Source: a bacterium | GTDB lineage: Bacteria > Zixibacteria > MSB-5A5 > GN15 > FEB-12 | Direction of reading: 5' to 3' | Assembly: GCA_043811375.1 (NCBI GenBank) | Contig: JBDRNJ010000004.1 | Coordinates: 104,538 to 168,537, forward strand | Length of the DNA stretch: 64,000 bases | In this document: positions 1-64,000 of the stretch, one piece after another | Position numbering within the stretch: position 1 is the first letter of the stretch | Layout: each line of letters opens with the position of its first letter | Notes under the pieces: generated by a model | What the model was told of the DNA's origin: nothing | Database searches by the model: none | The model's input: only the letters and a program-made list of their open reading frames with translations | Program-made: the position numbers and the translations under genes

Positions 1-232
1 AGTCACCTCTATTTCCACTCGCGGTCAGGAATTCTGAGGTTATCCCATAAGGTAGTTCCGGCAGGTCTTGCCGACGACGAAGTCGGAGGTGTGACCTGGC
101 GGTAACTCTGGAAGTGCTGAATAGACAATAAAATCGCTAAACTGTCAGTTCACACGTTTGGCAAACCAAACGCAAGAACTGACAGAACAATGAACTTTTG
201 GGACAACCTCTTCTTTCCTGACCATACCAAAT

Positions 233-348
233 GTAGCCGTCACGAAAGGATTCGTGACGGCGCAAGAAAAACCACACCTGCCACCCTTCGACTCCGCTCA
301 GGGTGACGATTACGCTGTTCGGTTGGGTCCTGGCTCGCCTCCGGGCGA
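233..348. repeat. REP-like palindrome mosaic, copy 1
   Basis: GTAG-headed hairpin GCCGTCACGAA-AGGA-TTCGTGACGGC; 283-309 identical to 4823-4849; 315-348 matches 4940-4973 at 33/34. Confidence 0.75.
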
Positions 349-392
349 TGAGCCACCCTTCGCTGTTCCGGCTTGTGCCGTAAGCTCTCATC

Positions 393-1334
393 ATGTTACT
401 TGCTCTCAAGATGACTCGCAATACTCCCAATATCCCTGACGGTTTCCGCCGCCGCTACCAGCCACTGGTTGACGACCCGGAAGCTTTTCTGGCGGCTATG
501 CAACGGCCATTGACGAACTCGTTTCGTATCAACAGGCTCAAGGCTACCAGCGCTGAGGTGTTGCCGCGTTTTGAAGAATATGGGATTATGACTCAGGCGG
601 TTAGCTGGTATGATGAAGCCTTCACGACCACTTCCGAGGTCGTCAGCGTCACACTGGAAAGATTCCTGGGGAAAGTCTGTCTGCAGGAGTTGGCCTCGAT
701 GCTGCCACCGCTGGTGATAGCCGACAAGTTAGGGACAGCCAAACGAGTGCTCGACGGTTGCGCTGCGCCCGGTTCCAAGACGACCCAGATGGCGGCACTG
801 ATGAACAACCGGGGTTTATTGGTGGCCAACGACAGCAACTACGACCGGATCAGGGCGCTGAAGTTCAATCTCAACCGGGCGGGAGTTCTCAACTCCGTCA
901 TCACGGAAGAAGACCTGCGAACTTTTCCCCAGAGCGAATTCGATGTCGTCCTGCTGGACGCTCCCTGCTCCTCGGAGGGAATGATGCGCAAGAATCCGCT
1001 GCTGTGGAAGCGCTGGTCCGAGCACCGCATCCGCACCTGGTCCGGGCTGCAAAAACAACTCATACTGAAAGCTTTCGACTTGCTGGCGTCCGGGGGAACC
1101 CTGTTGTATTCCACCTGCACGATAGCGCCGGAAGAAAATGAGACGGTCATTGACTGGCTGCTGCAAAACCGACCGGCAAAGACCGAGCCGATTGAGATGA
1201 ACGGGTTCACCTTCTCACCGGCGCTGCCGGAGTGGCTGGGCACGACATTTGACAACAGGTGTGCCGCTGCGGTCAGGGTGTGGCCGCATCACAACGACAC
1301 CGGGGCGTTCTTTCTTGCCAGGGTGAGCAAGTGA
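393..1334 (+). CDS. RsmB/RsmF/NOP2-family RNA m5C methyltransferase (start may be 411)
   Basis: VLDGCAAPGSKTTQ, LDAPCSSEG and YSTCT motifs with both catalytic Cys. Confidence 0.92.
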   Translation: MLLALKMTRNTPNIPDGFRRRYQPLVDDPEAFLAAMQRPLTNSFRINRLKATSAEVLPRFEEYGIMTQAVSWYDEAFTTTSEVVSVTLERFLGKVCLQELASMLPPLVIADKLGTAKRVLDGCAAPGSKTTQMAALMNNRGLLVANDSNYDRIRALKFNLNRAGVLNSVITEEDLRTFPQSEFDVVLLDAPCSSEGMMRKNPLLWKRWSEHRIRTWSGLQKQLILKAFDLLASGGTLLYSTCTIAPEENETVIDWLLQNRPAKTEPIEMNGFTFSPALPEWLGTTFDNRCAAAVRVWPHHNDTGAFFLARVSK

Positions 1335-1789
1335 TCACTGTTTGTAATACTCAAATTCAGGACCAGGTGCTGACTTATCTGATGAAGCGTTTCGGGATTG
1401 AGCCGTCCGTCTTTGACGGCTTTGCTTTCTATGAGGGAACCAATGGCCGGGTATACCTGGGACCACCGACAGCGTCTGATCTGTCGTTGGCTAAATCGAT
1501 CGGAATACTCATCGCCCGGGTTCAGAAAGGTATCAAACCGACCAGTCATCTGTTCCAGGTGTTCGGTCGGTCGGTGAGTCGCAACACTGTCAGCCTTATA
1601 CGCCAGCAGGCGGTGGCCTATATGAAAGGCAACCAGGTCATGTTGTTAAGCGAGCAGTTTGACCAGGCACAACCCGGCTGGGTGATGCTCAGCTTCCGTG
1701 GCGAACCACTGGGATGCGGTCTGCTGAAAGACAAGGCAGTACAGAGCGTTCTGCCCAAGGGGGATCGTCTGTCCGTGAAACATCTCTGA
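1331..1789 (+). CDS. RsmF C-terminal/NIP7-like PUA-type accessory protein
   Basis: GTG overlaps upstream stop (GTGA); C-terminal GWVMLSFRGEPLGCG...LPK resembles RsmF C-terminal domain. Confidence 0.65.
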   Translation: MITVCNTQIQDQVLTYLMKRFGIEPSVFDGFAFYEGTNGRVYLGPPTASDLSLAKSIGILIARVQKGIKPTSHLFQVFGRSVSRNTVSLIRQQAVAYMKGNQVMLLSEQFDQAQPGWVMLSFRGEPLGCGLLKDKAVQSVLPKGDRLSVKHL

Positions 1790-1794
1790 GGCTG

Positions 1795-2400
1795 TCACTT
1801 CGATTCTCGTCGGTACCAGAGGTAGAAGATCGGCCGCCCTTCCGAGCGCCATTTCATCTCGAAGAAAGTCGGTTCGTAATCGGCCAGGTCACAACCGTCC
1901 ACGAACGGCCGACCCAGGTTCTGCAGAATCGGCATACCGGCGGCGTTTTCCACCACCCACTCAGCATAGGCAGTAACATCGGTGGCCATAAACAGATCAC
2001 CGCCCGGTCGGAGAAATTGCGCCAGCAGGGTTAGAAATTGAGCGTTCAGCAGTCGTTTCGGGGCGTGGCGTATCTTGGGCCAGGGATCGGGAAAAAGGAC
2101 GTATATCTTTTCAAACGCTGATTTCTTGAAATACTTCGGCAACACAATGCGGGCGTCGCCCTGGATCAGGAGAATATTATCCAGTTGTTTTTTCTCGATT
2201 CGGGAGGGCAGTTTGTAGTAGCGTTTCTTGCCCAGTTCTATGGCTACAAATCGCTTCTCAGGGAACAATGTCGCCAGCGACAACAACAAATCGCCCCGTC
2301 CGGGACCAACTTCGAGAATATCGCCAACACAGGTGTCCGGTTCCTCCGGGTAGAAAAGAACCTTCTTGGCAGCTTCGAACTTGATGGGGAAAGTCTTCAT
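1795..2400 (-). CDS. trmB: tRNA (guanine-N7) methyltransferase
   Basis: LEVGPGRG, FPDPWPK.RH, ATD, TFFE motifs. Confidence 0.93.
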   Translation of the reverse strand: MKTFPIKFEAAKKVLFYPEEPDTCVGDILEVGPGRGDLLLSLATLFPEKRFVAIELGKKRYYKLPSRIEKKQLDNILLIQGDARIVLPKYFKKSAFEKIYVLFPDPWPKIRHAPKRLLNAQFLTLLAQFLRPGGDLFMATDVTAYAEWVVENAAGMPILQNLGRPFVDGCDLADYEPTFFEMKWRSEGRPIFYLWYRRESK

Positions 2401-3299
2401 GTCCGTTTCAGTTCGTGTCGCAGGATTATCTCCAGATGCGGCCGGCGGAATCGGAAACCGGATTCGACCAGACGGGTTGGCTTCACCCGGGTGCTTGTCA
2501 ACAGCATTTCACGGGCCATCTCACCGAAGAGAAACCGCAAAACCCCGGCCGGAACAGTCATCATTGTAGGTCGGCAGAGTACCTTCCCCAGGGCCTGAGT
2601 GAACTCCCGGTTTGTCACCGCATTCGGCGATACCAGGTTGACGGCGCCCCTGAGTGACCCGGTATTCAGACAATGATATATAGCAGCTACTATATCTTCG
2701 AGAGATATCCAACTCATGTACTGCCGTCCGCTGCCCAACCGTCCCCCCAGACCGAATCGAAACGACGGCAGCATCTTTGCCAGAGCGCCACCGTCAGCGC
2801 TGAGTATGACTCCGAACCGAAGATGTACTACCCGAATCCCAGCCTCGGTAGCCGGCTTGGTGGCCGCCTCCCATTCGCGGCAGAGATCAGCCAGGAAACC
2901 GTTGCCGGGTCCGTCGTTTTCATCAACTTCATCGTCACCACGATCGCCGTAAAATCCGCAGGCCGAAGCCGACAGCAACACCGCCGGGGGTGGCTTTAAT
3001 CTCGCCAGTGCTTCGGACAACAGGCGGGTTCCGATGATGCGGCTGTCTCGGATGCGTGCTTTTTTCGATGTCGTCCATCTGCCGGAAGCGATGTTCTCTC
3101 CAGCCAGGTGCACCACGGCGTCTATGCCTTTCAGACCATCTCTGTTAATCATCCCCCCATCCGGATCCCATCGGACCTGTTTGCCGGTCGGTGAGTCTCC
3201 GCTGCGAACGAGCGGGATTACATCGTGGCCCTGCGAGGACAAATCTGCAACTATGGCTCGACCGATCAATCCGGTAGAACCGCTAACGACGATTTTCAT
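2397..3299 (-). CDS. TIGR01777-family NAD-dependent epimerase-like oxidoreductase
   Basis: SGSTGLIG, VHLAGENI, GSGRQYMSWI. Confidence 0.9.
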   Translation of the reverse strand: MKIVVSGSTGLIGRAIVADLSSQGHDVIPLVRSGDSPTGKQVRWDPDGGMINRDGLKGIDAVVHLAGENIASGRWTTSKKARIRDSRIIGTRLLSEALARLKPPPAVLLSASACGFYGDRGDDEVDENDGPGNGFLADLCREWEAATKPATEAGIRVVHLRFGVILSADGGALAKMLPSFRFGLGGRLGSGRQYMSWISLEDIVAAIYHCLNTGSLRGAVNLVSPNAVTNREFTQALGKVLCRPTMMTVPAGVLRFLFGEMAREMLLTSTRVKPTRLVESGFRFRRPHLEIILRHELKRT

Positions 3300-3338
3300 C
3301 GTATGCTCCGCATACCGCAGCCGACGAGAGGCGGAGGT

Positions 3339-4706
3339 TCAGACCACCAGCTTCTGCATCAACTCCCGGACCGACATCTTCTCGCAGGCAAAGATCACCT
3401 CTTTGGTCTCCTGTCGGCGATCATCCGAGAGCAAGCCCGATGCCAGGGCGTTGAACTTGGCCGTGAGGTCATCCATCGTCATCGGCTCGCGCGGGTCGCC
3501 TTTGGGGTACTCAAGATATTCGGAAAAACTCTGACCGTCTTTGGTTTTTACGACGACTTTCGACGGTTGCTTGGCCGGGAACATCTTCTCGAACTCCTGC
3601 GAGGCCTCGCCCTTGATCTTGTCGATCACTTCCCAGATGCGTTTGTCCTTGAGTTTTTCATCAGAGAATGACTGGGTGGTCACCTGATGATCGACCAGGG
3701 CGGCGGCCACACAATAAGGCAACGAGTGATCGGCCGTTTCGCGTGACTCCGGGCGGTACTTGTGCGAATCGAAAAGAATATCACAGGCGCGGGCGATAGT
3801 GGTGATCGTCACCTGCTCGATCCGGTCATACGTTATATCGTTGTCGCGAACGACCTTCAACGTGGTCGACAGGTGGGTGTGGGTCAAGGCTTCGGTGGGG
3901 AAGGCCTTCATGCTGCACTCGAGTATCTTGAACTTGCCGCCCAGGTTGCCGATCAGTTTGTCATTGTCCCACTCGGGACCGAACACGTCCATCAGACCTT
4001 CCTTGCCTTCAAACACCGCCTCGGTGCCGGTGTAACCCTTTTGCGCCATCAGGGCGGCCAGGACACCGCTTTGCACCGCCATCGGATCGACGGTGTTTTT
4101 CATCATCGTCAGCTTACCGGCGGTGGGGCAACCGATAGTGTGGTTGTGGGAGCCGCTGATGCCGATGGCATGAACCATCTGGTCAACCGTCAAACCCAGC
4201 AGCTTGCCGGCCACGATCGGTGAAACGAACTGCGTCAGGGTGGCGTGGTGCCACTTGCGTTCGCGCACGCCGGGCACGGCGAATTCGCACAGGCGCTGTT
4301 CAAACTCGTAGGCCAGTACGATAGCTACGATCACCTCTCTCATCGAAGCGTCAACCAGTTCACCTGTCGCCAGCGCCGCTGGAATCAGGTCGGACGGATG
4401 CGAGGGGTCTTCCTTCCAGTAGATGTCGTTGAAATCAAGAGCGCGTACCATCAGGGAATTGACGAGAGTGGCGTTGACGGCGGGCATCTTGTCACCGAAA
4501 GCTATCAGTGTCGCTTCACCCCGGCCGCCCATGCCGGCGTAGATGTCGCGCAGGATATTGACATCTTTGGTGTGGTAGCCGCCGTAAGCACAGCCGATGG
4601 AGTCGTACAGGTAGCGTTTGACTTCGTTGACGACATCGTCGGGCAGGTCGTCGTATTTGAGATTGACGGCAAATTCAGCTATCCGGCGTGAGATTGATTT
4701 CTGCAT
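3339..4706 (-). CDS. MmgE/PrpD family protein (2-methylcitrate dehydratase-like)
   Basis: RALDFND..HPSD, KAFP, ADHSLPY, KGDP motifs. Confidence 0.9.
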   Translation of the reverse strand: MQKSISRRIAEFAVNLKYDDLPDDVVNEVKRYLYDSIGCAYGGYHTKDVNILRDIYAGMGGRGEATLIAFGDKMPAVNATLVNSLMVRALDFNDIYWKEDPSHPSDLIPAALATGELVDASMREVIVAIVLAYEFEQRLCEFAVPGVRERKWHHATLTQFVSPIVAGKLLGLTVDQMVHAIGISGSHNHTIGCPTAGKLTMMKNTVDPMAVQSGVLAALMAQKGYTGTEAVFEGKEGLMDVFGPEWDNDKLIGNLGGKFKILECSMKAFPTEALTHTHLSTTLKVVRDNDITYDRIEQVTITTIARACDILFDSHKYRPESRETADHSLPYCVAAALVDHQVTTQSFSDEKLKDKRIWEVIDKIKGEASQEFEKMFPAKQPSKVVVKTKDGQSFSEYLEYPKGDPREPMTMDDLTAKFNALASGLLSDDRRQETKEVIFACEKMSVRELMQKLVV

Positions 4707-4745
4707 GTTAGTATTTTATCCTTTGTTAAACTAATGTTTCCTGTT

Positions 4746-4990
4746 TCAACCCCAAACAAGTTTGTGGTTGCCACCCAGCCGCGTAGAGGCGGGCCTTGTG
4801 TCCGCCGATGGCGTTGCCACTAACCCTTCGACTCCGCTCAGGGTGACGACATTCACTGTCTTCCACTATAGTGCGCGGCGTATGTCCACATGCGCCGCGA
4901 TCTACCGGCAGATGTGGACATCTGCCGGTCACAAATCCACTGTTCGGTTGGGTCTTGGCTCGCCTCCGGGCGAGGTGTGATCCGACCGAA
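4746..4990. repeat. REP-like palindrome mosaic, copy 2
   Basis: Shares two modules with 283-348; 4746-4776 is the exact reverse complement of 16978-17008; contains GTAGAGGCGGGCCTTGTGTCCGCC. Confidence 0.75.
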
Positions 4991-5102
4991 ACTAACTTAT
5001 GAGACAATCCCCCTCGCTTTGGGTTCAGACGATTCCCCGCATTTGAAACGAACCCACCTCAAAGGATGAAGCACCTGCAATGACGATGGGCATTGCCGCA
5101 TA

Positions 5103-6695
5103 CTACTCCTTCTCCTCCTTGAGTATCTCCGAGAGTATCTGTGAGACCGGTACGCTTCCCTCGCGCATCTCCTTCATCTGGGGGAAGAAAATAACGTCGC
5201 GGATCGAGTGCTGGTTGGTCAACAGCATGACCAGGCGGTCAACGCCGAAGCCGAGTCCGCCGGTGGGCGGCATACCGTAGGCCAGGGCGGTAACAAAATC
5301 GTCATCCAGCGGCTGGGCTTCTTCGTCTCCCGCTTTCAGTGCTTTGCCCTGTTGCAGGAAACGCTGGAGCTGATCCATCGGATCGTTTAACTCGCTGAAA
5401 GCGTTGCCCATCTCCAAGCCCGCTACAAAAAGTTCGAAACGCTCGGTAAGGCGGTCGTTGTCGCGGTGTTTCTTGGCCAGGGGCGAGATGTCGGCCGGGA
5501 AGTCAGCCACGAACGTAGGCTGGATCAATGTCGGTTCCACTTTGGATGCCCATACCGCCTCGACCACTTTACCCCAGTTAATCAGTTTGTCCGTATCCTC
5601 GACGCCGAGTTGCACTGCTGCTGTCCGGGCGTCATCGAAGGACATATCGGAAAAATCGATACCGGTTTCGTCCTTGACGGAACCGAGCATCGTCACCCAC
5701 CGGAAGCGCGGCTCGAAATCGATCTGGTGTTCCTCGTAAGTGATCTTATAGCTGTCGTGCAGGCTACAGACAACGTAGCGCAACAGTTCCTCAAACAGGG
5801 CGGCGATATCACGGTAGTCGGCATACGCCCAGTACAACTCGACCATGCTGAACTCCGGGTTGTGCAGGCGATCCAGGCCTTCGTTGCGGAAATCCTTGCA
5901 CAACTCCCAGACCCTGGCGAAACCACCCACGATAAGCCGCTTGAGGTACAGTTCATCGGCGATACGCAGATACATCGGCCTGTCCAGCTTGTCGTGATGA
6001 GTCTTAAATGGACGGGCATTGCCGCCACCATACAGAGGTTGCAGAATCGGTGTTTCCACTTCCAGAAAATCATGGTTGTTGAGAAACTCGCGGATCGACC
6101 GGATGATGTTCGTGCGCTGGATAAAGGTCTCCTTCACTTCCGGGTTGACGATCAAGTCAACGTAGCGCCGCCGGTAGCGGGTCTCTTTGTCGGTCAGGCC
6201 GGAGTGTTTATCCGGAAGCGGATGCAGCGCCTTGCACAGCATCTCGAAAATGGTCACGCTGAGAGTTCGCTCGCCCTTCTTTGTGACAAACAAAGTCCCC
6301 TCGCAGCCGATGATATCGCCCAGGTCAACCATGTTAAACAGTTCAAACTGCTCTTTACCGACGTTGTCCAGACGGACGTAAATTTGAATGCGTCCGGAGA
6401 AGTCGCGGATGTCGGCAAAGTACACTTTGCCCATTTTGCGCTTGAGAATGACACGTCCGGCCAGCCGCACCTCCGTCTCAGCAGTTACCAGTTGGTCAAA
6501 GTTATCCAGTACATTACGTACCAGGCAGGTCCGCTCGTAGCGGTAAGGGTAGGGGTTGACGCCGTTGCCGCTTAAATCCTTCGCCTTCTGGTGACGAATC
6601 CTGATCAGTTCCGCCAGCGGAATCTGGGTGCCGGTTTCGCCGGATTCGTTCGGGTGAGATTCTGTCTTGCCCTGGTTCTTCTTACTCATATTCAT
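5103..6695 (-). CDS. lysS: lysine--tRNA ligase (class II)
   Basis: YLRIADELYLKRL, FRNEG, HNPEF, YGMPPTGGLGFGVDRL. Confidence 0.97.
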   Translation of the reverse strand: MNMSKKNQGKTESHPNESGETGTQIPLAELIRIRHQKAKDLSGNGVNPYPYRYERTCLVRNVLDNFDQLVTAETEVRLAGRVILKRKMGKVYFADIRDFSGRIQIYVRLDNVGKEQFELFNMVDLGDIIGCEGTLFVTKKGERTLSVTIFEMLCKALHPLPDKHSGLTDKETRYRRRYVDLIVNPEVKETFIQRTNIIRSIREFLNNHDFLEVETPILQPLYGGGNARPFKTHHDKLDRPMYLRIADELYLKRLIVGGFARVWELCKDFRNEGLDRLHNPEFSMVELYWAYADYRDIAALFEELLRYVVCSLHDSYKITYEEHQIDFEPRFRWVTMLGSVKDETGIDFSDMSFDDARTAAVQLGVEDTDKLINWGKVVEAVWASKVEPTLIQPTFVADFPADISPLAKKHRDNDRLTERFELFVAGLEMGNAFSELNDPMDQLQRFLQQGKALKAGDEEAQPLDDDFVTALAYGMPPTGGLGFGVDRLVMLLTNQHSIRDVIFFPQMKEMREGSVPVSQILSEILKEEKE

Positions 6696-6746
6696 CCTGT
6701 TTTAGCAGTGACTACTTCAGTCGCTGCGGTGTCATCTTTTGTCAAG

Positions 6747-7274
6747 TCAGTCCGCGGCCTGATCGTCGGATTGCGACAACTTCTCTTTAAGAGCCACTCC
6801 TACCGCCGCCGGCACCAGTCCGGACACATCCCCTCCGTGCCGCGCCACATCCTTGACAATCGTCGAAGATAGATAAACCCACGACAGAGAAGGCATCAAA
6901 AAGACCGTTTCAACGCTTCGGGCCAGTTTGCGATTCATCAGAGCCATCTGGAATTCGAACTCGAAATCAGAGACGGCCCGCAAACCCCGAACGATGGCGT
7001 TGGCCTGCTGCTCAATCGCCAGGTCCGCCAGCAGTCCGTCAAAAGCAATAACACTAATCCCGTCGGCAAAAGCCCTGTCCTTAATCGACTCTTCGATCAG
7101 CCGGATGCGCTCATCGCAATCAAAGAAGGGATTCTTGTCGGTGTTGACGGCAACGGCCACAACCAGTTTTCCAAAGAGGTGGCAGGCCCTTTCTATCAAC
7201 GACAGATGTCCGTTAGTTATCGGATCGAAAGTACCCGGGTAGATGGCCCGAGTGATGTGGTGTTTTTTCGTCAC
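6747..7274 (-). CDS. coaD: pantetheine-phosphate adenylyltransferase
   Basis: YPGTFDPITNGH, RGLRAVSDFEFE. Confidence 0.97.
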   Translation of the reverse strand: MTKKHHITRAIYPGTFDPITNGHLSLIERACHLFGKLVVAVAVNTDKNPFFDCDERIRLIEESIKDRAFADGISVIAFDGLLADLAIEQQANAIVRGLRAVSDFEFEFQMALMNRKLARSVETVFLMPSLSWVYLSSTIVKDVARHGGDVSGLVPAAVGVALKEKLSQSDDQAAD

Positions 7275-7354
7275 AACCGGTCCTCACCATTTCTGATTAC
7301 ATACGGTCCGTGTGGCTGAAAAATACACTGCCGGTTAGCGTCTGGCAAGATCAA

Positions 7355-8212
7355 TTAGCTGACGGCAAGACCCATAGCAATCAGAAAATCGGCAGCCCCC
7401 CCTTCCGGTAAGGATGTCTCCTTCAGGAAGGCGGGATTGATCTGCGGTCGGCGGACTGCCTTTGAAAAATGATCCTCCAATATCGACACTACCGGCGAAT
7501 CCGTCGCCACACCGGTGATCAATAGAGATGACAGGAGCGGGCTTCGGTCGTTATCCTGAAGTGTTGCCAGCCGGAAATTGACGACCGTTTTGAACTCAGC
7601 CGCCATTTTCCGGAGCTCCCGGTCGCCGTCACAATGTGACGGGCCGGCCCGAATACCGGTCACATCTATGATATCCTCACCCCTGAGGAAACAGAGAGAG
7701 ACGGTCTCGCGGCCGAAATCAGCCAGACCGACCAGTTCTCCCGGTGTCACCCGGCAGAAGCAGCGGTAGGCTCGGGCCAGAGCAACCGCCCGCATCTCAA
7801 ATCTCAGAGAGTCCACATGGGAATCGGACAGAAACGGGAAAAGGTCGGCCAGTTGCTGTAGCTGCCGGCAACGAACGGCCAGGCCCAGATGTCGTCCGTT
7901 TCCGGCCGGTTGACCGACCAGAGAGAACTCATTGTCATCATCAAGCAGCGACCGCGAGAGTTCAAACCTGGTCAGCAGGTCGGAATCCCATCGGCTGGTC
8001 CGGTCCAGACGAAAACTCCTGACCAGCACCTGCTCATCAGGAACCGACAGGACGACAACTTCAATTCCATGACCGAGGTGTGCTTCTAACTCTGATTCTT
8101 TGCACTTATCAAGGGAAACCACTGAGTACCCGTTTCCATCGTGTTGGACCCGGGCCAGGTAACAGCCATCCCGCCTTAAGTCGACACCAACACTGAGGCG
8201 CGGGTCGGTCAT
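7355..8212 (-). CDS. hypothetical protein, PilM/actin-fold-like
   Basis: VGVDL, LADFG, LITG, F.IAMGLA pattern loosely resembles PilM; coupled to upstream gene. Confidence 0.45.
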   Translation of the reverse strand: MTDPRLSVGVDLRRDGCYLARVQHDGNGYSVVSLDKCKESELEAHLGHGIEVVVLSVPDEQVLVRSFRLDRTSRWDSDLLTRFELSRSLLDDDNEFSLVGQPAGNGRHLGLAVRCRQLQQLADLFPFLSDSHVDSLRFEMRAVALARAYRCFCRVTPGELVGLADFGRETVSLCFLRGEDIIDVTGIRAGPSHCDGDRELRKMAAEFKTVVNFRLATLQDNDRSPLLSSLLITGVATDSPVVSILEDHFSKAVRRPQINPAFLKETSLPEGGAADFLIAMGLAVS

Positions 8213-8580
8213 GGCTGCTTCACCCTCAGGTACGGCCTCAGCCGTTCGTATAGTTTGGGTCCGATACCCTTAACCTCGGTGATATCAATCTCTCGGCTGA
8301 AGCTCTGCTGCCGGCGGTAGGCCACGATGCGGTTGGCCAGGACCGGACCGATACCGGGCAGCAACTCCAGCGAGTCAGCCGGTGCGGTATTGGGGTCGAG
8401 GACAAAAACTCCCGTAAAAACCTGTTCGTCCTCGCCGACGAACACTTGCAATGGCGGTAGGCTGTCGGCAGTGTCGGCGCGCGAACGGATAAAGAGATAA
8501 CCCGCCATCACCACGGCTCCGGCCGTCAAAACAGCCAGGAATCTTAGTTGTCCGGAACTGAAGTCAAAGAAGCGATTCAT
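8209..8580 (-). CDS. ComEA-family helix-hairpin-helix DNA-binding protein
   Basis: N-terminal TM segment; LPGIGPVLA and VKGIGPK HhH motifs; start set at MNRFF. Confidence 0.85.
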   Translation of the reverse strand: MNRFFDFSSGQLRFLAVLTAGAVVMAGYLFIRSRADTADSLPPLQVFVGEDEQVFTGVFVLDPNTAPADSLELLPGIGPVLANRIVAYRRQQSFSREIDITEVKGIGPKLYERLRPYLRVKQP

Positions 8581-8657
8581 AGGTTTCCACCGTGTTCTTA
8601 CGATCAGGGTCAAGGTATCATCAGAACGACCAAAAATCAACCGACAGCCGAGCCTGA

Positions 8658-9797
8658 TCAGGAGGTTGTGTAGTTGGCCAGGAAATCGCGGCGAAACTGC
8701 GAAAGCCGCTGCTGCTGGATAGCCTGCCGGATATTGCGCATCATCTGCTGGTAAAAATATGTCGAGTGAAAGGTAGCCAGTACCATGCCGGTGATTTCCG
8801 ACTGGTTGTACAGGTGCCGCAGGTAGGCTCGGCTGTAGCGTCGGCACACCAGGCAGTCACAGTTGGGATCGAGCGGATGCTCATCGTCGGCGCAGTCGGC
8901 ATTGCGGTAAGTCAACTGCCCCTGTGATGTAAACACGTTGCCGGTGCGGGCGTTACGGGTCGGCAGCACACAGTCAAACATGTCGACTCCGTAACCGACA
9001 GCCATCAGGATATCCTCCGGATAACCGACCCCCATCAGGTAACGGGGTTTATCGGACGGCAAAAACTCGACCGTATGGGCCAGGGTATCCTCCATCTCCT
9101 GCTTGCTCTCACCCACGGACAGACCGCCGATAGCATAGCCGTCAAAATCCATTGCCACGATTTCCTCGGCCGACTGTGTCCGCAATTGTTGATAGACCGA
9201 TCCCTGGACAATCCCGAACAAGCGTATACCGGATGAGTCCTGCCGAGATCGAGCCGCATGAACCGACCGGCAGCGTCGCGCCCAGTCCGATGTTCTCCTG
9301 ACCGCCACTGCCGCCGCCGGTTCCTCCACCGGGTAGGGGACACACTGGTCGAGAGGCATGATTATGTCGGCGCCGAGGTCGTGTTCAATCTCGATCACCT
9401 TCTCCGGCGTAAAGAAGTGGCTCGACCCGTCCAGGTGTGATCGAAATTCCACACCTTCATCAGATACCTTCGATATATCCCGCATGGAGAATATCTGGTA
9501 ACCGCCGCTGTCGGTCAGAGTTGGTCGGTTCCAGCCGCTGAACCGGGCCAGTCCGCCAAGAGAACGGACGATGTTTTGTCCGGGTCGAAGGTAGAGATGA
9601 TAGGTGTTACCCAGAATTATCTCGGCGCTACACTGCTCCAGATGCTCTGCTGTCAGCCCTTTCACGGCACCCGATGTTCCCACCGGCATGAAAGCCGGGG
9701 TCTGAAAAGTCCCGTGCAAGGTCGACACTTCACCACGTCGGGCCGGACCGTCCGTTTGTATGAGATGGAAAAACCGGGTCGCGTCGCCGTCGTTCAT
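8658..9797 (-). CDS. tgt: tRNA-guanine transglycosylase
   Basis: TPAFMPVGT, LTDSGGYQ, DCVLPTRNAR, CDCLVC zinc site. Confidence 0.97.
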   Translation of the reverse strand: MNDGDATRFFHLIQTDGPARRGEVSTLHGTFQTPAFMPVGTSGAVKGLTAEHLEQCSAEIILGNTYHLYLRPGQNIVRSLGGLARFSGWNRPTLTDSGGYQIFSMRDISKVSDEGVEFRSHLDGSSHFFTPEKVIEIEHDLGADIIMPLDQCVPYPVEEPAAAVAVRRTSDWARRCRSVHAARSRQDSSGIRLFGIVQGSVYQQLRTQSAEEIVAMDFDGYAIGGLSVGESKQEMEDTLAHTVEFLPSDKPRYLMGVGYPEDILMAVGYGVDMFDCVLPTRNARTGNVFTSQGQLTYRNADCADDEHPLDPNCDCLVCRRYSRAYLRHLYNQSEITGMVLATFHSTYFYQQMMRNIRQAIQQQRLSQFRRDFLANYTTS

Positions 9798-11161
9798 GCC
9801 AGCACCAGTTCCAGCGCTGACTGGATGTCCGTGACCGGCGTCAACTCAATCGGTCTTTCGCCGATCTGAGACAGGTTGGCCTGCGGCAGAACCATGGTCT
9901 CAAACCCCATTTTGACGGCTTCCTTGAGGCGTTGGTCGATCATGGTAACGCCGCGCACCTCGCCGGACAGACCGACCTCACCAACCACAATAGTGCGGAA
10001 ATCGACTGCCCGGTTCAACAGCGATGAAGCAATCGCCATCATTACCGGCAGGTCCAGCGACGGTTCCGAGAGCCTCAGTCCTCCCGCCACCGAGACAAAA
10101 ACGTCGTGAGTCGACATCGAATGACCGCAACGCTTTTCCAATATGGCCAGCAGCAGCGACAGGCGGCGGTGGTCGATACCCCCGGCCACCCGCTGGGGGT
10201 TGCCGCCGTAGCCGGCCGGCGCTACCAACGCCTGCGTTTCCACTAAAATGGTGCGGCTGCCTTCGCTGATAGCAGTCACCACCGATCCGGTTCGCGGCTG
10301 ATTCTGATGGTCCGCCAGAAAAAAGGACGAGGCATTGGCCACTTCCGAAAGTCCCCCGGGAAGCATCTCAAACAGGCCGACTTCACTGACTGAGCCAAAT
10401 CGATTCTTGGCCGCCCGCAACACCCGATACAGGTGGGTGCTGTCACCTTCAAAGTATATGACCGTGTCGACCATGTGTTCCAGCAGTTTGGGACCGGCCA
10501 CCATACCGTCTTTGGTGACGTGACCGACCAGGCACAGAGCCACATTCTGCGAGTGGGCCAGGCTCGTCAATCGGGCGGCAGCCTGACGGACCTGGGCTAC
10601 CGTCCCCGGCGGTGAGTCCAACTGGTCGGAGGCCATCGTCTGGATGGAGTCTATGAAAACAATCTCCGGCCTGTCGGAGCCAAGCATCGCCGTCACTTCC
10701 TCCAGCGAACTGGAGTTAACGATCATGATCTCCCCGCCGTCAATATCCAGGCGTTCAGCCCGCAGTTTAATCTGCTGCAACGACTCCTCACCGCTGATAT
10801 AGGCCACCGAGATACCCTGCTCGGAATATGCCGCAGCCACCTGCAGCAATAACGTTGATTTGCCGATCCCCGGTTCGCCTCCCAACAGGACGGTCATTCC
10901 GGGAAGAAACCGACCACCCAGCACACGGTCGAACTCGGCTATTCCGCAGGTGTAACCCGATGTCTGCTCCAGGCTGATCTGCGCTAATTTCATTTTTTCG
11001 ACTGGTGCAACTCCGGCAGAACTTTTACCGGCCGCAGGTACTTTTTCTTCCACCAGACAGTTCCACTGGGCGCAACCGCGACACTGCCCCTGCCACTTGG
11101 CGTGCTGAGTCCCGCAGTGGGAACAGAAGAAAGCCGTTTTGGTTTTTTTGCCGGTAATCAT
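9794..11161 (-). CDS. radA: DNA repair protein RadA/Sms
   Basis: C4 zinc finger, GGEPGIGKST, KNRFG. Confidence 0.97.
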   Translation of the reverse strand: MITGKKTKTAFFCSHCGTQHAKWQGQCRGCAQWNCLVEEKVPAAGKSSAGVAPVEKMKLAQISLEQTSGYTCGIAEFDRVLGGRFLPGMTVLLGGEPGIGKSTLLLQVAAAYSEQGISVAYISGEESLQQIKLRAERLDIDGGEIMIVNSSSLEEVTAMLGSDRPEIVFIDSIQTMASDQLDSPPGTVAQVRQAAARLTSLAHSQNVALCLVGHVTKDGMVAGPKLLEHMVDTVIYFEGDSTHLYRVLRAAKNRFGSVSEVGLFEMLPGGLSEVANASSFFLADHQNQPRTGSVVTAISEGSRTILVETQALVAPAGYGGNPQRVAGGIDHRRLSLLLAILEKRCGHSMSTHDVFVSVAGGLRLSEPSLDLPVMMAIASSLLNRAVDFRTIVVGEVGLSGEVRGVTMIDQRLKEAVKMGFETMVLPQANLSQIGERPIELTPVTDIQSALELVLA

Positions 11162-11922
11162 CTGACCTGGATAGGGCCGATAGAACTGCCGCTGATGAAC
11201 TGCCGGACAACTTCGTTGTCGCTGTCCCTGATTTCCTCGGGGCTGCCGTCAAACTCCACTCGCCCCCGGTAGAGCACGATGATACGGGATGCTATTCGGT
11301 AAGCCGATTTCATATCGTGGGTAACGGCTATTGAGGTCACGTTGAGCTGTTGATTGAGGTCAACTATCAGGCCATTGATCATGTCGGCGGTTACCGGATC
11401 CAGACCGGTGGTTGGTTCGTCATAAAGGAGCATTTCCGGATCATCAGCTATGGCGCGGGCCAGGCCGACTCGTTTGCGCATCCCGCCGGAAAGCTCAGCC
11501 GGATTCTTGTCCGCGGCGTCGGTCAGAGCAACCATCTTGAGTTTCTCGCGCACGATTTCAGCTACCTGGTCATTGGAGTAGAGTCGGGACTCGGTCAGCC
11601 CCAGACCGACATTCTCAGCAACAGTGAGAGAGTCAAACAACGCCGCCGATTGAAACAGCATACCCACCCGTCTTCGGACCGCCGTAATGTCTCTGGTATT
11701 GAGCCGGGAGAGGTCCTGCCCATCAAAAAGAACGCGCCCGCTGTCCGGTTGCAGTAAGCGAATAACGTGTTTCAGCAGCACCGACTTGCCGCACCCGGAC
11801 TGCCCGATTACCACGATTGACTCACCACGGTCGACAGTCACTGAAACCCCCCGCAGGACTTCCAGAGACTGAAAGCTCTTGTGCAAATCCTCGGTTTTTA
11901 CCAGCGGCAATTCCACGATCAT
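11158..11922 (-). CDS. mlaF: MlaF-like ABC transporter ATPase
   Basis: GQSGCGKS, LSGGMRKRVGLARA, DEPTTGLDP; adjacent to MlaE. Confidence 0.85.
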   Translation of the reverse strand: MIVELPLVKTEDLHKSFQSLEVLRGVSVTVDRGESIVVIGQSGCGKSVLLKHVIRLLQPDSGRVLFDGQDLSRLNTRDITAVRRRVGMLFQSAALFDSLTVAENVGLGLTESRLYSNDQVAEIVREKLKMVALTDAADKNPAELSGGMRKRVGLARAIADDPEMLLYDEPTTGLDPVTADMINGLIVDLNQQLNVTSIAVTHDMKSAYRIASRIIVLYRGRVEFDGSPEEIRDSDNEVVRQFISGSSIGPIQVR

Positions 11923-12698
11923 ATCCTGAACAGCAAGACGGCAAAGATGAAATTGAACACCAGGATCAGTACCGATGAGATAACCACCGATGTGGTGGTC
12001 GCCTGTCCCACTCCCTGGGCTCCCCCACGGGCATTAAATCCCTCGTAGCAACCCACGACACCGATAGTGAGTCCGAAAACAGCCGCTTTGATTAAACCAT
12101 CGACAAAATCACCAAGCTTGAAGGAGTCGCGAAAGCCGTTGAGGAAAGTTTCCGATGATACGTCGACACCTATAATAGATACCACCAACGCCCCCATGAT
12201 AGCCACGAAATTGGCAAATATGACCAGGAAAGGCACCATGATAAGACAGGCCAGCACCCGCGGCATGACCAGGTAACGGATGGGGTTGATACCCATCGAT
12301 TCCAGGGCGTCAATCTGTTCGGTAACGCGCATCGTCCCCAGCTCGGCCGCCACCCCGGCACCGACCCGCCCGGCAAACACAATCGCCGACAGCACCGGCG
12401 CCAGTTCGATGACCACCGCTTTGCCCACCGCCTGGCCGAGGTAGCGCAGCGGCGCCCCGATAAACTTGAACTGATAAGCCGCCTGCCAGGCCGAAACGGC
12501 TCCCACAAAGATGGAGATGATGATTATCAGGGGTAGTGATCGAACACCCAGAGCGTAAAGTTGCTCAAAGATCAGACGCCATGATCGGGGAACATCCCTG
12601 AGTGATACCAGGAACCTGCCCAGCATAATAGAAAGGCCGCCCAGTCGGGTGACAAACCCAACACCACGGCGACCGATGACCTGTAGTCCGTAATCCAT
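11919..12698 (-). CDS. mlaE: MlaE-family ABC permease
   Basis: AELGTMRVTEQIDAL, GGAQGVGQATT. Confidence 0.9.
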   Translation of the reverse strand: MDYGLQVIGRRGVGFVTRLGGLSIMLGRFLVSLRDVPRSWRLIFEQLYALGVRSLPLIIIISIFVGAVSAWQAAYQFKFIGAPLRYLGQAVGKAVVIELAPVLSAIVFAGRVGAGVAAELGTMRVTEQIDALESMGINPIRYLVMPRVLACLIMVPFLVIFANFVAIMGALVVSIIGVDVSSETFLNGFRDSFKLGDFVDGLIKAAVFGLTIGVVGCYEGFNARGGAQGVGQATTTSVVISSVLILVFNFIFAVLLFRI

Positions 12699-12706
12699 GC
12701 TCTTAC

Positions 12707-14143
12707 CTAAAAGGGCATATCCCCGCCCTCGACCGGCTCCACTCCCGCCGGTATCTCCCTGTATCCTGACGGAGCCATGTTCTCAAACCGCGCAAACTCC
12801 CTTAGGAAAGTGAGAATGACCATTCCGGTGGGACCGTTGCGCTGTTTGGCCATGATGATCTCTGCTTTTCTCTCGACCTCCTTAAACTTCGGGTCGTTTC
12901 TCTCTAAATGCAACATATAGTGTTCCGGCCGGTAGATAAACATGACCACGTCGGCATCCTGCTCAATAGCGCCTGATTCCCGCAAGTCAGACAACTGGGG
13001 ACGTTTTTCACCGCCACGCTGCTCCACCTGGCGCGAAAGCTGCGAGCATCCGATGACCGGTATTTCCAGTTCTTTGGCCAGCGCCTTGAGATTACGCGAG
13101 ATGCCGGCCATCTCCTGCTGTCGGTTTTCATACCGCCCGGAAGCGCTGACCATCTGGATATAGTCCACAATTATGAGATCAAGACCGTGTTGTGCTTTCA
13201 GTCTTCTGGCCTTGGCTCTTATCTCCAGCGACGTCAGAATGGCCGAATCATCAATGAATATGGGCGCTTCAGACAATGGCCCCCCGGCGATAGTAAGCTT
13301 CTGCCATTCTTCGTCTCGGAGCTTTCGAGCTCGCAACCGCTGTTGTGAAATCCGGGCGCGTCCGCACAACATCCGCAGCGCCAACTGCTCCATCGACATC
13401 TCTAAAGAAAAAATGCCGACCACTTTCTTCCCTATCACTCCAACATGTTCCGCAATGTTGACCGCCAGGGCTGATTTTCCCATTGACGGTCGACCGGCGA
13501 TAATGACGAAATCACCCTTGTGAAGGCCATTTGTCATCTCATCCAGTTTCTCAAAACCGGTCTTGACACCCAGCAGAGAGCTATCCTCTGACTGCAGGTC
13601 TTCGATCTCTTCAAAAGTTGATGGGATCAGTTCCTTTATAGATGTGAATCCCTTGTGGAGACGTTGCTCGGAGATTGAGAATATGTGCTGCTCGGCATGG
13701 TCGAGAAGGCTCTCCACTGTCTCGTCGGTAGAGTAGCAACTTCTGACAATCTCGTTGGAAGTCTGGATCAAACGCCTCAGCAGGTATTTCTCCTTAACAA
13801 TCTCTGCATGTCTCGGAGTATTCGCGGTAGAGGCAACGTTCTCAACCAACTCGACCAGATGCACACGGCCGCCGGCCTGCTCAAGGTTGCCCGAATCCAA
13901 CAAAGCATTGGTAACTGTCGTTATATCGCATGGTTCCGATCGTTGGTAGAGCTTCAGTATCGCCCCATAGATCAGCCTGTGCTTAGGGTGGTAGAACGCC
14001 GCTTCATCATCGAGAACCTCTATTGTCTGGTGAAGCGCCTCGGCGTCCTTGAGGATTGATCCGATGACATCACGTTCAACATCTATAGACTGCGGTTCTC
14101 TACTGTGTTCGTCCGTTCGTTCTCTTGTTGTCTTGTAGGTCAT
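12707..14143 (-). CDS. dnaB: replicative DNA helicase
   Basis: GRPSMGKS, VDYIQ, DLRESGAIEQDAD, KQRNGP; no intein. Confidence 0.97.
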   Translation of the reverse strand: MTYKTTRERTDEHSREPQSIDVERDVIGSILKDAEALHQTIEVLDDEAAFYHPKHRLIYGAILKLYQRSEPCDITTVTNALLDSGNLEQAGGRVHLVELVENVASTANTPRHAEIVKEKYLLRRLIQTSNEIVRSCYSTDETVESLLDHAEQHIFSISEQRLHKGFTSIKELIPSTFEEIEDLQSEDSSLLGVKTGFEKLDEMTNGLHKGDFVIIAGRPSMGKSALAVNIAEHVGVIGKKVVGIFSLEMSMEQLALRMLCGRARISQQRLRARKLRDEEWQKLTIAGGPLSEAPIFIDDSAILTSLEIRAKARRLKAQHGLDLIIVDYIQMVSASGRYENRQQEMAGISRNLKALAKELEIPVIGCSQLSRQVEQRGGEKRPQLSDLRESGAIEQDADVVMFIYRPEHYMLHLERNDPKFKEVERKAEIIMAKQRNGPTGMVILTFLREFARFENMAPSGYREIPAGVEPVEGGDMPF

Positions 14144-14165
14144 AGTGCTTCCGTTAATTACCGGG

Positions 14166-14936
14166 TCAAGGCGAAGCGACAAACTTGTCGTATCGCTTTT
14201 TCAGCTTCTGCATGTCGGCCCAGGTGTCTTTCTTGTAGGCCGGGAAGCGCAGCAGCGCCGCCGGGTGATAAGTAACCATCATCGGCACGCCTTCAAACTC
14301 ATGCCATTGCCCGCGCATTTTACCCAACGGTGAACTGGTCTGAAGCAATATCTGGGCGGCGATCCGTCCCAGGGCACAGATAAGCTTTGGTTTTATCAGC
14401 GCTATCTGTTCCAGCAGGTGAGGCAGGCAGTTGGCGGCTTCATCAGGCTGGGGATCGCGGTTATTGGGCGGGCGGCATTTGAGGATGTTGGCGATATAGA
14501 TTTCCTGTCGCGACAGCTTGATCGCCTCCAGGATACGGTCCAGCAGCTTCCCGGCCCGGCCGACAAACGGTTCGCCCTGGAGGTCCTCATCACGTCCCGG
14601 CGCTTCGCCGATAAACATCAGGTCGGCGGCGGTATTACCCACTCCGTAAACGAAATTGGTGCGCGTCTCCGCCAGCGAACAGAGCCGGCAGTCGCGGATA
14701 GCCTGAAAATGGGCATCGACAGAATCGTACTGGGCCATTCGCTGCACGTTCTCATCGGTCTCGAACAGGTCCGCTGTTGACGTTGTTTTTCTCACACAAG
14801 TCTCCATCTCGTCAGCCAACGTTACCTCTGAAGGCGGCCGGTCACCATCAACAATCATCTCCCCCATGCCCAATTCAACCTGGGCGGTAAGAGCCCGACG
14901 CAGCATTTCATGTAGACTGACAGGTATCTCTTCCAT
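14166..14936 (-). CDS. family 4 uracil-DNA glycosylase
   Basis: [28 protein letters not shown]. Confidence 0.93.
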
Positions 14937-14964
14937 GACATCCAACCCGGCCTGAAGCTCCAAG

Positions 14965-16167
14965 CTACAGCATAGGGGCGATCTTTTCAAGCAGTTTGAC
15001 CGCAATTCTGTTCTTGCTCATCAGCGGCCAGGCATCGGGGCTTTTCCCGGGTATCAGGACAGTCACCCGGTTGGTTGGTGATTCAAAGCCGGTGACTTTG
15101 CCGGGGCGGTTCAGGACCAGCAGGTCCAGTTGTTTATCTTTGAGCTTCCGGCGGGCATTAGCCAGAGCATTCTCGGTTTCAAGGGCAAACCCGACGACGA
15201 CTTGAGATGACTGCCTGCCGGAGGCAACTTCCTGCAAAATATCAACGGTCGGCCGCATTGACAGTCGGCCATCCCAGTTGGATTTCTTGCGCTTTTGCGG
15301 AGCCACCTTGGTGGGAGCAAAGTCGGCCGGAACCGCCGCCATGAGAAGGCAGTCGGCCTGCTTGAAAGCCCGCTTGACGGCGGTCCGCAACTGGGCGGCA
15401 GACTCAATGCCTATATAACCGACACCGGCCGGCGGTTGAAGACTGGATGGGCCTGCAATCAGCGTTGTTTCAGCGCCAAGCAGCACCGCCGCCTGGGCCA
15501 GGGCAAAACCCATTCGACCGGAAGAGAAATTGGACAGATAACGCACCGGGTCCAGCCGTTCGCGGGTCGGACCGGCCGTAACCAGTATCTTCTTGCCGGC
15601 CAGAAACCGTTCACCCGCGACGCCACCGAGAAGGCCATCGATACCGTCGAATATCTGCTGGGGTTCGGCCATCCGACCGACTCCCGACTGCTCACAAGCC
15701 ATCTCGCCCTCGCCCGGCCCGACAAAGAAAAAACCATGTTTCTGCAGAGTAGCGCAATTCCTCTGTGTGATCCTGTTCCCCCACATGCGCGGGTTCATAG
15801 CCGGAGCCACCAGTACCGTCGACGGGCCGGCCAGAATGATTGCGGTCAGCAGATCATCGGCAATACCGGCGGCCGCTTTGCCGAGAAAATTGGCCGTGGC
15901 CGGAGCGACCACCATCAGGTCGGCCCACTCGGCCAAATCAATGTGTTGGGGTCCCACGTATTGATTGTCAGGAAACATTTCTACTGCAACCGGATTACCG
16001 GAGATCGTTTCCAATGTGAGCGGTGTTACAAACCTGCCGGCAGCGCGGGTCATCACAACCCTGGTATCAGCCCGCTCTCTGCGCAGCAACCTGATAAGGC
16101 TGACGACCTTATAGCAGGCGATGCCGCCGGTAAGGCCGATCAGTATCTTCTTGCCTTGGAGGGACAT
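14965..16167 (-). CDS. coaBC: phosphopantothenoylcysteine decarboxylase/synthetase
   Basis: TGGIACYK, APAMN, TAGPTRE.LDPVRYLSNFSSGRMG, GFALET. Confidence 0.96.
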   Translation of the reverse strand: MSLQGKKILIGLTGGIACYKVVSLIRLLRRERADTRVVMTRAAGRFVTPLTLETISGNPVAVEMFPDNQYVGPQHIDLAEWADLMVVAPATANFLGKAAAGIADDLLTAIILAGPSTVLVAPAMNPRMWGNRITQRNCATLQKHGFFFVGPGEGEMACEQSGVGRMAEPQQIFDGIDGLLGGVAGERFLAGKKILVTAGPTRERLDPVRYLSNFSSGRMGFALAQAAVLLGAETTLIAGPSSLQPPAGVGYIGIESAAQLRTAVKRAFKQADCLLMAAVPADFAPTKVAPQKRKKSNWDGRLSMRPTVDILQEVASGRQSSQVVVGFALETENALANARRKLKDKQLDLLVLNRPGKVTGFESPTNRVTVLIPGKSPDAWPLMSKNRIAVKLLEKIAPML

Positions 16168-16173
16168 GCTGTA

Positions 16174-16659
16174 TCAGTTTACAGAGACGGCGCCGTCCTC
16201 GCCCGGCTCCAGCAGCATCTGGGCTTCAAGCTCATCCACATCGGAAAAAACCACCGATGAAGCCAGCGAACTGACCTCCTCGAGAACTGCCGGTCTGCTG
16301 TCCGCAGAGGAGAGACGGTCCATAATGATCTCAAACTGCTCATGGCTGAGCACTCGGGCATTGATCAATTTGAGGAGGAACCCGTGAGACTCGATAGTCA
16401 GCCGATTGCGTTCGGACTGGGTCAGAATGCGGTGAGAAACGTCGGTGGCAGGGAATTCTGAAAAGAAGCGCTGGGGAGTATTCTCAAACCGTCGCATTAA
16501 CCAGGAATAAGCCGACGATATCTCATCATCGGAATAACCGCGGGCTTCCAGTGTCGCCCAGAGGTCATCCGTCTCTGAGAGTCGGGAGGCATCTCCCTGA
16601 ATGTGCTCAATTAGAAAAACAACTATCTCAAGAACTCGATTGCGCATTATCCCAACCAT
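16174..16659 (-). CDS. DUF494/Smg-like protein
   Basis: GYSDDEISSAYSWL, HRILT.SE, GFLLKL. Confidence 0.75.
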   Translation of the reverse strand: MVGIMRNRVLEIVVFLIEHIQGDASRLSETDDLWATLEARGYSDDEISSAYSWLMRRFENTPQRFFSEFPATDVSHRILTQSERNRLTIESHGFLLKLINARVLSHEQFEIIMDRLSSADSRPAVLEEVSSLASSVVFSDVDELEAQMLLEPGEDGAVSVN

Positions 16660-16829
16660 TCAAACAGCTTATTTAGCAAGATATACACTGCCGCCGTTTA
16701 AGGCAAGGACAATCAGGGCGCAGGCCAAAAAAACCGGACCTGCGGCCAGTACTTCCGACCGGCGGGGCCTTACCGGTAATTGTTATCAAGACACTAATAA
16801 GCCAAAGCTGGTCCCCCCTTTTCTATGTG

Positions 16830-17008
16830 GCGTCAGGTGACCCTGCCTGACGCATTTTTCATATGGGGACTGCACATAGCGAATTAAAGCTGTCGGGCAG
16901 AGTCACCCGACAGCACTGTAGACCGAAAACCCCCTGCCTGTCCTGAGCTTGTCGAAGGGTGCGCCGCGTAAATCGACGGGTGGCAACCACAAACTTGTTT
17001 GGGGTTGA
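16830..17008. repeat. REP-like palindrome mosaic, copy 3
   Basis: Hairpins CGTCAGG..CCTGACG and TGTCGGG..CCCGACA; CCTGAGCTTGTCGAAGGG variant of the 283/4823 module; 31-bp exact inverted copy of 4746-4776. Confidence 0.7.
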
Positions 17009-17023
17009 GACTTGCCAAATCTA

Positions 17024-17052
17024 TTGACTCCCAGGCCCGTTTTCGGTATATT
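17024..17052 (+). promoter_or_regulatory. sigma70-type promoter of the surface-protein cluster
   Basis: TTGACT-17 nt-TATATT. Confidence 0.6.
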
Positions 17053-17077
17053 GAGATGGTAGGGTATATGAAATGAA

Positions 17078-17242
17078 ATGGCTGGTTTCATGAGAGTTTT
17101 GGTTTTTAGCTGTGCTTGTATTCTTAGCGTTGTCACGGTAAATGCCGCCACAATTCACGTCCCTGCCGATCAACCGACGATTCAGGCGGGTATTGATGTG
17201 GGGGGAAACCCTGGAAAGCGAAACAAAATGTGTAGAGTCTGA
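17078..17242 (+). pseudogene. truncated 5' fragment of a beta-helix surface-protein gene
   Basis: Signal peptide + ATIHVPADQPTIQAGID (paralogous to 20012 gene N-terminus), then unrelated sequence and TGA overlapping the next ATG. Confidence 0.75.
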
Positions 17243-19548
17243 TGAAAATACTGAGCAAAAGATTCCTCTCAGTGCTTTTCTATATTGTTCTTTATGTCCT
17301 CTGCGGCTCAGCCTGCGCTGCCCAGGAGATCGTCTGGACGAATTCGTTTGGGCGTGCGGGACAGGAGATAATATGGTGGGACAGGACTGTTCGACAAACA
17401 ACTGACCACGGCCTTGTCATAGGTGCACTTACCGAAGAATTGCCCTCTGGTCCAAATGACATTTGGTTGGTGAAAACTGACTCCCTCGGAGACACGCTCT
17501 GGACTCGTTGCTTTGGCGTCAGCGGCGAGGAGGATGCTGCATATGGCATTGCTACCACCTATGATGGCGGATTTGTCATCACTGGTCGGAGCGCGTTATT
17601 TGGAAGCCCTTATCTTCTAAAAACAGACTCGCTGGGCAACACGGAGTGGAGTAGCTCTTTCTCCGGGTACGTGAGCTGGTCGGTGCAGCAGACGTCCGAT
17701 AGTGGGTACATACTGACGGGATGCACTTCAAGCTCGGGTCAGGGTAATGTTTTCCTCACCAAGACTGATTCTGGCGGTAATCTGCAATGGTCAAGGACTT
17801 ATGGTGGACAAGACCATGATGCCGGATATGCTGTAGAGGGAACATCTGACCGTGGCTACATAGTTGTGGGCTTAACTCAATCATTTGGCAATCACATTTG
17901 GATTATCAAGACCGATTCATTGGGAGACAGTGTTTGGACCACTACTATCGGAGTTGGGAGTGGTGGTGGGTTCTCAGTATGTGAGGTTGCTGGGCGACCG
18001 GGTTACTACGTTACCGGGGAGACCGGTGGTCAGGGAATTGTGGCACGACTCGACTATGACGGCAATGTAGAATGGACATGGACATTCGGGGGAGCATTTA
18101 GCGGTCAAGGAAACTCAATACTTTCCACGCTCGACGGTGGTGCAATCTTGACTGGTATCCACCGGTTGCACGCGGACACATTTGATGTGTATGTAGCCCG
18201 TTTACGCAGTACTGGCGACACCGTATGGTCAGCACGTATTAATGAGGAGGCTTACCAACTTGCCTACTCCATAGAAAGAACATCACCCACTGAGTGCGTT
18301 GTTGCTGGCGTTGTCGACCCATTGTCTGGCAACAGGCAAGACGTCCTTTTGGTCAAAGTGAGGGACAGGTGCCCAATTGTTGACCGCATTGCATTTGACA
18401 GTGACATGTCCTACTACAATCTGACTAATCACAATCCAGTAATCTCGTGGCACTTTCTCGACATAGACCTGTATCCACAAGACAGCTTTGAGATTGACGT
18501 GGGAACGGACACGAATTGGACGGTCAGTGAGACGTGGGACCCCTCACCTTTTGCTGTCTCAGACACTTCAGTAGTCTATTCCGGACTTCCGCTACTCGAC
18601 GGAGAAACATACTATCTGAGGTTGAGGGTACGGAATGGGTTTTTCTGGTCTGAGTGGTACGAGACATCCTTCCGCATGAACTCCATCCCCTCCGTCCCTG
18701 CCCCACTGAACCCCATCGATGACGTCATCGTCGGCACAACACCCACCCTCTGGGCCGAGAACTCCGCCGATGCCGAGGGTGACGCTTTGATATACGACTT
18801 CCTTGTGGATGTAGATACGCTGTATGGAGAACCTGATCCGGTCTTGGGCTATGGTATCCCGGAAGGTGAAGATTCGACCGGATGGCAGGTAACAGAGACG
18901 CTGGACGAAAACAAGCGTTACGTGTGGATTGTGCGCGCATTCGACAGCTACGAGTACTCCGACTGGACAGGAGGCTATGAGTACACCTTCTTCGTCAACG
19001 GCACCCCGGAACCACCGACCGCTCCACAAGCCCAATTCCCACCGGACACTGGCGGAACACCGGTCTGGGACATGCTGACATATTTCTACTGGGCGCCGTC
19101 TACCGATCCCGACCCGCTGGACACGGTCAGGTACAAGCTGGAGATAGCGGTTGATTCGACATTTATATTTGTCAACACCATCGACTCAATCGAATCCGTG
19201 CCCTTCACACTCGACGATTCGCTTTCGTTCGGCACTCGTTACTGGTGGCGCGTGACGGCCTTCGATAAAACCGGCCTATCCACGCTATCACCGAACACAC
19301 CTGACTTCTGGACCTGGACGCTCGGTGACGTGGACCATTCGCATGACGTTTCAGTTGGCGACCTGACATACCTGGTAGCGTTCCTGTTCCAGGGTGGACA
19401 AGCGATCTACCCGCTTTTCATCGGCGATGTCGACGGTAGCTGCACGGTTGATGTGGGTGATCTCACCTACCTGGTGGCGTACCTGTTCCAATCCGGCCCG
19501 GCGCCGAAGGTGGGGTGTGTGCCGGGTAGGTCTGACAGTAATATATAA
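17242..19548 (+). CDS. secreted protein: beta-propeller-like repeats, Fn3/Ig-like domains, C-terminal dockerin-like pair
   Basis: Signal peptide; repeated KTDSLGDTLW units; GDVD...GDLTYLVAFLFQGG twice. Confidence 0.8.
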   Translation: MKILSKRFLSVLFYIVLYVLCGSACAAQEIVWTNSFGRAGQEIIWWDRTVRQTTDHGLVIGALTEELPSGPNDIWLVKTDSLGDTLWTRCFGVSGEEDAAYGIATTYDGGFVITGRSALFGSPYLLKTDSLGNTEWSSSFSGYVSWSVQQTSDSGYILTGCTSSSGQGNVFLTKTDSGGNLQWSRTYGGQDHDAGYAVEGTSDRGYIVVGLTQSFGNHIWIIKTDSLGDSVWTTTIGVGSGGGFSVCEVAGRPGYYVTGETGGQGIVARLDYDGNVEWTWTFGGAFSGQGNSILSTLDGGAILTGIHRLHADTFDVYVARLRSTGDTVWSARINEEAYQLAYSIERTSPTECVVAGVVDPLSGNRQDVLLVKVRDRCPIVDRIAFDSDMSYYNLTNHNPVISWHFLDIDLYPQDSFEIDVGTDTNWTVSETWDPSPFAVSDTSVVYSGLPLLDGETYYLRLRVRNGFFWSEWYETSFRMNSIPSVPAPLNPIDDVIVGTTPTLWAENSADAEGDALIYDFLVDVDTLYGEPDPVLGYGIPEGEDSTGWQVTETLDENKRYVWIVRAFDSYEYSDWTGGYEYTFFVNGTPEPPTAPQAQFPPDTGGTPVWDMLTYFYWAPSTDPDPLDTVRYKLEIAVDSTFIFVNTIDSIESVPFTLDDSLSFGTRYWWRVTAFDKTGLSTLSPNTPDFWTWTLGDVDHSHDVSVGDLTYLVAFLFQGGQAIYPLFIGDVDGSCTVDVGDLTYLVAYLFQSGPAPKVGCVPGRSDSNI

Positions 19549-19590
19549 TAGGGTAATGGGTATTGGGCTTAATGTGGAGGGAACGTCGGA

Positions 19591-19941
19591 ATGAAGTTCA
19601 AGGATACCGTTGAAGGCGACCTGGTTATTGTTAACCTGTACGGCAAGATTCTCGGTGGAGAGGAGACTGCCGTATGCCATAGCCGAGTACACGAGCATCT
19701 CAATTCAGGCAGGAAGCACTTCGTGATGGATATGGGGAACGTAGAGTGGACAAACTCGCAAGGTCTCGGTATGTTGATAGGGTGCTACGTTTCTGTCAAG
19801 AAGGCAGGAGGTCGAGTGGTTCTGGCAAGGATGGACAATGTTAAGAAGTTGCTGACCATGACGCGCCTTATACAAGTATTTGACTGCTACGACAGCGTGG
19901 AGGAGGCCAAACAGGCGCTGATCGATGAGTCAGCCAATTGA
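19591..19941 (+). CDS. STAS-domain anti-sigma factor antagonist
   Basis: DMGNVEWTNSQGLGML; SD GGAGG; flanked by 26-bp direct repeats. Confidence 0.88.
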   Translation: MKFKDTVEGDLVIVNLYGKILGGEETAVCHSRVHEHLNSGRKHFVMDMGNVEWTNSQGLGMLIGCYVSVKKAGGRVVLARMDNVKKLLTMTRLIQVFDCYDSVEEAKQALIDESAN

Positions 19942-20011
19942 GCGAGGACTGCCCGGCCCCGAAGGTGGGGTGTGTGAGTGACAGTCAGTGAAACACATAG
20001 ACAAAGGTAGT

Positions 20012-22765
20012 ATGATGAAACGGTTTGGCTTTTTTCTTGCCTGCATGCTAATGGTATCGAGTATAGGTGCCGCCATCATCCACGTCCCCGCCGACCTGCC
20101 GACCATCCAGGCCGGGATAGACTCCGCCGTAGAGCACTTTGATACCGTCCTCGTTGCGGACGGCGTATATACCGGCGAGGGTAACCGCGACATCGATTTC
20201 GGCGGCAGGGCCGTCGTGCTTAAGTCCCAGAACGGTCCGGAGTCGACCATTATTGATTGCGAGGGCGACTCCACGAATCCGCACCGTGGGTTTATCTTCG
20301 ATACCGGTGAGGATTTCATGACGGTGGTCCAGGGCTTTACGATTCGCGACGGGCACATGTACTTCGACGACACCACCATCACCTATGGCGGTGGCATACG
20401 CTGCGACTCGACCTCCCCCACCATCGTCGACTGTATCATCGAAGACTGCTGGGCTATGATGGGCGGCGGCATCTCCTGTAACGGCGCCTCACCAAGGCTG
20501 GTTGACTGCATCATCAGGGCCAACTATTGCTACCTGTGGGGCGGTGGCATGCAATGTAGTCAATCATCGCCGGTTCTGTCGGGCTGTCTTTTTCAGAATG
20601 ACACCTCCCGACACTCCGGCGGTGCTATTTACATGCAGGACAACTCTTCCCCAGCCATAACCGATTGCCGTTTCGAGACCAACTTCAGTTGGGGCGGTAC
20701 CGGGGGCATCTACTGCCTGGTGGACTGCTCTCCGACATTTGATGACTGTCTCTTCATCAGCAACACCGGTCATAACAGTCACGGCCTGTCGCTGTATCGC
20801 TCATGCTCATCTGTTCTGACCAACTGCACTTTTTTCGGAGGAGGTATCTACTGCGGACGCGCTTCCTCACCCACTCTGGATAATTGCATCATCGCCTTCA
20901 GCCCGGGGCAAGCCGTCAAGTGCTTATATTACTCCGGCGAGCCATGCTACCCGACACTCACTTGCTGTAACGTCTATGGCAACGCCGGCGGCGACTGGAT
21001 TGATTGCATCGCCGGTCAAGACAACGGCAACGACAATATCTGGGCTGATCCTCTCTTCTGCGATACCGCCGTCGGGGACTATCATATTGACGAGATTTCA
21101 CCGTGCTCTCCTGCCCTCAGCGGCTGCGGCACGCTGATCGGCGCCATGGAGGTGGGCTGTGGAGCACCCGCACGGGTGTGGTTGGTGAATGCCGGTGGCA
21201 CCGGCGATGCGCCCACCATCCAGGCCGCGATTGACTCCTGCTCAACTCTTGATACGGTTCTGCTGGGACCGGGCACCTACTCCGGGACCGGCAATCGTGA
21301 TATGGAGCTGCGCGGCAAGAGCATCATCCTGACTTCTGTCGCCGGCCCCGAACAGACCGTCATCGATTGTGGGGGCAGTGCCTCTGAGGAACACCGGGGG
21401 TTTTATCTGCACCAGGGGGAGGACTCGACCTCCCTCATAGAAGGCTTAAGCGTAGTCAACGGATATTCCGACTCCCAAAACGGCGGTGCGATCTTGTGCG
21501 TCGGCTCCTCCCCCAGCATACGCAACTGTGTTTTTAGAGGCAACCACGCCTACTCGGGCGGCGCCGTTGCCTGCGACGAGCTGCTTTCGCTTCTGCGATT
21601 CGAAACTTGTACGCTCGACAGCAACTCGGCCGGCAACAACGGCGGAGCCATCTTCACCAGCTCGTCCATTGCTCTTGCCAACTGCGTTGTGTCACGCAAT
21701 AGCGCCACGGCTAACGGCGGCGCCATACATTTCTACAGCAACGACACCACTATGTACAGCTCTGACACATCCTACCTGACCTTCTGCATCTTCGATGACA
21801 ACCACGCCGGCAGCAACGGCGGGGCGCTGTATATGGCAAATGCCTCTCCCTATGCCAGGAACTGCACCTTTTACGGCCACAGCAACAGCTACGGCGGCAC
21901 CGTTACCATCGCCTCCTACTGCTCACCGTTTTTTGACCGGTGCCTCATCGCCTTTAACGAAGGACCCGCAGCGGTGGCATGCCTCTCCGCTTATGCCAAC
22001 CCTTACTTTTGGTTGTCTGATATATACGGCAACTCGGGTGGTGACTGGGCCGACTGCATTGCGGATCAGTATGGCGCCAACTGCAACTTCTCGGCTGACC
22101 CCTGGTTCTGCGACACTGCCGCCGGTGACTTCCGACTCTTCGAGAACTCCCCCTGCGCGCCGGAGTACAACGTCTGTGATTCCCTGGTCGGTGCCTTTGG
22201 CGTCGGTTGTTCCGGCGAGATGTCCACTATTGAACCGGACTTGATGCAACTCCCTCTTCAGGGTTTGCGGTTCACGGAGATGGCAACCGTGCGTCTGGGT
22301 AATCTCCAGGACGGATACGTCGCCGGTGATATCGATCCCTCGTCGGTGCTGGTCAACACGACCATCGTGCCTACTGACTGGGAGGTGTTGCCGTCACACC
22401 CGGATTTCGGTGGTGAGGTCTTCCAGGTCACTTTCCCCGTTGAAGATTTCCTTATCACTTATGGGTTGCAGATGGATACAACCGTCCATATACACAACGT
22501 GTCCGGCGAATACAACGACCAGAGCAGCTTCTCCGTCGACGGGACCGTTACCATCGTCGGCCACATTACCGGCGATATGGACGATAACGGTTCCATAGAC
22601 GTTGGCGACCTGACATATCTGGTAGCCTTCCTGTTCCAGAGCGGTCCTCCACCGCCGGTGCCGGCGGCCGGCGACATTGACGGATCGGGCAGCATTGACG
22701 TCGGTGACCTGACCTATCTTGTTGCCTATTTGTTTCAGGGCGGACCGGCACTGCTGCGCCCCTAG
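20012..22765 (+). CDS. secreted right-handed beta-helix protein (two tandem units) with dockerin-like C-terminus
   Basis: IHVPADLPTIQAGID / APTIQAAID duplication, GGAI repeats, dockerin-like pair. Confidence 0.85.
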   Translation: MMKRFGFFLACMLMVSSIGAAIIHVPADLPTIQAGIDSAVEHFDTVLVADGVYTGEGNRDIDFGGRAVVLKSQNGPESTIIDCEGDSTNPHRGFIFDTGEDFMTVVQGFTIRDGHMYFDDTTITYGGGIRCDSTSPTIVDCIIEDCWAMMGGGISCNGASPRLVDCIIRANYCYLWGGGMQCSQSSPVLSGCLFQNDTSRHSGGAIYMQDNSSPAITDCRFETNFSWGGTGGIYCLVDCSPTFDDCLFISNTGHNSHGLSLYRSCSSVLTNCTFFGGGIYCGRASSPTLDNCIIAFSPGQAVKCLYYSGEPCYPTLTCCNVYGNAGGDWIDCIAGQDNGNDNIWADPLFCDTAVGDYHIDEISPCSPALSGCGTLIGAMEVGCGAPARVWLVNAGGTGDAPTIQAAIDSCSTLDTVLLGPGTYSGTGNRDMELRGKSIILTSVAGPEQTVIDCGGSASEEHRGFYLHQGEDSTSLIEGLSVVNGYSDSQNGGAILCVGSSPSIRNCVFRGNHAYSGGAVACDELLSLLRFETCTLDSNSAGNNGGAIFTSSSIALANCVVSRNSATANGGAIHFYSNDTTMYSSDTSYLTFCIFDDNHAGSNGGALYMANASPYARNCTFYGHSNSYGGTVTIASYCSPFFDRCLIAFNEGPAAVACLSAYANPYFWLSDIYGNSGGDWADCIADQYGANCNFSADPWFCDTAAGDFRLFENSPCAPEYNVCDSLVGAFGVGCSGEMSTIEPDLMQLPLQGLRFTEMATVRLGNLQDGYVAGDIDPSSVLVNTTIVPTDWEVLPSHPDFGGEVFQVTFPVEDFLITYGLQMDTTVHIHNVSGEYNDQSSFSVDGTVTIVGHITGDMDDNGSIDVGDLTYLVAFLFQSGPPPPVPAAGDIDGSGSIDVGDLTYLVAYLFQGGPALLRP

Positions 22766-22800
22766 AACGATATTGAACTCATGGAGATCGGAGGAATATC

Positions 22801-23568
22801 ATGCGGCTTGTAACTGTACTAACGATGTCACTGGTTGTGTTCGCAACCACGGCAAAGGCTGAAAACGCCATATCTCTGTCTGAAGTCGTCTCTTCGGGCG
22901 GCAGCCATATCACTATCGGCAGTCCGGCAGAGTTTCGTCTGCGAGTGCAGATTGACACCAGCCATACCGGTGGTCTGTTTGCCTACAACAATGCTTTCCG
23001 TCTCTACTCACCTGACGGCGCCTACTGGGATACAACCTACGGACAGTATCTTCCGGGATGGCTGCCTTTCGGGGACCGGTCGATCTCTCACTCGGGAACG
23101 GACGGAATCGGCGCTGACACAGTATCTTTCTATGGTGAAGACTCGGCGGGAGGATTCTGGATTGTCTACGATCATGTAGCCTGGAGCATCACGATTGAAA
23201 TACCGGATGACCATTCTGTTCTGGGCAAAACGATCTGTCTGGATTCGGTGGCGGATACGATGGTGCACTGGCCCTGGTCGACCTGGGCGTGGACCACCCT
23301 GACTGAACGCTATGCTCCGACCTGGGATGGTCCTCATTGTTTCACTATCGGTGGCTGCTGTGATTTGAGAGGCGATGTCGACAACAACGGTACCCTGGAC
23401 ATCGGCGATATAACGTACAAAGTCGCCTGGCTGTTTCAGGGAGGACCTCCGCCGCCGTGCATTGACGAAGCCGATGACAACGGGGACGGTACGGTTGACG
23501 TGGGCGACCTTGTGTACGAAATCGGATTCTACTTTCAGGGTGGTCCACCACCCGTACCATGCCCTTAA
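22801..23568 (+). CDS. secreted protein with dockerin-like C-terminus
   Basis: Signal peptide, SD GGAGG, CCDLRGDVDNNGTLDIGD...GGPPPPC. Confidence 0.8.
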   Translation: MRLVTVLTMSLVVFATTAKAENAISLSEVVSSGGSHITIGSPAEFRLRVQIDTSHTGGLFAYNNAFRLYSPDGAYWDTTYGQYLPGWLPFGDRSISHSGTDGIGADTVSFYGEDSAGGFWIVYDHVAWSITIEIPDDHSVLGKTICLDSVADTMVHWPWSTWAWTTLTERYAPTWDGPHCFTIGGCCDLRGDVDNNGTLDIGDITYKVAWLFQGGPPPPCIDEADDNGDGTVDVGDLVYEIGFYFQGGPPPVPCP

Positions 23569-23593
23569 GCTTCAAGCAACTGCGGCGTCTCCG

Positions 23594-25870
23594 TCAAACC
23601 GGCGCTACGGCCAGCATGTATTGCAGCAGTTGTAGGGCTCCCTCTTTGCCGCCCGGCCCGACTTCCATAGGTGGGCCGACACAGGTAGGGCAACCGTCGG
23701 CACAAAGACAACTTTTGATATGATCCCGGCAGGATTCGAAAAGAGGGATATGCTCGGTGAACAATTTCTCTGACAGTCCCACACCGCCGGGGATGTTCTC
23801 GTAGATGTAGACCGTCGGTCGCTCCGTGAACGGCGCCCGCACCTGTGATATCGAGCGCAGGTCACGCTGGTCACACATCACCCACAGGGGAGCAATCTTG
23901 CCCAGTATATTGGCCAGTCCTCGCAGTGAACCTCCAAACCGGGCGCCCTCGATCTTGAGCCGAAAACCAATATCACCCGGGAAAGAAAACCAGAAGGCAC
24001 TGGTGTGCATTTCCATTTCCGGCATGGTAAGGTCACCCGAACCGACGTTCTCGTGGGTGCGGAACTTCACTTTCTTGAACATCACCGTGACGTTGGTAGT
24101 CGAGACTTCGCCACAGGCCATCTCAGCCTCACCGTAAGAAGTACTTTGGTTTACCTGAAGTACCTTCAGGTCCGTCTTGGTCTCAGCATCAGTGTAGTAG
24201 TCGACATCGACTTCCTTGACATACGCCTTCTTGCCCTCCCAGTCCAGCCGTGTCACCTGGTACTGCTCGGCCCGGTGGAGGTAAATGGCTTCCGGATGCA
24301 GGAAGATCGGCGCCTAGAAGTAGTCCACTTCGCCGATCACTTCATGATTTTTACTTTCGTTGAGGATGACAAAATTGTTCGGCGATGCCGACCGCAGTGA
24401 AATCTGTCCGGCCGGATAGATTTCGGACGACCAGTGGTAACGATCACTGGTCCTGCGCACCACCCGGGCATCTTCCAGATAATCCAGTATCTCTCGAGTG
24501 CCGTCGGATGAACCGTATTCTGTCTCGTCGAACGGCAATTCAAAAGCGGCGCACTTCATGTGGTTGGTGCGAATAATCAGGTTGTCCGGATCGATAATGC
24601 CGGACTCGGGGGTACGCTCGAAGATATATTTCGGCTGGGCGCACAGGAACTGGTTGATGGGAGTGGAACTGGCGATCAGGATCGTCAGGGACGTGGAAGT
24701 GTTTCGACCCGCTCGCCCGGCCTGTTGCCACAACGATGCAATCGATCCGGGATAACCCATGATAATCGACACGTCCAAACCGCCGACGTCGATACCCAGC
24801 TCCAGGGCGTTGGTCGACACCACGCCGGTAATGCTGCCGTCGCGCAGACCGGCTTCGATACGCCGACGTTCGTTGGGTAGATAACCTCCCCGGTAACCGG
24901 CGATGTTGATGCCCCGGTCGTATTCCCCCTTCAATTCACGCTGCAAGTAAGTCAGCAGCACCTCGACATAGAGACGAAAGTGCGCAAAAACAATTGTCTG
25001 TATCCGGTGTCGGAGAAATCCGGCCGCCAGCCGCGAGGCTTCGTTGATGACCGACTTTCTGATACCGAGTTGTTGATTGATAACCGGCGGGTTGTAAATG
25101 AGAAAATGTTTTTCGCCGGATGGCGCGCCATTGGTATTGATTAGTTTCACCGGGCGGTCGATTATCTTCCGGGTCAATTCATCGGGGTTGGCGATGGTTG
25201 CCGAACAACAGATGAAAATCGGGTCCGAACCGTAGAAGCGGCAGATACGTGTCAGCCGCCTGATCACGTTGGCCAGGTGCGAACCGAACACACCGCGATA
25301 TTGATGCACCTCATCGATAACAACGTACTTGAGGTTCTCAAAGAGCTTGATCCACTTGGTGTGGTGGGGGAGGATACCGGTATGCAGCATGTCCGGGTTG
25401 GTGATGACAATGTGCCCGGCTGATCGAATCAGCCGCTGCGCCGTGTGAGGCGTGTCACCATCGAAAGTATACGTCTTGACGTCAACGTCTAATTTCTGTA
25501 TCAGGCCGTACAGTTCGCTCAACTGGTCCTGGGCCAGAGCCTTGGTGGGAAAGAGGTATAAGGCCCTGGTGTTGCGGTCTTTCAGCGTGCGATCCAGCAC
25601 CGGCAGGTTGTAACACAGCGTCTTGCCGGATGCCGTGGGTGTGACGACTACTACGTGGTGACTGGCCAACACGGCTTCAACCGCCTCAGCCTGGTGCGAA
25701 TACAGGCGGGTAATACCGCGCTGATGCATCACCGCCGTCAACCGCTGATCCAGTGCGGGCGGGAAATCTACCCAGACGGCCGGGCGGGGTGAATATGATT
25801 TCCAGTGCGCGATATTGCGGCGGATGCCCGCATCGTTCTTCAGCAAATCAATAATCTGATCAAGATTCAC
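23594..25870 (-). pseudogene. MrfA/Hrq1-type DEAD/DEAH helicase with DUF1998, split by one in-frame TAG at 24314-24316
   Basis: TASGKT, DEVH, QQAGRAGR, CLCADGCPTC; both ORFs are in one frame and read GEVDYF*APIFLHPEAIYLH. Confidence 0.85.
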
Positions 25871-25896
25871 AGGTCAGTTTCTTTCGTGTTCCGGCA

Positions 25897-26439
25897 TCAA
25901 ACAACCTCTGTCAGGCGGCGTTTACAGATGTCGCAGAACTTTTCACCCTTGTTATCGATATCCAGCATAACCTGGCTGTAATAGTTGACACATCTCGGGT
26001 TGCGGCACTCCGACAACTCAAACAGGTGCGCCGCCCGGTGCACGGCCTCCTTGAATAATCGCGGGTAGATCTTGCTGTCATCCTCCGGCAGTCCATAGAA
26101 CTCCAGCCGAATATGAAATAACGAGATCACAGCCGTTCCCGACAGTGTGTCGGCATGTCCCAGGACATAGTTGTCTTCGGGAAGGTACAGGTCGTCTTCA
26201 CAGACGGCTATCACTTTTTCACGGTTATTGGCCCGAGCCCGTTCCAGTTTAGCCAGCACTACCTGGGCGTAGTACTGGTTGCGGACAACGTTGTGCGCCT
26301 CGGCCGGCAGCTTCATACCCTTAAGAATGTCCACCGAACGGTCAAAAACCGGTCCCAAATCAGTAGCCAGCCGATTGACCAGCATGAAATCAACCTCGCC
26401 TAACGGCACCACGACAATTTTTGACTTGAGCAAGGCCAT
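25897..26439 (-). CDS. archaemetzincin (peptidase M54)-like protein with altered active site
   Basis: RNQYYA, KEAVHRAAH, CRNPRCV, FCDIC. Confidence 0.75.
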   Translation of the reverse strand: MALLKSKIVVVPLGEVDFMLVNRLATDLGPVFDRSVDILKGMKLPAEAHNVVRNQYYAQVVLAKLERARANNREKVIAVCEDDLYLPEDNYVLGHADTLSGTAVISLFHIRLEFYGLPEDDSKIYPRLFKEAVHRAAHLFELSECRNPRCVNYYSQVMLDIDNKGEKFCDICKRRLTEVV

Positions 26440-26455
26440 ATTATATCACCAGCAG

Positions 26456-26650
26456 TTACCGTCCGGCGGTAAAAAAGCGAGCATCGGACCCCACCGGGGA
26501 CACCCTGACTTCCACTCCGGCGGCGCAACGGGGACACCAGCCGACAAAAGCCGTCCCTTTTTTGTTGAGGTAGATGCGTGAGTACACATTGCAGCACTTG
26601 AAGTGCATTCCCAAAAAAGGACGCCGTGATTTTGTCGTTTTATTCACCAT
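26456..26650 (-). CDS. small Cys-rich conserved hypothetical protein
   Basis: FLGMHFKCCNVYSRIY...GWCPRC. Confidence 0.65.
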   Translation of the reverse strand: MVNKTTKSRRPFLGMHFKCCNVYSRIYLNKKGTAFVGWCPRCAAGVEVRVSPVGSDARFFTAGR

Positions 26651-26761
26651 AGGGACAAGAAGAAAATACACTGTCGAACCGGTTAAGGCAACCGCAGAAT
26701 CCTGAAGCAGCCCGGCATCGGCATTTGATCAAACTATGGCCGCCGTCATTGAGAGGATAAC

Positions 26762-27430
26762 CTATCGGTCGATCTCCTGCATTATTTCCACCGAAACTGA
26801 GCTTCCCAGCCGAGTAGCTCCGGCCCGAAGCAACTCAAGACACTGCTTCAGCGTGCGGATGCCACCCGAGGCCTTGACTTCGATTTGTCCCCCGGCCGCC
26901 GCAAACAGTGTCTGCACCTGTTCTACCGTGGCGCCGCCGAAGAAGCCGGTACAGGTCTTGACGAACTGGCCGCCACCGTTAATGACCGCGGCGGTAGCCG
27001 CCACCTGCTGTTGTTGTGTCAGACAACCGGCTTCAATGATCACTTTCAGGATCACATTATGCGGCAGAACTGAGCGTACCTCGGCAATCTCCTGTTCGAC
27101 CCGGCCGAAGTTGTTTTCGACAAGCCAGCCGATGTTGGCCACCATATCGATTTCATGAGCGCCATCACCAATGCCTTTGACCGCCTCGGCAACTTTGATG
27201 TCGGTTCGGCCGGCTCCCAGGGGAAAACCTGACACCGTCAGTATCCTGACGTCGCTACTGCGCAATTCGTTTCCAGCCAGCGGTACCCACGCCGGATTGA
27301 CTGCCACCGAGAAGAACCGGTACCGTCGCGCCTCATCACAGAGATTGCGAATCGTCATCTCACCGACGTCCGGCTTCAGTGCGGCATGGTCAAAACGGAG
27401 GTTGATATTTTCAAGCATGCTGTCGTTCAT
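26762..27430 (-). CDS. deoC: deoxyribose-phosphate aldolase
   Basis: GFPLG, EIDMV, LKVIIE, FVKTCTG, KASGGIR. Confidence 0.95.
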   Translation of the reverse strand: MNDSMLENINLRFDHAALKPDVGEMTIRNLCDEARRYRFFSVAVNPAWVPLAGNELRSSDVRILTVSGFPLGAGRTDIKVAEAVKGIGDGAHEIDMVANIGWLVENNFGRVEQEIAEVRSVLPHNVILKVIIEAGCLTQQQQVAATAAVINGGGQFVKTCTGFFGGATVEQVQTLFAAAGGQIEVKASGGIRTLKQCLELLRAGATRLGSSVSVEIMQEIDR

Positions 27431-27643
27431 GATGTCGTAATTAGCCGCTATATCGATGAACTGCAAACAACAAAAATCGAATTCATGGATTCGGTACGGC
27501 TGGGACGGGTCGCCATCCAACCAGGCCATACTCCGCAAGTCGTTGATAAGAATAGGCTTGACGGTAGAGCTGAAACTTCGTATGTTTCCGTTGTACAACG
27601 GTCTGTTGAACCAACAATGTCCAATTCCAGAGTCGGGAGAACC

Positions 27644-30600
27644 ATGATGAAAAACCTGATGCTCGGTCTGCTGCTTTCGTGTATGCTGGCCGTTTCGTTA
27701 CCGACGGCGGCCCTGGCATATTTCCAACCCCAGGTAGATGATCAATCGGCCCCGGTCACTCAACTTGTTGTTAAGCTGCGACCGGATATTTCAGCAGCGC
27801 TCAGCCACGACCGCAGCGGGACCGGCTTCACCGGCGTAGCCTCATTTGACGCCATCAGCCGCAAACATGACGTCAGGAAACTTGCCTGGCTTCATTCGGC
27901 TGTTCGGGACCAGCCATCCACTCATCCTTTGCACAATGTATTGGTGGTGGAGCTTCCCGATGGGTCCGACTTAGATCAACTCGTGGCCGACTATGCCGAT
28001 CTGGACGCTGTGGCCTACGCCCATCCTGACTGGCCGGCCCAACTGTACCAGGCGCCGAATGACCCGTTGTACCCGCATCAGTGGGCGCTGAACAACACCG
28101 GCCAGGGCTATTATCACGTCTGGCGACGGGAAGGAACCTACGACACCCTGGTTTTGGAGTATGGTACACCCGACGCCGATATCGACGCCCAGGAGGTGTT
28201 TGACAACCCTCCCGACAACACCCTCACGGTAACTGTGGCTATTATCGATACCGGCATCGACCCGGGTCATCCCGATCTGGTCGGACGTGTCATTGTCAAC
28301 CCGGGTGAAATCGCCGACAACGGCATCGACGACGACCACAACGGTTACATCGATGACGTTTCCGGCTGGGACTTTTGTGGGGGATCGACCGGGAATATAG
28401 TTGACGACAATGACCCCACTGACGATCACGGCCACGGCACTCACTGCGCCGGCATAGTGGCCGCCGTAGCCGATAACACCGAGGGTATTGCCGGCCTCAA
28501 CAGTGACGTTCGCATCATGCCGCTCAAGTTTTCGCCGATCATGCTGTCCACGCTGGGCGCCCGGGCGATTGTCTACGCGGCCGACAACGGCGCCGACGTC
28601 ATCAGCATGAGCTGGGGCTATCCCTGGCCGGTGCAGTTACTGGACGATGTTCTGGCCTATGCCCGGTCGAAGGGAGTGATACTCTGTGCGGCATCCGGCA
28701 ACGACTTCATAGAGTTTTCCAATTACCCGGCCGCCTCGCCGGGAGTTATCACCGTAGGCGCTACCAGCAGCCTCGATCAGGTGACCGAGTTTTCGACTTA
28801 TGGTAACCATCTGGAAATATCCGCGCCGGGATTGTCTATTCTCTCCCTGCGCGCCGCCGGTACTGACATGTATGGCAATGGCGTACACATTGTTGCCGAC
28901 AACTACTATCTGGCCTCCGGGACCAGTATGGCCTGTCCGCACGTGGCCGGAGTGGCGGCTATGCTGCGAGCCGTCTCCCCCGGCTTAACGCCGGACTCGG
29001 CTCAGGAGATACTTGAAACATCGGCTGACGACATAATCGATCCGTATGGCTTGGGCGAAAACTACCCCGGCTGGGACATCTATAGCGGCCACGGTCGTCT
29101 CAACTTCCACCAGGCTCTCAATAGCGCTCCGGCGGTGCGAGCTAAAATCGAGTCACCACTCCCCAATCAGTTGGTGTCCGGTACTATCGACATCTCCGGT
29201 GTAGCCGACGGCAGCAGTTTTCCCGGATATGTCATTGAGTACGGTTGGGGACCGACCCCGACCGAATGGCAGCAGATATACTCGTCCGCAAACCCGGTCA
29301 CCGGCGGCACCCTGGCCCAGTGGGTTACCGACACTCTCGACGGTCAGTACACTATCCGTCTGCAGGTGGGCTCGGCAAACATATCATCCGTAACTATCTA
29401 TATCGTCAACAGCACCACCGCCGCCATTGCAACACCGGCTGCCGGCGACACGGTGGTGATGGCAGCGATTGTCAGCGGTACCGCCAGCGCGCCTGATTTC
29501 GGCTACTACCTGGCCGAGTATGGCGCCGGCACCTCGCCGTCCGCATGGAATATGATCTGCCAGGTGAGCCTGCCGGTCGTGAATGGTGAGTTGATCGAGT
29601 GGAATACCGGCGGCCTGGATGACGGCTGGTACACTCTGCGTCTTTCGGTCTATTCCTTGGGTGGCTTACTCGTTGCTGCAGATTCGCTGCCCGTCTATGT
29701 ACGCTCACCCTTTTCCGGCGACAACGGCTGGCGGCTTTCGTACGATGATATACCGAGTGTGATTATCAACTACGGCGACTTCGACAATGACGGTGCCAAC
29801 GAAATTGTGATCGCTACCAGTGACACCCTACGTTTCGTGAACCCGGATGGTTCGCCCAAGACCTCCGGCGTTCCGGCTGTCGCCAACTACGATTTTCGGA
29901 TTCCACCCGCGGTCGGTGATCTGGACGGCGACGGTGTGGACGACCTGGTGGCTGTTGGTGTTCCCATCGGCGGCGGTACCTACGCCCATCTGATGGGTTT
30001 CCCATCCACAGAACCCGCTTTCGATATTGAGACGCCCGACTTCCCGTCCAACCTGACCAGCTTGTGGAGTGATGACTATAACGGACCCTACGTCTCTCTG
30101 CGGGACATCGACGGCGACGGCCGAGACGAGATATGTTACTATCCTATGCATCAGGCTAATCCCGACCCGCATGCTTACTTTATCTACAACTCCGATGGCT
30201 CCTTCAGAGTGGCCATGCCGCCGGCCAGCCATCCCGACTCCGGCTGCTACTGCTATTTTGTCTCCGCCGACCTTGACGGCAACGGCACAGACGAGTTCTA
30301 TTTCAGTCGTTCCTCTCACGTCTATGCCGATAGCGCTTTCTGCATGGTCTATCAGACTGATCTTTCAGGGAATGTCCTGGACAGCACCGACCTCAATCTG
30401 GGGCCGACTGATGAGTTCCGCGCCGAGAACCTGTCGGCAGTCGACATGGATGGCGACGGCAAACTGGAGTTGATTGTTCTTGGCCATATGTACACCGGGC
30501 TGGAGCAGTGGTGGACCTACGCCTTTGATGAGGACCTGGTTCTCAAGCCCGGCTGGCCGCACAGCACCGGGATAGACATGTTCCTGATTCCGACGGTTCC

Positions 30601-31342
30601 CCGTTTCGTCGACCTGGACCTTGACGGCAGTCTGGAGTATGTCATGACAGTGTATGAGTTGAGCGCCGGCCAGGTCTTCGCCTGGCGTATCGACGGCACC
30701 AGCTACCTGGGTGACTCAACCAACGCCTTGCTGGCCGCGACGCCCAATCCCGCCAAGCTCTACACCCCCGTTGTGGCTGATATGAACGGCGACTGGTATC
30801 CGGACATCGTCGCCAATGCCGAGCCGGACATCTTCTGCACTTATGATCAGGAGAGAACAGTGGCCTGGGATTATAACGGAGAGGTGCTGTCCGGATGGCC
30901 GCTGGTCACCGTAGCCGACGGCTCCTCCTGCTTCGAAAACCGTCGCAATGTTCCGGCGGTAGGCGACATTAACCAGGACGGATATGTAGATCTCGTAACC
31001 GCCACCGGAAGCCAGGAAGTCATCTTCATGAATTACGAGGGCATTCCGTATCATGCCGCCTCATCACCGGCGCCGTTCTGGAAGTACAACCGTCGCATGA
31101 ACAGTGTCGGTCCGGTAGCGGATACCGGGCTGATCTGCGGAGATGTCGACGGCAGCGGCATCAGCCCCGATGTCAGTGACCTGACCTACCTGGTAGCCTA
31201 TATTTTCCAGGGTGGAGCACCGCCTCCAGTGCTGGAAATGGCCGACGTGGTCGAATATGACGGCATCAACGTCGGCGACCTGACCTACCTGATCGCCTAC
31301 CTTTTCCAGGGCGGACCCGAACCGGATTGCCCGACTCCATAG
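27644..31342 (+). CDS. secreted S8 serine peptidase with FG-GAP repeats and dockerin-like tail
   Basis: IIDTG, HGTHCAG, GTSMACP triad; DLDGDG repeats; start moved to MMKNL after GGGAG. Confidence 0.92.
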   Translation: MMKNLMLGLLLSCMLAVSLPTAALAYFQPQVDDQSAPVTQLVVKLRPDISAALSHDRSGTGFTGVASFDAISRKHDVRKLAWLHSAVRDQPSTHPLHNVLVVELPDGSDLDQLVADYADLDAVAYAHPDWPAQLYQAPNDPLYPHQWALNNTGQGYYHVWRREGTYDTLVLEYGTPDADIDAQEVFDNPPDNTLTVTVAIIDTGIDPGHPDLVGRVIVNPGEIADNGIDDDHNGYIDDVSGWDFCGGSTGNIVDDNDPTDDHGHGTHCAGIVAAVADNTEGIAGLNSDVRIMPLKFSPIMLSTLGARAIVYAADNGADVISMSWGYPWPVQLLDDVLAYARSKGVILCAASGNDFIEFSNYPAASPGVITVGATSSLDQVTEFSTYGNHLEISAPGLSILSLRAAGTDMYGNGVHIVADNYYLASGTSMACPHVAGVAAMLRAVSPGLTPDSAQEILETSADDIIDPYGLGENYPGWDIYSGHGRLNFHQALNSAPAVRAKIESPLPNQLVSGTIDISGVADGSSFPGYVIEYGWGPTPTEWQQIYSSANPVTGGTLAQWVTDTLDGQYTIRLQVGSANISSVTIYIVNSTTAAIATPAAGDTVVMAAIVSGTASAPDFGYYLAEYGAGTSPSAWNMICQVSLPVVNGELIEWNTGGLDDGWYTLRLSVYSLGGLLVAADSLPVYVRSPFSGDNGWRLSYDDIPSVIINYGDFDNDGANEIVIATSDTLRFVNPDGSPKTSGVPAVANYDFRIPPAVGDLDGDGVDDLVAVGVPIGGGTYAHLMGFPSTEPAFDIETPDFPSNLTSLWSDDYNGPYVSLRDIDGDGRDEICYYPMHQANPDPHAYFIYNSDGSFRVAMPPASHPDSGCYCYFVSADLDGNGTDEFYFSRSSHVYADSAFCMVYQTDLSGNVLDSTDLNLGPTDEFRAENLSAVDMDGDGKLELIVLGHMYTGLEQWWTYAFDEDLVLKPGWPHSTGIDMFLIPTVPRFVDLDLDGSLEYVMTVYELSAGQVFAWRIDGTSYLGDSTNALLAATPNPAKLYTPVVADMNGDWYPDIVANAEPDIFCTYDQERTVAWDYNGEVLSGWPLVTVADGSSCFENRRNVPAVGDINQDGYVDLVTATGSQEVIFMNYEGIPYHAASSPAPFWKYNRRMNSVGPVADTGLICGDVDGSGISPDVSDLTYLVAYIFQGGAPPPVLEMADVVEYDGINVGDLTYLIAYLFQGGPEPDCPTP

Positions 31343-31346
31343 ATAA

Positions 31347-31380
31347 AGGCGGCGGACCTCAAAGATGAGGTTCGCCGCCC
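31347..31380. terminator. hairpin between convergent genes, probable terminator
   Basis: GGCGGCGGACCTC-AAAGAT-GAGGTTCGCCGCC. Confidence 0.6.
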
Positions 31381-31410
31381 GTTTCGCTATCTTTGTGGTT
31401 CGCAGCGTCG

Positions 31411-32556
31411 CTACGGACAGGGTGGTTGCGGTGACCCGCCCATGAACAAGTAGCCAATGAGCAACATCAGGTCCTCGACGTCGGTCTGGCCGCTACAGTT
31501 CAAATCGCCCCAGGGATAAAGCAGCGAGTTGACTGTCAGCGTAATGTCGATATGATCCACCGGTACTACCACGGCCGGATCCACGCCTACAATATCTATC
31601 GTGCCGTTATGAACACCGACTCCCAGGGAAGCCGAGTTGAACGTCACCTCAACTGAAGCCGGTGTCTGATAGCCGCTCGGTGATGGATCGACTATGACGA
31701 TCCAACTCTCAGAAGGAACCAGGTCGAAATCAACCGGCATGAGCGCCGACGTAAACTCCACCAGGAAAGTATCAGCAAACGTTTGCTGGTAAGTCACCTC
31801 ACCCACCAGTTCCGTCGGCGTAACGAAAAGCGTTTCCGGCGGCAGGTCAACATCATAGTACATAACCACAGGCAGCCAGAGTTCACCATTTCTCTCAATG
31901 CAAACGCGCCACAACGCCGAGCGGTCAACCAGTTCCGGAGCGACATCGCCGTCACCGGAACCGACCCGGTCATACACAATCGAGAAAAACTCGTTGACAC
32001 CGCCGAACTGGCTGTTGCTGATATCGATTCCGATTAAAACCGAGGTATCACCGGGCAAATCACCGTAAGCCTGTATGGAGATATTTGCGGGATTTATCTG
32101 GCTATAGTCAAAAACTCCGTTGGAACCGGCCCCATATTGAAGGAACGGCAGATAGAAACCACTCACGGAATCTTGAAAAGAGGCCACCACCGGCAAACTG
32201 ACCTGGTTGATACCCTCCGGTATCCCCAGCATCCGCGGGAAAAAGACCGTATCATCGGGAGCGCTGTAGAAAGCATAGGTCCCGGAGTCCTCGCAGTTGA
32301 GGTTTCCCATGTGAAACAAATAGTCGCTAATGGCTATGGCGTCGCCGATAGTCACCCACCATATCCCGTCACAATCGGCATTCTCCAGATTGATCGGGGG
32401 TTCACGCGGAACGTCTCTCAGGTATTCAATGACGTAAATGAGGTCCAGGATGTTAATGGTGGAGTCGTCATTGGCATCCCCACACATTTGGCCACTCGCC
32501 GGTGTTGCCACCAGCAATGCGACAGTTAAAGCAGAACATACAAGCATTTTCAGCAT
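31411..32556 (-). CDS. secreted protein with N- and C-terminal dockerin-like motifs and an Ig/BACON-like domain
   Basis: CGDANDDSTINILD; GDLNCSGQTDVEDL. Confidence 0.75.
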   Translation of the reverse strand: MLKMLVCSALTVALLVATPASGQMCGDANDDSTINILDLIYVIEYLRDVPREPPINLENADCDGIWWVTIGDAIAISDYLFHMGNLNCEDSGTYAFYSAPDDTVFFPRMLGIPEGINQVSLPVVASFQDSVSGFYLPFLQYGAGSNGVFDYSQINPANISIQAYGDLPGDTSVLIGIDISNSQFGGVNEFFSIVYDRVGSGDGDVAPELVDRSALWRVCIERNGELWLPVVMYYDVDLPPETLFVTPTELVGEVTYQQTFADTFLVEFTSALMPVDFDLVPSESWIVIVDPSPSGYQTPASVEVTFNSASLGVGVHNGTIDIVGVDPAVVVPVDHIDITLTVNSLLYPWGDLNCSGQTDVEDLMLLIGYLFMGGSPQPPCP

Positions 32557-32618
32557 AGGGGCACCTCTCGCCTTAAAAGATGATCGGTTAAGCCTGACAT
32601 TTGATCGAACGGTACTCT

Positions 32619-32647
32619 AAGATACACGAAAGTCGCCCAGAAGTCAA
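32619..32647 (-). promoter_or_regulatory. sigma70-type promoter
   Basis: TTGACT-17 nt-TATCTT upstream of the 32556 start. Confidence 0.55.
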
Positions 32648-32676
32648 TACAAAGGCCGGGTGACCCAAGCCCCTTG

Positions 32677-32943
32677 GGGCCTGTTAATAAACAGAACAAA
32701 CGTCATATCGGGCATAATAGCCAATTTATGTTGTTTTTTATGTTTGAAGTTATTGATATAGATAATGTTAGGTTAAAAGGTATTGAAGGGGTTTAGTCAT
32801 GGGTCAAAAAATGGTGTCGGAAATGCGGGGCCCGAGAGGCGATTCGGTATGGTCATTGTAGTAAAGGAAAGCAGCGTTGGTATTGTCATGCCTGTCATTC
32901 GACATTCAATATCCGAGATTGCTACGCTTACGCTCGCGATTGA
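32677..32943 (+). mobile_element. IS relic: left end plus transposase N-terminal zinc ribbon (IS256-variant/IS1-like)
   Basis: GGGCCTGTTAATAAA end-like sequence at the GC drop; frame from 32812 reads WCRKCG..IRYGHCSKGKQRWYCHACHSTF then stops. Confidence 0.6.
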
Positions 32944-33080
32944 CGAGAACAGATCTTTTTCAACAAGACCACTCTATTCAGAAACATTATCTTCTTCGAC
33001 GAGACGAAACCTTCTGTCTTTATCCTGTCGAAGTGCTCTTGCCTGGACTTGCAGATGTCCTGAGGGAATTCGAGTTCCTA

Positions 33081-35309
33081 CTATTTCTTCTTATGTCTGG
33101 TTGATTTGTCGGTTTCCTCCAGAGATCTCGCCAGGATAACCTTCTTCGATTTATCCGATATCGGCAGGGATTTGAAAGGACGCACACGCAGAGGACAGTT
33201 CGGTTCATTTACATGCGTGTGGGCTTTTTCCCAGATACCATCTATGGCACGAGTGACATTGTGGTAAATACTGTTTTCGCCAATTTTTGCCGTCAAACCT
33301 GTTTTTTCCAAGACATCAAGCACGGCATCATTGAAACCACTGATTGAAAACCCAAGTCCCTGTCCATGCAGGCGATCAATTAACACTGACAGAGCATCAA
33401 CCCCGGAAGCATCGAGTTCGTTGATGCCATTGCCTACTATCAGTACATGCCGAAGGTGGGGCATGCTGCGCACGGATTGAAGGACCTGCTTTTCGAGGTA
33501 GTCCACGTTGGCGAATATCAGTGACCCAGCATATCTTATAACCACAATGTAAGGACACTGTTTGAGATCGAAGCGGAGGCGATTTCTGTAGGTGCCGTCT
33601 AAGTGTAACGATAGTATGGCAATAGCCGGCTTCATGTTGCGTATCAGGTATAGTAACAGAGAAAGGACGACGCCTATTAAGATTCCTCGCTCAAGGTGTG
33701 GAGCGAACGCCAGCGTGCATACGAATGTAGTCAGGCCGATAAACCCATCGTACCATTGTGCTCGCCAGGCATGAACGAAGGACTTCAGGTTCAACAAACC
33801 CACAACCGCCATCATGATTATCGCGGCCAGCACTGACTGTGGGAGGTAATACAAGAGTGGTGTAAGAAACAGCAGCACGACTAATACAACCAGACTGCTG
33901 AACACGTTGGAAAGGCCGGTTACGGCACCCGCTTGGATATTGACAGCCGATCGGGAGAACGACCCGGAAACAGCATAGCTGTGACTGAAGGCTCCAAAGA
34001 TATTAGCCAGGCCTTGTCCGATAAGTTCCTGGTTCGCATCCAATCGCTGGCCAGTCTTTGCCGCCATGGCCTTGGCTATGGAAATTGCCTCCATGAACCC
34101 CAGGAGGGAGATGATTATAGCAATGGGCAGCAGGCTGAATACTGCCGTGAGATCAAAACGGGGACATGCCAACTCTGGAAGTCCCTGGGGAATGATTCCC
34201 ACAACAGTTCCTCCGCTCGAGATCGCCAGGGAGTTGAGAGCCAGTTGATCGTTTCCTACTTTAAGACACCAGCAGCGACCATCGGTGTCAAGTTCCGAAG
34301 GGACCTCTGCGTTAAGGTAGAAAAGCCTCTGGTTGAGCGAATCGTTCGTCGCGACAAGATTGCATCTCCTGAGCCAGGCACGGTACTTTCGAACATCTTC
34401 CTTGAGTCGGTTAAGATCAACGTTGGAAAGAGTAATCTGTTGTTCGATATCCAACACTTCGTGATCAACACCACTCCTGTTGTGAGTGAGGCTGTCGAGC
34501 TTCGCTCGAAGAGAGATACGTTCTGCAGCAATCGAATCTGTCAAGGCAATCGCGGCATTGAAGCTCTCAAGAACGCCCCTGACCTCCTTCGATTCTATTT
34601 GCTCAATCGATGTATTTGAGGTTCTTTCAAAACCCGTTCCCAACGAAATGAGAGTAGTCACTACTACTGCAATCAATACGCTCGGGATACGTGGATTGAC
34701 CCGCCTTAAAATGATCATTATGGAAAACGCCAGGATTCCCAAAGCGAGTGTTGGCCAATGTGTATAGGCAATTGCCTCTCGAATTACGTTAGCAATCGTT
34801 TCATAATGATGTACACCCTTGTCTACGTCAACGCCAAACAGCTTCGAGAGTTGTGAAGAGGCAATAATTAATGCCGCGGCATTCGTAAACCCGCTGACAA
34901 CCGGATGCGAGAGGAAGTTGACAACCAAGCCCAGTCTTAAGAGACCCAACGTCAACTGAAACATGCCGACCAGAAGCGCCAGCAGGATAGCATAAGCGAT
35001 GAATGATTCACTACCCGCTGTGGCAATGGGCTCGAGGGCAGTAGCCGTCATCAAGGAGACAACCGCAACCGGCCCGGTAGCCAGCTGCCTGCTTGAACCG
35101 AAAAGCGCCGCGATCATTGGTGGAATGAAGGCGGCATATAAACCGTAGTACGCAGGGAGCCCTGCCAGTTGGGCGTACGCCATCGATTGCGGGATCAGTA
35201 CCAGGGCAACGGTTAACCCTCCGATCAGGTCACGACGGAAATAGTTGCGCGTATATCCCTGGAACCACTCGAAGAATGGAAAGATCTTGAAGCCTAGTTT
35301 CGAAACCAT
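33081..35309 (-). CDS. SulP-family anion transporter with STAS domain
   Basis: LIPQSMAYAQLAGLP, QLATGP, GSFSRSA, C-terminal STAS. Confidence 0.95.
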   Translation of the reverse strand: MVSKLGFKIFPFFEWFQGYTRNYFRRDLIGGLTVALVLIPQSMAYAQLAGLPAYYGLYAAFIPPMIAALFGSSRQLATGPVAVVSLMTATALEPIATAGSESFIAYAILLALLVGMFQLTLGLLRLGLVVNFLSHPVVSGFTNAAALIIASSQLSKLFGVDVDKGVHHYETIANVIREAIAYTHWPTLALGILAFSIMIILRRVNPRIPSVLIAVVVTTLISLGTGFERTSNTSIEQIESKEVRGVLESFNAAIALTDSIAAERISLRAKLDSLTHNRSGVDHEVLDIEQQITLSNVDLNRLKEDVRKYRAWLRRCNLVATNDSLNQRLFYLNAEVPSELDTDGRCWCLKVGNDQLALNSLAISSGGTVVGIIPQGLPELACPRFDLTAVFSLLPIAIIISLLGFMEAISIAKAMAAKTGQRLDANQELIGQGLANIFGAFSHSYAVSGSFSRSAVNIQAGAVTGLSNVFSSLVVLVVLLFLTPLLYYLPQSVLAAIIMMAVVGLLNLKSFVHAWRAQWYDGFIGLTTFVCTLAFAPHLERGILIGVVLSLLLYLIRNMKPAIAILSLHLDGTYRNRLRFDLKQCPYIVVIRYAGSLIFANVDYLEKQVLQSVRSMPHLRHVLIVGNGINELDASGVDALSVLIDRLHGQGLGFSISGFNDAVLDVLEKTGLTAKIGENSIYHNVTRAIDGIWEKAHTHVNEPNCPLRVRPFKSLPISDKSKKVILARSLEETDKSTRHKKK

Positions 35310-35467
35310 ATCCCATTCACCGGAATCAAGAACGGCATCCGAGTCGATTCACACCCAGGTAGCACTGTTCCTGCTGCGGTTGCAGAAAACCGTACGGATG
35401 GAAGCTGGGCTTACCTGTGCTAAAGCGTTGAACCCGACTGACAAAAGGATGACTTACGCTGGCCAAT

Positions 35468-35899
35468 CTACCAACCTTTGCGTTTCACGATTTTTTCGAC
35501 CATGTCATCCATTTTTGCTTCCGTAAGGGCCGTTTTCCGTGATTTAGCGTCGTCAATCCTCGTGATCAATGTGTCGATTTTGACCGGCTTTTCGAGGAAC
35601 TCAAAGGCACCACTCCTCATGGCTTCTATTCCCTTGTCGACAGTTGCCCGGCCGGTTAAGAGGATAACCTGTAAGTCAGCATTGAGTGACAACATGCGCT
35701 TCAGAGTCTCGATGCCGTCCATACCGGGCATAGCCAGATCCAATACAATGGCGTGATACGCCTTGGATGTCACGAATTCCAACGCCTCCTGACCACTGAA
35801 GGCAGTATCCACCACCAAGCCGCGATTTCGCATTCGCTCGGCGAGGGTATCGACAAAATCAATCTCATCGTCCACGATTAATACTTTTGTATTCTCCAT
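35468..35899 (-). CDS. response regulator (REC only)
   Basis: VDDE, LDLAMPGMDG, LTG, KP. Confidence 0.92.
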   Translation of the reverse strand: MENTKVLIVDDEIDFVDTLAERMRNRGLVVDTAFSGQEALEFVTSKAYHAIVLDLAMPGMDGIETLKRMLSLNADLQVILLTGRATVDKGIEAMRSGAFEFLEKPVKIDTLITRIDDAKSRKTALTEAKMDDMVEKIVKRKGW

Positions 35900-35970
35900 G
35901 GGATGATAACTCCTGACTTCAATCCCTACATACGTTCATTCTTAACACATATTTACATATATGAGCTTCA

Positions 35971-36645
35971 TCACTGATGTCGAATCGGCACTATTACATT
36001 AATGCTAAGGCGTCCGTCACTTATGAGTTCTGAGACCTCGGCCGGGATTCGGGATAGCAGGTTGGAAAGATCTCCATCGTTTGACGAATCCGAGACAGCA
36101 TCTCCACACTGGACCTCAATAGTTACTTCAGCTTTTTCATCCTGTTGTGACAATCGGACATTCAGTACTTCATCCCGGTCGCCCAATGATAGAGCCCTCT
36201 TGATGCAGAGGAAAAGCACATGCGAAAGAAGGAGAGGATTGGTCGTGACCATAATGCTATGATTGGGTAAGGATGTCTTCAACTCGATTCTCTGCATATT
36301 GGCAATACGCTGTGTCAGGTTTGTCAGATTTTCTATCACGTCGTTTAAGTTGCACTCAACAGTGATATGGTCACCCATATGAGCAAAGGCGTTCAGGCGT
36401 TTGATCAGTGTTATGCCTCGTTCCGTCTGCTTATCGACTCTATCAGCGAGTGTTTTTAGTCTCTCTGTTGCAACCGTTACTTCTGCTGTCGGTGTCGCAG
36501 CCAGATCGTCAAACAGTCCGGCTACCTGGTCGATCGTGCCCAGCACATTGTTCAACTCATGCGTCACTGAGGCCGTAATCTCACCGGAAAACGCCAGGCA
36601 GGCATACAAAAGACGATCGTCGGTATCGCTATTACTGTTATTCAT
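35971..36645 (-). CDS. histidine-kinase-like protein with degenerate ATPase domain
   Basis: H-box THELNNVL present; N/G1/G2 boxes not recognisable. Confidence 0.7.
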   Translation of the reverse strand: MNNSNSDTDDRLLYACLAFSGEITASVTHELNNVLGTIDQVAGLFDDLAATPTAEVTVATERLKTLADRVDKQTERGITLIKRLNAFAHMGDHITVECNLNDVIENLTNLTQRIANMQRIELKTSLPNHSIMVTTNPLLLSHVLFLCIKRALSLGDRDEVLNVRLSQQDEKAEVTIEVQCGDAVSDSSNDGDLSNLLSRIPAEVSELISDGRLSINVIVPIRHQ

Positions 36646-37009
36646 TGGCCTTGATGGCTTCTTTCATCTTCATTAGAAGCTCGGAAATGTCAATCGGCTT
36701 TGGCAGGAAATCATAAGCGCCCTCCGGTTTGTCGTATTCCTGTTTATCGCCGGACCCGTGCCCGGTTATCATGAGTACCGGCAAGTGCGGATAGGCTTTT
36801 CTTATGATGTGCAGCAGTTCCTCGCCGGACATGCCGGGTAGTTTTAGATCAACTACTACCACATCAAATGATACCTTTTGCAGCATCTCCAGAGCCTTTT
36901 CCCCGTCAACTGCATATTCAGCCGAGACCCCGCGGTAATCCAGCCGCTCCACGAGAGTGGAAACCAATTCTTCTTCATCGTCAACCAGCAAAACTCGAAA
37001 ACCACTCAT
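36638..37009 (-). CDS. response regulator (REC only)
   Basis: VDDE, VDLKLPG, ITGHG, KP. Confidence 0.92.
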   Translation of the reverse strand: MSGFRVLLVDDEEELVSTLVERLDYRGVSAEYAVDGEKALEMLQKVSFDVVVVDLKLPGMSGEELLHIIRKAYPHLPVLMITGHGSGDKQEYDKPEGAYDFLPKPIDISELLMKMKEAIKANE

Positions 37010-37022
37010 AGCGATACGCTCC

Positions 37023-38726
37023 CTAATCTACTTTTTCGATCGGAAGGCTGACCGTGAAACAGGTTCCTTTGCCAACCTCGCTGGTTACTTCGATCAGTCC
37101 TCCCAGCTTTTCAACGATGTCTCGTGTGATCGACAATCCGAGCCCCGTACCAGCCTCGCCTTTCGTTGAAAAGAACGGTTCAAAGATGCTGTTCAGATCA
37201 CTTTCATCAATGCCGGCACCGTTGTCGCTGATCGTCACCGCCACCTCATTACTGTTTGGCTGACTGATAACTATGTCAATCCGCCCTCCATCCCCAACTG
37301 CGGCGTAGGCATTACTTATGAGATTCAAGAAGACCTGCTGTAATTGTCCTCTGTCACTTTCAATTGTTTGAATATCCGGAGCAGCCTCATGGTTAATTTG
37401 AATACTGCGGTGCGAGGCTTCAGTTATCTGAAACTCAAGGACATCATTCAATAGCGAGGCAATGTCTATCTGCTCCTTACTGGTATCCATGCGTCGACCG
37501 AATCCCAACAGCCGGCGGGTAACCCGGCTGCAGCGATCCACAGAAGCAGTTATTGAGTCCACAATACCAAGGATCTTGTCTCGCTTGGGAAAGTCTGCTG
37601 AGTGTATGGCAATATCCTTCATAAGTCCGGCTTTTTCATTTATGATAGCCAGGGGATTATTGATTTCGTGGGCAACGCCGGCCGCCAGTCTTCCCAACGT
37701 CGCCATCTTGTTTGTGTACTCTATGTTGTGAAAGATTTTTGCCCGCCGTGCGTCTGATTCTCGAAGGCGATTCACAATGTGTCTGGAACGCATGTAAACA
37801 ACCAGTAGGATGCCGGCAACGCTGACCACCAGGAACCATATCACGTCCGAACGTTGATAGAGCCAATGCTTGTATGCTGCTTGATGTCGAGACACGGCCA
37901 CCAGAACAAAGGGAGTACCCTCGACGTAGGCAAAGCCGGATGTTATTGCGCCGCCGTTCAACTGCTTCTGCTCGTTGATGATCTCCCGGTCTCGGATATG
38001 CGGAGGAATGACCAGGTCAATACTGTCCAGTACGGTGCCATAGAATGCTGAGACGGTCTGAAGGATACCGTGATCGTTAACAACAAAAGCATCCATACCC
38101 TTAGCCATGTCAAGCGAATATAACTGGCGACTGAGCAGTTCATTATCAATCGTTGCTCTCAGCACGTAAAAATCACCATTCTCCAATTCGCGTGTCACAG
38201 CTATTACAAAGTGGGGGAAATTACGATAGCCCATGAAGACGTCACTTACATAGACACCTCTTAAAGATACTGCATGAAACCACGGTTGATCCTTGTAGTT
38301 TACACCTGTCAACTCATAGGGGCCGGCATAGTAGGATAGGTTGCCGTTACTGCCTATAAGACCGAGATCGACGAAGTCGCCAAAAGATTCCCTCAAGTCC
38401 CTGAGAATCGCCATAAGGCGAGCATCATCACTCAATTCCTCTTGGGATCGTCCTCTGGCGATGAGCGACAGAACAGCGCGACGTTCTTCGATGGCAAACT
38501 GCAGCGACCGCTTGGTGTTAGATAAAAGCCGAGATATTGCATAGCGACGCTCTGTACTGTAGGCGGTCGCGTCCTGGCGATAGTTGATAGCTGCCATAAT
38601 AACGAGTGGAATCAGCGCTGCAAGGAATGGAATCAGGACGAGGTATCGTTGCAGGCGACGGTATCTAGGTAAAGTGCTCTGCTGAGTTGAGGGCGACGGC
38701 GGGTTTGCTGGTGCAGATGTACTCAT
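37023..38726 (-). CDS. Cache-domain sensor histidine kinase
   Basis: Two TMs, AHEINNPL, DNGAG, FEPFFSTK, GTGLGL. Confidence 0.93.
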   Translation of the reverse strand: MSTSAPANPPSPSTQQSTLPRYRRLQRYLVLIPFLAALIPLVIMAAINYRQDATAYSTERRYAISRLLSNTKRSLQFAIEERRAVLSLIARGRSQEELSDDARLMAILRDLRESFGDFVDLGLIGSNGNLSYYAGPYELTGVNYKDQPWFHAVSLRGVYVSDVFMGYRNFPHFVIAVTRELENGDFYVLRATIDNELLSRQLYSLDMAKGMDAFVVNDHGILQTVSAFYGTVLDSIDLVIPPHIRDREIINEQKQLNGGAITSGFAYVEGTPFVLVAVSRHQAAYKHWLYQRSDVIWFLVVSVAGILLVVYMRSRHIVNRLRESDARRAKIFHNIEYTNKMATLGRLAAGVAHEINNPLAIINEKAGLMKDIAIHSADFPKRDKILGIVDSITASVDRCSRVTRRLLGFGRRMDTSKEQIDIASLLNDVLEFQITEASHRSIQINHEAAPDIQTIESDRGQLQQVFLNLISNAYAAVGDGGRIDIVISQPNSNEVAVTISDNGAGIDESDLNSIFEPFFSTKGEAGTGLGLSITRDIVEKLGGLIEVTSEVGKGTCFTVSLPIEKVD

Positions 38727-38835
38727 AATCAGTTAATTCTCCTGAGATGGCCTTAACTGGTCACCGAACCCCCGGTGGTGCAGTGCCTCCAGTTGCCCCA
38801 AGGTCAACAGCAACCGGCCGTTGGTCAGTCTGATA

Positions 38836-40038
38836 CTACTTACGGCCATGCACATAGGCTTCCTTCATAATCTGTGCAAGTTCATTGACATCTACGGGCT
38901 TATGTAAGTATGCGAATGCCCCCAACTCTTCGGCTGCTGCCTGTTCACGTTTGGAACCATGACCGGTCAAGATGATAACTTCAATCTCCGGGTGATGTTC
39001 CTTGACACGCCTCAGGGTTTCGATACCGTCAATTCCCGGCATCTTGAGATCCAATACGATCACATCAGGAACATCCATCTTCAACATCTCAAGGGCCTGT
39101 TCACCATCGTACGCGATTGAAGATTCGAGGTTCCGCGTCTGCAATCGCTCGGAGAGAGTATGGACGAAATCTTTTTCATCATCAACGAGCAATATCTTCG
39201 GAGAGGTCTCAATATCATCCCATGGATTCAGCGAAGGTGGACTGTATTTCGATCCAAGTTTGGTCGTGACCTCCTTTACGCCGGGAATCACAGCCGCAAT
39301 GCGCTTTAGCTTGTCCTGGAGTCGGTTCATCCTGAGAGGCTGTTCGTTCACCCCAATAATCACATGCCCATTTTCTGAAAAAACCTCTACGTTGTGGCCC
39401 GCTTCGGTGAGAGCGACTTTTACCTTCGTACTCAAAAGGAAATCTCTCGCCGCCTCTCGGGACCAGTCAGTCGTTTTTATGGCATCGGAAAGCGCTTGGT
39501 CGCAGATTAGTTGCACCGCCTGATCGACCGACGTCTTGTTCATTGGGATCACTATATCGTACAGACTGTCATCATACGCTGGCTTCTGGAACAGGTGAGT
39601 CGTACAGGCAGTTATATGCTTGTCATATTCCCGTATTCTGGCCCGGGCATCGGTTTCAGAAAGCCCCTCGGTCTTGACAGCCTCGTTGACTCGGAAACTG
39701 AGATCAGCGATGATACATACCCTCAGAATGTGGGAGATGTTGCCGGGAATCAGGTACCCAACCCACCCGCTTAGGACAGCATTGTCAGTCTGGATCGACT
39801 CAGCCAGGGTTGCCTCGAGATAGGTCAGGTTTTTCTCCTGTTCCCGTGTAAGCTTGTTTAGAAACAGGTCGTGACTGCTCAGGGAATGGAGCATCTTGCT
39901 CCCACGAATCTGGTATCGCTCAGACGTGAGGGTAAACAGTTTCTCATCAATCCGTTCATAATTAAGCCGTTTTAAAGAATGAGAAACAACATCCTCACCG
40001 TTGCAATAAGACCCGTTGATAACTGTAATCACTGCCAT
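38836..40038 (-). CDS. cytidylate-kinase-like + BON-like + REC response regulator
   Basis: MAVITV..G N-terminus, LYDIVI, C-terminal REC. Confidence 0.8.
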   Translation of the reverse strand: MAVITVINGSYCNGEDVVSHSLKRLNYERIDEKLFTLTSERYQIRGSKMLHSLSSHDLFLNKLTREQEKNLTYLEATLAESIQTDNAVLSGWVGYLIPGNISHILRVCIIADLSFRVNEAVKTEGLSETDARARIREYDKHITACTTHLFQKPAYDDSLYDIVIPMNKTSVDQAVQLICDQALSDAIKTTDWSREAARDFLLSTKVKVALTEAGHNVEVFSENGHVIIGVNEQPLRMNRLQDKLKRIAAVIPGVKEVTTKLGSKYSPPSLNPWDDIETSPKILLVDDEKDFVHTLSERLQTRNLESSIAYDGEQALEMLKMDVPDVIVLDLKMPGIDGIETLRRVKEHHPEIEVIILTGHGSKREQAAAEELGAFAYLHKPVDVNELAQIMKEAYVHGRK

Positions 40039-40518
40039 GCCGTTACCCTCATACTCCATCTTTCCGCAGAAACCATTCAATAATAATATATTGGTGGCTT
40101 AGATGCAAATATTGTAATCACGAATTGCCATAAATAAAATGTTGTAGATGTCAAGTAATTCGCGGACAGTTTTAATTGACGGTGGCCGGTGTTTGTCCGT
40201 CCAGGGTCTGGTGGGGCCGTTCGTGGTTGTAGTATCGCTGGAGCAAGGACTTCCTGGAGGCCGGAAAGAATCATCTTACCGGGGATACAACTCGTGAAGC
40301 GACCAGTTCTGTGCAATCTTCCTGGAGCGGCCAGTCTTCTTCCGGATGCGTCGGCCACTGACTCGTATATCCAGGTACCAGATTCGTCCATGTTTGTAGA
40401 TTCGCCCCATAGAAAGTGTCTTCAGCTTGGTACAGATTGGGCGCAACTACATCACACTCCCAGTAGCGCACATTTTAAGATATTGTCAAGTAGGAAGTTA
40501 CAGAATTACACAGAAATA

Positions 40519-40538
40519 TGGCGGAGAGGCAGGGATTC
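40519..40538 (-). mobile_element. att-core-like duplicate of a tRNA-Ser 3' end
   Basis: Minus strand GAATCCCTGCCTCTCCGCCA (T-arm half, acceptor stem, G discriminator, CCA); no 5' tRNA body. Confidence 0.75.
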
Positions 40539-40609
40539 AACGACCGGCATTTCTGGTAACTTCTTGGTTTCTAACAAAATGCGTGTATATCATTGCCATT
40601 ACAACCGTT

Positions 40610-40690
40610 AAGTTGCATCAAGTTCCGTCAAGTTACTTCAAGTACAAGCAAGTTGCGTGAAGTTCATTGTTAGAAAATCGTTAGAAAATC
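40610..40690 (+). repeat. six AAGT units at exact 10-bp period, then tandem GTTAGAAAATC x2
   Basis: AAGT at 40610, 40620, 40630, 40640, 40650, 40660; 11-mers at 40669 and 40680; inverted TTTCTAAC at 40568. Confidence 0.8.
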
Positions 40691-41042
40691 GAGTGAGGCG
40701 ATTCTGTCATTTTCGGGGAAAACTGGCTGAAATCAAACAAAGGTAGTAAATTAGCTGGTGGGCTCGAGACAGGAACTCGAAGCCTAGCAATGAAGCTGAG
40801 CAGTGCGACAGCATACGATCAGTCTCGCAATGGGCTCTGGGTCTAGGGCGTCGCGTACGGTTATTACTTCTTCGAGTTAAACAAAGAGGGCCAGTGAACC
40901 TGAGATGACTCCTGTCACCGGCCCTCACGCTTACGGAATCACCGCTTCCTCAGTGCGGGACAACGGGTTGGGTTCCTTTTCACCACATCACTCCAAGAGA
41001 GAGCGAACTGACGGAACGACTATCTCGGCCTACATGAACTGA

Positions 41043-44000
41043 TTACGGACAGGCTGGCGGTGCAGAGCCACTCTGGAAGAGATAGGCAGTCAAGTAAGTA
41101 AGATCCCCCACATTTATAACGTCTGCACCGTCAACATTACCCTCATCGTAGCAGGGCGGTTCTGGCCCACCCTGAAACAAGTATGCAACTAGATAGGTTA
41201 AGTCGCCAGCATCGATTTGATCCCATCCGTCACCGTCAACGTTGCCTCGAATAGACTGACAGCAGGGCAAGACCGTTATCGAGTCTATGTCATATTTGTA
41301 CCACTCATCGCCGGCCAAAGTGATCGTGGCAACTCCGCCACTCGTGAATGTTGTCGTGAATGATACCACTCCGTAAGAGTTGGTGTGCTTCACCTGATAG
41401 ACGTCATCTTCCTTCATCAGGCAAACAGGCATGTTGATAACTGGCTTCCAAGTTTCCGATTTAACCGTATCCACAACCTCTATCTCGCTTCCGGAGACAA
41501 CCGTGTCAAGGTGATACTGTAAAGGAGTAAGTGGACCATGTGTCCAGATTCGCATCTGAGGATCGCCGGAAAGAGTATAGCCCATGACGGCATGACGGCC
41601 AGCCCCCTCCCGATGCGGCTCGAGATCGGCAACCTGCTTTCCGAGGTTTAGGAGGTCGCCTATTTCTTTGGGACCATTGCCGAAAAGCTGGCCGAAGAAC
41701 TCTCTGGTCAGCACATGGCTTCGGAGCACAAAATCGTTGTACGTTGAACCAACGTATGCCACTGCCCCGCCCGTAGCGTGCTTCATATAGCGTTCTGCTA
41801 TACTGCTGTCCTGGTCAAGCCGGTGGTTCCAGCAGGTAGCTGAAAAAACAACTGATGGCTTGCCAAAGTTGTGCAGGGTGTCCACATTCTCGGCTAGCAG
41901 GCGTTCATGGGTGCCCTGAACCCGTAGCATGTACTCCCTCTCATGCCCAGCCAGTCCATGCTTGACAACCATGGCCTTTCCGGCATTCATGGCCTGAAAG
42001 TAGTTGAGCAGGGAGGCGGTGCCACCGGGTCCATCGTACAGTTCCGTTATAGTGAACACACCCGGGAATAAAGAGATGATATCTTCGCTGGCACGCTGGC
42101 CGTCACCATCCTGAAACATGTGAGACCCAAGGAAAAGCGCTTTGGTTTGAAAATCAGCGCTGTCAGATGACTCATAGGCGTCTAACTTGGCAATGTAGTT
42201 GTCCACTTCAGCTGTAGTCGAGAAAGGAAGTCTGCCGACAGCTACCTCGGGAGTGAGATCAACGCTGTCTTCCACTTCCCCATATAGGGTGTCGGAGTCG
42301 TAATTCCAGTCACCATCCAAACAGGCGAAGTAGTAATCGCTTATGAAGATCACTCCTGGCCCACTCAGATCGTTGTAGGCAAACCTAAACGGGACAACAG
42401 TTCCGTCCCCGCCCAGGATAACCCACTGTAGGTACTTGTTCTGATAGTAGTCTTTGATGCAGGCACGGACTTTGGCCTGAAGGTCTTCTCCTGAATAACC
42501 CGTGGCTATGTCCTGCACTGTCACAATCTCAGTCTTGGTGCCTCTCTTGGTCTTCAGGTCTGCAAGCGGCTGAAACGCAGATGTCAGGCTATCGTCAGTG
42601 ATGATGATGGATGGAACTGAATCACTGCTGCGGGTAGTCGCCATTGATGTATTGACAATATCGAGCATAAACCCATAAGCATCAACTCTTCCAGCACCAA
42701 ATACTTCATCGTGCGTGCCGGATAGACCGGTCCTGTCGGCAGTGGCCTTGAGAAGTGATACAATGTGGTCGACTGGCAATTCGCTATTATAGCCCCGGGC
42801 CAGGGCTACTATCCCGGCCACCACTGGCGCTGCAGCAGATGTACCAAAAAAATTCCCGTACCCATTTAAAAGCGCCAATGTAGGAATACCCCAACCCGGC
42901 GCCGCCACATCAACGAAGTCCGGAATAGAAGGATCACAGGTATCACAGCCGTGATTGGAGTTCACTACGTTACCATACGCGGAGTGGCAGGTCACGGAGA
43001 TGCAAAGGTCGGTCCAGACTGAAGGTGCGCTGACGTATGGTGGATTGCCAGGTTCAAGATTCCCTGCAGAGCATATGACAGGAACCTCAGATGCCTTGGC
43101 CTGCACAAGTACATCGTGGAGAGCAGTGTCAGTTATTAACCAGTGCCAGGTCATACTGATAATGTCACACCCGTCAGTGAGCGCAGATACAATATCCTCA
43201 GCTCGAGAGAAAGTGTCTACGTCATCTCTGAAATTGTAATCAATGTACTCCGCGTCAGGAGCTACCCCGCGGACTCCAAAACCATTGTTGGTGTGAGCCA
43301 GAATTATTCCTGCGACTGCCACGCCGTGCCCAGGATCCCCGGCGTAGATGGACCCGTCTCCACAACAGTGCAGCTTCCCTTCTAATTCATAATGGTCTGG
43401 GTCAACACCGAGATCACTGATGCCGACTATAACGGGCCCTCGGGCGCCGTCTGCAAGAAGGCTCCAGGCACACTCCAGATTGGCACCACCCTGACCCACC
43501 GAATCTCGCTTCTTGGTGTGCCACCATGGAGCCCCATAAGTATCATTGGGAATCCACGGATTATCGCACAATGGCCCGCAGGTACTGTCGAAAATAGCTC
43601 TTGGCACAGGTCCGACATTGGTAAGCTCTCTGACGGCATCCAATAATGCCACCACAGAATCCACCGTACTGTTACGGTTGAACAAGATACCGAAATGTTT
43701 GGAGAGGTCCGGGACAACAACCGTTTTTCTTCTGATCCGGTTCCAGACCAGCGTATCATAGGGGACTGACCTGGAGAACCTGCGCCCAAGGGCATATACA
43801 CGGGCTTCAGCCAGGCAATCGATGAGGCCGCTACTAGTGATCTTAAGGCCCTCCATATGGGATTGTTTGACCACAGTTTCGGTTACACCGTTTCGCACAA
43901 GGGAATCCACCTTCAGTGCGCCAATAAATCTCCACGGGGGCAAAGTTTCCCTGCAGTCAAGGCAATCAGTTGTGTCAAAGTAGAGCTTGCTTATTCCTGC

Positions 44001-44162
44001 TGGGAAGAAAACGACAGAATAGTCCGCCTTGAACCGGGCCATGCCAAGATGATGTTCCAGAGGCTCCTGAGTGGAGCCCAACGCGCTGGATCCAAAAACA
44101 GCAATACAGACTCCAGCGCTAAGAAGGAGTCGTACCACTCGTTGTAATATGTTACTTAACAT
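41043..44162 (-). CDS. secreted S8 peptidase-C25 (gingipain-like) peptidase fusion with dockerin-like tail
   Basis: S8: ISDLG, GHGVAVAG, GTSAAAP; C25: ILGGD, SDYYFACLDG, VAVGRLP, SATC, LSGDP. Confidence 0.85.
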   Translation of the reverse strand: MLSNILQRVVRLLLSAGVCIAVFGSSALGSTQEPLEHHLGMARFKADYSVVFFPAGISKLYFDTTDCLDCRETLPPWRFIGALKVDSLVRNGVTETVVKQSHMEGLKITSSGLIDCLAEARVYALGRRFSRSVPYDTLVWNRIRRKTVVVPDLSKHFGILFNRNSTVDSVVALLDAVRELTNVGPVPRAIFDSTCGPLCDNPWIPNDTYGAPWWHTKKRDSVGQGGANLECAWSLLADGARGPVIVGISDLGVDPDHYELEGKLHCCGDGSIYAGDPGHGVAVAGIILAHTNNGFGVRGVAPDAEYIDYNFRDDVDTFSRAEDIVSALTDGCDIISMTWHWLITDTALHDVLVQAKASEVPVICSAGNLEPGNPPYVSAPSVWTDLCISVTCHSAYGNVVNSNHGCDTCDPSIPDFVDVAAPGWGIPTLALLNGYGNFFGTSAAAPVVAGIVALARGYNSELPVDHIVSLLKATADRTGLSGTHDEVFGAGRVDAYGFMLDIVNTSMATTRSSDSVPSIIITDDSLTSAFQPLADLKTKRGTKTEIVTVQDIATGYSGEDLQAKVRACIKDYYQNKYLQWVILGGDGTVVPFRFAYNDLSGPGVIFISDYYFACLDGDWNYDSDTLYGEVEDSVDLTPEVAVGRLPFSTTAEVDNYIAKLDAYESSDSADFQTKALFLGSHMFQDGDGQRASEDIISLFPGVFTITELYDGPGGTASLLNYFQAMNAGKAMVVKHGLAGHEREYMLRVQGTHERLLAENVDTLHNFGKPSVVFSATCWNHRLDQDSSIAERYMKHATGGAVAYVGSTYNDFVLRSHVLTREFFGQLFGNGPKEIGDLLNLGKQVADLEPHREGAGRHAVMGYTLSGDPQMRIWTHGPLTPLQYHLDTVVSGSEIEVVDTVKSETWKPVINMPVCLMKEDDVYQVKHTNSYGVVSFTTTFTSGGVATITLAGDEWYKYDIDSITVLPCCQSIRGNVDGDGWDQIDAGDLTYLVAYLFQGGPEPPCYDEGNVDGADVINVGDLTYLTAYLFQSGSAPPACP

Positions 44163-44351
44163 AACTTTCTCCTTACTATGAATCTATAATTAGAGTTCTA
44201 ACAGAACGAGGAAAGATGCGGTAAACAACACATCGCATCAGCTAATTGAGAGGAATAGGAGGTCCACGTGGTCGAACCACGTAGTGCAATTCGCACACGC
44301 TGTACATAGTAGAAGCCTATTCTCCTCGCGCCTGAGGTGTGAATAAGTTGG

Positions 44352-46745
44352 CTACTTCAGCAAGATCATTTTCTTCGATTTCGACGAGTTGTCTGCGCTC
44401 ATCTCGTAGATGTAAACACCGCTTGAAACAGGTTGACCTTGATCATTCGTTCCGTTCCATGGAACGGTATATCTGCTGGCCGGATGGTGGCCCTGCACTA
44501 ATGTCATTATCCGTTGGCCAAGCAGATTATACACACTGAGATCAACGAAGCTGTGGTAACGTATATCGTACTCGATGATAGTACATGAATTGAACGGATT
44601 AGGGTAGTTTTGATGGAGTTCATATGAGTCTGGCAAGCCAAGACAGGGTCGGTCGGGGTTTCCTTGACAGACACCTCCAAGGATCTCCATTGCTATCAGA
44701 CTGTAGTAATCAGCGACATATATTTGTTGGCCAATCGCGTCGATCGCGTGGCCGCTGCCTGGCATGTTCGATCGGTCCGCCAGGAAGGGTGATGAGGGAT
44801 TAGAGACACATATGATCTGCATTCCTGACCTTTGGGTGGTCAGAAACACACAGTTACCAGAAGCACTCAGACCGGAGATATCATCCACCCCAGTATATAC
44901 TCCCGCCAGTACGGGCTGGTGTGGGTTCGCAACACATATGATTTGGAAGGATGGCCCTCCTCCACTCAAGTACAGGTAGTCTCCGCTGCTCACAATCCTG
45001 TTGAATAAGACCTCGGTACCAGGCGAGGGATATGTGGCAACTCTGACCGGCAGGGATGGCGTAGAAATATCGATGACCTGTAGACCAGAATACCGGTCAG
45101 CAACAAAGGCAAAACTATCACGGATTATTATATCCGTCGCCCAATCCGGTGTGTCAAAGCGGCCCGCCAGTTTCGGGAGGTGTGGACTTGAAACATCTAG
45201 AACCAGCAAACCGGAGGGGCCATCTGCTACGTAGGCATACTGTCCTTGATGTGCCACACCTCCAGCCCAGCCGGGACTATCATAGCGCGAGAGCACTATA
45301 GGCAGGGCTGGTTCTGAAATGTCAACCACAGTGAATCCGGATTCAGCGGAGGCAGCATAGAGATAGTCACCACATGCGACAATATCCTCCACCTTGGTTA
45401 TCGTGTTGATACAGGCCAAGCGTCTCATAGCACTGGGATCAGCAATGTCAACAACAGTGATTCCCCCGGACACATCAGCAACATAGGCATAGGTATCGGT
45501 CAGCGCCAAGTCAACCGCATACCCGGACTCGCAATAAGCGCCAAGGAAGTGCGGTATCTGGATGTTGGTCACATCAAATAGAATCAGGTCTGGATACTGA
45601 CAGGACGTGTCGCAAAAAGTCAAGCTGTCAGACACTTCCTCTCTGTTACCACACAGGTCTACGCTGTAATCATCAGTTGTAGGTGGATTATTCGGCCTGT
45701 GTATAACCAGCAATAGATCACCGAAAGGAACTGTCTCCAGCGCAAATCCCGGTGTGTAATAGCAACTAACAGGCATTGGTGATTCCGGATCGGAAACATC
45801 AAGGATGAAGACTCCCGACAGACCTGTCCCCAGGAATGCGTAGCTGTCCGAAACTGCTACGTGAAAAAGGTTACCATCGAAAGTGTAGCTTGACACCAGT
45901 CGCGGCAAGGATGGATCTGCTATGTCGAGGATAGTCAATGCCGAAAAACTGGGCGGCAAACCGCCGGATTGGTCAGCTACATACAGATGATTATCGGCTA
46001 TATCCAAGTCTGTGGCCCAAAAAGGCGTGTTATAACGAGCCACTTGAACGGGTGCACTTGGTGATAAGATATCAATGATCCACACGTCGCCGGCAGCAAT
46101 GAATGCGTAACCACCGTTGATTTCTATGTCTTTGGGTACATATCCCTCGACACCTGGGAGCGGGAAGCTGTCAACAAATAGCGGAGACGAGGGGTCTTCA
46201 ACGTTGAGAATGTCAATACGGGTACCACAGGCGAGGAACACATTGTTGTCACAGACAGCGATTGCATACCCGGTGCACCGGGTCTCGTATCTGCCGATTC
46301 TGACAGGAACGGACGGGTCGGAGATGTCCAGCACTTCCATCCCGGAACTCCTCATGCCAACGAACAGATAATCGCCAGATTTGGCTATACTGAATCCACC
46401 ATGCTCCAGGTACGTCTGGGAGACAAGTAGTGGATAGCTGGGATCAGCGATGTCGAAGATGCTCACACCAGAGACCATCGCACAGAACGCGTAATGTTCC
46501 TCAACGACAACATCGCGAATCTGGCTCCAGAGTGTGCTTCCAATGTAGTTGAGGGTCACATTGCCCCCGATCTGAGAGGAAGCTGTAACGTCTGAAAGCT
46601 CAATGCTACAATACACTGAAGAATCAATATTAGCGGACTCCACCCCCGATTCGACAACTTGTTCGCCAAGAGCCAACACATGCAACGCCAAGACCAGCAA
46701 CACGCATGGAAAGCTGATCAGCTTGCATAAACCCACTGATTTCAT
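44352..46745 (-). CDS. LVIVD-repeat protein with FlgD-Ig/secretion C-terminal domain
   Basis: YAYVADG.SGL.V.DIS.P repeats; QNYPNPFN...SSGVYIY...KKMILLK. Confidence 0.88.
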   Translation of the reverse strand: MKSVGLCKLISFPCVLLVLALHVLALGEQVVESGVESANIDSSVYCSIELSDVTASSQIGGNVTLNYIGSTLWSQIRDVVVEEHYAFCAMVSGVSIFDIADPSYPLLVSQTYLEHGGFSIAKSGDYLFVGMRSSGMEVLDISDPSVPVRIGRYETRCTGYAIAVCDNNVFLACGTRIDILNVEDPSSPLFVDSFPLPGVEGYVPKDIEINGGYAFIAAGDVWIIDILSPSAPVQVARYNTPFWATDLDIADNHLYVADQSGGLPPSFSALTILDIADPSLPRLVSSYTFDGNLFHVAVSDSYAFLGTGLSGVFILDVSDPESPMPVSCYYTPGFALETVPFGDLLLVIHRPNNPPTTDDYSVDLCGNREEVSDSLTFCDTSCQYPDLILFDVTNIQIPHFLGAYCESGYAVDLALTDTYAYVADVSGGITVVDIADPSAMRRLACINTITKVEDIVACGDYLYAASAESGFTVVDISEPALPIVLSRYDSPGWAGGVAHQGQYAYVADGPSGLLVLDVSSPHLPKLAGRFDTPDWATDIIIRDSFAFVADRYSGLQVIDISTPSLPVRVATYPSPGTEVLFNRIVSSGDYLYLSGGGPSFQIICVANPHQPVLAGVYTGVDDISGLSASGNCVFLTTQRSGMQIICVSNPSSPFLADRSNMPGSGHAIDAIGQQIYVADYYSLIAMEILGGVCQGNPDRPCLGLPDSYELHQNYPNPFNSCTIIEYDIRYHSFVDLSVYNLLGQRIMTLVQGHHPASRYTVPWNGTNDQGQPVSSGVYIYEMSADNSSKSKKMILLK

Positions 46746-47497
46746 ATAGAGAAACCTCCGAATCCAGCAGAACGGGTAGCCACATCATCCGGCTCTGTAT
46801 TCGAATATAGGTGCCATACCGCCTATCTCCAAGGGATTTGTGGCCACGCTGTCGTTAGGAGGGTATCTTTGTCAGTGTAGGTGGCAACACAGAGAAACCT
46901 ACGTGACCAGCGTCATTTCTCTACCCAGAGTCTACCCATGATAAGAGACCTTCTTTGAACAGGATAAGAGACACGAAGTATCGAAGCCCGATCGCACGCC
47001 ATGAGAACCGTTTCCATTTCCATTTCCCAGGCTTATTACTCCCTCTCCTCTAACTCATCCCTAACACTCCCAATAACTTAACCCCAGAAACCGAAAGACT
47101 CCTCAGGAAACCCAAATCCAACCCGCAATTCACAGAATCACCGAACAAACTGTCAATCTTCCACTCAACCGAGACAATAAACCTCAGGTATTCCCGGCGC
47201 GAAGCGCCGGGAAACATCAATTTCCGTCCGAAGGACGGCAATCTCTAAGACCCTCAAAATCCAAGAACACTATAAAAACCCACCGCTACCAATACTCGTA
47301 GAACCACCCATGAACCATGTCATTCCAATCCGAAATCAGCCACCTAATCCTCAACTTCGCACCGGCGCTTCGCGCCGAGTACTCAATTCCCAGCCGCTGG
47401 CTCAACCAATCCTCTCTAGCTGAGTCTGGCCGTAGGCAGACCATCCTACTGCCTCGCGCCATCTTTCTTCAAAATTCTCGGCTCCCGTATAACTGAA

Positions 47498-47538
47498 GAA
47501 AAAGAAAAAAAGAAAAAGAATGGAGAGAGAATCTCTCC
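47498..47538 (-). terminator. hairpin plus long oligo-T terminator
   Basis: Minus strand GGAGAGA-TTC-TCTCTCC then a T-rich tract right after the 47539 stop. Confidence 0.7.
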
Positions 47539-47970
47539 TTATTGAAAGCCCCTGTAAAGGGCCATCTTAGTCTCTTGAAGCACGCACATTAGTTTGTCAA
47601 CTTCTGCCGCGTTCAAGAGCGTGAGCTTCTTATGTTCCCACTTCTCGCCATCCTTTGTAAAGGACTTTTCGACGACTACACTGGGAACGCTTCTGCCATC
47701 TCTCTCATGAAGAAAAACAGCACTTCCAAAAGCTCCAATCTTGTGCTTGAAAACCGGTTCCTTTGAAACCTGAAGCACATCTTGGTTGTCTGCCATTGCA
47801 CAATCACCTCCTTTCAGTTCTATTGAATCTGCAAGTCCAAGATCATGGGCACAGAGATAACAAAGCCCTGATTCATAAGGCTCAAGTACCATATCACAGC
47901 CTGGGCAGGCCTGTGCCTGATCCAGACATAAAGCCTGCTGAAGAACCTGGTCTAGAGTCCTGGGGATCAT
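47539..47970 (-). CDS. PC4-like putative ssDNA-binding protein (internal start 47796) with in-frame upstream CxxC-CxxC segment
   Basis: PVFKHKIGAFGSAVF...KSFTKDGEKW; SD GGAGGTGA before MADNQ; upstream CPGC..CYLC. Confidence 0.55.
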   Translation of the reverse strand: MIPRTLDQVLQQALCLDQAQACPGCDMVLEPYESGLCYLCAHDLGLADSIELKGGDCAMADNQDVLQVSKEPVFKHKIGAFGSAVFLHERDGRSVPSVVVEKSFTKDGEKWEHKKLTLLNAAEVDKLMCVLQETKMALYRGFQ

Positions 47971-48143
47971 GCTAAACCCCCAAGGACCAATGAGCAATGC
48001 TCCTTAGCTCCTTCTGCAAGCAGTTTCTTTTTCTTATCTGCAGGCAGTGAGCTGCACATAACATCCATGAGACGCTTGACCGAATCCAACTCTTCTCGTG
48101 AGAACCGACCTGGACTTTCTGTTGCTGAAATACTTTGTTTCAT
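47967..48143 (-). CDS. 58-aa hypothetical protein (not in ORF track)
   Basis: SD GGAGG, MKQSISATES..., TGA overlaps next ATG. Confidence 0.55.
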   Translation of the reverse strand: MKQSISATESPGRFSREELDSVKRLMDVMCSSLPADKKKKLLAEGAKEHCSLVLGGLA

Positions 48144-48490
48144 CTTTCCCTCCTGTATGAATTTAGTTTTGTCATGGCCTGGCTTCGACCAGCACTGGGA
48201 TAGATATGTTTTTCAGCCAAATGTCTTTGAGAATGGAAGGCCTGTTGAGGTAAACCACAACAGCCTGACTTCCAAAGGCAGACGCGACGTTTGAGTCAAA
48301 CCGAAAAACTTACTCAGCCCAGTGGAAGGCATTAAGACAAAACTAAAGAAACATGAGGAAGATTGAATTAAATGGACATCAACAGAGAAACCAGGGGGAA
48401 TGAGAAGACGAGTTCGGCGCAGAGTCATGAATGTTGAAATTTGCTGCTGCAAGACTGATCTGAAAAAAACTGCTGCAGGGCATTATGTGC

Positions 48491-49759
48491 TCATTGGCCT
48501 TGATGACCAGCAGATCCAGTACTCAGAGATTCTCCAGACAGAACAAGGTCAAACCCCCTTTTCATATCATAGGGGATGTTTCGAGATTCTGCTTTTTGAG
48601 CCAATGAAGCTAATAAGGACAGTACACCTTTGCCAGATTCAAGTGCCTGAAGTTGTGATTGGAGCTTCTGAAATTGATCTGAAAGATCAGAATGTGACTC
48701 CCTCAGAAGCGCAAGCTCTTCACTGAGACCCAAGCTCTCCTTCTGTGCCTTGGAGATTTCATCCGCCTTAATTGCATTTGCAGTCTCCTTCTCAGAGATG
48801 CCTTCTCTATCAATGTATCTATCCACCATGTCACTGGACATTGCCCACCCGTATCTATAGCAGAGCTGATATCGGTTGAGCTTGTTGGCATAGTATGTTG
48901 CTGAGCTGTGCCTGAGCATGTGAGGTGTGACTCTGCGACTCAGTACTCTCCTTCCAAGCCTACTAATCAGCATTCTAACAGCCGCGTAGGACATAGGGAA
49001 AAGCTGGGCATGCGGGTTGTCCTTCAAAGGATGCTCTGTAAGCCAACCTTTCAAGTATCTAGTTGATAGAGGCGCAGATACTGTTCGAGGCTTGGTCTTG
49101 CTGAATTCCAAGCGGATCATAAAGCAGCCTGTTTCTTCTTTCCAGAACAGATGATCAGCTTTCAGCCTGACATTCAGTAGTTCTTCAATCCTCGCACCAC
49201 AGTCAAACAGCACCATTAACAAGGCTTTGTCTCTTGGATTAGAGGACCTTTCAATCAACAACTGCACATCAGCCCTGGACAAGGCTGGTATTTCTTTGAC
49301 AGGGGCGTAGGTCTCAATCCACTCCACGAGTTCTGGATATGTCTTGTTGTCGCCATCTTTCCATTTCCAGAACTTCCTTATAGCTTTTTTGATTCCTGCC
49401 TTTGTCTCATCGCTAAATGGCCTGCCTTTCTTGGTTTGGATGGCATCGGACTCCAAACGCTCAACAAACAACTCCATGTCATTCTGAGTAATGGCATCGA
49501 AAGGCTTTGTAAACTCACGGCACATAATCTTGAAGTTCGCCAAGTACTTCAGGCATGTAGCAGGGCCAATTCGTTTCTTGGCTCTTCCAATGACTGTCTT
49601 CCCGAGTCTACAGTCTCGAATGAATCTCAGAATTAAATCACGATTCTCTTGGTGAATAATGGTATCTCGCACTAGTCCTGCGAGAGCCTTCTCTAAGTAA
49701 ACAGATGACTTGTGAATGTCGATCTTGCCTTCTGCTGGGATACTGAGATTCTGCTTCAT
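48491..49759 (-). CDS. tyrosine integrase, archaeal-type signature
   Basis: GARIEE, SKT, HPLKDNP, HMLRH, YGW..SSDMVDRY; C-terminal coiled coil. Confidence 0.88.
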   Translation of the reverse strand: MKQNLSIPAEGKIDIHKSSVYLEKALAGLVRDTIIHQENRDLILRFIRDCRLGKTVIGRAKKRIGPATCLKYLANFKIMCREFTKPFDAITQNDMELFVERLESDAIQTKKGRPFSDETKAGIKKAIRKFWKWKDGDNKTYPELVEWIETYAPVKEIPALSRADVQLLIERSSNPRDKALLMVLFDCGARIEELLNVRLKADHLFWKEETGCFMIRLEFSKTKPRTVSAPLSTRYLKGWLTEHPLKDNPHAQLFPMSYAAVRMLISRLGRRVLSRRVTPHMLRHSSATYYANKLNRYQLCYRYGWAMSSDMVDRYIDREGISEKETANAIKADEISKAQKESLGLSEELALLRESHSDLSDQFQKLQSQLQALESGKGVLSLLASLAQKAESRNIPYDMKRGFDLVLSGESLSTGSAGHQGQ

Positions 49760-49797
49760 TATCATGGATAGGCACTGATCCACTTAAGCTTTGTCCC
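49760..49797 (-). promoter_or_regulatory. archaeal-type BRE/TATA-like leaderless promoter
   Basis: GGGACAAAGC-TTAAGT, 28 nt from motif end to ATG. Confidence 0.55.
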
Positions 49798-50220
49798 TGA
49801 AAATGAACAGATCCGTTCTATGGCCCCGAAGAACCGAGAACTAAACTGTTATGATCAGGAACATGTGGTGTCGTTTCCGACGACGATTGTACCTGTGTGC
49901 AGGTAGAAAGTGACTGGAGTATTTATACTTTTCGGTTGATCATAGATTTTCCTGATTGCCTCTGTTTTCGAGCAGAGCAGCTGAGCGCCCACGCCGAGAC
50001 GTGAGTACCTTCCTGCACCTTCTTGGGGAGTCGTCGAGAAGTATGTAAGCATTGCCCCTAATCTGTAACAGAATCGTAGTCCGCCCCGACCGGGAGAAGA
50101 ACGAAACTGTTACAATTCAGAGCAACAATGCGCTAGTTTATCGTCGATCATGCCTGTTTATAGGTAGGAAGACGTTGAAGTATCTATACTTTTCGGTTAG
50201 TACATTAAGTTCGCCCGGCA

Positions 50221-50436
50221 TTACATTGCGCCAGCAAGCCTGGGGGGCACCCACTGGACAATAGAATGTCTTACCACATCTCTCTGCGCGAATTCTGAGG
50301 CAATTAGAAACAAGGATTGGCTGAGTTGGCTGCCCAGGATCTCCCTAACCACGCCGCCGTATCGGGCCGATAGCAGTTTGGAGAAATCCTGAGGTCTGTA
50401 CAGTATCGAGTCATCAATCCGTGGCAATATGATCAT
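50221..50436 (-). CDS. 71-aa hypothetical protein coupled to the TIR gene
   Basis: SD AGGAGG and ATGA overlap with TIR stop. Confidence 0.5.
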   Translation of the reverse strand: MIILPRIDDSILYRPQDFSKLLSARYGGVVREILGSQLSQSLFLIASEFAQRDVVRHSIVQWVPPRLAGAM

Positions 50437-51602
50437 GTGTCCTCCTGATTGCGCAACGAGACGAGAACCCGTTCGAGTCCACGTCGGAATAGAGACTTGT
50501 TATTAGCCCATCCCCGGAAGTCCGCTGCTAATCGACTTCTAATCTGGGGTGCTAACCCAGAATCCCAGCCCGTAAACAGGTAATCATCCAGATTTAGGGG
50601 AATCAGAACCAGGATTTCTTTACTGTCACGAGCACGCAGAAGCCGCTCCTTCTCTAATGCCGCAAGGATCTCAGTTTCAACCCACCAGCTATTGAGTGAG
50701 GCCTCCGAACAGCACAATACAACTTTGTCTGATCGGCGGATAGCACGGCCAACCTCCTGATGAATCCGCTGGCCGGGAAGCAGATGATGTTCATCTATCC
50801 AGCACTGAATTCCCCGTCGCCGAAAGGACCTGTGCAAACGATGTGCAAACACCGTGTCCTTGTGAGAATAAGACAAGAAAGCGGAACCAGACATACCACT
50901 GGGGGGAATCAAGTCACGAAAGACCTGTATGTATTTGTCATCCGGCAGCGAATTGCGCAGAAAGAGTTCAATCTTGCCCTTCAACTCTGAATCGCCATGG
51001 ACAGCTTGGGCTGTAATATCCAAAGACGTAAGGGAGATTGCACAGGGGGAGTCATGCTGCATCTCGTCCAGTTCCAAAGCTAGGGAGAGATTGACGCCGT
51101 CAAGCGTGGTGTTGCCCAAAACCGCGCGAGAAAGATGACATCCCCTAACATCAACATCGACGATAGATGCCTGCTGTAATTGGACACCTCGAAGATCCGC
51201 ATGCGCAAGGACGGAGCCAGTCAGATTCGCAGACCGCAAGTCGGCCCATCGGAGATTAGCACCGGTAAGATCAGTGGATGTTAGATTGGCGCCCGCGAGG
51301 CTGCAACGGTCGAGAACGGCGCCACGCAGGTTAGCGCCTGTCAAATCGGCCCCATCCAACTGCACGTCGGATAGATCAGCACCGCACATATTCGCGCATC
51401 TGAGATTAGCAGCGATAAAGCTGGCAAGGCGCAGATCCGCGTCCATGAAGTCACTGCCTCGAAGATCCTGACCATTGAATGACAAGATGGGCATGGGCAA
51501 GTCATCCATTAGACGTGAGGCCTCCGAAGAGGCACGTAATGCCAACGCCTGCGTCCGAGAGGCCGGCTGTCCGTTCAATAGACTTTCACAAAAGTGCTTC
51601 AC
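50433..51602 (-). CDS. pentapeptide-repeat + TIR-domain protein
   Basis: ADL/ANL repeats; FLSYSHKD, CWIDE, SWWVETEI. Confidence 0.9.
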   Translation of the reverse strand: MKHFCESLLNGQPASRTQALALRASSEASRLMDDLPMPILSFNGQDLRGSDFMDADLRLASFIAANLRCANMCGADLSDVQLDGADLTGANLRGAVLDRCSLAGANLTSTDLTGANLRWADLRSANLTGSVLAHADLRGVQLQQASIVDVDVRGCHLSRAVLGNTTLDGVNLSLALELDEMQHDSPCAISLTSLDITAQAVHGDSELKGKIELFLRNSLPDDKYIQVFRDLIPPSGMSGSAFLSYSHKDTVFAHRLHRSFRRRGIQCWIDEHHLLPGQRIHQEVGRAIRRSDKVVLCCSEASLNSWWVETEILAALEKERLLRARDSKEILVLIPLNLDDYLFTGWDSGLAPQIRSRLAADFRGWANNKSLFRRGLERVLVSLRNQEDT

Positions 51603-51644
51603 AACATATTACTTCAGGGCTTCTGTTGTCTCACCTAACAACAC

Positions 51645-53189
51645 CTAGCAGGACTTTACCTTATTAGGTGACAGCACTGCAAGACTGATTGGTACTTCAA
51701 CTTCGTTCCGCACCAGCAGCACATTACCGGTCGCAGAAGTGGATGGATGGTAAGACCTCGCACTAAAGTGTCCGATTGGCGTATCTATTGATGGAGCAAC
51801 AACACCTCGGCTAGGCAGTGCATCACCGCCGCCTTCAATGGTCACCCCAAAAGCCGCCAATGTACTTACTCTGCAAGACTTGACAGCCAGAAGATGTTTG
51901 GCGATATCGACGGATAGGCTTATGTCGCTTTGTTTGGACGGAGCGTCAAGAGCCGATTGGCTGGTCGCCACGTTACAACCAGTAATGAGGAAAAGCAGGG
52001 CCAGCGCGTGGATGCCAGCAAATGCCCGTTGGAACATAACTCGAACAGGATTCTTCGGCTGCAAGCGCCCAAGAGCGGGTTTTGCCACTCGCTTAATCCG
52101 CTCGGCCTCACTGCTGCTAACCGAAATATTAAAGAGCTCTTTCAATCTCGATGCCCGACGCAGACGAAGCGTGTTCGCCCAGCTCTCTAAACGAGGATCG
52201 TCATTTTCACTGCCCATCCTGTGTACCCTATTTATGTCATCCTCAAGCGTTGTATCGATCTTGCCGATATCGAGCAAGATTTCCGCTCGAAATGCCCTGG
52301 CCTCTCCCTCCACCTCCCAGTCGTTGTTCTCTGTTGCCCACTCAATGACGCCGACCAGCCTTTCCACTGCAGCCTGCGAATCGCCACGACGTCCCTCAAC
52401 GTTAGCAATGTAGGCAAGCGAGAGTTGGGCCAAGTCCTCATACTTCCCGCCGTGCTCCCTGGCGAGCCTGATGGCTTCTTTCTGGTATTCAATTGCCTCT
52501 CCCCAGGAATCCCTCTTCTTAAGTCCCCCAAGCTGCACAATCGCTTGACCACAAATACTATTCGCGAAAATCAGTGCCTTCTCGTGCGGTTTCTCCAAGG
52601 TTGACACATACTTGGCCGACTTCAGAGCGTCTCTGGGCGCACCCCTGTGCAGGTCTGCGAGTGCCTTATTGATCTCAAGCCGGGATAGAACTTCATCTTT
52701 GAGGTCAGGAAGGTTGACAGCCGAATCGACCGTGTCCCAGGCCAATCCGAAACGAGAAAGATCAGTGTAGTACCGTGCCCTGAGCAACATCGCATCAGCG
52801 AGGAGATTCGAGTCATTTGACTCCCTCGCGAGATTCTCAGCTATCTTAATATAGGGATCAGCTTTCTTAGGCTGAGAAGGCGGACCACTAAGAAGACTAT
52901 GGGCCACATCTCGACACTCTTCGAATGAGTGTCCGTTCTCCACCCCTGGGCCTTCGTTACCGGAAACGTTCTGACGATCCCGACTGAGTTGCTGGTGAAG
53001 AAAAACAGAGTCAACATCGAGCACTCGAGAGAGAGAGTCAACCGCTGCATCAGAAGGGAGCAGTCGCCCTGATAGCCATTTCGAAACGGTTGATCGAGTC
53101 ACGCCCGCCATGCCCGCGAGTTTGGATTGGATGAGCCCAATGGCGTCCATCTCCCCCTGAAGCCATTCTCCGAAGTAAGACCTTTTCAT
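51645..53189 (-). CDS. XRE-HTH + TPR-like protein with hydrophobic lipobox-like internal segment
   Basis: QSKLAGMAGVTRSTVSKWLSG..LP HTH; helical repeats; ALALLFLITGC. Confidence 0.75.
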   Translation of the reverse strand: MKRSYFGEWLQGEMDAIGLIQSKLAGMAGVTRSTVSKWLSGRLLPSDAAVDSLSRVLDVDSVFLHQQLSRDRQNVSGNEGPGVENGHSFEECRDVAHSLLSGPPSQPKKADPYIKIAENLARESNDSNLLADAMLLRARYYTDLSRFGLAWDTVDSAVNLPDLKDEVLSRLEINKALADLHRGAPRDALKSAKYVSTLEKPHEKALIFANSICGQAIVQLGGLKKRDSWGEAIEYQKEAIRLAREHGGKYEDLAQLSLAYIANVEGRRGDSQAAVERLVGVIEWATENNDWEVEGEARAFRAEILLDIGKIDTTLEDDINRVHRMGSENDDPRLESWANTLRLRRASRLKELFNISVSSSEAERIKRVAKPALGRLQPKNPVRVMFQRAFAGIHALALLFLITGCNVATSQSALDAPSKQSDISLSVDIAKHLLAVKSCRVSTLAAFGVTIEGGGDALPSRGVVAPSIDTPIGHFSARSYHPSTSATGNVLLVRNEVEVPISLAVLSPNKVKSC

Positions 53190-53631
53190 TGTTTCTCTCC
53201 TGATTAAATAAGTGTTTCCATCATCTGAATGCAATTGCTTCTAGAACTAATATACATGTGTTTACAAGAATGTCAAGAAGAAATTGTAACCTATTGTTAG
53301 CTATTAGAATAGAGACTACAACATGGTTCTTTACTATCGAGTTGATTGATGCTAACTAGTCCTGATGATTGTAGATAGACTATACCTCGTGAGACATTTG
53401 GTGATATCTGGTGAGTCACAATATGGAGGTTGGTTTGTCTCGCAAACAGTTGCGATCATTTAGGCTGAAGACGCTGGTCTTGGAATTAGCCGAGACCCTG
53501 GATAGCAATGTCATATCGTGAATCTGATGTGCCGAGGTCGACGTTCTACCGATGGAAATAGGCGTATGCCGAACAGAGGAAGCCGGTCTGCTACTGAAGA
53601 AACCTGTCGCCAAGGGCCATCCGCGGCCGCG

Positions 53632-53808
53632 GAGGACCTGGTGTTTCTAGTGGACTATCGCTTTGGCGGCGCACCTATGACAACTTGTCTGGAGGAAGGC
53701 AATGTTGACGGTTTAATTGGCCCTGTTGGTGCGGTCGACGTGTCCGACTTGACGTACCTCGTGGCCTACCTTTTTAGCGGAGGTCCACCTCCGCCACCGT
53801 GCCCAGAA
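53632..53808 (+). pseudogene. orphan dockerin-like 3' gene fragment
   Basis: EDLVFLVDY..EEGNVDG..VDVSDLTYLVAYLFSGGPPPPPCP with no upstream gene body. Confidence 0.75.
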
Positions 53809-53849
53809 TATCGAGCCATACAGCGGAACAACGTCATCTAATCAAGGAT

Positions 53850-54923
53850 TCAACCAGCCAACAACGCCCCAGCCCTTCTCTCCAAATTGACCCTTTTGTC
53901 AACGTGAGCCATATCCCGAGCATAGGCTGTGAGGCCCTGGACCATGCCCCAGAGGTTTGTTACATCCTCACCCTCTGCGGTGCCTGTGACCCACGCTCCA
54001 GAGACTTCCTTTTTTGTGAATGGCTTGGCTTTGAACCAGGCTAGTGTATCTTCAAGGCTATTGCCAATGCGCATTTCCATTGCCCTATCAGCTGTGACCC
54101 TGATCGAATCATCCAGGCCTGTATTCTCTGCAAATCTATTGAGAAGCGGTAAAGCTGCGTGATAGAAGTGCTGCGGAGCATGGCTTCTGTGATAGATCTT
54201 CATTTCCTTGACGTTTTCAGCACCCCAGACAATATGGTTGCCACACACATAGTTATAGAGGAATGTTGTTAAACCAAAGGTTGAAGCTCCAGTCTCGGAG
54301 TTCCAGATAAAGAAGCCTCTGCCGAGTCTGGCATTGCCTATTTCTACTGGGTTTTCATCATTAACCATGAATGCAAACATGTCGTGATCTGAGGCATACA
54401 AACCGCTGTTTTCTGATTTGTTTGAAGAACGAGCAGGAGGAACCCGCCATGAAGTGCCTTGAACAGCTCCTTTTAAACTCCTGACAACATCAGCATCCCA
54501 TATCCGTCCATACGAGGCGCTTGTGAATGCAGATGCCCATAAATATGACGGATCGTTGGTTTCTGGGAATTCCTCTCTGACTAGAATCTTACTATTGGCG
54601 TCTGATCTCTTCAGACCGTGCTGAAGGCAGTCTTTTGCCATATCTGGCGGGAGAGTTCTCAGATAACTGGCAGGAGCCTCAATGTTCCGACACAATTGCC
54701 CGAATGCCCAATTGGAAAGGAGTGCATGTTGGGCATTTCCGTTCAGAGCAACTGCTCCTTCAGGAGTTACTGTAAGTGGAAGATCCTGCAGGGATTGTAG
54801 TAGCTCCTTCGAATTTTGCTTTCTGTCGAGGGTAAAGGAGTACAGCTCATCTAGATTGGCAAACCTCTGGTCAGGTGGTCTTGTTGCCCATTGTCTGTGT
54901 GCATCATAAAGGTTCTGTGGCAT
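53850..54923 (-). CDS. DUF932-like mobile-element protein
   Basis: QWATRPPDQRF, WAFGQLC, LYASDHDMFAF, GFFIWNSE.G, VCGNH. Confidence 0.75.
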   Translation of the reverse strand: MPQNLYDAHRQWATRPPDQRFANLDELYSFTLDRKQNSKELLQSLQDLPLTVTPEGAVALNGNAQHALLSNWAFGQLCRNIEAPASYLRTLPPDMAKDCLQHGLKRSDANSKILVREEFPETNDPSYLWASAFTSASYGRIWDADVVRSLKGAVQGTSWRVPPARSSNKSENSGLYASDHDMFAFMVNDENPVEIGNARLGRGFFIWNSETGASTFGLTTFLYNYVCGNHIVWGAENVKEMKIYHRSHAPQHFYHAALPLLNRFAENTGLDDSIRVTADRAMEMRIGNSLEDTLAWFKAKPFTKKEVSGAWVTGTAEGEDVTNLWGMVQGLTAYARDMAHVDKRVNLERRAGALLAG

Positions 54924-54961
54924 TCAAATTGGAATATCTGTTTCTTTATTTGCTTTGTGCC
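54924..54961 (-). promoter_or_regulatory. archaeal-type BRE/TATA-like leaderless promoter
   Basis: GGCACAAAGC-AAATAAAG, 28 nt from motif end to ATG, no SD. Confidence 0.5.
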
Positions 54962-55216
54962 TGTTTAGAGGTGGAACGCTGGAGAAAAAGAAAAAGAAAA
55001 AGGCCTGGCAGCCATCCTTACTGCCTTGTCATCACAAGACCCGACCCGTAATAATTCTCCAGCCCATGCCGATAATAAAATTATAGAGCCCCCGGCCGGC
55101 GAAGACCATTGGTATAATATGTTGGAATACAATCACTTCTGGGGCCAGAAATTGAGCCTATTTAATCTGGTTGCGATCTCAAGCGCCGAAGAGTAAATTC
55201 TGTCACAATATGCGTT

Positions 55217-56449
55217 ATGATTTGTTCCAAACATTTAAGTACAGTGGAGTCATGTAGTTCCATGAGGGGAAGTCGCTTGGACGCTGATGTCATTGTACTT
55301 GGGGCGGGAATCGCCGGTTTACTTATAGCAAGTGAGCTATCGAAACAGGCATCAGTAATCGTCATCGAGAAAGAGTCCTCAATCCCAAAAAACAAATATT
55401 GGCTCACCAACAAGCGAAGCGTTAGCCTGAATCCCGAACTGAAGCATTGTATTGACAGCCATTATGGATTCATTGATATTAGTTGCTACGATGAAACCTC
55501 CTTTAGATGTGAAGGAGACTTCTATCTTTGGGATACCGACAAACTACTTCAGCACTTGCGAGCTGTGATTGATAGGAACGACGGTCAAATCCTAACGGGA
55601 GTTACGTTTGAGTCACATGAATGTTTTGATGATTATGTAGAAGTCCGATCCGAGAGATTAACGTTTCGTTGCGCGCTAATAATTGATTGCATGGGTTTTG
55701 GTTCACCAATAATCAATGGTAACAAGATACTAAACGCTACCGGATATTACATCCTTTACGGAAAGACCCTCAAATTGAAGAAGCCATTGGATCCAATTGG
55801 CTTCTGCAATCCAGTTAAGCAACCTAAGGCAACTTATTTTGAGGCTTTTCCGACCTGTGAAGGAAATGCTCACTGTGTCATCATTGCTGCTGAATCACAG
55901 CCTTACCCATGGATGAATCTCAAAGCTGAATTTGAAAAGATGATAGAGGATTCGTGGCTTTCTGCAATACTTGACTCCAAGTCAGTCTCAACTGCAGAAT
56001 TGGGCGGCATCATACCGATAGGCGAGTTGGACATGACCGCCATGAATCGCTTGCTTTTCTTCGGAGAATCGAGGCAACTTAATCCAGCTTCCACGGCTAC
56101 TGCGCTCACACGTATGCTATACACATACAAGAAGCTATCACAACAAGTGATCGAAAGGCTGCAGTCAAATAAACTCTCGATGAAACATCTGGATGCCATC
56201 GATGTGACATTTCTATCATCATTCAATCGCAAATTTCAATTGAATGTGTTCAAAGAGTCACTAAGCTGGGATTCCGATCAGTTCAAGAGGTTAGTTAGAC
56301 AAATGCAGAATCTTGGTAGTGAAATGGTATATGATATTCTGTTCGGAGACCTGGAAGCTCGCAGCGTTCTTGATCCAACTACGCTCTTACACTTGATAAG
56401 GTCCCGCAATTCAGTTCTATTGAGAAATGCTGCTCGGGCGCTGTTTTAG
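55217..56449 (+). CDS. FAD-dependent oxidoreductase, lycopene cyclase/geranylgeranyl reductase-like (start may be 55262)
   Basis: DVIVLGAGIAG, IIDCMG, GGIIP, FGES. Confidence 0.75.
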   Translation: MICSKHLSTVESCSSMRGSRLDADVIVLGAGIAGLLIASELSKQASVIVIEKESSIPKNKYWLTNKRSVSLNPELKHCIDSHYGFIDISCYDETSFRCEGDFYLWDTDKLLQHLRAVIDRNDGQILTGVTFESHECFDDYVEVRSERLTFRCALIIDCMGFGSPIINGNKILNATGYYILYGKTLKLKKPLDPIGFCNPVKQPKATYFEAFPTCEGNAHCVIIAAESQPYPWMNLKAEFEKMIEDSWLSAILDSKSVSTAELGGIIPIGELDMTAMNRLLFFGESRQLNPASTATALTRMLYTYKKLSQQVIERLQSNKLSMKHLDAIDVTFLSSFNRKFQLNVFKESLSWDSDQFKRLVRQMQNLGSEMVYDILFGDLEARSVLDPTTLLHLIRSRNSVLLRNAARALF

Positions 56450-56462
56450 GTACTTAACTTGC

Positions 56463-57059
56463 TTACGGAATGTAGTGTGTTAATACAAGCGCGAGAATTG
56501 TTCCCAAAACAACATTTCCTGCAAGCAATAGGTAAAGAACCCAGTGCTTTCTCATTTCCGTCACTTTTTCCACAAAGCCTTCTCTGAGTATAAGTGGCTC
56601 CATCGCAACGTGTAGACCAATCATGTTGATTCCTGCAATGGCTTCGATCGTGATCTTTAGGAACGCGTATGGGATTGTAATGATTCCGAATATCGCCTCA
56701 GATCCAGTAATGCCGGCTTCTGCAAACAGAATTCCTGTGATTACAATAAACGCAACTCGTGCAATCCCCTTATGAGTATCCTGAATGAGCTTAGCTGGAT
56801 CGGCTGTTAGACCAAATAGTTTAAGACACCAGTACCAGACAGTCTTCCCGAGTACATAAAACACAAGTATGAAAAGAATGACGACTAATATAGAAATCAG
56901 AATTAACCGTATCGAGACAATGATCTCTTGCAGTTCATCCAAGACAACTATCTTATTTATGTCCCAGGTGAGATGCCCTACTAAGGCTACCAAGAAAAGA
57001 ACGGATAGTATGGCTAAGACGCCGATGAATTTTCCGAAGAATATCTTGATTTTGGCCAT
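56463..57059 (-). CDS. hypothetical multi-pass membrane protein
   Basis: About five hydrophobic segments; SD AGGAGG. Confidence 0.7.
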   Translation of the reverse strand: MAKIKIFFGKFIGVLAILSVLFLVALVGHLTWDINKIVVLDELQEIIVSIRLILISILVVILFILVFYVLGKTVWYWCLKLFGLTADPAKLIQDTHKGIARVAFIVITGILFAEAGITGSEAIFGIITIPYAFLKITIEAIAGINMIGLHVAMEPLILREGFVEKVTEMRKHWVLYLLLAGNVVLGTILALVLTHYIP

Positions 57060-57162
57060 TTTGTAAACCTCCTGAGAGTCGCAAACCCTTGCTTATTGGG
57101 GTTCACTTTTCATCAGAAAGGTGAACTCCTCTCAAGCTTCAATTCTCGTTGAATATGCACAT

Positions 57163-57191
57163 AGTATAGCCAATTTCGTCGGATCTGTCAA
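57163..57191 (-). promoter_or_regulatory. near-consensus sigma70 promoter
   Basis: TTGACA-17 nt-TATACT. Confidence 0.75.
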
Positions 57192-57421
57192 ATGACAATT
57201 CCACTTGTTGGGAAGTCTATTTGACTGTGGTCAGGATTGCCATCCACAGTAGAAAATAACAGTACGGCACCTGTGGGCTTCTCCACCTAATCTGATTGTA
57301 AGACGTATTCTCGCCAGCTTTCACAGCGATGGCAACACCTTTCGTCGAGTGGCGGCCCCTGCAGACACCTTATCTGCTGGCCACCTAAAGACTTATAAGC
57401 CTTAATCACTCATCCCATCAA

Positions 57422-58108
57422 ATGAAGACCATTATTGCCAAGTTCATCAAACTGATGAAAGGTGCACCTCCCGGAAAGGTCATGAACAGCAAGCCTAAAT
57501 GGATCATTGACGAGAGTAAGTATCTCAATGAATCTGAAGTAGCCAGGCTACGGCAGGCAGCCAACAGGCTGCAGTCCACTGGCCTCAGGCAGTCCAAGTT
57601 CAGCCTCGTGAGGACCTGTTTTATGCTCGAACTCGGACTTCAGGCAGGCTTACGAGTCAGTGAGATGGCTGCCTTGAAACACCAGGCTCTTTTGTTGGAC
57701 AACGGCCGGTCGTCCATTCTTGTCAACGGCAAAGGCAACAAAACTCGACCAGTCTGGATCAGTTTGGCATTCAAAAAGGCCTGTTTCAAATACAGCGCAG
57801 ACAAGGAGAGTTTTAACTACAGCACTGACGGCGATTCCTGCCTACTGAATAACCTGCAAGGAGAGGGGATTTCAAAGCGGGCATTACAAAAAGCATTCAA
57901 GCAGCTGCTCGAGTTGGCAGGCTTGCCTATGTCTTATCACATACACTGCCTCAGACACACCTACTCCACTTTTCTCCTGAGAGCCAGTAATAACAACTAT
58001 CGCTTTGTACAGCAGCAGCTCGGCCATGCCTCGATTCGCACAACTCAGGTGTATGCGGGAGTCATGGAGTCTGAAGGGAGGAAAGCTGTTGAGAAGCTAT
58101 ATGGATGA
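57422..58108 (+). CDS. short tyrosine recombinase (catalytic domain only)
   Basis: GLRVSE, GKGNK, HCLRHTY, QLGH, TTQVY; TTATAAG begins 29 nt before the ATG. Confidence 0.9.
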   Translation: MKTIIAKFIKLMKGAPPGKVMNSKPKWIIDESKYLNESEVARLRQAANRLQSTGLRQSKFSLVRTCFMLELGLQAGLRVSEMAALKHQALLLDNGRSSILVNGKGNKTRPVWISLAFKKACFKYSADKESFNYSTDGDSCLLNNLQGEGISKRALQKAFKQLLELAGLPMSYHIHCLRHTYSTFLLRASNNNYRFVQQQLGHASIRTTQVYAGVMESEGRKAVEKLYG

Positions 58109-58170
58109 ATGGACTTGAGGTCAAAAACCAACAATAGATATGATAAATCATCTGATATAGGGAGAAGGTC

Positions 58171-59133
58171 ATGAACTCTGCAGGGAAAACAACATTGTTA
58201 TCTGTATTGTTGAGCACGCTTTTTCTTGCACAAAGTTGCAGCGAGAATGACAATAAGGACAACAATCCGGTAAATGGAAATCAGGAACTCATCAGCACCC
58301 CGAATAGACCAGGCGGCCCAGGCACTGGTCAACCAAGGGAAAATCTTACCTACACTGCTGGAGGAGCATCCAGCAATCTCGGACATAATCTTCAGTATCG
58401 ATTTGACTGGGGAGACGGTAATTACTCAGCCTGGTTGTTCTCAACAAGTGCAACTCATTCATGGTATGACATAGGTACATACTATATAAGAGTGCAAGCC
58501 AGATGCGCATCTCACACTGGTAATTCTTCTGACTGGTCTGGAACTAAGTCAGTTTCAATAGACCGAGGCTTGAGAACCCTAACACTCAACCCAACAGCAG
58601 ATGCGTATGTGAGTTCTGGTGACTACTCTCTGAACGAAAACTATGGTGGTGATGTCAATCTTTGTACAGGCAATCACAATTACGGTGCTTATGTAGCTGA
58701 GTACTGGTCTTTTGTTAAGTTTGATCTGTCAAGCCTTCCGAGCAATGCAGACATTCAATCGGCTAATCTCCGACTTATCTCTGGAAGGAATAACATACTT
58801 GACACTATATGGGCGACAGTGACAGTGTCCGCAATCCTTGGGGGGTCCTGGTCTGAGTATGGTGTGACCTACATGAACATGCCCAGCAGTTACTATTACC
58901 TTTTCGCAAGAGATGTTCCCTTTGGCAATTTCACAGAGTCTCGCTTGTGGAACATTGCGACTGCATTAGAAAAATGGATCTCAGGAGAATGGACAAACCA
59001 CGGCTGCGTTATCAGATCCCACAGTATTCACTCTGGCGGCAATCCCAGATACTATGATTGCTGCTTTTATTCGCGAGACCTGTCTACTGGAGGCGCAGGA
59101 CCTCAGTTGATCATAGAATACTATGAACAATAA
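58171..59133 (+). CDS. lipoprotein with PKD-like and DNRLRE-like domains
   Basis: Lipobox-like AQSC; YRFDWGDG; PTADAYV...FVKFDLS...GPQLIIEY. Confidence 0.75.
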   Translation: MNSAGKTTLLSVLLSTLFLAQSCSENDNKDNNPVNGNQELISTPNRPGGPGTGQPRENLTYTAGGASSNLGHNLQYRFDWGDGNYSAWLFSTSATHSWYDIGTYYIRVQARCASHTGNSSDWSGTKSVSIDRGLRTLTLNPTADAYVSSGDYSLNENYGGDVNLCTGNHNYGAYVAEYWSFVKFDLSSLPSNADIQSANLRLISGRNNILDTIWATVTVSAILGGSWSEYGVTYMNMPSSYYYLFARDVPFGNFTESRLWNIATALEKWISGEWTNHGCVIRSHSIHSGGNPRYYDCCFYSRDLSTGGAGPQLIIEYYEQ

Positions 59134-59139
59134 GAGACA

Positions 59140-59679
59140 ATGAACATGTCTGACAGAAACAGATGTGAAAAGATCATGATCAAGGGGATTGGTATGATGT
59201 CTTTGACTGCGCTACTAGCAGCTTTCATATTGGTGTGTTCTGGGTTTGTTCTTGGTTGTGGAGGTGATGATCCACCGACAGGTAATGATCAGATAGACTA
59301 CAATGCTCAGAAGCAGGGAATAGTCGAGCTCTATCACTTGTGGTCAGAGAAACTTAAGCTTCAAGACTATGACGGTGCTATTAACCTGACCACACCTGGC
59401 GCAGGTGCCTTTCGTTTTACCCAGACCGCCAAAGAAGCATGGGACAGAGGAGATGTGAACTACTGGGAATTCTCCTACATTCTGGCAAACTGGAATGCTG
59501 ACTACGCAGAAATGGGTTACGCCGAGGTTTATGGTAACGTCGTATTCTATCAGTATAGTTCGTCCTCTGGTGAATTGATTGACTCAATGGGCTTTGCTTC
59601 AAAATGTCAGCGCCAAGGAGATAAATGGAGAATCGATACTTTCAGGTGGGACTATGAGCTGTATTGGTGGACAAGATGA
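59140..59679 (+). CDS. putative lipoprotein, NTF2-like
   Basis: Hydrophobic leader and VLGC lipobox. Confidence 0.6.
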   Translation: MNMSDRNRCEKIMIKGIGMMSLTALLAAFILVCSGFVLGCGGDDPPTGNDQIDYNAQKQGIVELYHLWSEKLKLQDYDGAINLTTPGAGAFRFTQTAKEAWDRGDVNYWEFSYILANWNADYAEMGYAEVYGNVVFYQYSSSSGELIDSMGFASKCQRQGDKWRIDTFRWDYELYWWTR

Positions 59680-59753
59680 TCTCATAAAATGTCACAAAAC
59701 TCTGTCAACCGAGGCATGGGTCATCACAACACAAGAACAGCAAGACTTGCCTT

Positions 59754-60638
59754 TTACAGTCTACCACAGCACTGCTTGTATTTCTTGCCGCTTCCGCACG
59801 GACAGGGATCATTGCGGCCCACTCTTTCTGCCTTCACTGGTGTGCCAGCAGAGGTCTGTGGCTTGTCATAGACACTAAAGTCAGCATAACGCAAAAGGCT
59901 CCTGTCCAGTTGCTCTACTTTTTTGTCAAACTGAGGATGATCCAGTGGAATCCTTTCTCTGAGCAAAACCAGGGATTCACGTGCATCTATATAGGCACCC
60001 ACAAGTGGGTCTTCGAACCTCATCCCCTTGGCAAAGGGGTTGATACGATTGTTGTTTAGGTACTTGGCAGCATCGCTGACATAGCGTTCTACAATTGGCA
60101 AAAAGCTCTGATCACCATAGTCAGCCATCAGCAGCACTGCTTCATCTGAATCAACAACCAGGTGGTCAAGTAAGGCTTTGTGTATCCTTTGATCCTTAAT
60201 GCCCAGATTGGCAAGTACCCAAATCCATGTTGACGCGTATTCAGGATTGTCTCGATCCTCTTGATACCTCTGGCAAGCAGGTTCCAGAGCCGGCAAACCC
60301 ATTCCCTCGAGCGCATTCATGGTTGCGCTATAAATATAAGTGTCGAAATTGCCTTTAACACGATCCAGTATTTCTATCAGTGGCCCGACGGCCTTCTCTG
60401 TCCTCAGTTCACCCAGCAGTTTACAGGCATGTATTACTCCCCATTCCAGATTACGATCCCAATCATCTCGAGAATCTGACTCAGTGATAAGTGTCTTGAG
60501 TTTGTCAACAAGGAAGTCGATGAGCTGTTCTTGGTCAGGGTATTCTCTGAGCTTCTTCAGAAGCAACTGTGAAGGCTTGTACTTGCAGACCCTAGCAAAC
60601 AAGCTCTCCAGATCGCTTTCAAGTTTCTTTCTTACCAT
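59754..60638 (-). CDS. HEAT-repeat protein with SEC-C motif
   Basis: [36 protein letters not shown]. Confidence 0.85.
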
Positions 60639-60884
60639 AACTCAACGTCACCTAATTGCAAATGAACAACTCAAAAACATGTGTCATTTCATAGAATACG
60701 GCAAGCTGTTTATTCGCAACCTGAATCTTACCAAGAGGCGGTAGCTGACTGGTCAGATCCGTTTCTCGACTTTGACGAATGACTCAGATCAAATACTATC
60801 CTCGAAAGCACTGGAGTATCCTCTCTGATCAACCAGAATGGATGAAGTCACATCTTTTATAAAGTCTCAGTTCTTTGACCTTTC

Positions 60885-61202
60885 ATGTACAGGGTAATTG
60901 GGACTGAGACTTATCTTCGAGAGATAGATAAATGGACAAAAGCAGATCAGGAAGCAGCAGAAAAGATCCCAACGAAATTAGCTGATAATCCGTTTGCTGG
61001 TGATCCATTAGGCTACCGCTATCTGCGAGAGAAAAGGATCAGAGAAAGGCGAGTCTACTTTCTGGTCTACGAGGACTTAAGACTTGTATTGCTGGTAGCT
61101 GCGAGTAACAAGAAAAAACAACAGGCAACCATCAATCACATAAAGACGCATTTGGATGAATTCAGAACCATTGCCCAGAAACTCATTAGGCAAGCTGCTT
61201 AA
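60885..61202 (+). CDS. RelE-superfamily toxin
   Basis: LADNPFAGDPLGYRYLREKRI..RRVYFLVY; TTATAAA begins 28 nt before the ATG. Confidence 0.75.
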   Translation: MYRVIGTETYLREIDKWTKADQEAAEKIPTKLADNPFAGDPLGYRYLREKRIRERRVYFLVYEDLRLVLLVAASNKKKQQATINHIKTHLDEFRTIAQKLIRQAA

Positions 61203-61320
61203 ATCTTCCTTTTTCTAGATCGTGTTTACTGTTGACGAACTGCCCGACAAGGTCAAAGTCAATTTCCTCTAGCTCTTTGAGTCGTTCATACTCCTTTCTG
61301 CTGATTGTGATTGTTTCCAT
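61186..61320 (-). CDS. putative 44-aa antitoxin, convergent with RelE
   Basis: METITISRKEYERLKELEEIDF...DLEKGR; GAAAAATATATAAA with TATA 29 nt before the ATG. Confidence 0.7.
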   Translation of the reverse strand: METITISRKEYERLKELEEIDFDLVGQFVNSKHDLEKGRFKQLA

Positions 61321-61653
61321 GTTCAAGCCAGGAACTTGAGGTTTATATATTTTTCTGAGGGTTAGGCAAAGACGGTTGGTGAACGACCCTGACACAGCGG
61401 GGCTTCGCTAAGTTGCTGTGGTCGACTAAAACCGCTGTGTGCTGGGCATTTCGGAATATCCCCCCGACTGTACGTCGTCAAATAACATGCAGCGCCAGAT
61501 ACAAAGGCAAGAACACCCTTCTTGTCGAGGCAACCACATTCTGGTATTCGCCTGTTTGCCCTTATGAGAGCACACACCAGACACCCCAATCCCGCAACCC
61601 CTTCAAATCCCCCCTTTTAAACATTTCCATACTAGTTGTCGTGCCTCAAAAGT

Positions 61654-61691
61654 GGCACAAAGCTTATATGGCGGAATAGCTTACCTAATCC
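61654..61691 (+). promoter_or_regulatory. archaeal-type BRE/TATA leaderless promoter
   Basis: GGCACAAAGC-TTATAT, 28 nt from motif end to ATG. Confidence 0.6.
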
Positions 61692-61907
61692 ATGATTGAG
61701 GAGCCCAACAAGAACCGCGAGATCACTCACATGCTCCTACAGGAGTCGCTCTGGAAAGTAGAAGACAAAGTCAATGTGATTCTTGAGAGTATGGCAGATC
61801 ACGAAGCTGAGCTTATTCGTCTGAAACGTCATATGACTCAGGTTCTTGAGAGACTCGCAGATATTGAAAAACACGCCAAGCCTCGATCAAAGCAATCAGG
61901 CAACTAG
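61692..61907 (+). CDS. small coiled-coil hypothetical protein
   Basis: Heptad pattern; first gene of a co-oriented run. Confidence 0.65.
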   Translation: MIEEPNKNREITHMLLQESLWKVEDKVNVILESMADHEAELIRLKRHMTQVLERLADIEKHAKPRSKQSGN

Positions 61908-61910
61908 CAA

Positions 61911-62243
61911 ATGGACCAAGAAAAAAGAAACACCAATGTTGAACACGTAGGAATAGACAATCTCAGAACCAAGTTTCATAGCCTGAGAATCGGTGAGAAG
62001 ATCCCACAGCTAGAAATCAAGCAGATCAAGAAGGTCACAAACCCCTCCGGACAGAGCAATCTCTCAGGAGTAGACTACAAGTACATTATTGAGGATGTAG
62101 ACGGAAGAATCCTCACTGTAAACTCCTGGACACTGTGGAAGAAGATCTCAGCAGTGCTGCAAGAGGCTGGTTCTACGCAGGTCACTCTAATTTTAGAACA
62201 CACTGGAATCGAAGACTACACTGTGAAAGTGATCAACTCCTAA
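61911..62243 (+). CDS. hypothetical beta-rich protein (possible OB fold)
   Basis: 3 nt after upstream stop; alternating beta-strand pattern. Confidence 0.6.
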   Translation: MDQEKRNTNVEHVGIDNLRTKFHSLRIGEKIPQLEIKQIKKVTNPSGQSNLSGVDYKYIIEDVDGRILTVNSWTLWKKISAVLQEAGSTQVTLILEHTGIEDYTVKVINS

Positions 62244-62295
62244 TCCTGCTTCATTCTCAACAACATCAATACAGGAGGTTCCACCGTGCACTAAA

Positions 62296-62964
62296 ATGAA
62301 TCCGCAAGTCAGAACCATGCTCGAGAATATGTATAGCTTACTGGATAAGAGATTTCAGGATTCCAGTAAGTCCTGGGACAGTTTCATTGAGTTTCTGGCA
62401 GTAGACAACTGTGCTCCTCTGCTTTGTCAACTGAATCACGGATTAGACTGGTTTTTCAAAGACAGCAAACTTGCCCAGTCACTCATGGCTGTTTATGACC
62501 CAAAGATTCTGCAGTCTGACTATTACGATCATCTAGGAGATATGTACTTGGAAAAGATCGTGTCAAGAAGTGAATCCACACGAAAAGGAATCTTTCTCAC
62601 ACCTGCAGAAGTAGCGCAAATGATGGCCAGCATGACCATAGAGAAGACTGACAGACAGGTAAATGTGCTGGATCCAGCTGTGGGCTCTGGCAGGCTACTT
62701 ATGGCTGCGCATAAACAAGCTCCCCGAGCCAGGCTGTTTGGAGTGGACATTGATCTCAGATCTTTAAGAATCGCCTTTACCAACCTGGCCATCCACAGTA
62801 TCTCAGGCTATCTACTGCACGCCGACAGCTTGAGACACGAGATAGATATTGCCAAAGAGGCTGGTCAGCAAAACTGGCAATATGCCAATCACTGGTACTC
62901 GTGCATGGACCAACTCAAGGTGCTGGATAGTGGCCCCAATTATAATCTTTCCCTCAACAGCTAA
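62296..62964 (+). CDS. N6-adenine MTase-like protein lacking motif IV
   Basis: GIFLTP, VLDPAVGSGRLL, GVDID; no NPPY/F. Confidence 0.8.
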   Translation: MNPQVRTMLENMYSLLDKRFQDSSKSWDSFIEFLAVDNCAPLLCQLNHGLDWFFKDSKLAQSLMAVYDPKILQSDYYDHLGDMYLEKIVSRSESTRKGIFLTPAEVAQMMASMTIEKTDRQVNVLDPAVGSGRLLMAAHKQAPRARLFGVDIDLRSLRIAFTNLAIHSISGYLLHADSLRHEIDIAKEAGQQNWQYANHWYSCMDQLKVLDSGPNYNLSLNS

Positions 62965-62991
62965 ACCCCGCTCACCCTTCCTAATCAGAAA

Positions 62992-63258
62992 ATGATATCA
63001 TTGCCAACCACGCCTAGATGGCAGGACGTACTCCTAGTCATTTACAGAAGCCCTGAGAGATACCGATACTGCGAAAAGCTCACTAAACATGTAAAAGGCT
63101 CCCGAAGCTATTTTAGAGAAATAGTGAGGCAACTTGCAGATCACGATCTGATACAGATTGTGCCAACCAAGAAAATCAAAAAGCTCGAGCTCACAGAAAA
63201 AGGCCACAGAGTGATCTTCACTATACTAGAAATGCGATCAGAACTCGGGCAATTCTAA
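62992..63258 (+). CDS. winged-helix DNA-binding protein
   Basis: SRSYFREIVRQL...LI...LELTEKG. Confidence 0.7.
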   Translation: MISLPTTPRWQDVLLVIYRSPERYRYCEKLTKHVKGSRSYFREIVRQLADHDLIQIVPTKKIKKLELTEKGHRVIFTILEMRSELGQF

Positions 63259-63270
63259 TATGCTAAACAT

Positions 63271-63678
63271 TTGTACCAAGGATCACCGCCCATGCCACCA
63301 AACGGCCATCACAATCAAGAGAACCAGAATGACTTAGTAGGTACTTTGCTAAATCTGCCTGCCAAGAGCCTGGAACTGCGAGTAGGACAGTTGGAGGCTG
63401 ATATTTGCTCAAGACAACGAATCAGTGATGAGGTGCTTTCAAAGTTAGGTACTCACAGGTTGAGACTCAGAGAGCAGCAATTCCGGCTCAGGTATAGCAG
63501 TCCTGTTGATCAAGCCTTCCGAGTCAGGGAACAGCTTACACGTGAGCTAGTAAATGTGGATGAACTCATCAGGCGAGAAAGAACCGACTGTTTTCAAAGC
63601 CTTGTGCATCTGAAAGTGGAACTCCATCAAGCGCAAGAAGACCTCACATTCGAAAGGCAGAAGCTAACACTGATTTAA
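63271..63678 (+). CDS. coiled-coil hypothetical protein (start uncertain)
   Basis: Long heptad-rich ORF in the same run. Confidence 0.55.
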   Translation: MYQGSPPMPPNGHHNQENQNDLVGTLLNLPAKSLELRVGQLEADICSRQRISDEVLSKLGTHRLRLREQQFRLRYSSPVDQAFRVREQLTRELVNVDELIRRERTDCFQSLVHLKVELHQAQEDLTFERQKLTLI

Positions 63679-63775
63679 CAAACCACCTGCTTTTGAGACA
63701 GGCACTCACCTTGATAGCAAGAGTATTACCCTGTCGCCATCTCTTTGATTTATCTGCCGGAGTAATTCAGTGAAA

Positions 63776-63860
63776 ATGACCTCAATAGACGAAACCAAGG
63801 AACTGCTAGAGAAACTAGAACCGATAGTAGGCAGCCGAGCCAAGAGTTTGTGGTATATGA
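63776..63860 (+). pseudogene. 5' end of a gene interrupted by an IS
   Basis: MTSIDETKELLEKLEPIVGSRAKSLWYM, then the IS end. Confidence 0.55.
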
Positions 63861-64000
63861 TGTATCGGTTCAGCAGAAGTCGGACACGGATGGGCTTTTT
63901 GTTAAGACGTAGTTTTAATAACTTAGTCTTAGAGAAAGGAGCAAGCCATGCGTGTCAAACAGGGCCAGAGTCCGGAATCGGTAGTGAAGGAGATTCGTCG
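63861..64000 (+). mobile_element. IS3-family element, left end and orfA start (ATG 63948), truncated by window
   Basis: TG-headed end TGTATCGGTTCAGCAGAAGTCGGACA; SD AAAGGAG; MRVKQGQSPESVVKEIR. Confidence 0.75.

Follow-up and report, generated by a model that had tools for sequence, protein, structure and literature searches.

We find that the genes sharing a 10-mer box in a 64,000-nt stretch of DNA (the window) are the core of a mobile element lying inside a bacterial chromosome, one of a family of islands, ≈45-57 kb in length, that occurs in Zixibacteria and in bacteria of other groups. Sequence comparison supports the box as the BRE side of BRE-TATA leaderless promoters, laid out as in Nanoarchaeota and unlike the genes of the host. 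The best-supported reading, to which we assign a probability of roughly one half, is that the element alternates between Nanoarchaeota and bacteria and that its boxes are read by TBP/TFB only in archaea. An alternate archaeal host goes beyond the options of the original prediction, in which the promoters were silent in this host or read by element-encoded factors, or the box served an element activator or an alternative sigma factor.

A shared box at a fixed distance from start codons

Exact matches to GGSACAAAGC lie at 49788-49797 (minus strand), 54952-54961 (minus) and 61654-61663 (plus), each 28 nt upstream of an ATG, that of a tyrosine integrase (int1), a DUF932-like gene and the gene at 61692, respectively. 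They are followed by the hexamers TTAAGT, AAATAAAG and TTATAT, all as predicted, and the TATA boxes expected upstream of 57422, 60885 and 61320 are also present. The starts of the DUF932 and 61692 genes agree with those of their homologues, and the reported identical spacing stands for both; for int1 it holds only from the second of two in-frame ATGs (49765 and 49759), and since the box start ranges from -37 to -50 among int1 homologues, identical spacing is no conserved property of that promoter. The 10-mer by itself is common (10 matches at ≤1 mismatch in the window vs. 8.67 expected) and is unusual because of its position, not its frequency: the 3.56-Mb genome has 19 exact matches, of which just three, all within the island, are followed by an ATG at +28. 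A same-offset 10-mer in 3 of 22 island genes was reached in 0/2000 shuffles and in 6/2000 random sets of 22 host genes, and a chance origin was rejected on these counts.

The int1 promoter (49780-49797, minus) consists of the GGGACAAAGC box on the BRE side and then the TATA-like TTAAGT, and the DUF932 promoter (54944-54961, minus) of GGCACAAAGC and AAATAAAG. The DUF932-like gene itself (53850-54923, minus), whose Pfam match falls short of the cut-off, has no Shine-Dalgarno sequence. Before the 61692 gene, the reported box is the right arm of a dyad, TCGTGCC-N8-GGCACAA (61639-61669, plus), with TTATAT after it. Because of this dyad a recombination core was considered for the 10-mer, and set aside since the dyad scores only 1-4 of 7 before DUF932, compared with 3-7 of 7 before the 61692 gene. 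Missed by the original prediction were a fourth box copy, GGGGCAATGC, at 50049-50058 (minus) and a pair of boxes reading CCGAAAAG-TATARATA, one at 49919-49935, the other at 50180-50196.

Promoter architecture resembles that of Nanoarchaeota

WTAWR occurs at -31 to -26, counted from the ATG rather than from a mapped start site, in 33 of 48 homologous element promoters (shuffle mean 4.9, maximum 12). The same position holds it in 116/216 Nanoarchaeota genes vs. 85/1465 host genes, frequencies that are blurred by the simple first-ATG caller used for gene starts in both. Element promoters have 69-71% A at -33/-32, an A-rich BRE directly upstream of TATA, and are T-rich at -10/-11 (50-56% T); Nanoarchaeota genes are A-rich from -37 to -32, and the promoters of their int1 homologues have a layout like that of the element. 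A Shine-Dalgarno sequence is absent from 49/55 homologous upstream regions, and the other six are DUF932 copies that lack the box; Shine-Dalgarno and TATA copies need three changes on the DUF932 tree, which is also compatible with a single origin and thus was not used as evidence. A -10 TANNNT at leaderless distance is not enriched (4/48 element promoters vs. 5.2 by shuffle), nor is any of the three box sites picked up by a sigma-70 consensus scan. The GG..CAA part of the box, scored as GR(N)NCAA, is element-specific (26/48 vs. 4/216 in Nanoarchaeota) and is missing from most promoters of int2, a second recombinase, and of a toxin-antitoxin pair; int2, toxin-antitoxin and C27 promoters keep the TATA box behind differing upstream sequences. 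The pair comprises a RelE-like toxin gene (60885-61202, plus; weak toxin match, E 0.002) and a 44-aa partner (61186-61320, minus), each behind its own TATA-like box at -30 in a region spanning 60850-61356 on both strands.

These features correspond to the archaeal leaderless core promoter, which has TATA near -27/-28, an A-rich BRE and no Shine-Dalgarno (haloarchaeal consensus, PMC2151090), and two element boxes of the form CCGAAAAG-TATA contain the published BRE consensus CGAAA (PMC2151090). The element differs in that its boxes sit in a bacterial chromosome without detected TBP or TFB, and in its GG..CAA extension and dyad. The predicted BRE-TATA reading is therefore supported, the architecture matching Nanoarchaeota rather than host genes, whereas a silent relic in decay is not: motifs and ORFs persist though synonymous sites between elements are saturated.

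Searches for TBP and TFB were negative in the host genome (95% complete) and in five other carrier genomes, and the 24 + 26 + 76 proteins scanned included no TBP, TFB, sigma or polymerase family, which counts against an element-encoded factor of these kinds; nor did those proteins yield an FlhCD-like match. The backbone operon (61692-63678, plus) encodes a 71-aa protein, an OB-fold SSB-like protein, an N6 methyltransferase-like protein, a winged-helix protein that is a candidate regulator, and c5; in relatives it runs on into a HerA/VirB4-like ATPase and c8. The 61911 product was considered as a TBP-like reader and rejected, as its predicted model instead weakly resembles OB-folds (Z 5.0-5.3, rmsd ≈3 Å over 71-76 residues); SSB-named phage proteins match it at E 0.003 or weaker. 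The c8 model is of low confidence (pLDDT 55.6), a fold search with it was uninformative, and the Atlas held no usable match to c8.

The att cores beside int1 match archaeal tRNA ends

int1 (48491-49765, minus) is a Nanoarchaeota-type tyrosine integrase in which R190, K221, H280, R283, W305 and Y315 are invariant across 12 close relatives. Upstream of it on the minus strand lies an attP-like site (49805-49852) whose inverted arms flank a core (49821-49831) that agrees at all 11 nt with the 3' end of a tRNA in the Nanoarchaeota genome G061 (Lys TTT, from an anticodon read by eye). A CCGAAAAG-TATAAATA BRE-TATA box (49919-49935, minus) points into this attP with no ATG at leaderless distance, and a similar box is present in 12/26 close loci. 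A second att core (49986-49996, minus) is identical to the 3' end of an intron-bearing tRNA-Asp of G061, a long-intron tRNA that was recognized visually, its acceptor stem and anticodon being discernible, and gave no Rfam match at its locus. A complete third attP unit (50041-50113, minus; arms 50107-50113 and 50065-50073, core 50082-50094) contains the fourth box copy, behind which there is no gene; upstream of this unit lies the second of the BRE-TATA boxes that begin with CCGAAAAG, CCGAAAAG-TATAGATA (50180-50196, minus).

Of 15 loci in bacterial genomes, 11 have an att core that agrees with a Nanoarchaeota tRNA end at 10 or all 11 of its 11 nt, eight of them exactly, vs. one inexact match to host tRNA ends; reversed cores gave no match and reverse-complemented cores two. 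This agreement persists although synonymous sites between elements are saturated. One Nanoarchaeota integrase falls in the 13-row close clade of the int1 tree (unrooted; SH-aLRT 94, branch unstarred) and stands in tandem at the tRNA-Asp locus of its own genome, and on starred branches the domain label changes at least four times. GC3 of int1 follows that of the host (rho 0.62, p 0.018, n = 14 points that are not independent), which fits long bacterial residence. By description, int1 resembles the tRNA-targeting SNJ2-type archaeal integrases (PMC5861418), in which the integrase lies beside att, the short core is a tRNA 3' end and, as in the archaeal loci here, integration restores the tRNA; it differs in that its attP is kept unrecombined inside a bacterial island with a second, bacterial-type integrase at the end.

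An invertible promoter segment precedes int2

int2 (57422-58108, plus) is a short tyrosine recombinase consisting of the catalytic domain only, and a predicted invertase of its own promoter. Inverted repeats bound the segment: site A (57102-57125) forms a 13-pair hairpin, and site B (57443-57466) occupies codons 8-15 of int2, with a second, in-frame ATG inside. Within it lie a TATA-like box, CTTATAAG (57385-57402, plus), ≈29 nt before the int2 ATG, and a sigma-70-type promoter, TTGACA-17-TATACT (57163-57191, minus), which in the present orientation faces a membrane-protein cargo gene (56463-57059, minus) with a GGAGG Shine-Dalgarno. Downstream of int2 are two lipoprotein-like cargo genes (58171-59679, plus), of which the first has a Shine-Dalgarno and encodes PKD and DNRLRE domains. 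Across 14 switch copies, inversion would place int2 behind either the TATA or the sigma-70 promoter; 13 are in the TATA state, with the TATA box kept in every one (judged by eye), and TTGACW-16/17-TATWTT lies directly outside site A in 8/14. The two orientations, 13 vs. 1, are thus seen across different copies rather than within one population, and in the sole flipped copy int2 is broken. From this and from adjacency we infer that int2 catalyzes the inversion.

The E. coli fim switch pairs fimS with FimB/FimE. Like it and the invertible promoters of Bacteroides, the int2 switch combines a short tyrosine recombinase, inverted repeats and surface-protein genes downstream of the promoter segment (240-430 bp), and is seen in both orientations. 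It differs from both in the position of one repeat, within the opening codons of the recombinase gene itself, and in that its two states rely on promoter types of different domains.

The element forms tRNA-Ser islands in bacterial chromosomes

Its left boundary in the window, attR (40521-40539, minus), repeats the 3' end of the host tRNA-Ser; only attR is visible because the contig ends. Among five relatives, tRNA-Ser and the repeat bound the island in three, a 68-bp repeat in one, and no repeat was found in one; their whole islands hold int1 and attP internally. Islands are thus inserted at a bacterial tRNA-Ser beside a bacterial-type integrase, with the Nanoarchaeota-type int1 and its unrecombined attP kept inside, and the bacterial integrase and an excisionase-like gene occupy the same end in all five complete elements. 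The cargo includes outer-membrane barrels and lipoproteins, which are of no evident use to archaea, and two elements that have diverged to saturation both carry bacterial outer-membrane cargo at a common position. Elements encode HerA/TrwB/TraG-like ATPases, and no relaxase, T4SS or mating-pair family was found among the element proteins scanned, which represent part of the ORFs.

Relatives of int1 occur in 78/401 Nanoarchaeota genomes and relatives of the ATPase in 41/401; at 24 of 30 loci the ATPase gene has c5 as a neighbor. No complete element was found in an archaeon, and the SSB-like gene (0/401), DUF932 (0/251) and an int2 orthologue (0/201) were absent from the Nanoarchaeota genomes searched. 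Named close homologues are nearly all bacterial, the exceptions being one Nanoarchaeota integrase and one 11.6-kb contig labeled Promethearchaeota. Among viral contigs, int1, the SSB-like protein and int2 all lacked relatives, and int2 had no match in a plasmid collection.

A proposed alternation between domains

If the element alternates between Nanoarchaeota and bacteria, the bacterial-type integrase would insert it in bacteria, where the backbone would be mostly quiet. In archaea, insertion would fall to int1, with tRNA-Asp or tRNA-Lys as its target, and leaderless mRNAs of int1, DUF932, int2 and the SSB-methyltransferase-ATPase operon would arise from the TATA promoters. The GG..CAA dyad is probably an operator at which a regulator of the element acts, and the winged-helix protein is a candidate for that role. 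The int2 segment would be a toggle that senses the domain of the cell: expression of int2 by bacterial polymerase would be limited to the flipped state, using the sigma-70 promoter and the ATG that lies within the repeat, which in bacteria would carry the switch to the TATA state and leave it there; archaeal machinery would drive it the opposite way. The fuller proposal, a both-domain integrative family with one integrase and signal set per domain and a promoter segment that senses the machinery and records the last domain visited, we put at somewhat less than even odds. TATA promoters on DUF932 and int2, which are bacteria-only here, count against alternation and fit use in bacteria.

The strongest competitor, tentative and clearly less probable than alternation, holds that the family left Nanoarchaeota on one or a few occasions and is today confined to bacteria, where an element activator (the winged-helix protein, or another such as c3, c5 or c8) would bind at GG..CAA/TATA, where a -35 would lie, and recruit bacterial polymerase to leaderless mRNA. 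Leaderless mRNA is translated by bacterial ribosomes. A box read by an activator is possible, given its element-specific GG..CAA and its place in the dyad before the 61692 gene, and the SSB-like gene joins DUF932 and int2 in carrying such promoters while found here only in bacteria; the nearly all-bacterial close homologues and the GC3 that tracks the host point the same way. Inherited BRE-TATA boxes might, with the same modest likelihood, have been re-used in the mode of SetCD on SXT/R391 and AcaCD on IncA/C, where, in an excerpt of PMC4542580, one box precedes several backbone units and the -10 is weak, as in the present element, whose box lies near -35 if its mRNAs are leaderless. The -10 boxes of those promoters are poorly conserved in the same excerpt (PMC4542580), which makes a missing -10 compatible with an element activator; the present element differs in the lack of a detected FlhCD-like activator, in the TATA box after its box and in genes without Shine-Dalgarno. 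Confinement to bacteria leaves unexplained att cores identical to archaeal tRNA ends and a close integrase at a Nanoarchaeota tRNA locus, the scanned proteins contain no sigma, TBP or polymerase family, and no single activator box covers the whole class, since int2, toxin-antitoxin and C27 upstream sequences differ.

One-way traffic appears improbable. An unsampled archaeal reservoir would be captured repeatedly into bacterial tRNA islands, where TATA-led genes lie silent and decay; that conservation reflects selection in archaea only is equally doubtful. The domain-label changes on the int1 tree agree with repeated capture, as do broken copies of int1 (loci L007/L030 and L069), int2 (L329) and the window ATPase, but 8/14 copies of the conserved int2 switch incorporate a sigma-70 promoter, two elements share outer-membrane cargo despite saturated divergence, the bacterial integrase and excisionase-like gene keep their end in 5/5, and no such reservoir was found among the Nanoarchaeota genomes searched.

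A bacterial sigma element, either a sigma-54 -24 box (TGGCAC) or a TATA-like hexamer acting as a sigma-70 -10, is very unlikely, even though the host encodes sigma-54, the 61692 site reads TGGCAC-N5-TTAT, and an excerpt of PMC8943987 reports an archaeal promoter fragment active in E. coli. The alternative sigma factor of the original prediction, read as sigma-54, is an unlikely reader because 4/10 copies before the 61692 gene have GA for GG and the -12 GC is absent, its slot holding AT or AA at box sites; int2 promoters lack GG, TANNNT at the TATA position is not enriched (10/48 vs. 9.9 by shuffle), and either version leaves a short leader without Shine-Dalgarno in a Shine-Dalgarno-using host. 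An artefact in which archaeal DNA entered a bacterial genome by mis-assembly or mis-binning is scarcely credible: all genomes are metagenome assemblies and some loci lie on short contigs, but the window island sits on a 168-kb contig with host genes and the host tRNA-Ser repeat, and contigs from other genomes, 219 kb to 4.46 Mb long, show this layout again.

Significance

We found no description of such an element in the full-text literature searched, a scope that most subscription journals fall outside, and both leading readings are new. Integrons as cross-domain gene-transfer platforms (PMC9668308) likewise move DNA between archaea and bacteria by site-specific recombination, as proposed here, whereas the present elements would move whole, at 45-57 kb and with two integrases of their own, rather than as cassettes. 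If the element shuttles, it would be a natural cross-domain vector whose att core names the archaeal tRNA and whose chromosome names the bacterial host. Pacearchaeota and Woesearchaeota are proposed as possible episymbionts of bacteria in an excerpt of PMC8204110, and a shuttle would offer a sequence-based test of whether they live on bacteria; under the both-domain reading, its distribution would map physical partnerships of Nanoarchaeota with Zixibacteria, Ignavibacteria and other bacteria. Should the promoters turn out to work in bacteria, some small protein would let bacterial RNA polymerase use TATA-type leaderless promoters.

Further features of the window

Rfam gave no match in 40000-64000 and ARAGORN no tRNA in the window, and there was no listed sequencing run for 53600-63500. 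The ATPase gene is represented by a 5' fragment (63770-63874, plus), as a multi-copy repeat (63861-64000) interrupts it where the contig ends. Beyond attR lies the remnant of an older integrase (40276-40446).

Element promoters share the archaeal layout

We find the GGSACAAAGC box of the original prediction exactly at 49788-49797 (minus strand), 54952-54961 (minus) and 61654-61663 (plus), upstream of the genes for the Nanoarchaeota-type tyrosine integrase int1, for DUF932 and for the 71-aa protein that opens the backbone operon (the 61692 gene), each with an ATG 28 nt downstream. The proposed identity of spacing holds for DUF932 and the 61692 gene, whose start codons are consistent with those of homologues; at the integrase it is partly luck, since there are two ATGs and the boxes of homologues range from -37 to -50. 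The word is not rare in the window, with 10 near-matches against 8.67 expected, and comparison with the host genome gives 19 exact matches, only three of which have an ATG at +28, all in the island. A 10-mer shared at one offset by three genes, as in the 22 island genes, is obtained in 0/2000 shuffles and 6/2000 host gene sets.

Upstream regions of six genes gave 55 distinct sequences, from which six DUF932 copies with a Shine-Dalgarno sequence and one Nanoarchaeota locus were left out; some of the 48 kept come from metagenome contigs of unknown host. In 33 of the 48, WTAWR begins at -31 to -26 (shuffle mean 4.9, maximum 12), compared with 116/216 Nanoarchaeota genes and 85/1465 host genes, and bacterial -10 boxes are no more frequent than in shuffles, whether at leaderless distance (4 vs 5.2) or at the TATA position (10 vs 9.9). 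This bears out the BRE-TATA assignment: the element promoters have the archaeal layout, in the haloarchaeal consensus described in PMC2151090 a TATA box centred at -27/-28, a CGAAA BRE and WW at -10/-11. In the 216 Nanoarchaeota genes TATA boxes peak at -30 to -24, with an A-rich stretch upstream; host genes have a peak of Shine-Dalgarno sequences and none of TATA boxes. Between elements, similarity is higher in the -40 to -24 region (0.45-0.57) than in the leader (0.31-0.35). The GG..CAA part is particular to the element, occurring in 26/48 element promoters, 4/216 Nanoarchaeota genes and 31/1465 host genes. Before the 61692 gene it lies at -38/-39 in 9/10 copies and forms the right arm of a TTGTRCC-N8-GRCRCAA dyad (score 3-7 of 7), a putative operator overlapping the BRE. 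The motif is a genuine, conserved one of archaeal type, carried by an element family integrated in bacteria.

An invertible segment carries the int2 promoter

Between two 24-bp inverted repeats, at 57102-57125 and 57443-57466, lie the TATA box and the first codons of int2, a short tyrosine recombinase of a large family (418 protein clusters at E <= 1e-30). One repeat of this invertible promoter segment (57102-57466) falls in the recombinase's own first codons. Among 14 copies of the switch (12 in seven genomes, two on metagenome contigs), 13 are oriented as in the window, with the TATA box, read by eye, kept in 13/13, and in eight a canonical TTGACW-16/17-TATWTT promoter lies immediately outside the left repeat. 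In the TATA state the left repeat is hairpin-forming, often followed by a T-rich run, and in the window a sigma-70 promoter inside the segment is directed at 56463-57059. The single flipped copy, whose int2 is broken, places int2 downstream of the sigma-70 promoter, with a putative start at an ATG within the repeat, after AAAGG. Bacterial machinery would make int2 only in the flipped state, so that the switch would be driven to the TATA state and rest there; archaeal machinery would drive it in the opposite direction. The E. coli fim switch is the comparison system for invertible promoters.

Att cores match Nanoarchaeota tRNA ends

Relatives of int1 occur in 78/401 and of the HerA/VirB4-like ATPase in 41/401 Nanoarchaeota genomes, tallies that include the unpublished G304 and G457, neither of which is the sole basis of any claim; the backbone gene c5 adjoins the ATPase in 24/30 Nanoarchaeota loci, and a BRE-TATA box together with a tRNA 3' end often precedes the integrase gene. 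The window integrase, in an unrooted tree of 48 rows, falls in a clade of 12 bacterial rows and one Nanoarchaeota row (SH-aLRT 94), and the starred branches force at least four changes of domain label. In the Nanoarchaeota genome G061, an intron-bearing tRNA-Asp ends in the 13-mer core, which also flanks a 23-kb island on both sides; on a longer contig, the close integrase of the clade follows that island's own integrase in tandem. This att site also occurs in bacterial genomes, where, judged by its sequence, it is an unrecombined attP, since both inverted arms are kept and the tRNA is absent.

We compared the att cores of 15 bacterial loci with 62 tRNA-like 3' ends from two Nanoarchaeota genomes and with 41 host ends. 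Matches of 10-11 of 11 nt are found to Nanoarchaeota ends in 11/15 loci (8 exact) and to host ends in 1/15 (0 exact), with 0 for reversed and 2 for reverse-complemented ends. Three tandem cores in the window (49821-49831, 49986-49996 and 50082-50094, minus) match different Nanoarchaeota-type tRNA 3' ends, and the att region (49805-50196, minus) holds two CCGAAAAG-TATARATA boxes; a fourth copy of the box lies at 50049-50058 (minus). We read the tandem cores and extra boxes as probable scars of successive integrations. Archaeal tyrosine integrases of the SNJ2 type are described as targeting tRNA genes (PMC5861418), and integrons as cross-domain gene-transfer platforms (PMC9668308). One locus (L241) has a near-perfect 45-bp palindrome around the att core upstream of int1, at which other copies differ.

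Possible readers of the boxes

Searches of the host genome (95% complete) and of five other carrier genomes found neither TBP nor TFB. We favor, at a probability of about 0.5, an element that alternates between Nanoarchaeota and bacteria, with its boxes read by TBP and TFB only in archaea; the family retains a module for archaeal integration and a switch with two promoters, and PMC8204110 raises the possibility that some Pacearchaeota and Woesearchaeota live as episymbionts on bacteria. Several observations argue against alternation and keep alive the reading that an element protein or factor lets bacterial polymerase use the boxes, which we regard as possible and hold tentatively. In the incomplete Nanoarchaeota genomes, the SSB-like gene (0/401), DUF932 (0/251) and an int2 orthologue (0/201; only generic matches of 33-36%, in 12) were not found, and a close integrase occurs in only 1/401. 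Named close homologues are bacterial except for one 11.6-kb contig labelled Promethearchaeota, and int1 GC3 tracks host GC3 (rho 0.62, p 0.018, n 14, with kin not independent and values transferred by hand). The cargo includes outer-membrane barrels, and ATPases are the only transfer apparatus identified among the 24, 26 and 76 proteins scanned, a subset of the ORFs. Bacterial ribosomes translate leaderless mRNA. SetCD/AcaCD promoters, as described in PMC4542580, likewise have weak -10 boxes. Against reading in bacteria, no element-encoded reader was found among the same partial sets of 24, 26 and 76 proteins. The SSB-like 61911 product is modelled as an OB-fold; for the winged-helix protein, similar clusters come from Poribacteria and Nanobdellota/Woesearchaeota, a lead only.

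One-way capture of archaeal elements into bacteria, rather than alternation between them, seems improbable to us. The alternative sigma factor also raised in the original prediction is very unlikely: the host encodes sigma-54, the consensus for which has GG at -24 and GC at -12, but the fit is poor: GA stands in place of GG in 4/10 copies before the 61692 gene and the -12 GC is missing. The -10 box of sigma-70 is not enriched. An archaeal promoter fragment active in E. coli is reported in PMC8943987. An artefact is scarcely credible. Full-text searches of mainly open-access literature listed no description of such an element.

The element family and its cargo

Among the matches listed, named int1 relatives come from Zixibacteria, Ignavibacteria, Armatimonadota, Planctomycetota, Cloacimonadota and one Nanoarchaeota; close relatives (54-58%) occur in 6/60 genomes of the same order. 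Their common backbone comprises int1, int2, DUF932, the 71-aa gene, the SSB-like gene, a methyltransferase, the winged-helix gene, c5, the HerA/VirB4-like ATPase and c8; at the far end lie a bacterial-type integrase and an excisionase-like gene. Elements are saturated for synonymous differences from one another (pS 0.65-0.96 across all listed pairs), and some copies are broken. A short palindrome, CCCTTAGGGTAA, upstream of c8 is conserved in several elements (L023, about 10190-10221, and orthologues).

In three of five relatives the island spans 45-57 kb, from tRNA-Ser to a 14-18 bp repeat of the tRNA-Ser 3' end; of the other two, one has a 68-bp repeat and in one no boundary repeat was found. 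The window has a repeat of the tRNA-Ser 3' end at 40521-40539, and at the contig end a multi-copy repeat (63861-64000), probably an insertion sequence end, cuts the ATPase gene; this repeat is also seen at the ends of several contigs. A second island beside tRNA-Asp (contig C27, about 1.3-40 kb; L105/L106) carries int2 with its switch, a HerA-like ATPase, c5-like genes, an ArdC-like gene, an AAA gene that may be Orc1/Cdc6-like (generic AAA matches only) and TATA-led genes, the last with a GC-rich upstream element (GCGCGA-type).

A pentapeptide-repeat/TIR fusion and its 71-aa partner (50433-53234, minus), possible defence cargo, lie behind an HTH-TPR gene with a canonical sigma-70 promoter at 53276-53249. 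A RelE-like toxin gene and that of a 44-aa partner (60885-61320) are convergent and overlapping, each with its own TATA box; the element of genome G464 holds a homologue. Downstream of the int1 genes, a stretch of strong C/A skew that contains several short GC hairpins (GCGAAGC-type; 46950-47500) is a possible single-strand origin or transfer origin, and an isolated fragment of a host dockerin-like C-terminal repeat lies inside the island without its gene (53640-53841). Three AT-rich elements (L251, L252 and L258), possibly recent arrivals, adjoin bacterial-looking genes and carry restriction-modification-like cargo that is seemingly TATA-led, a count that AT richness inflates.
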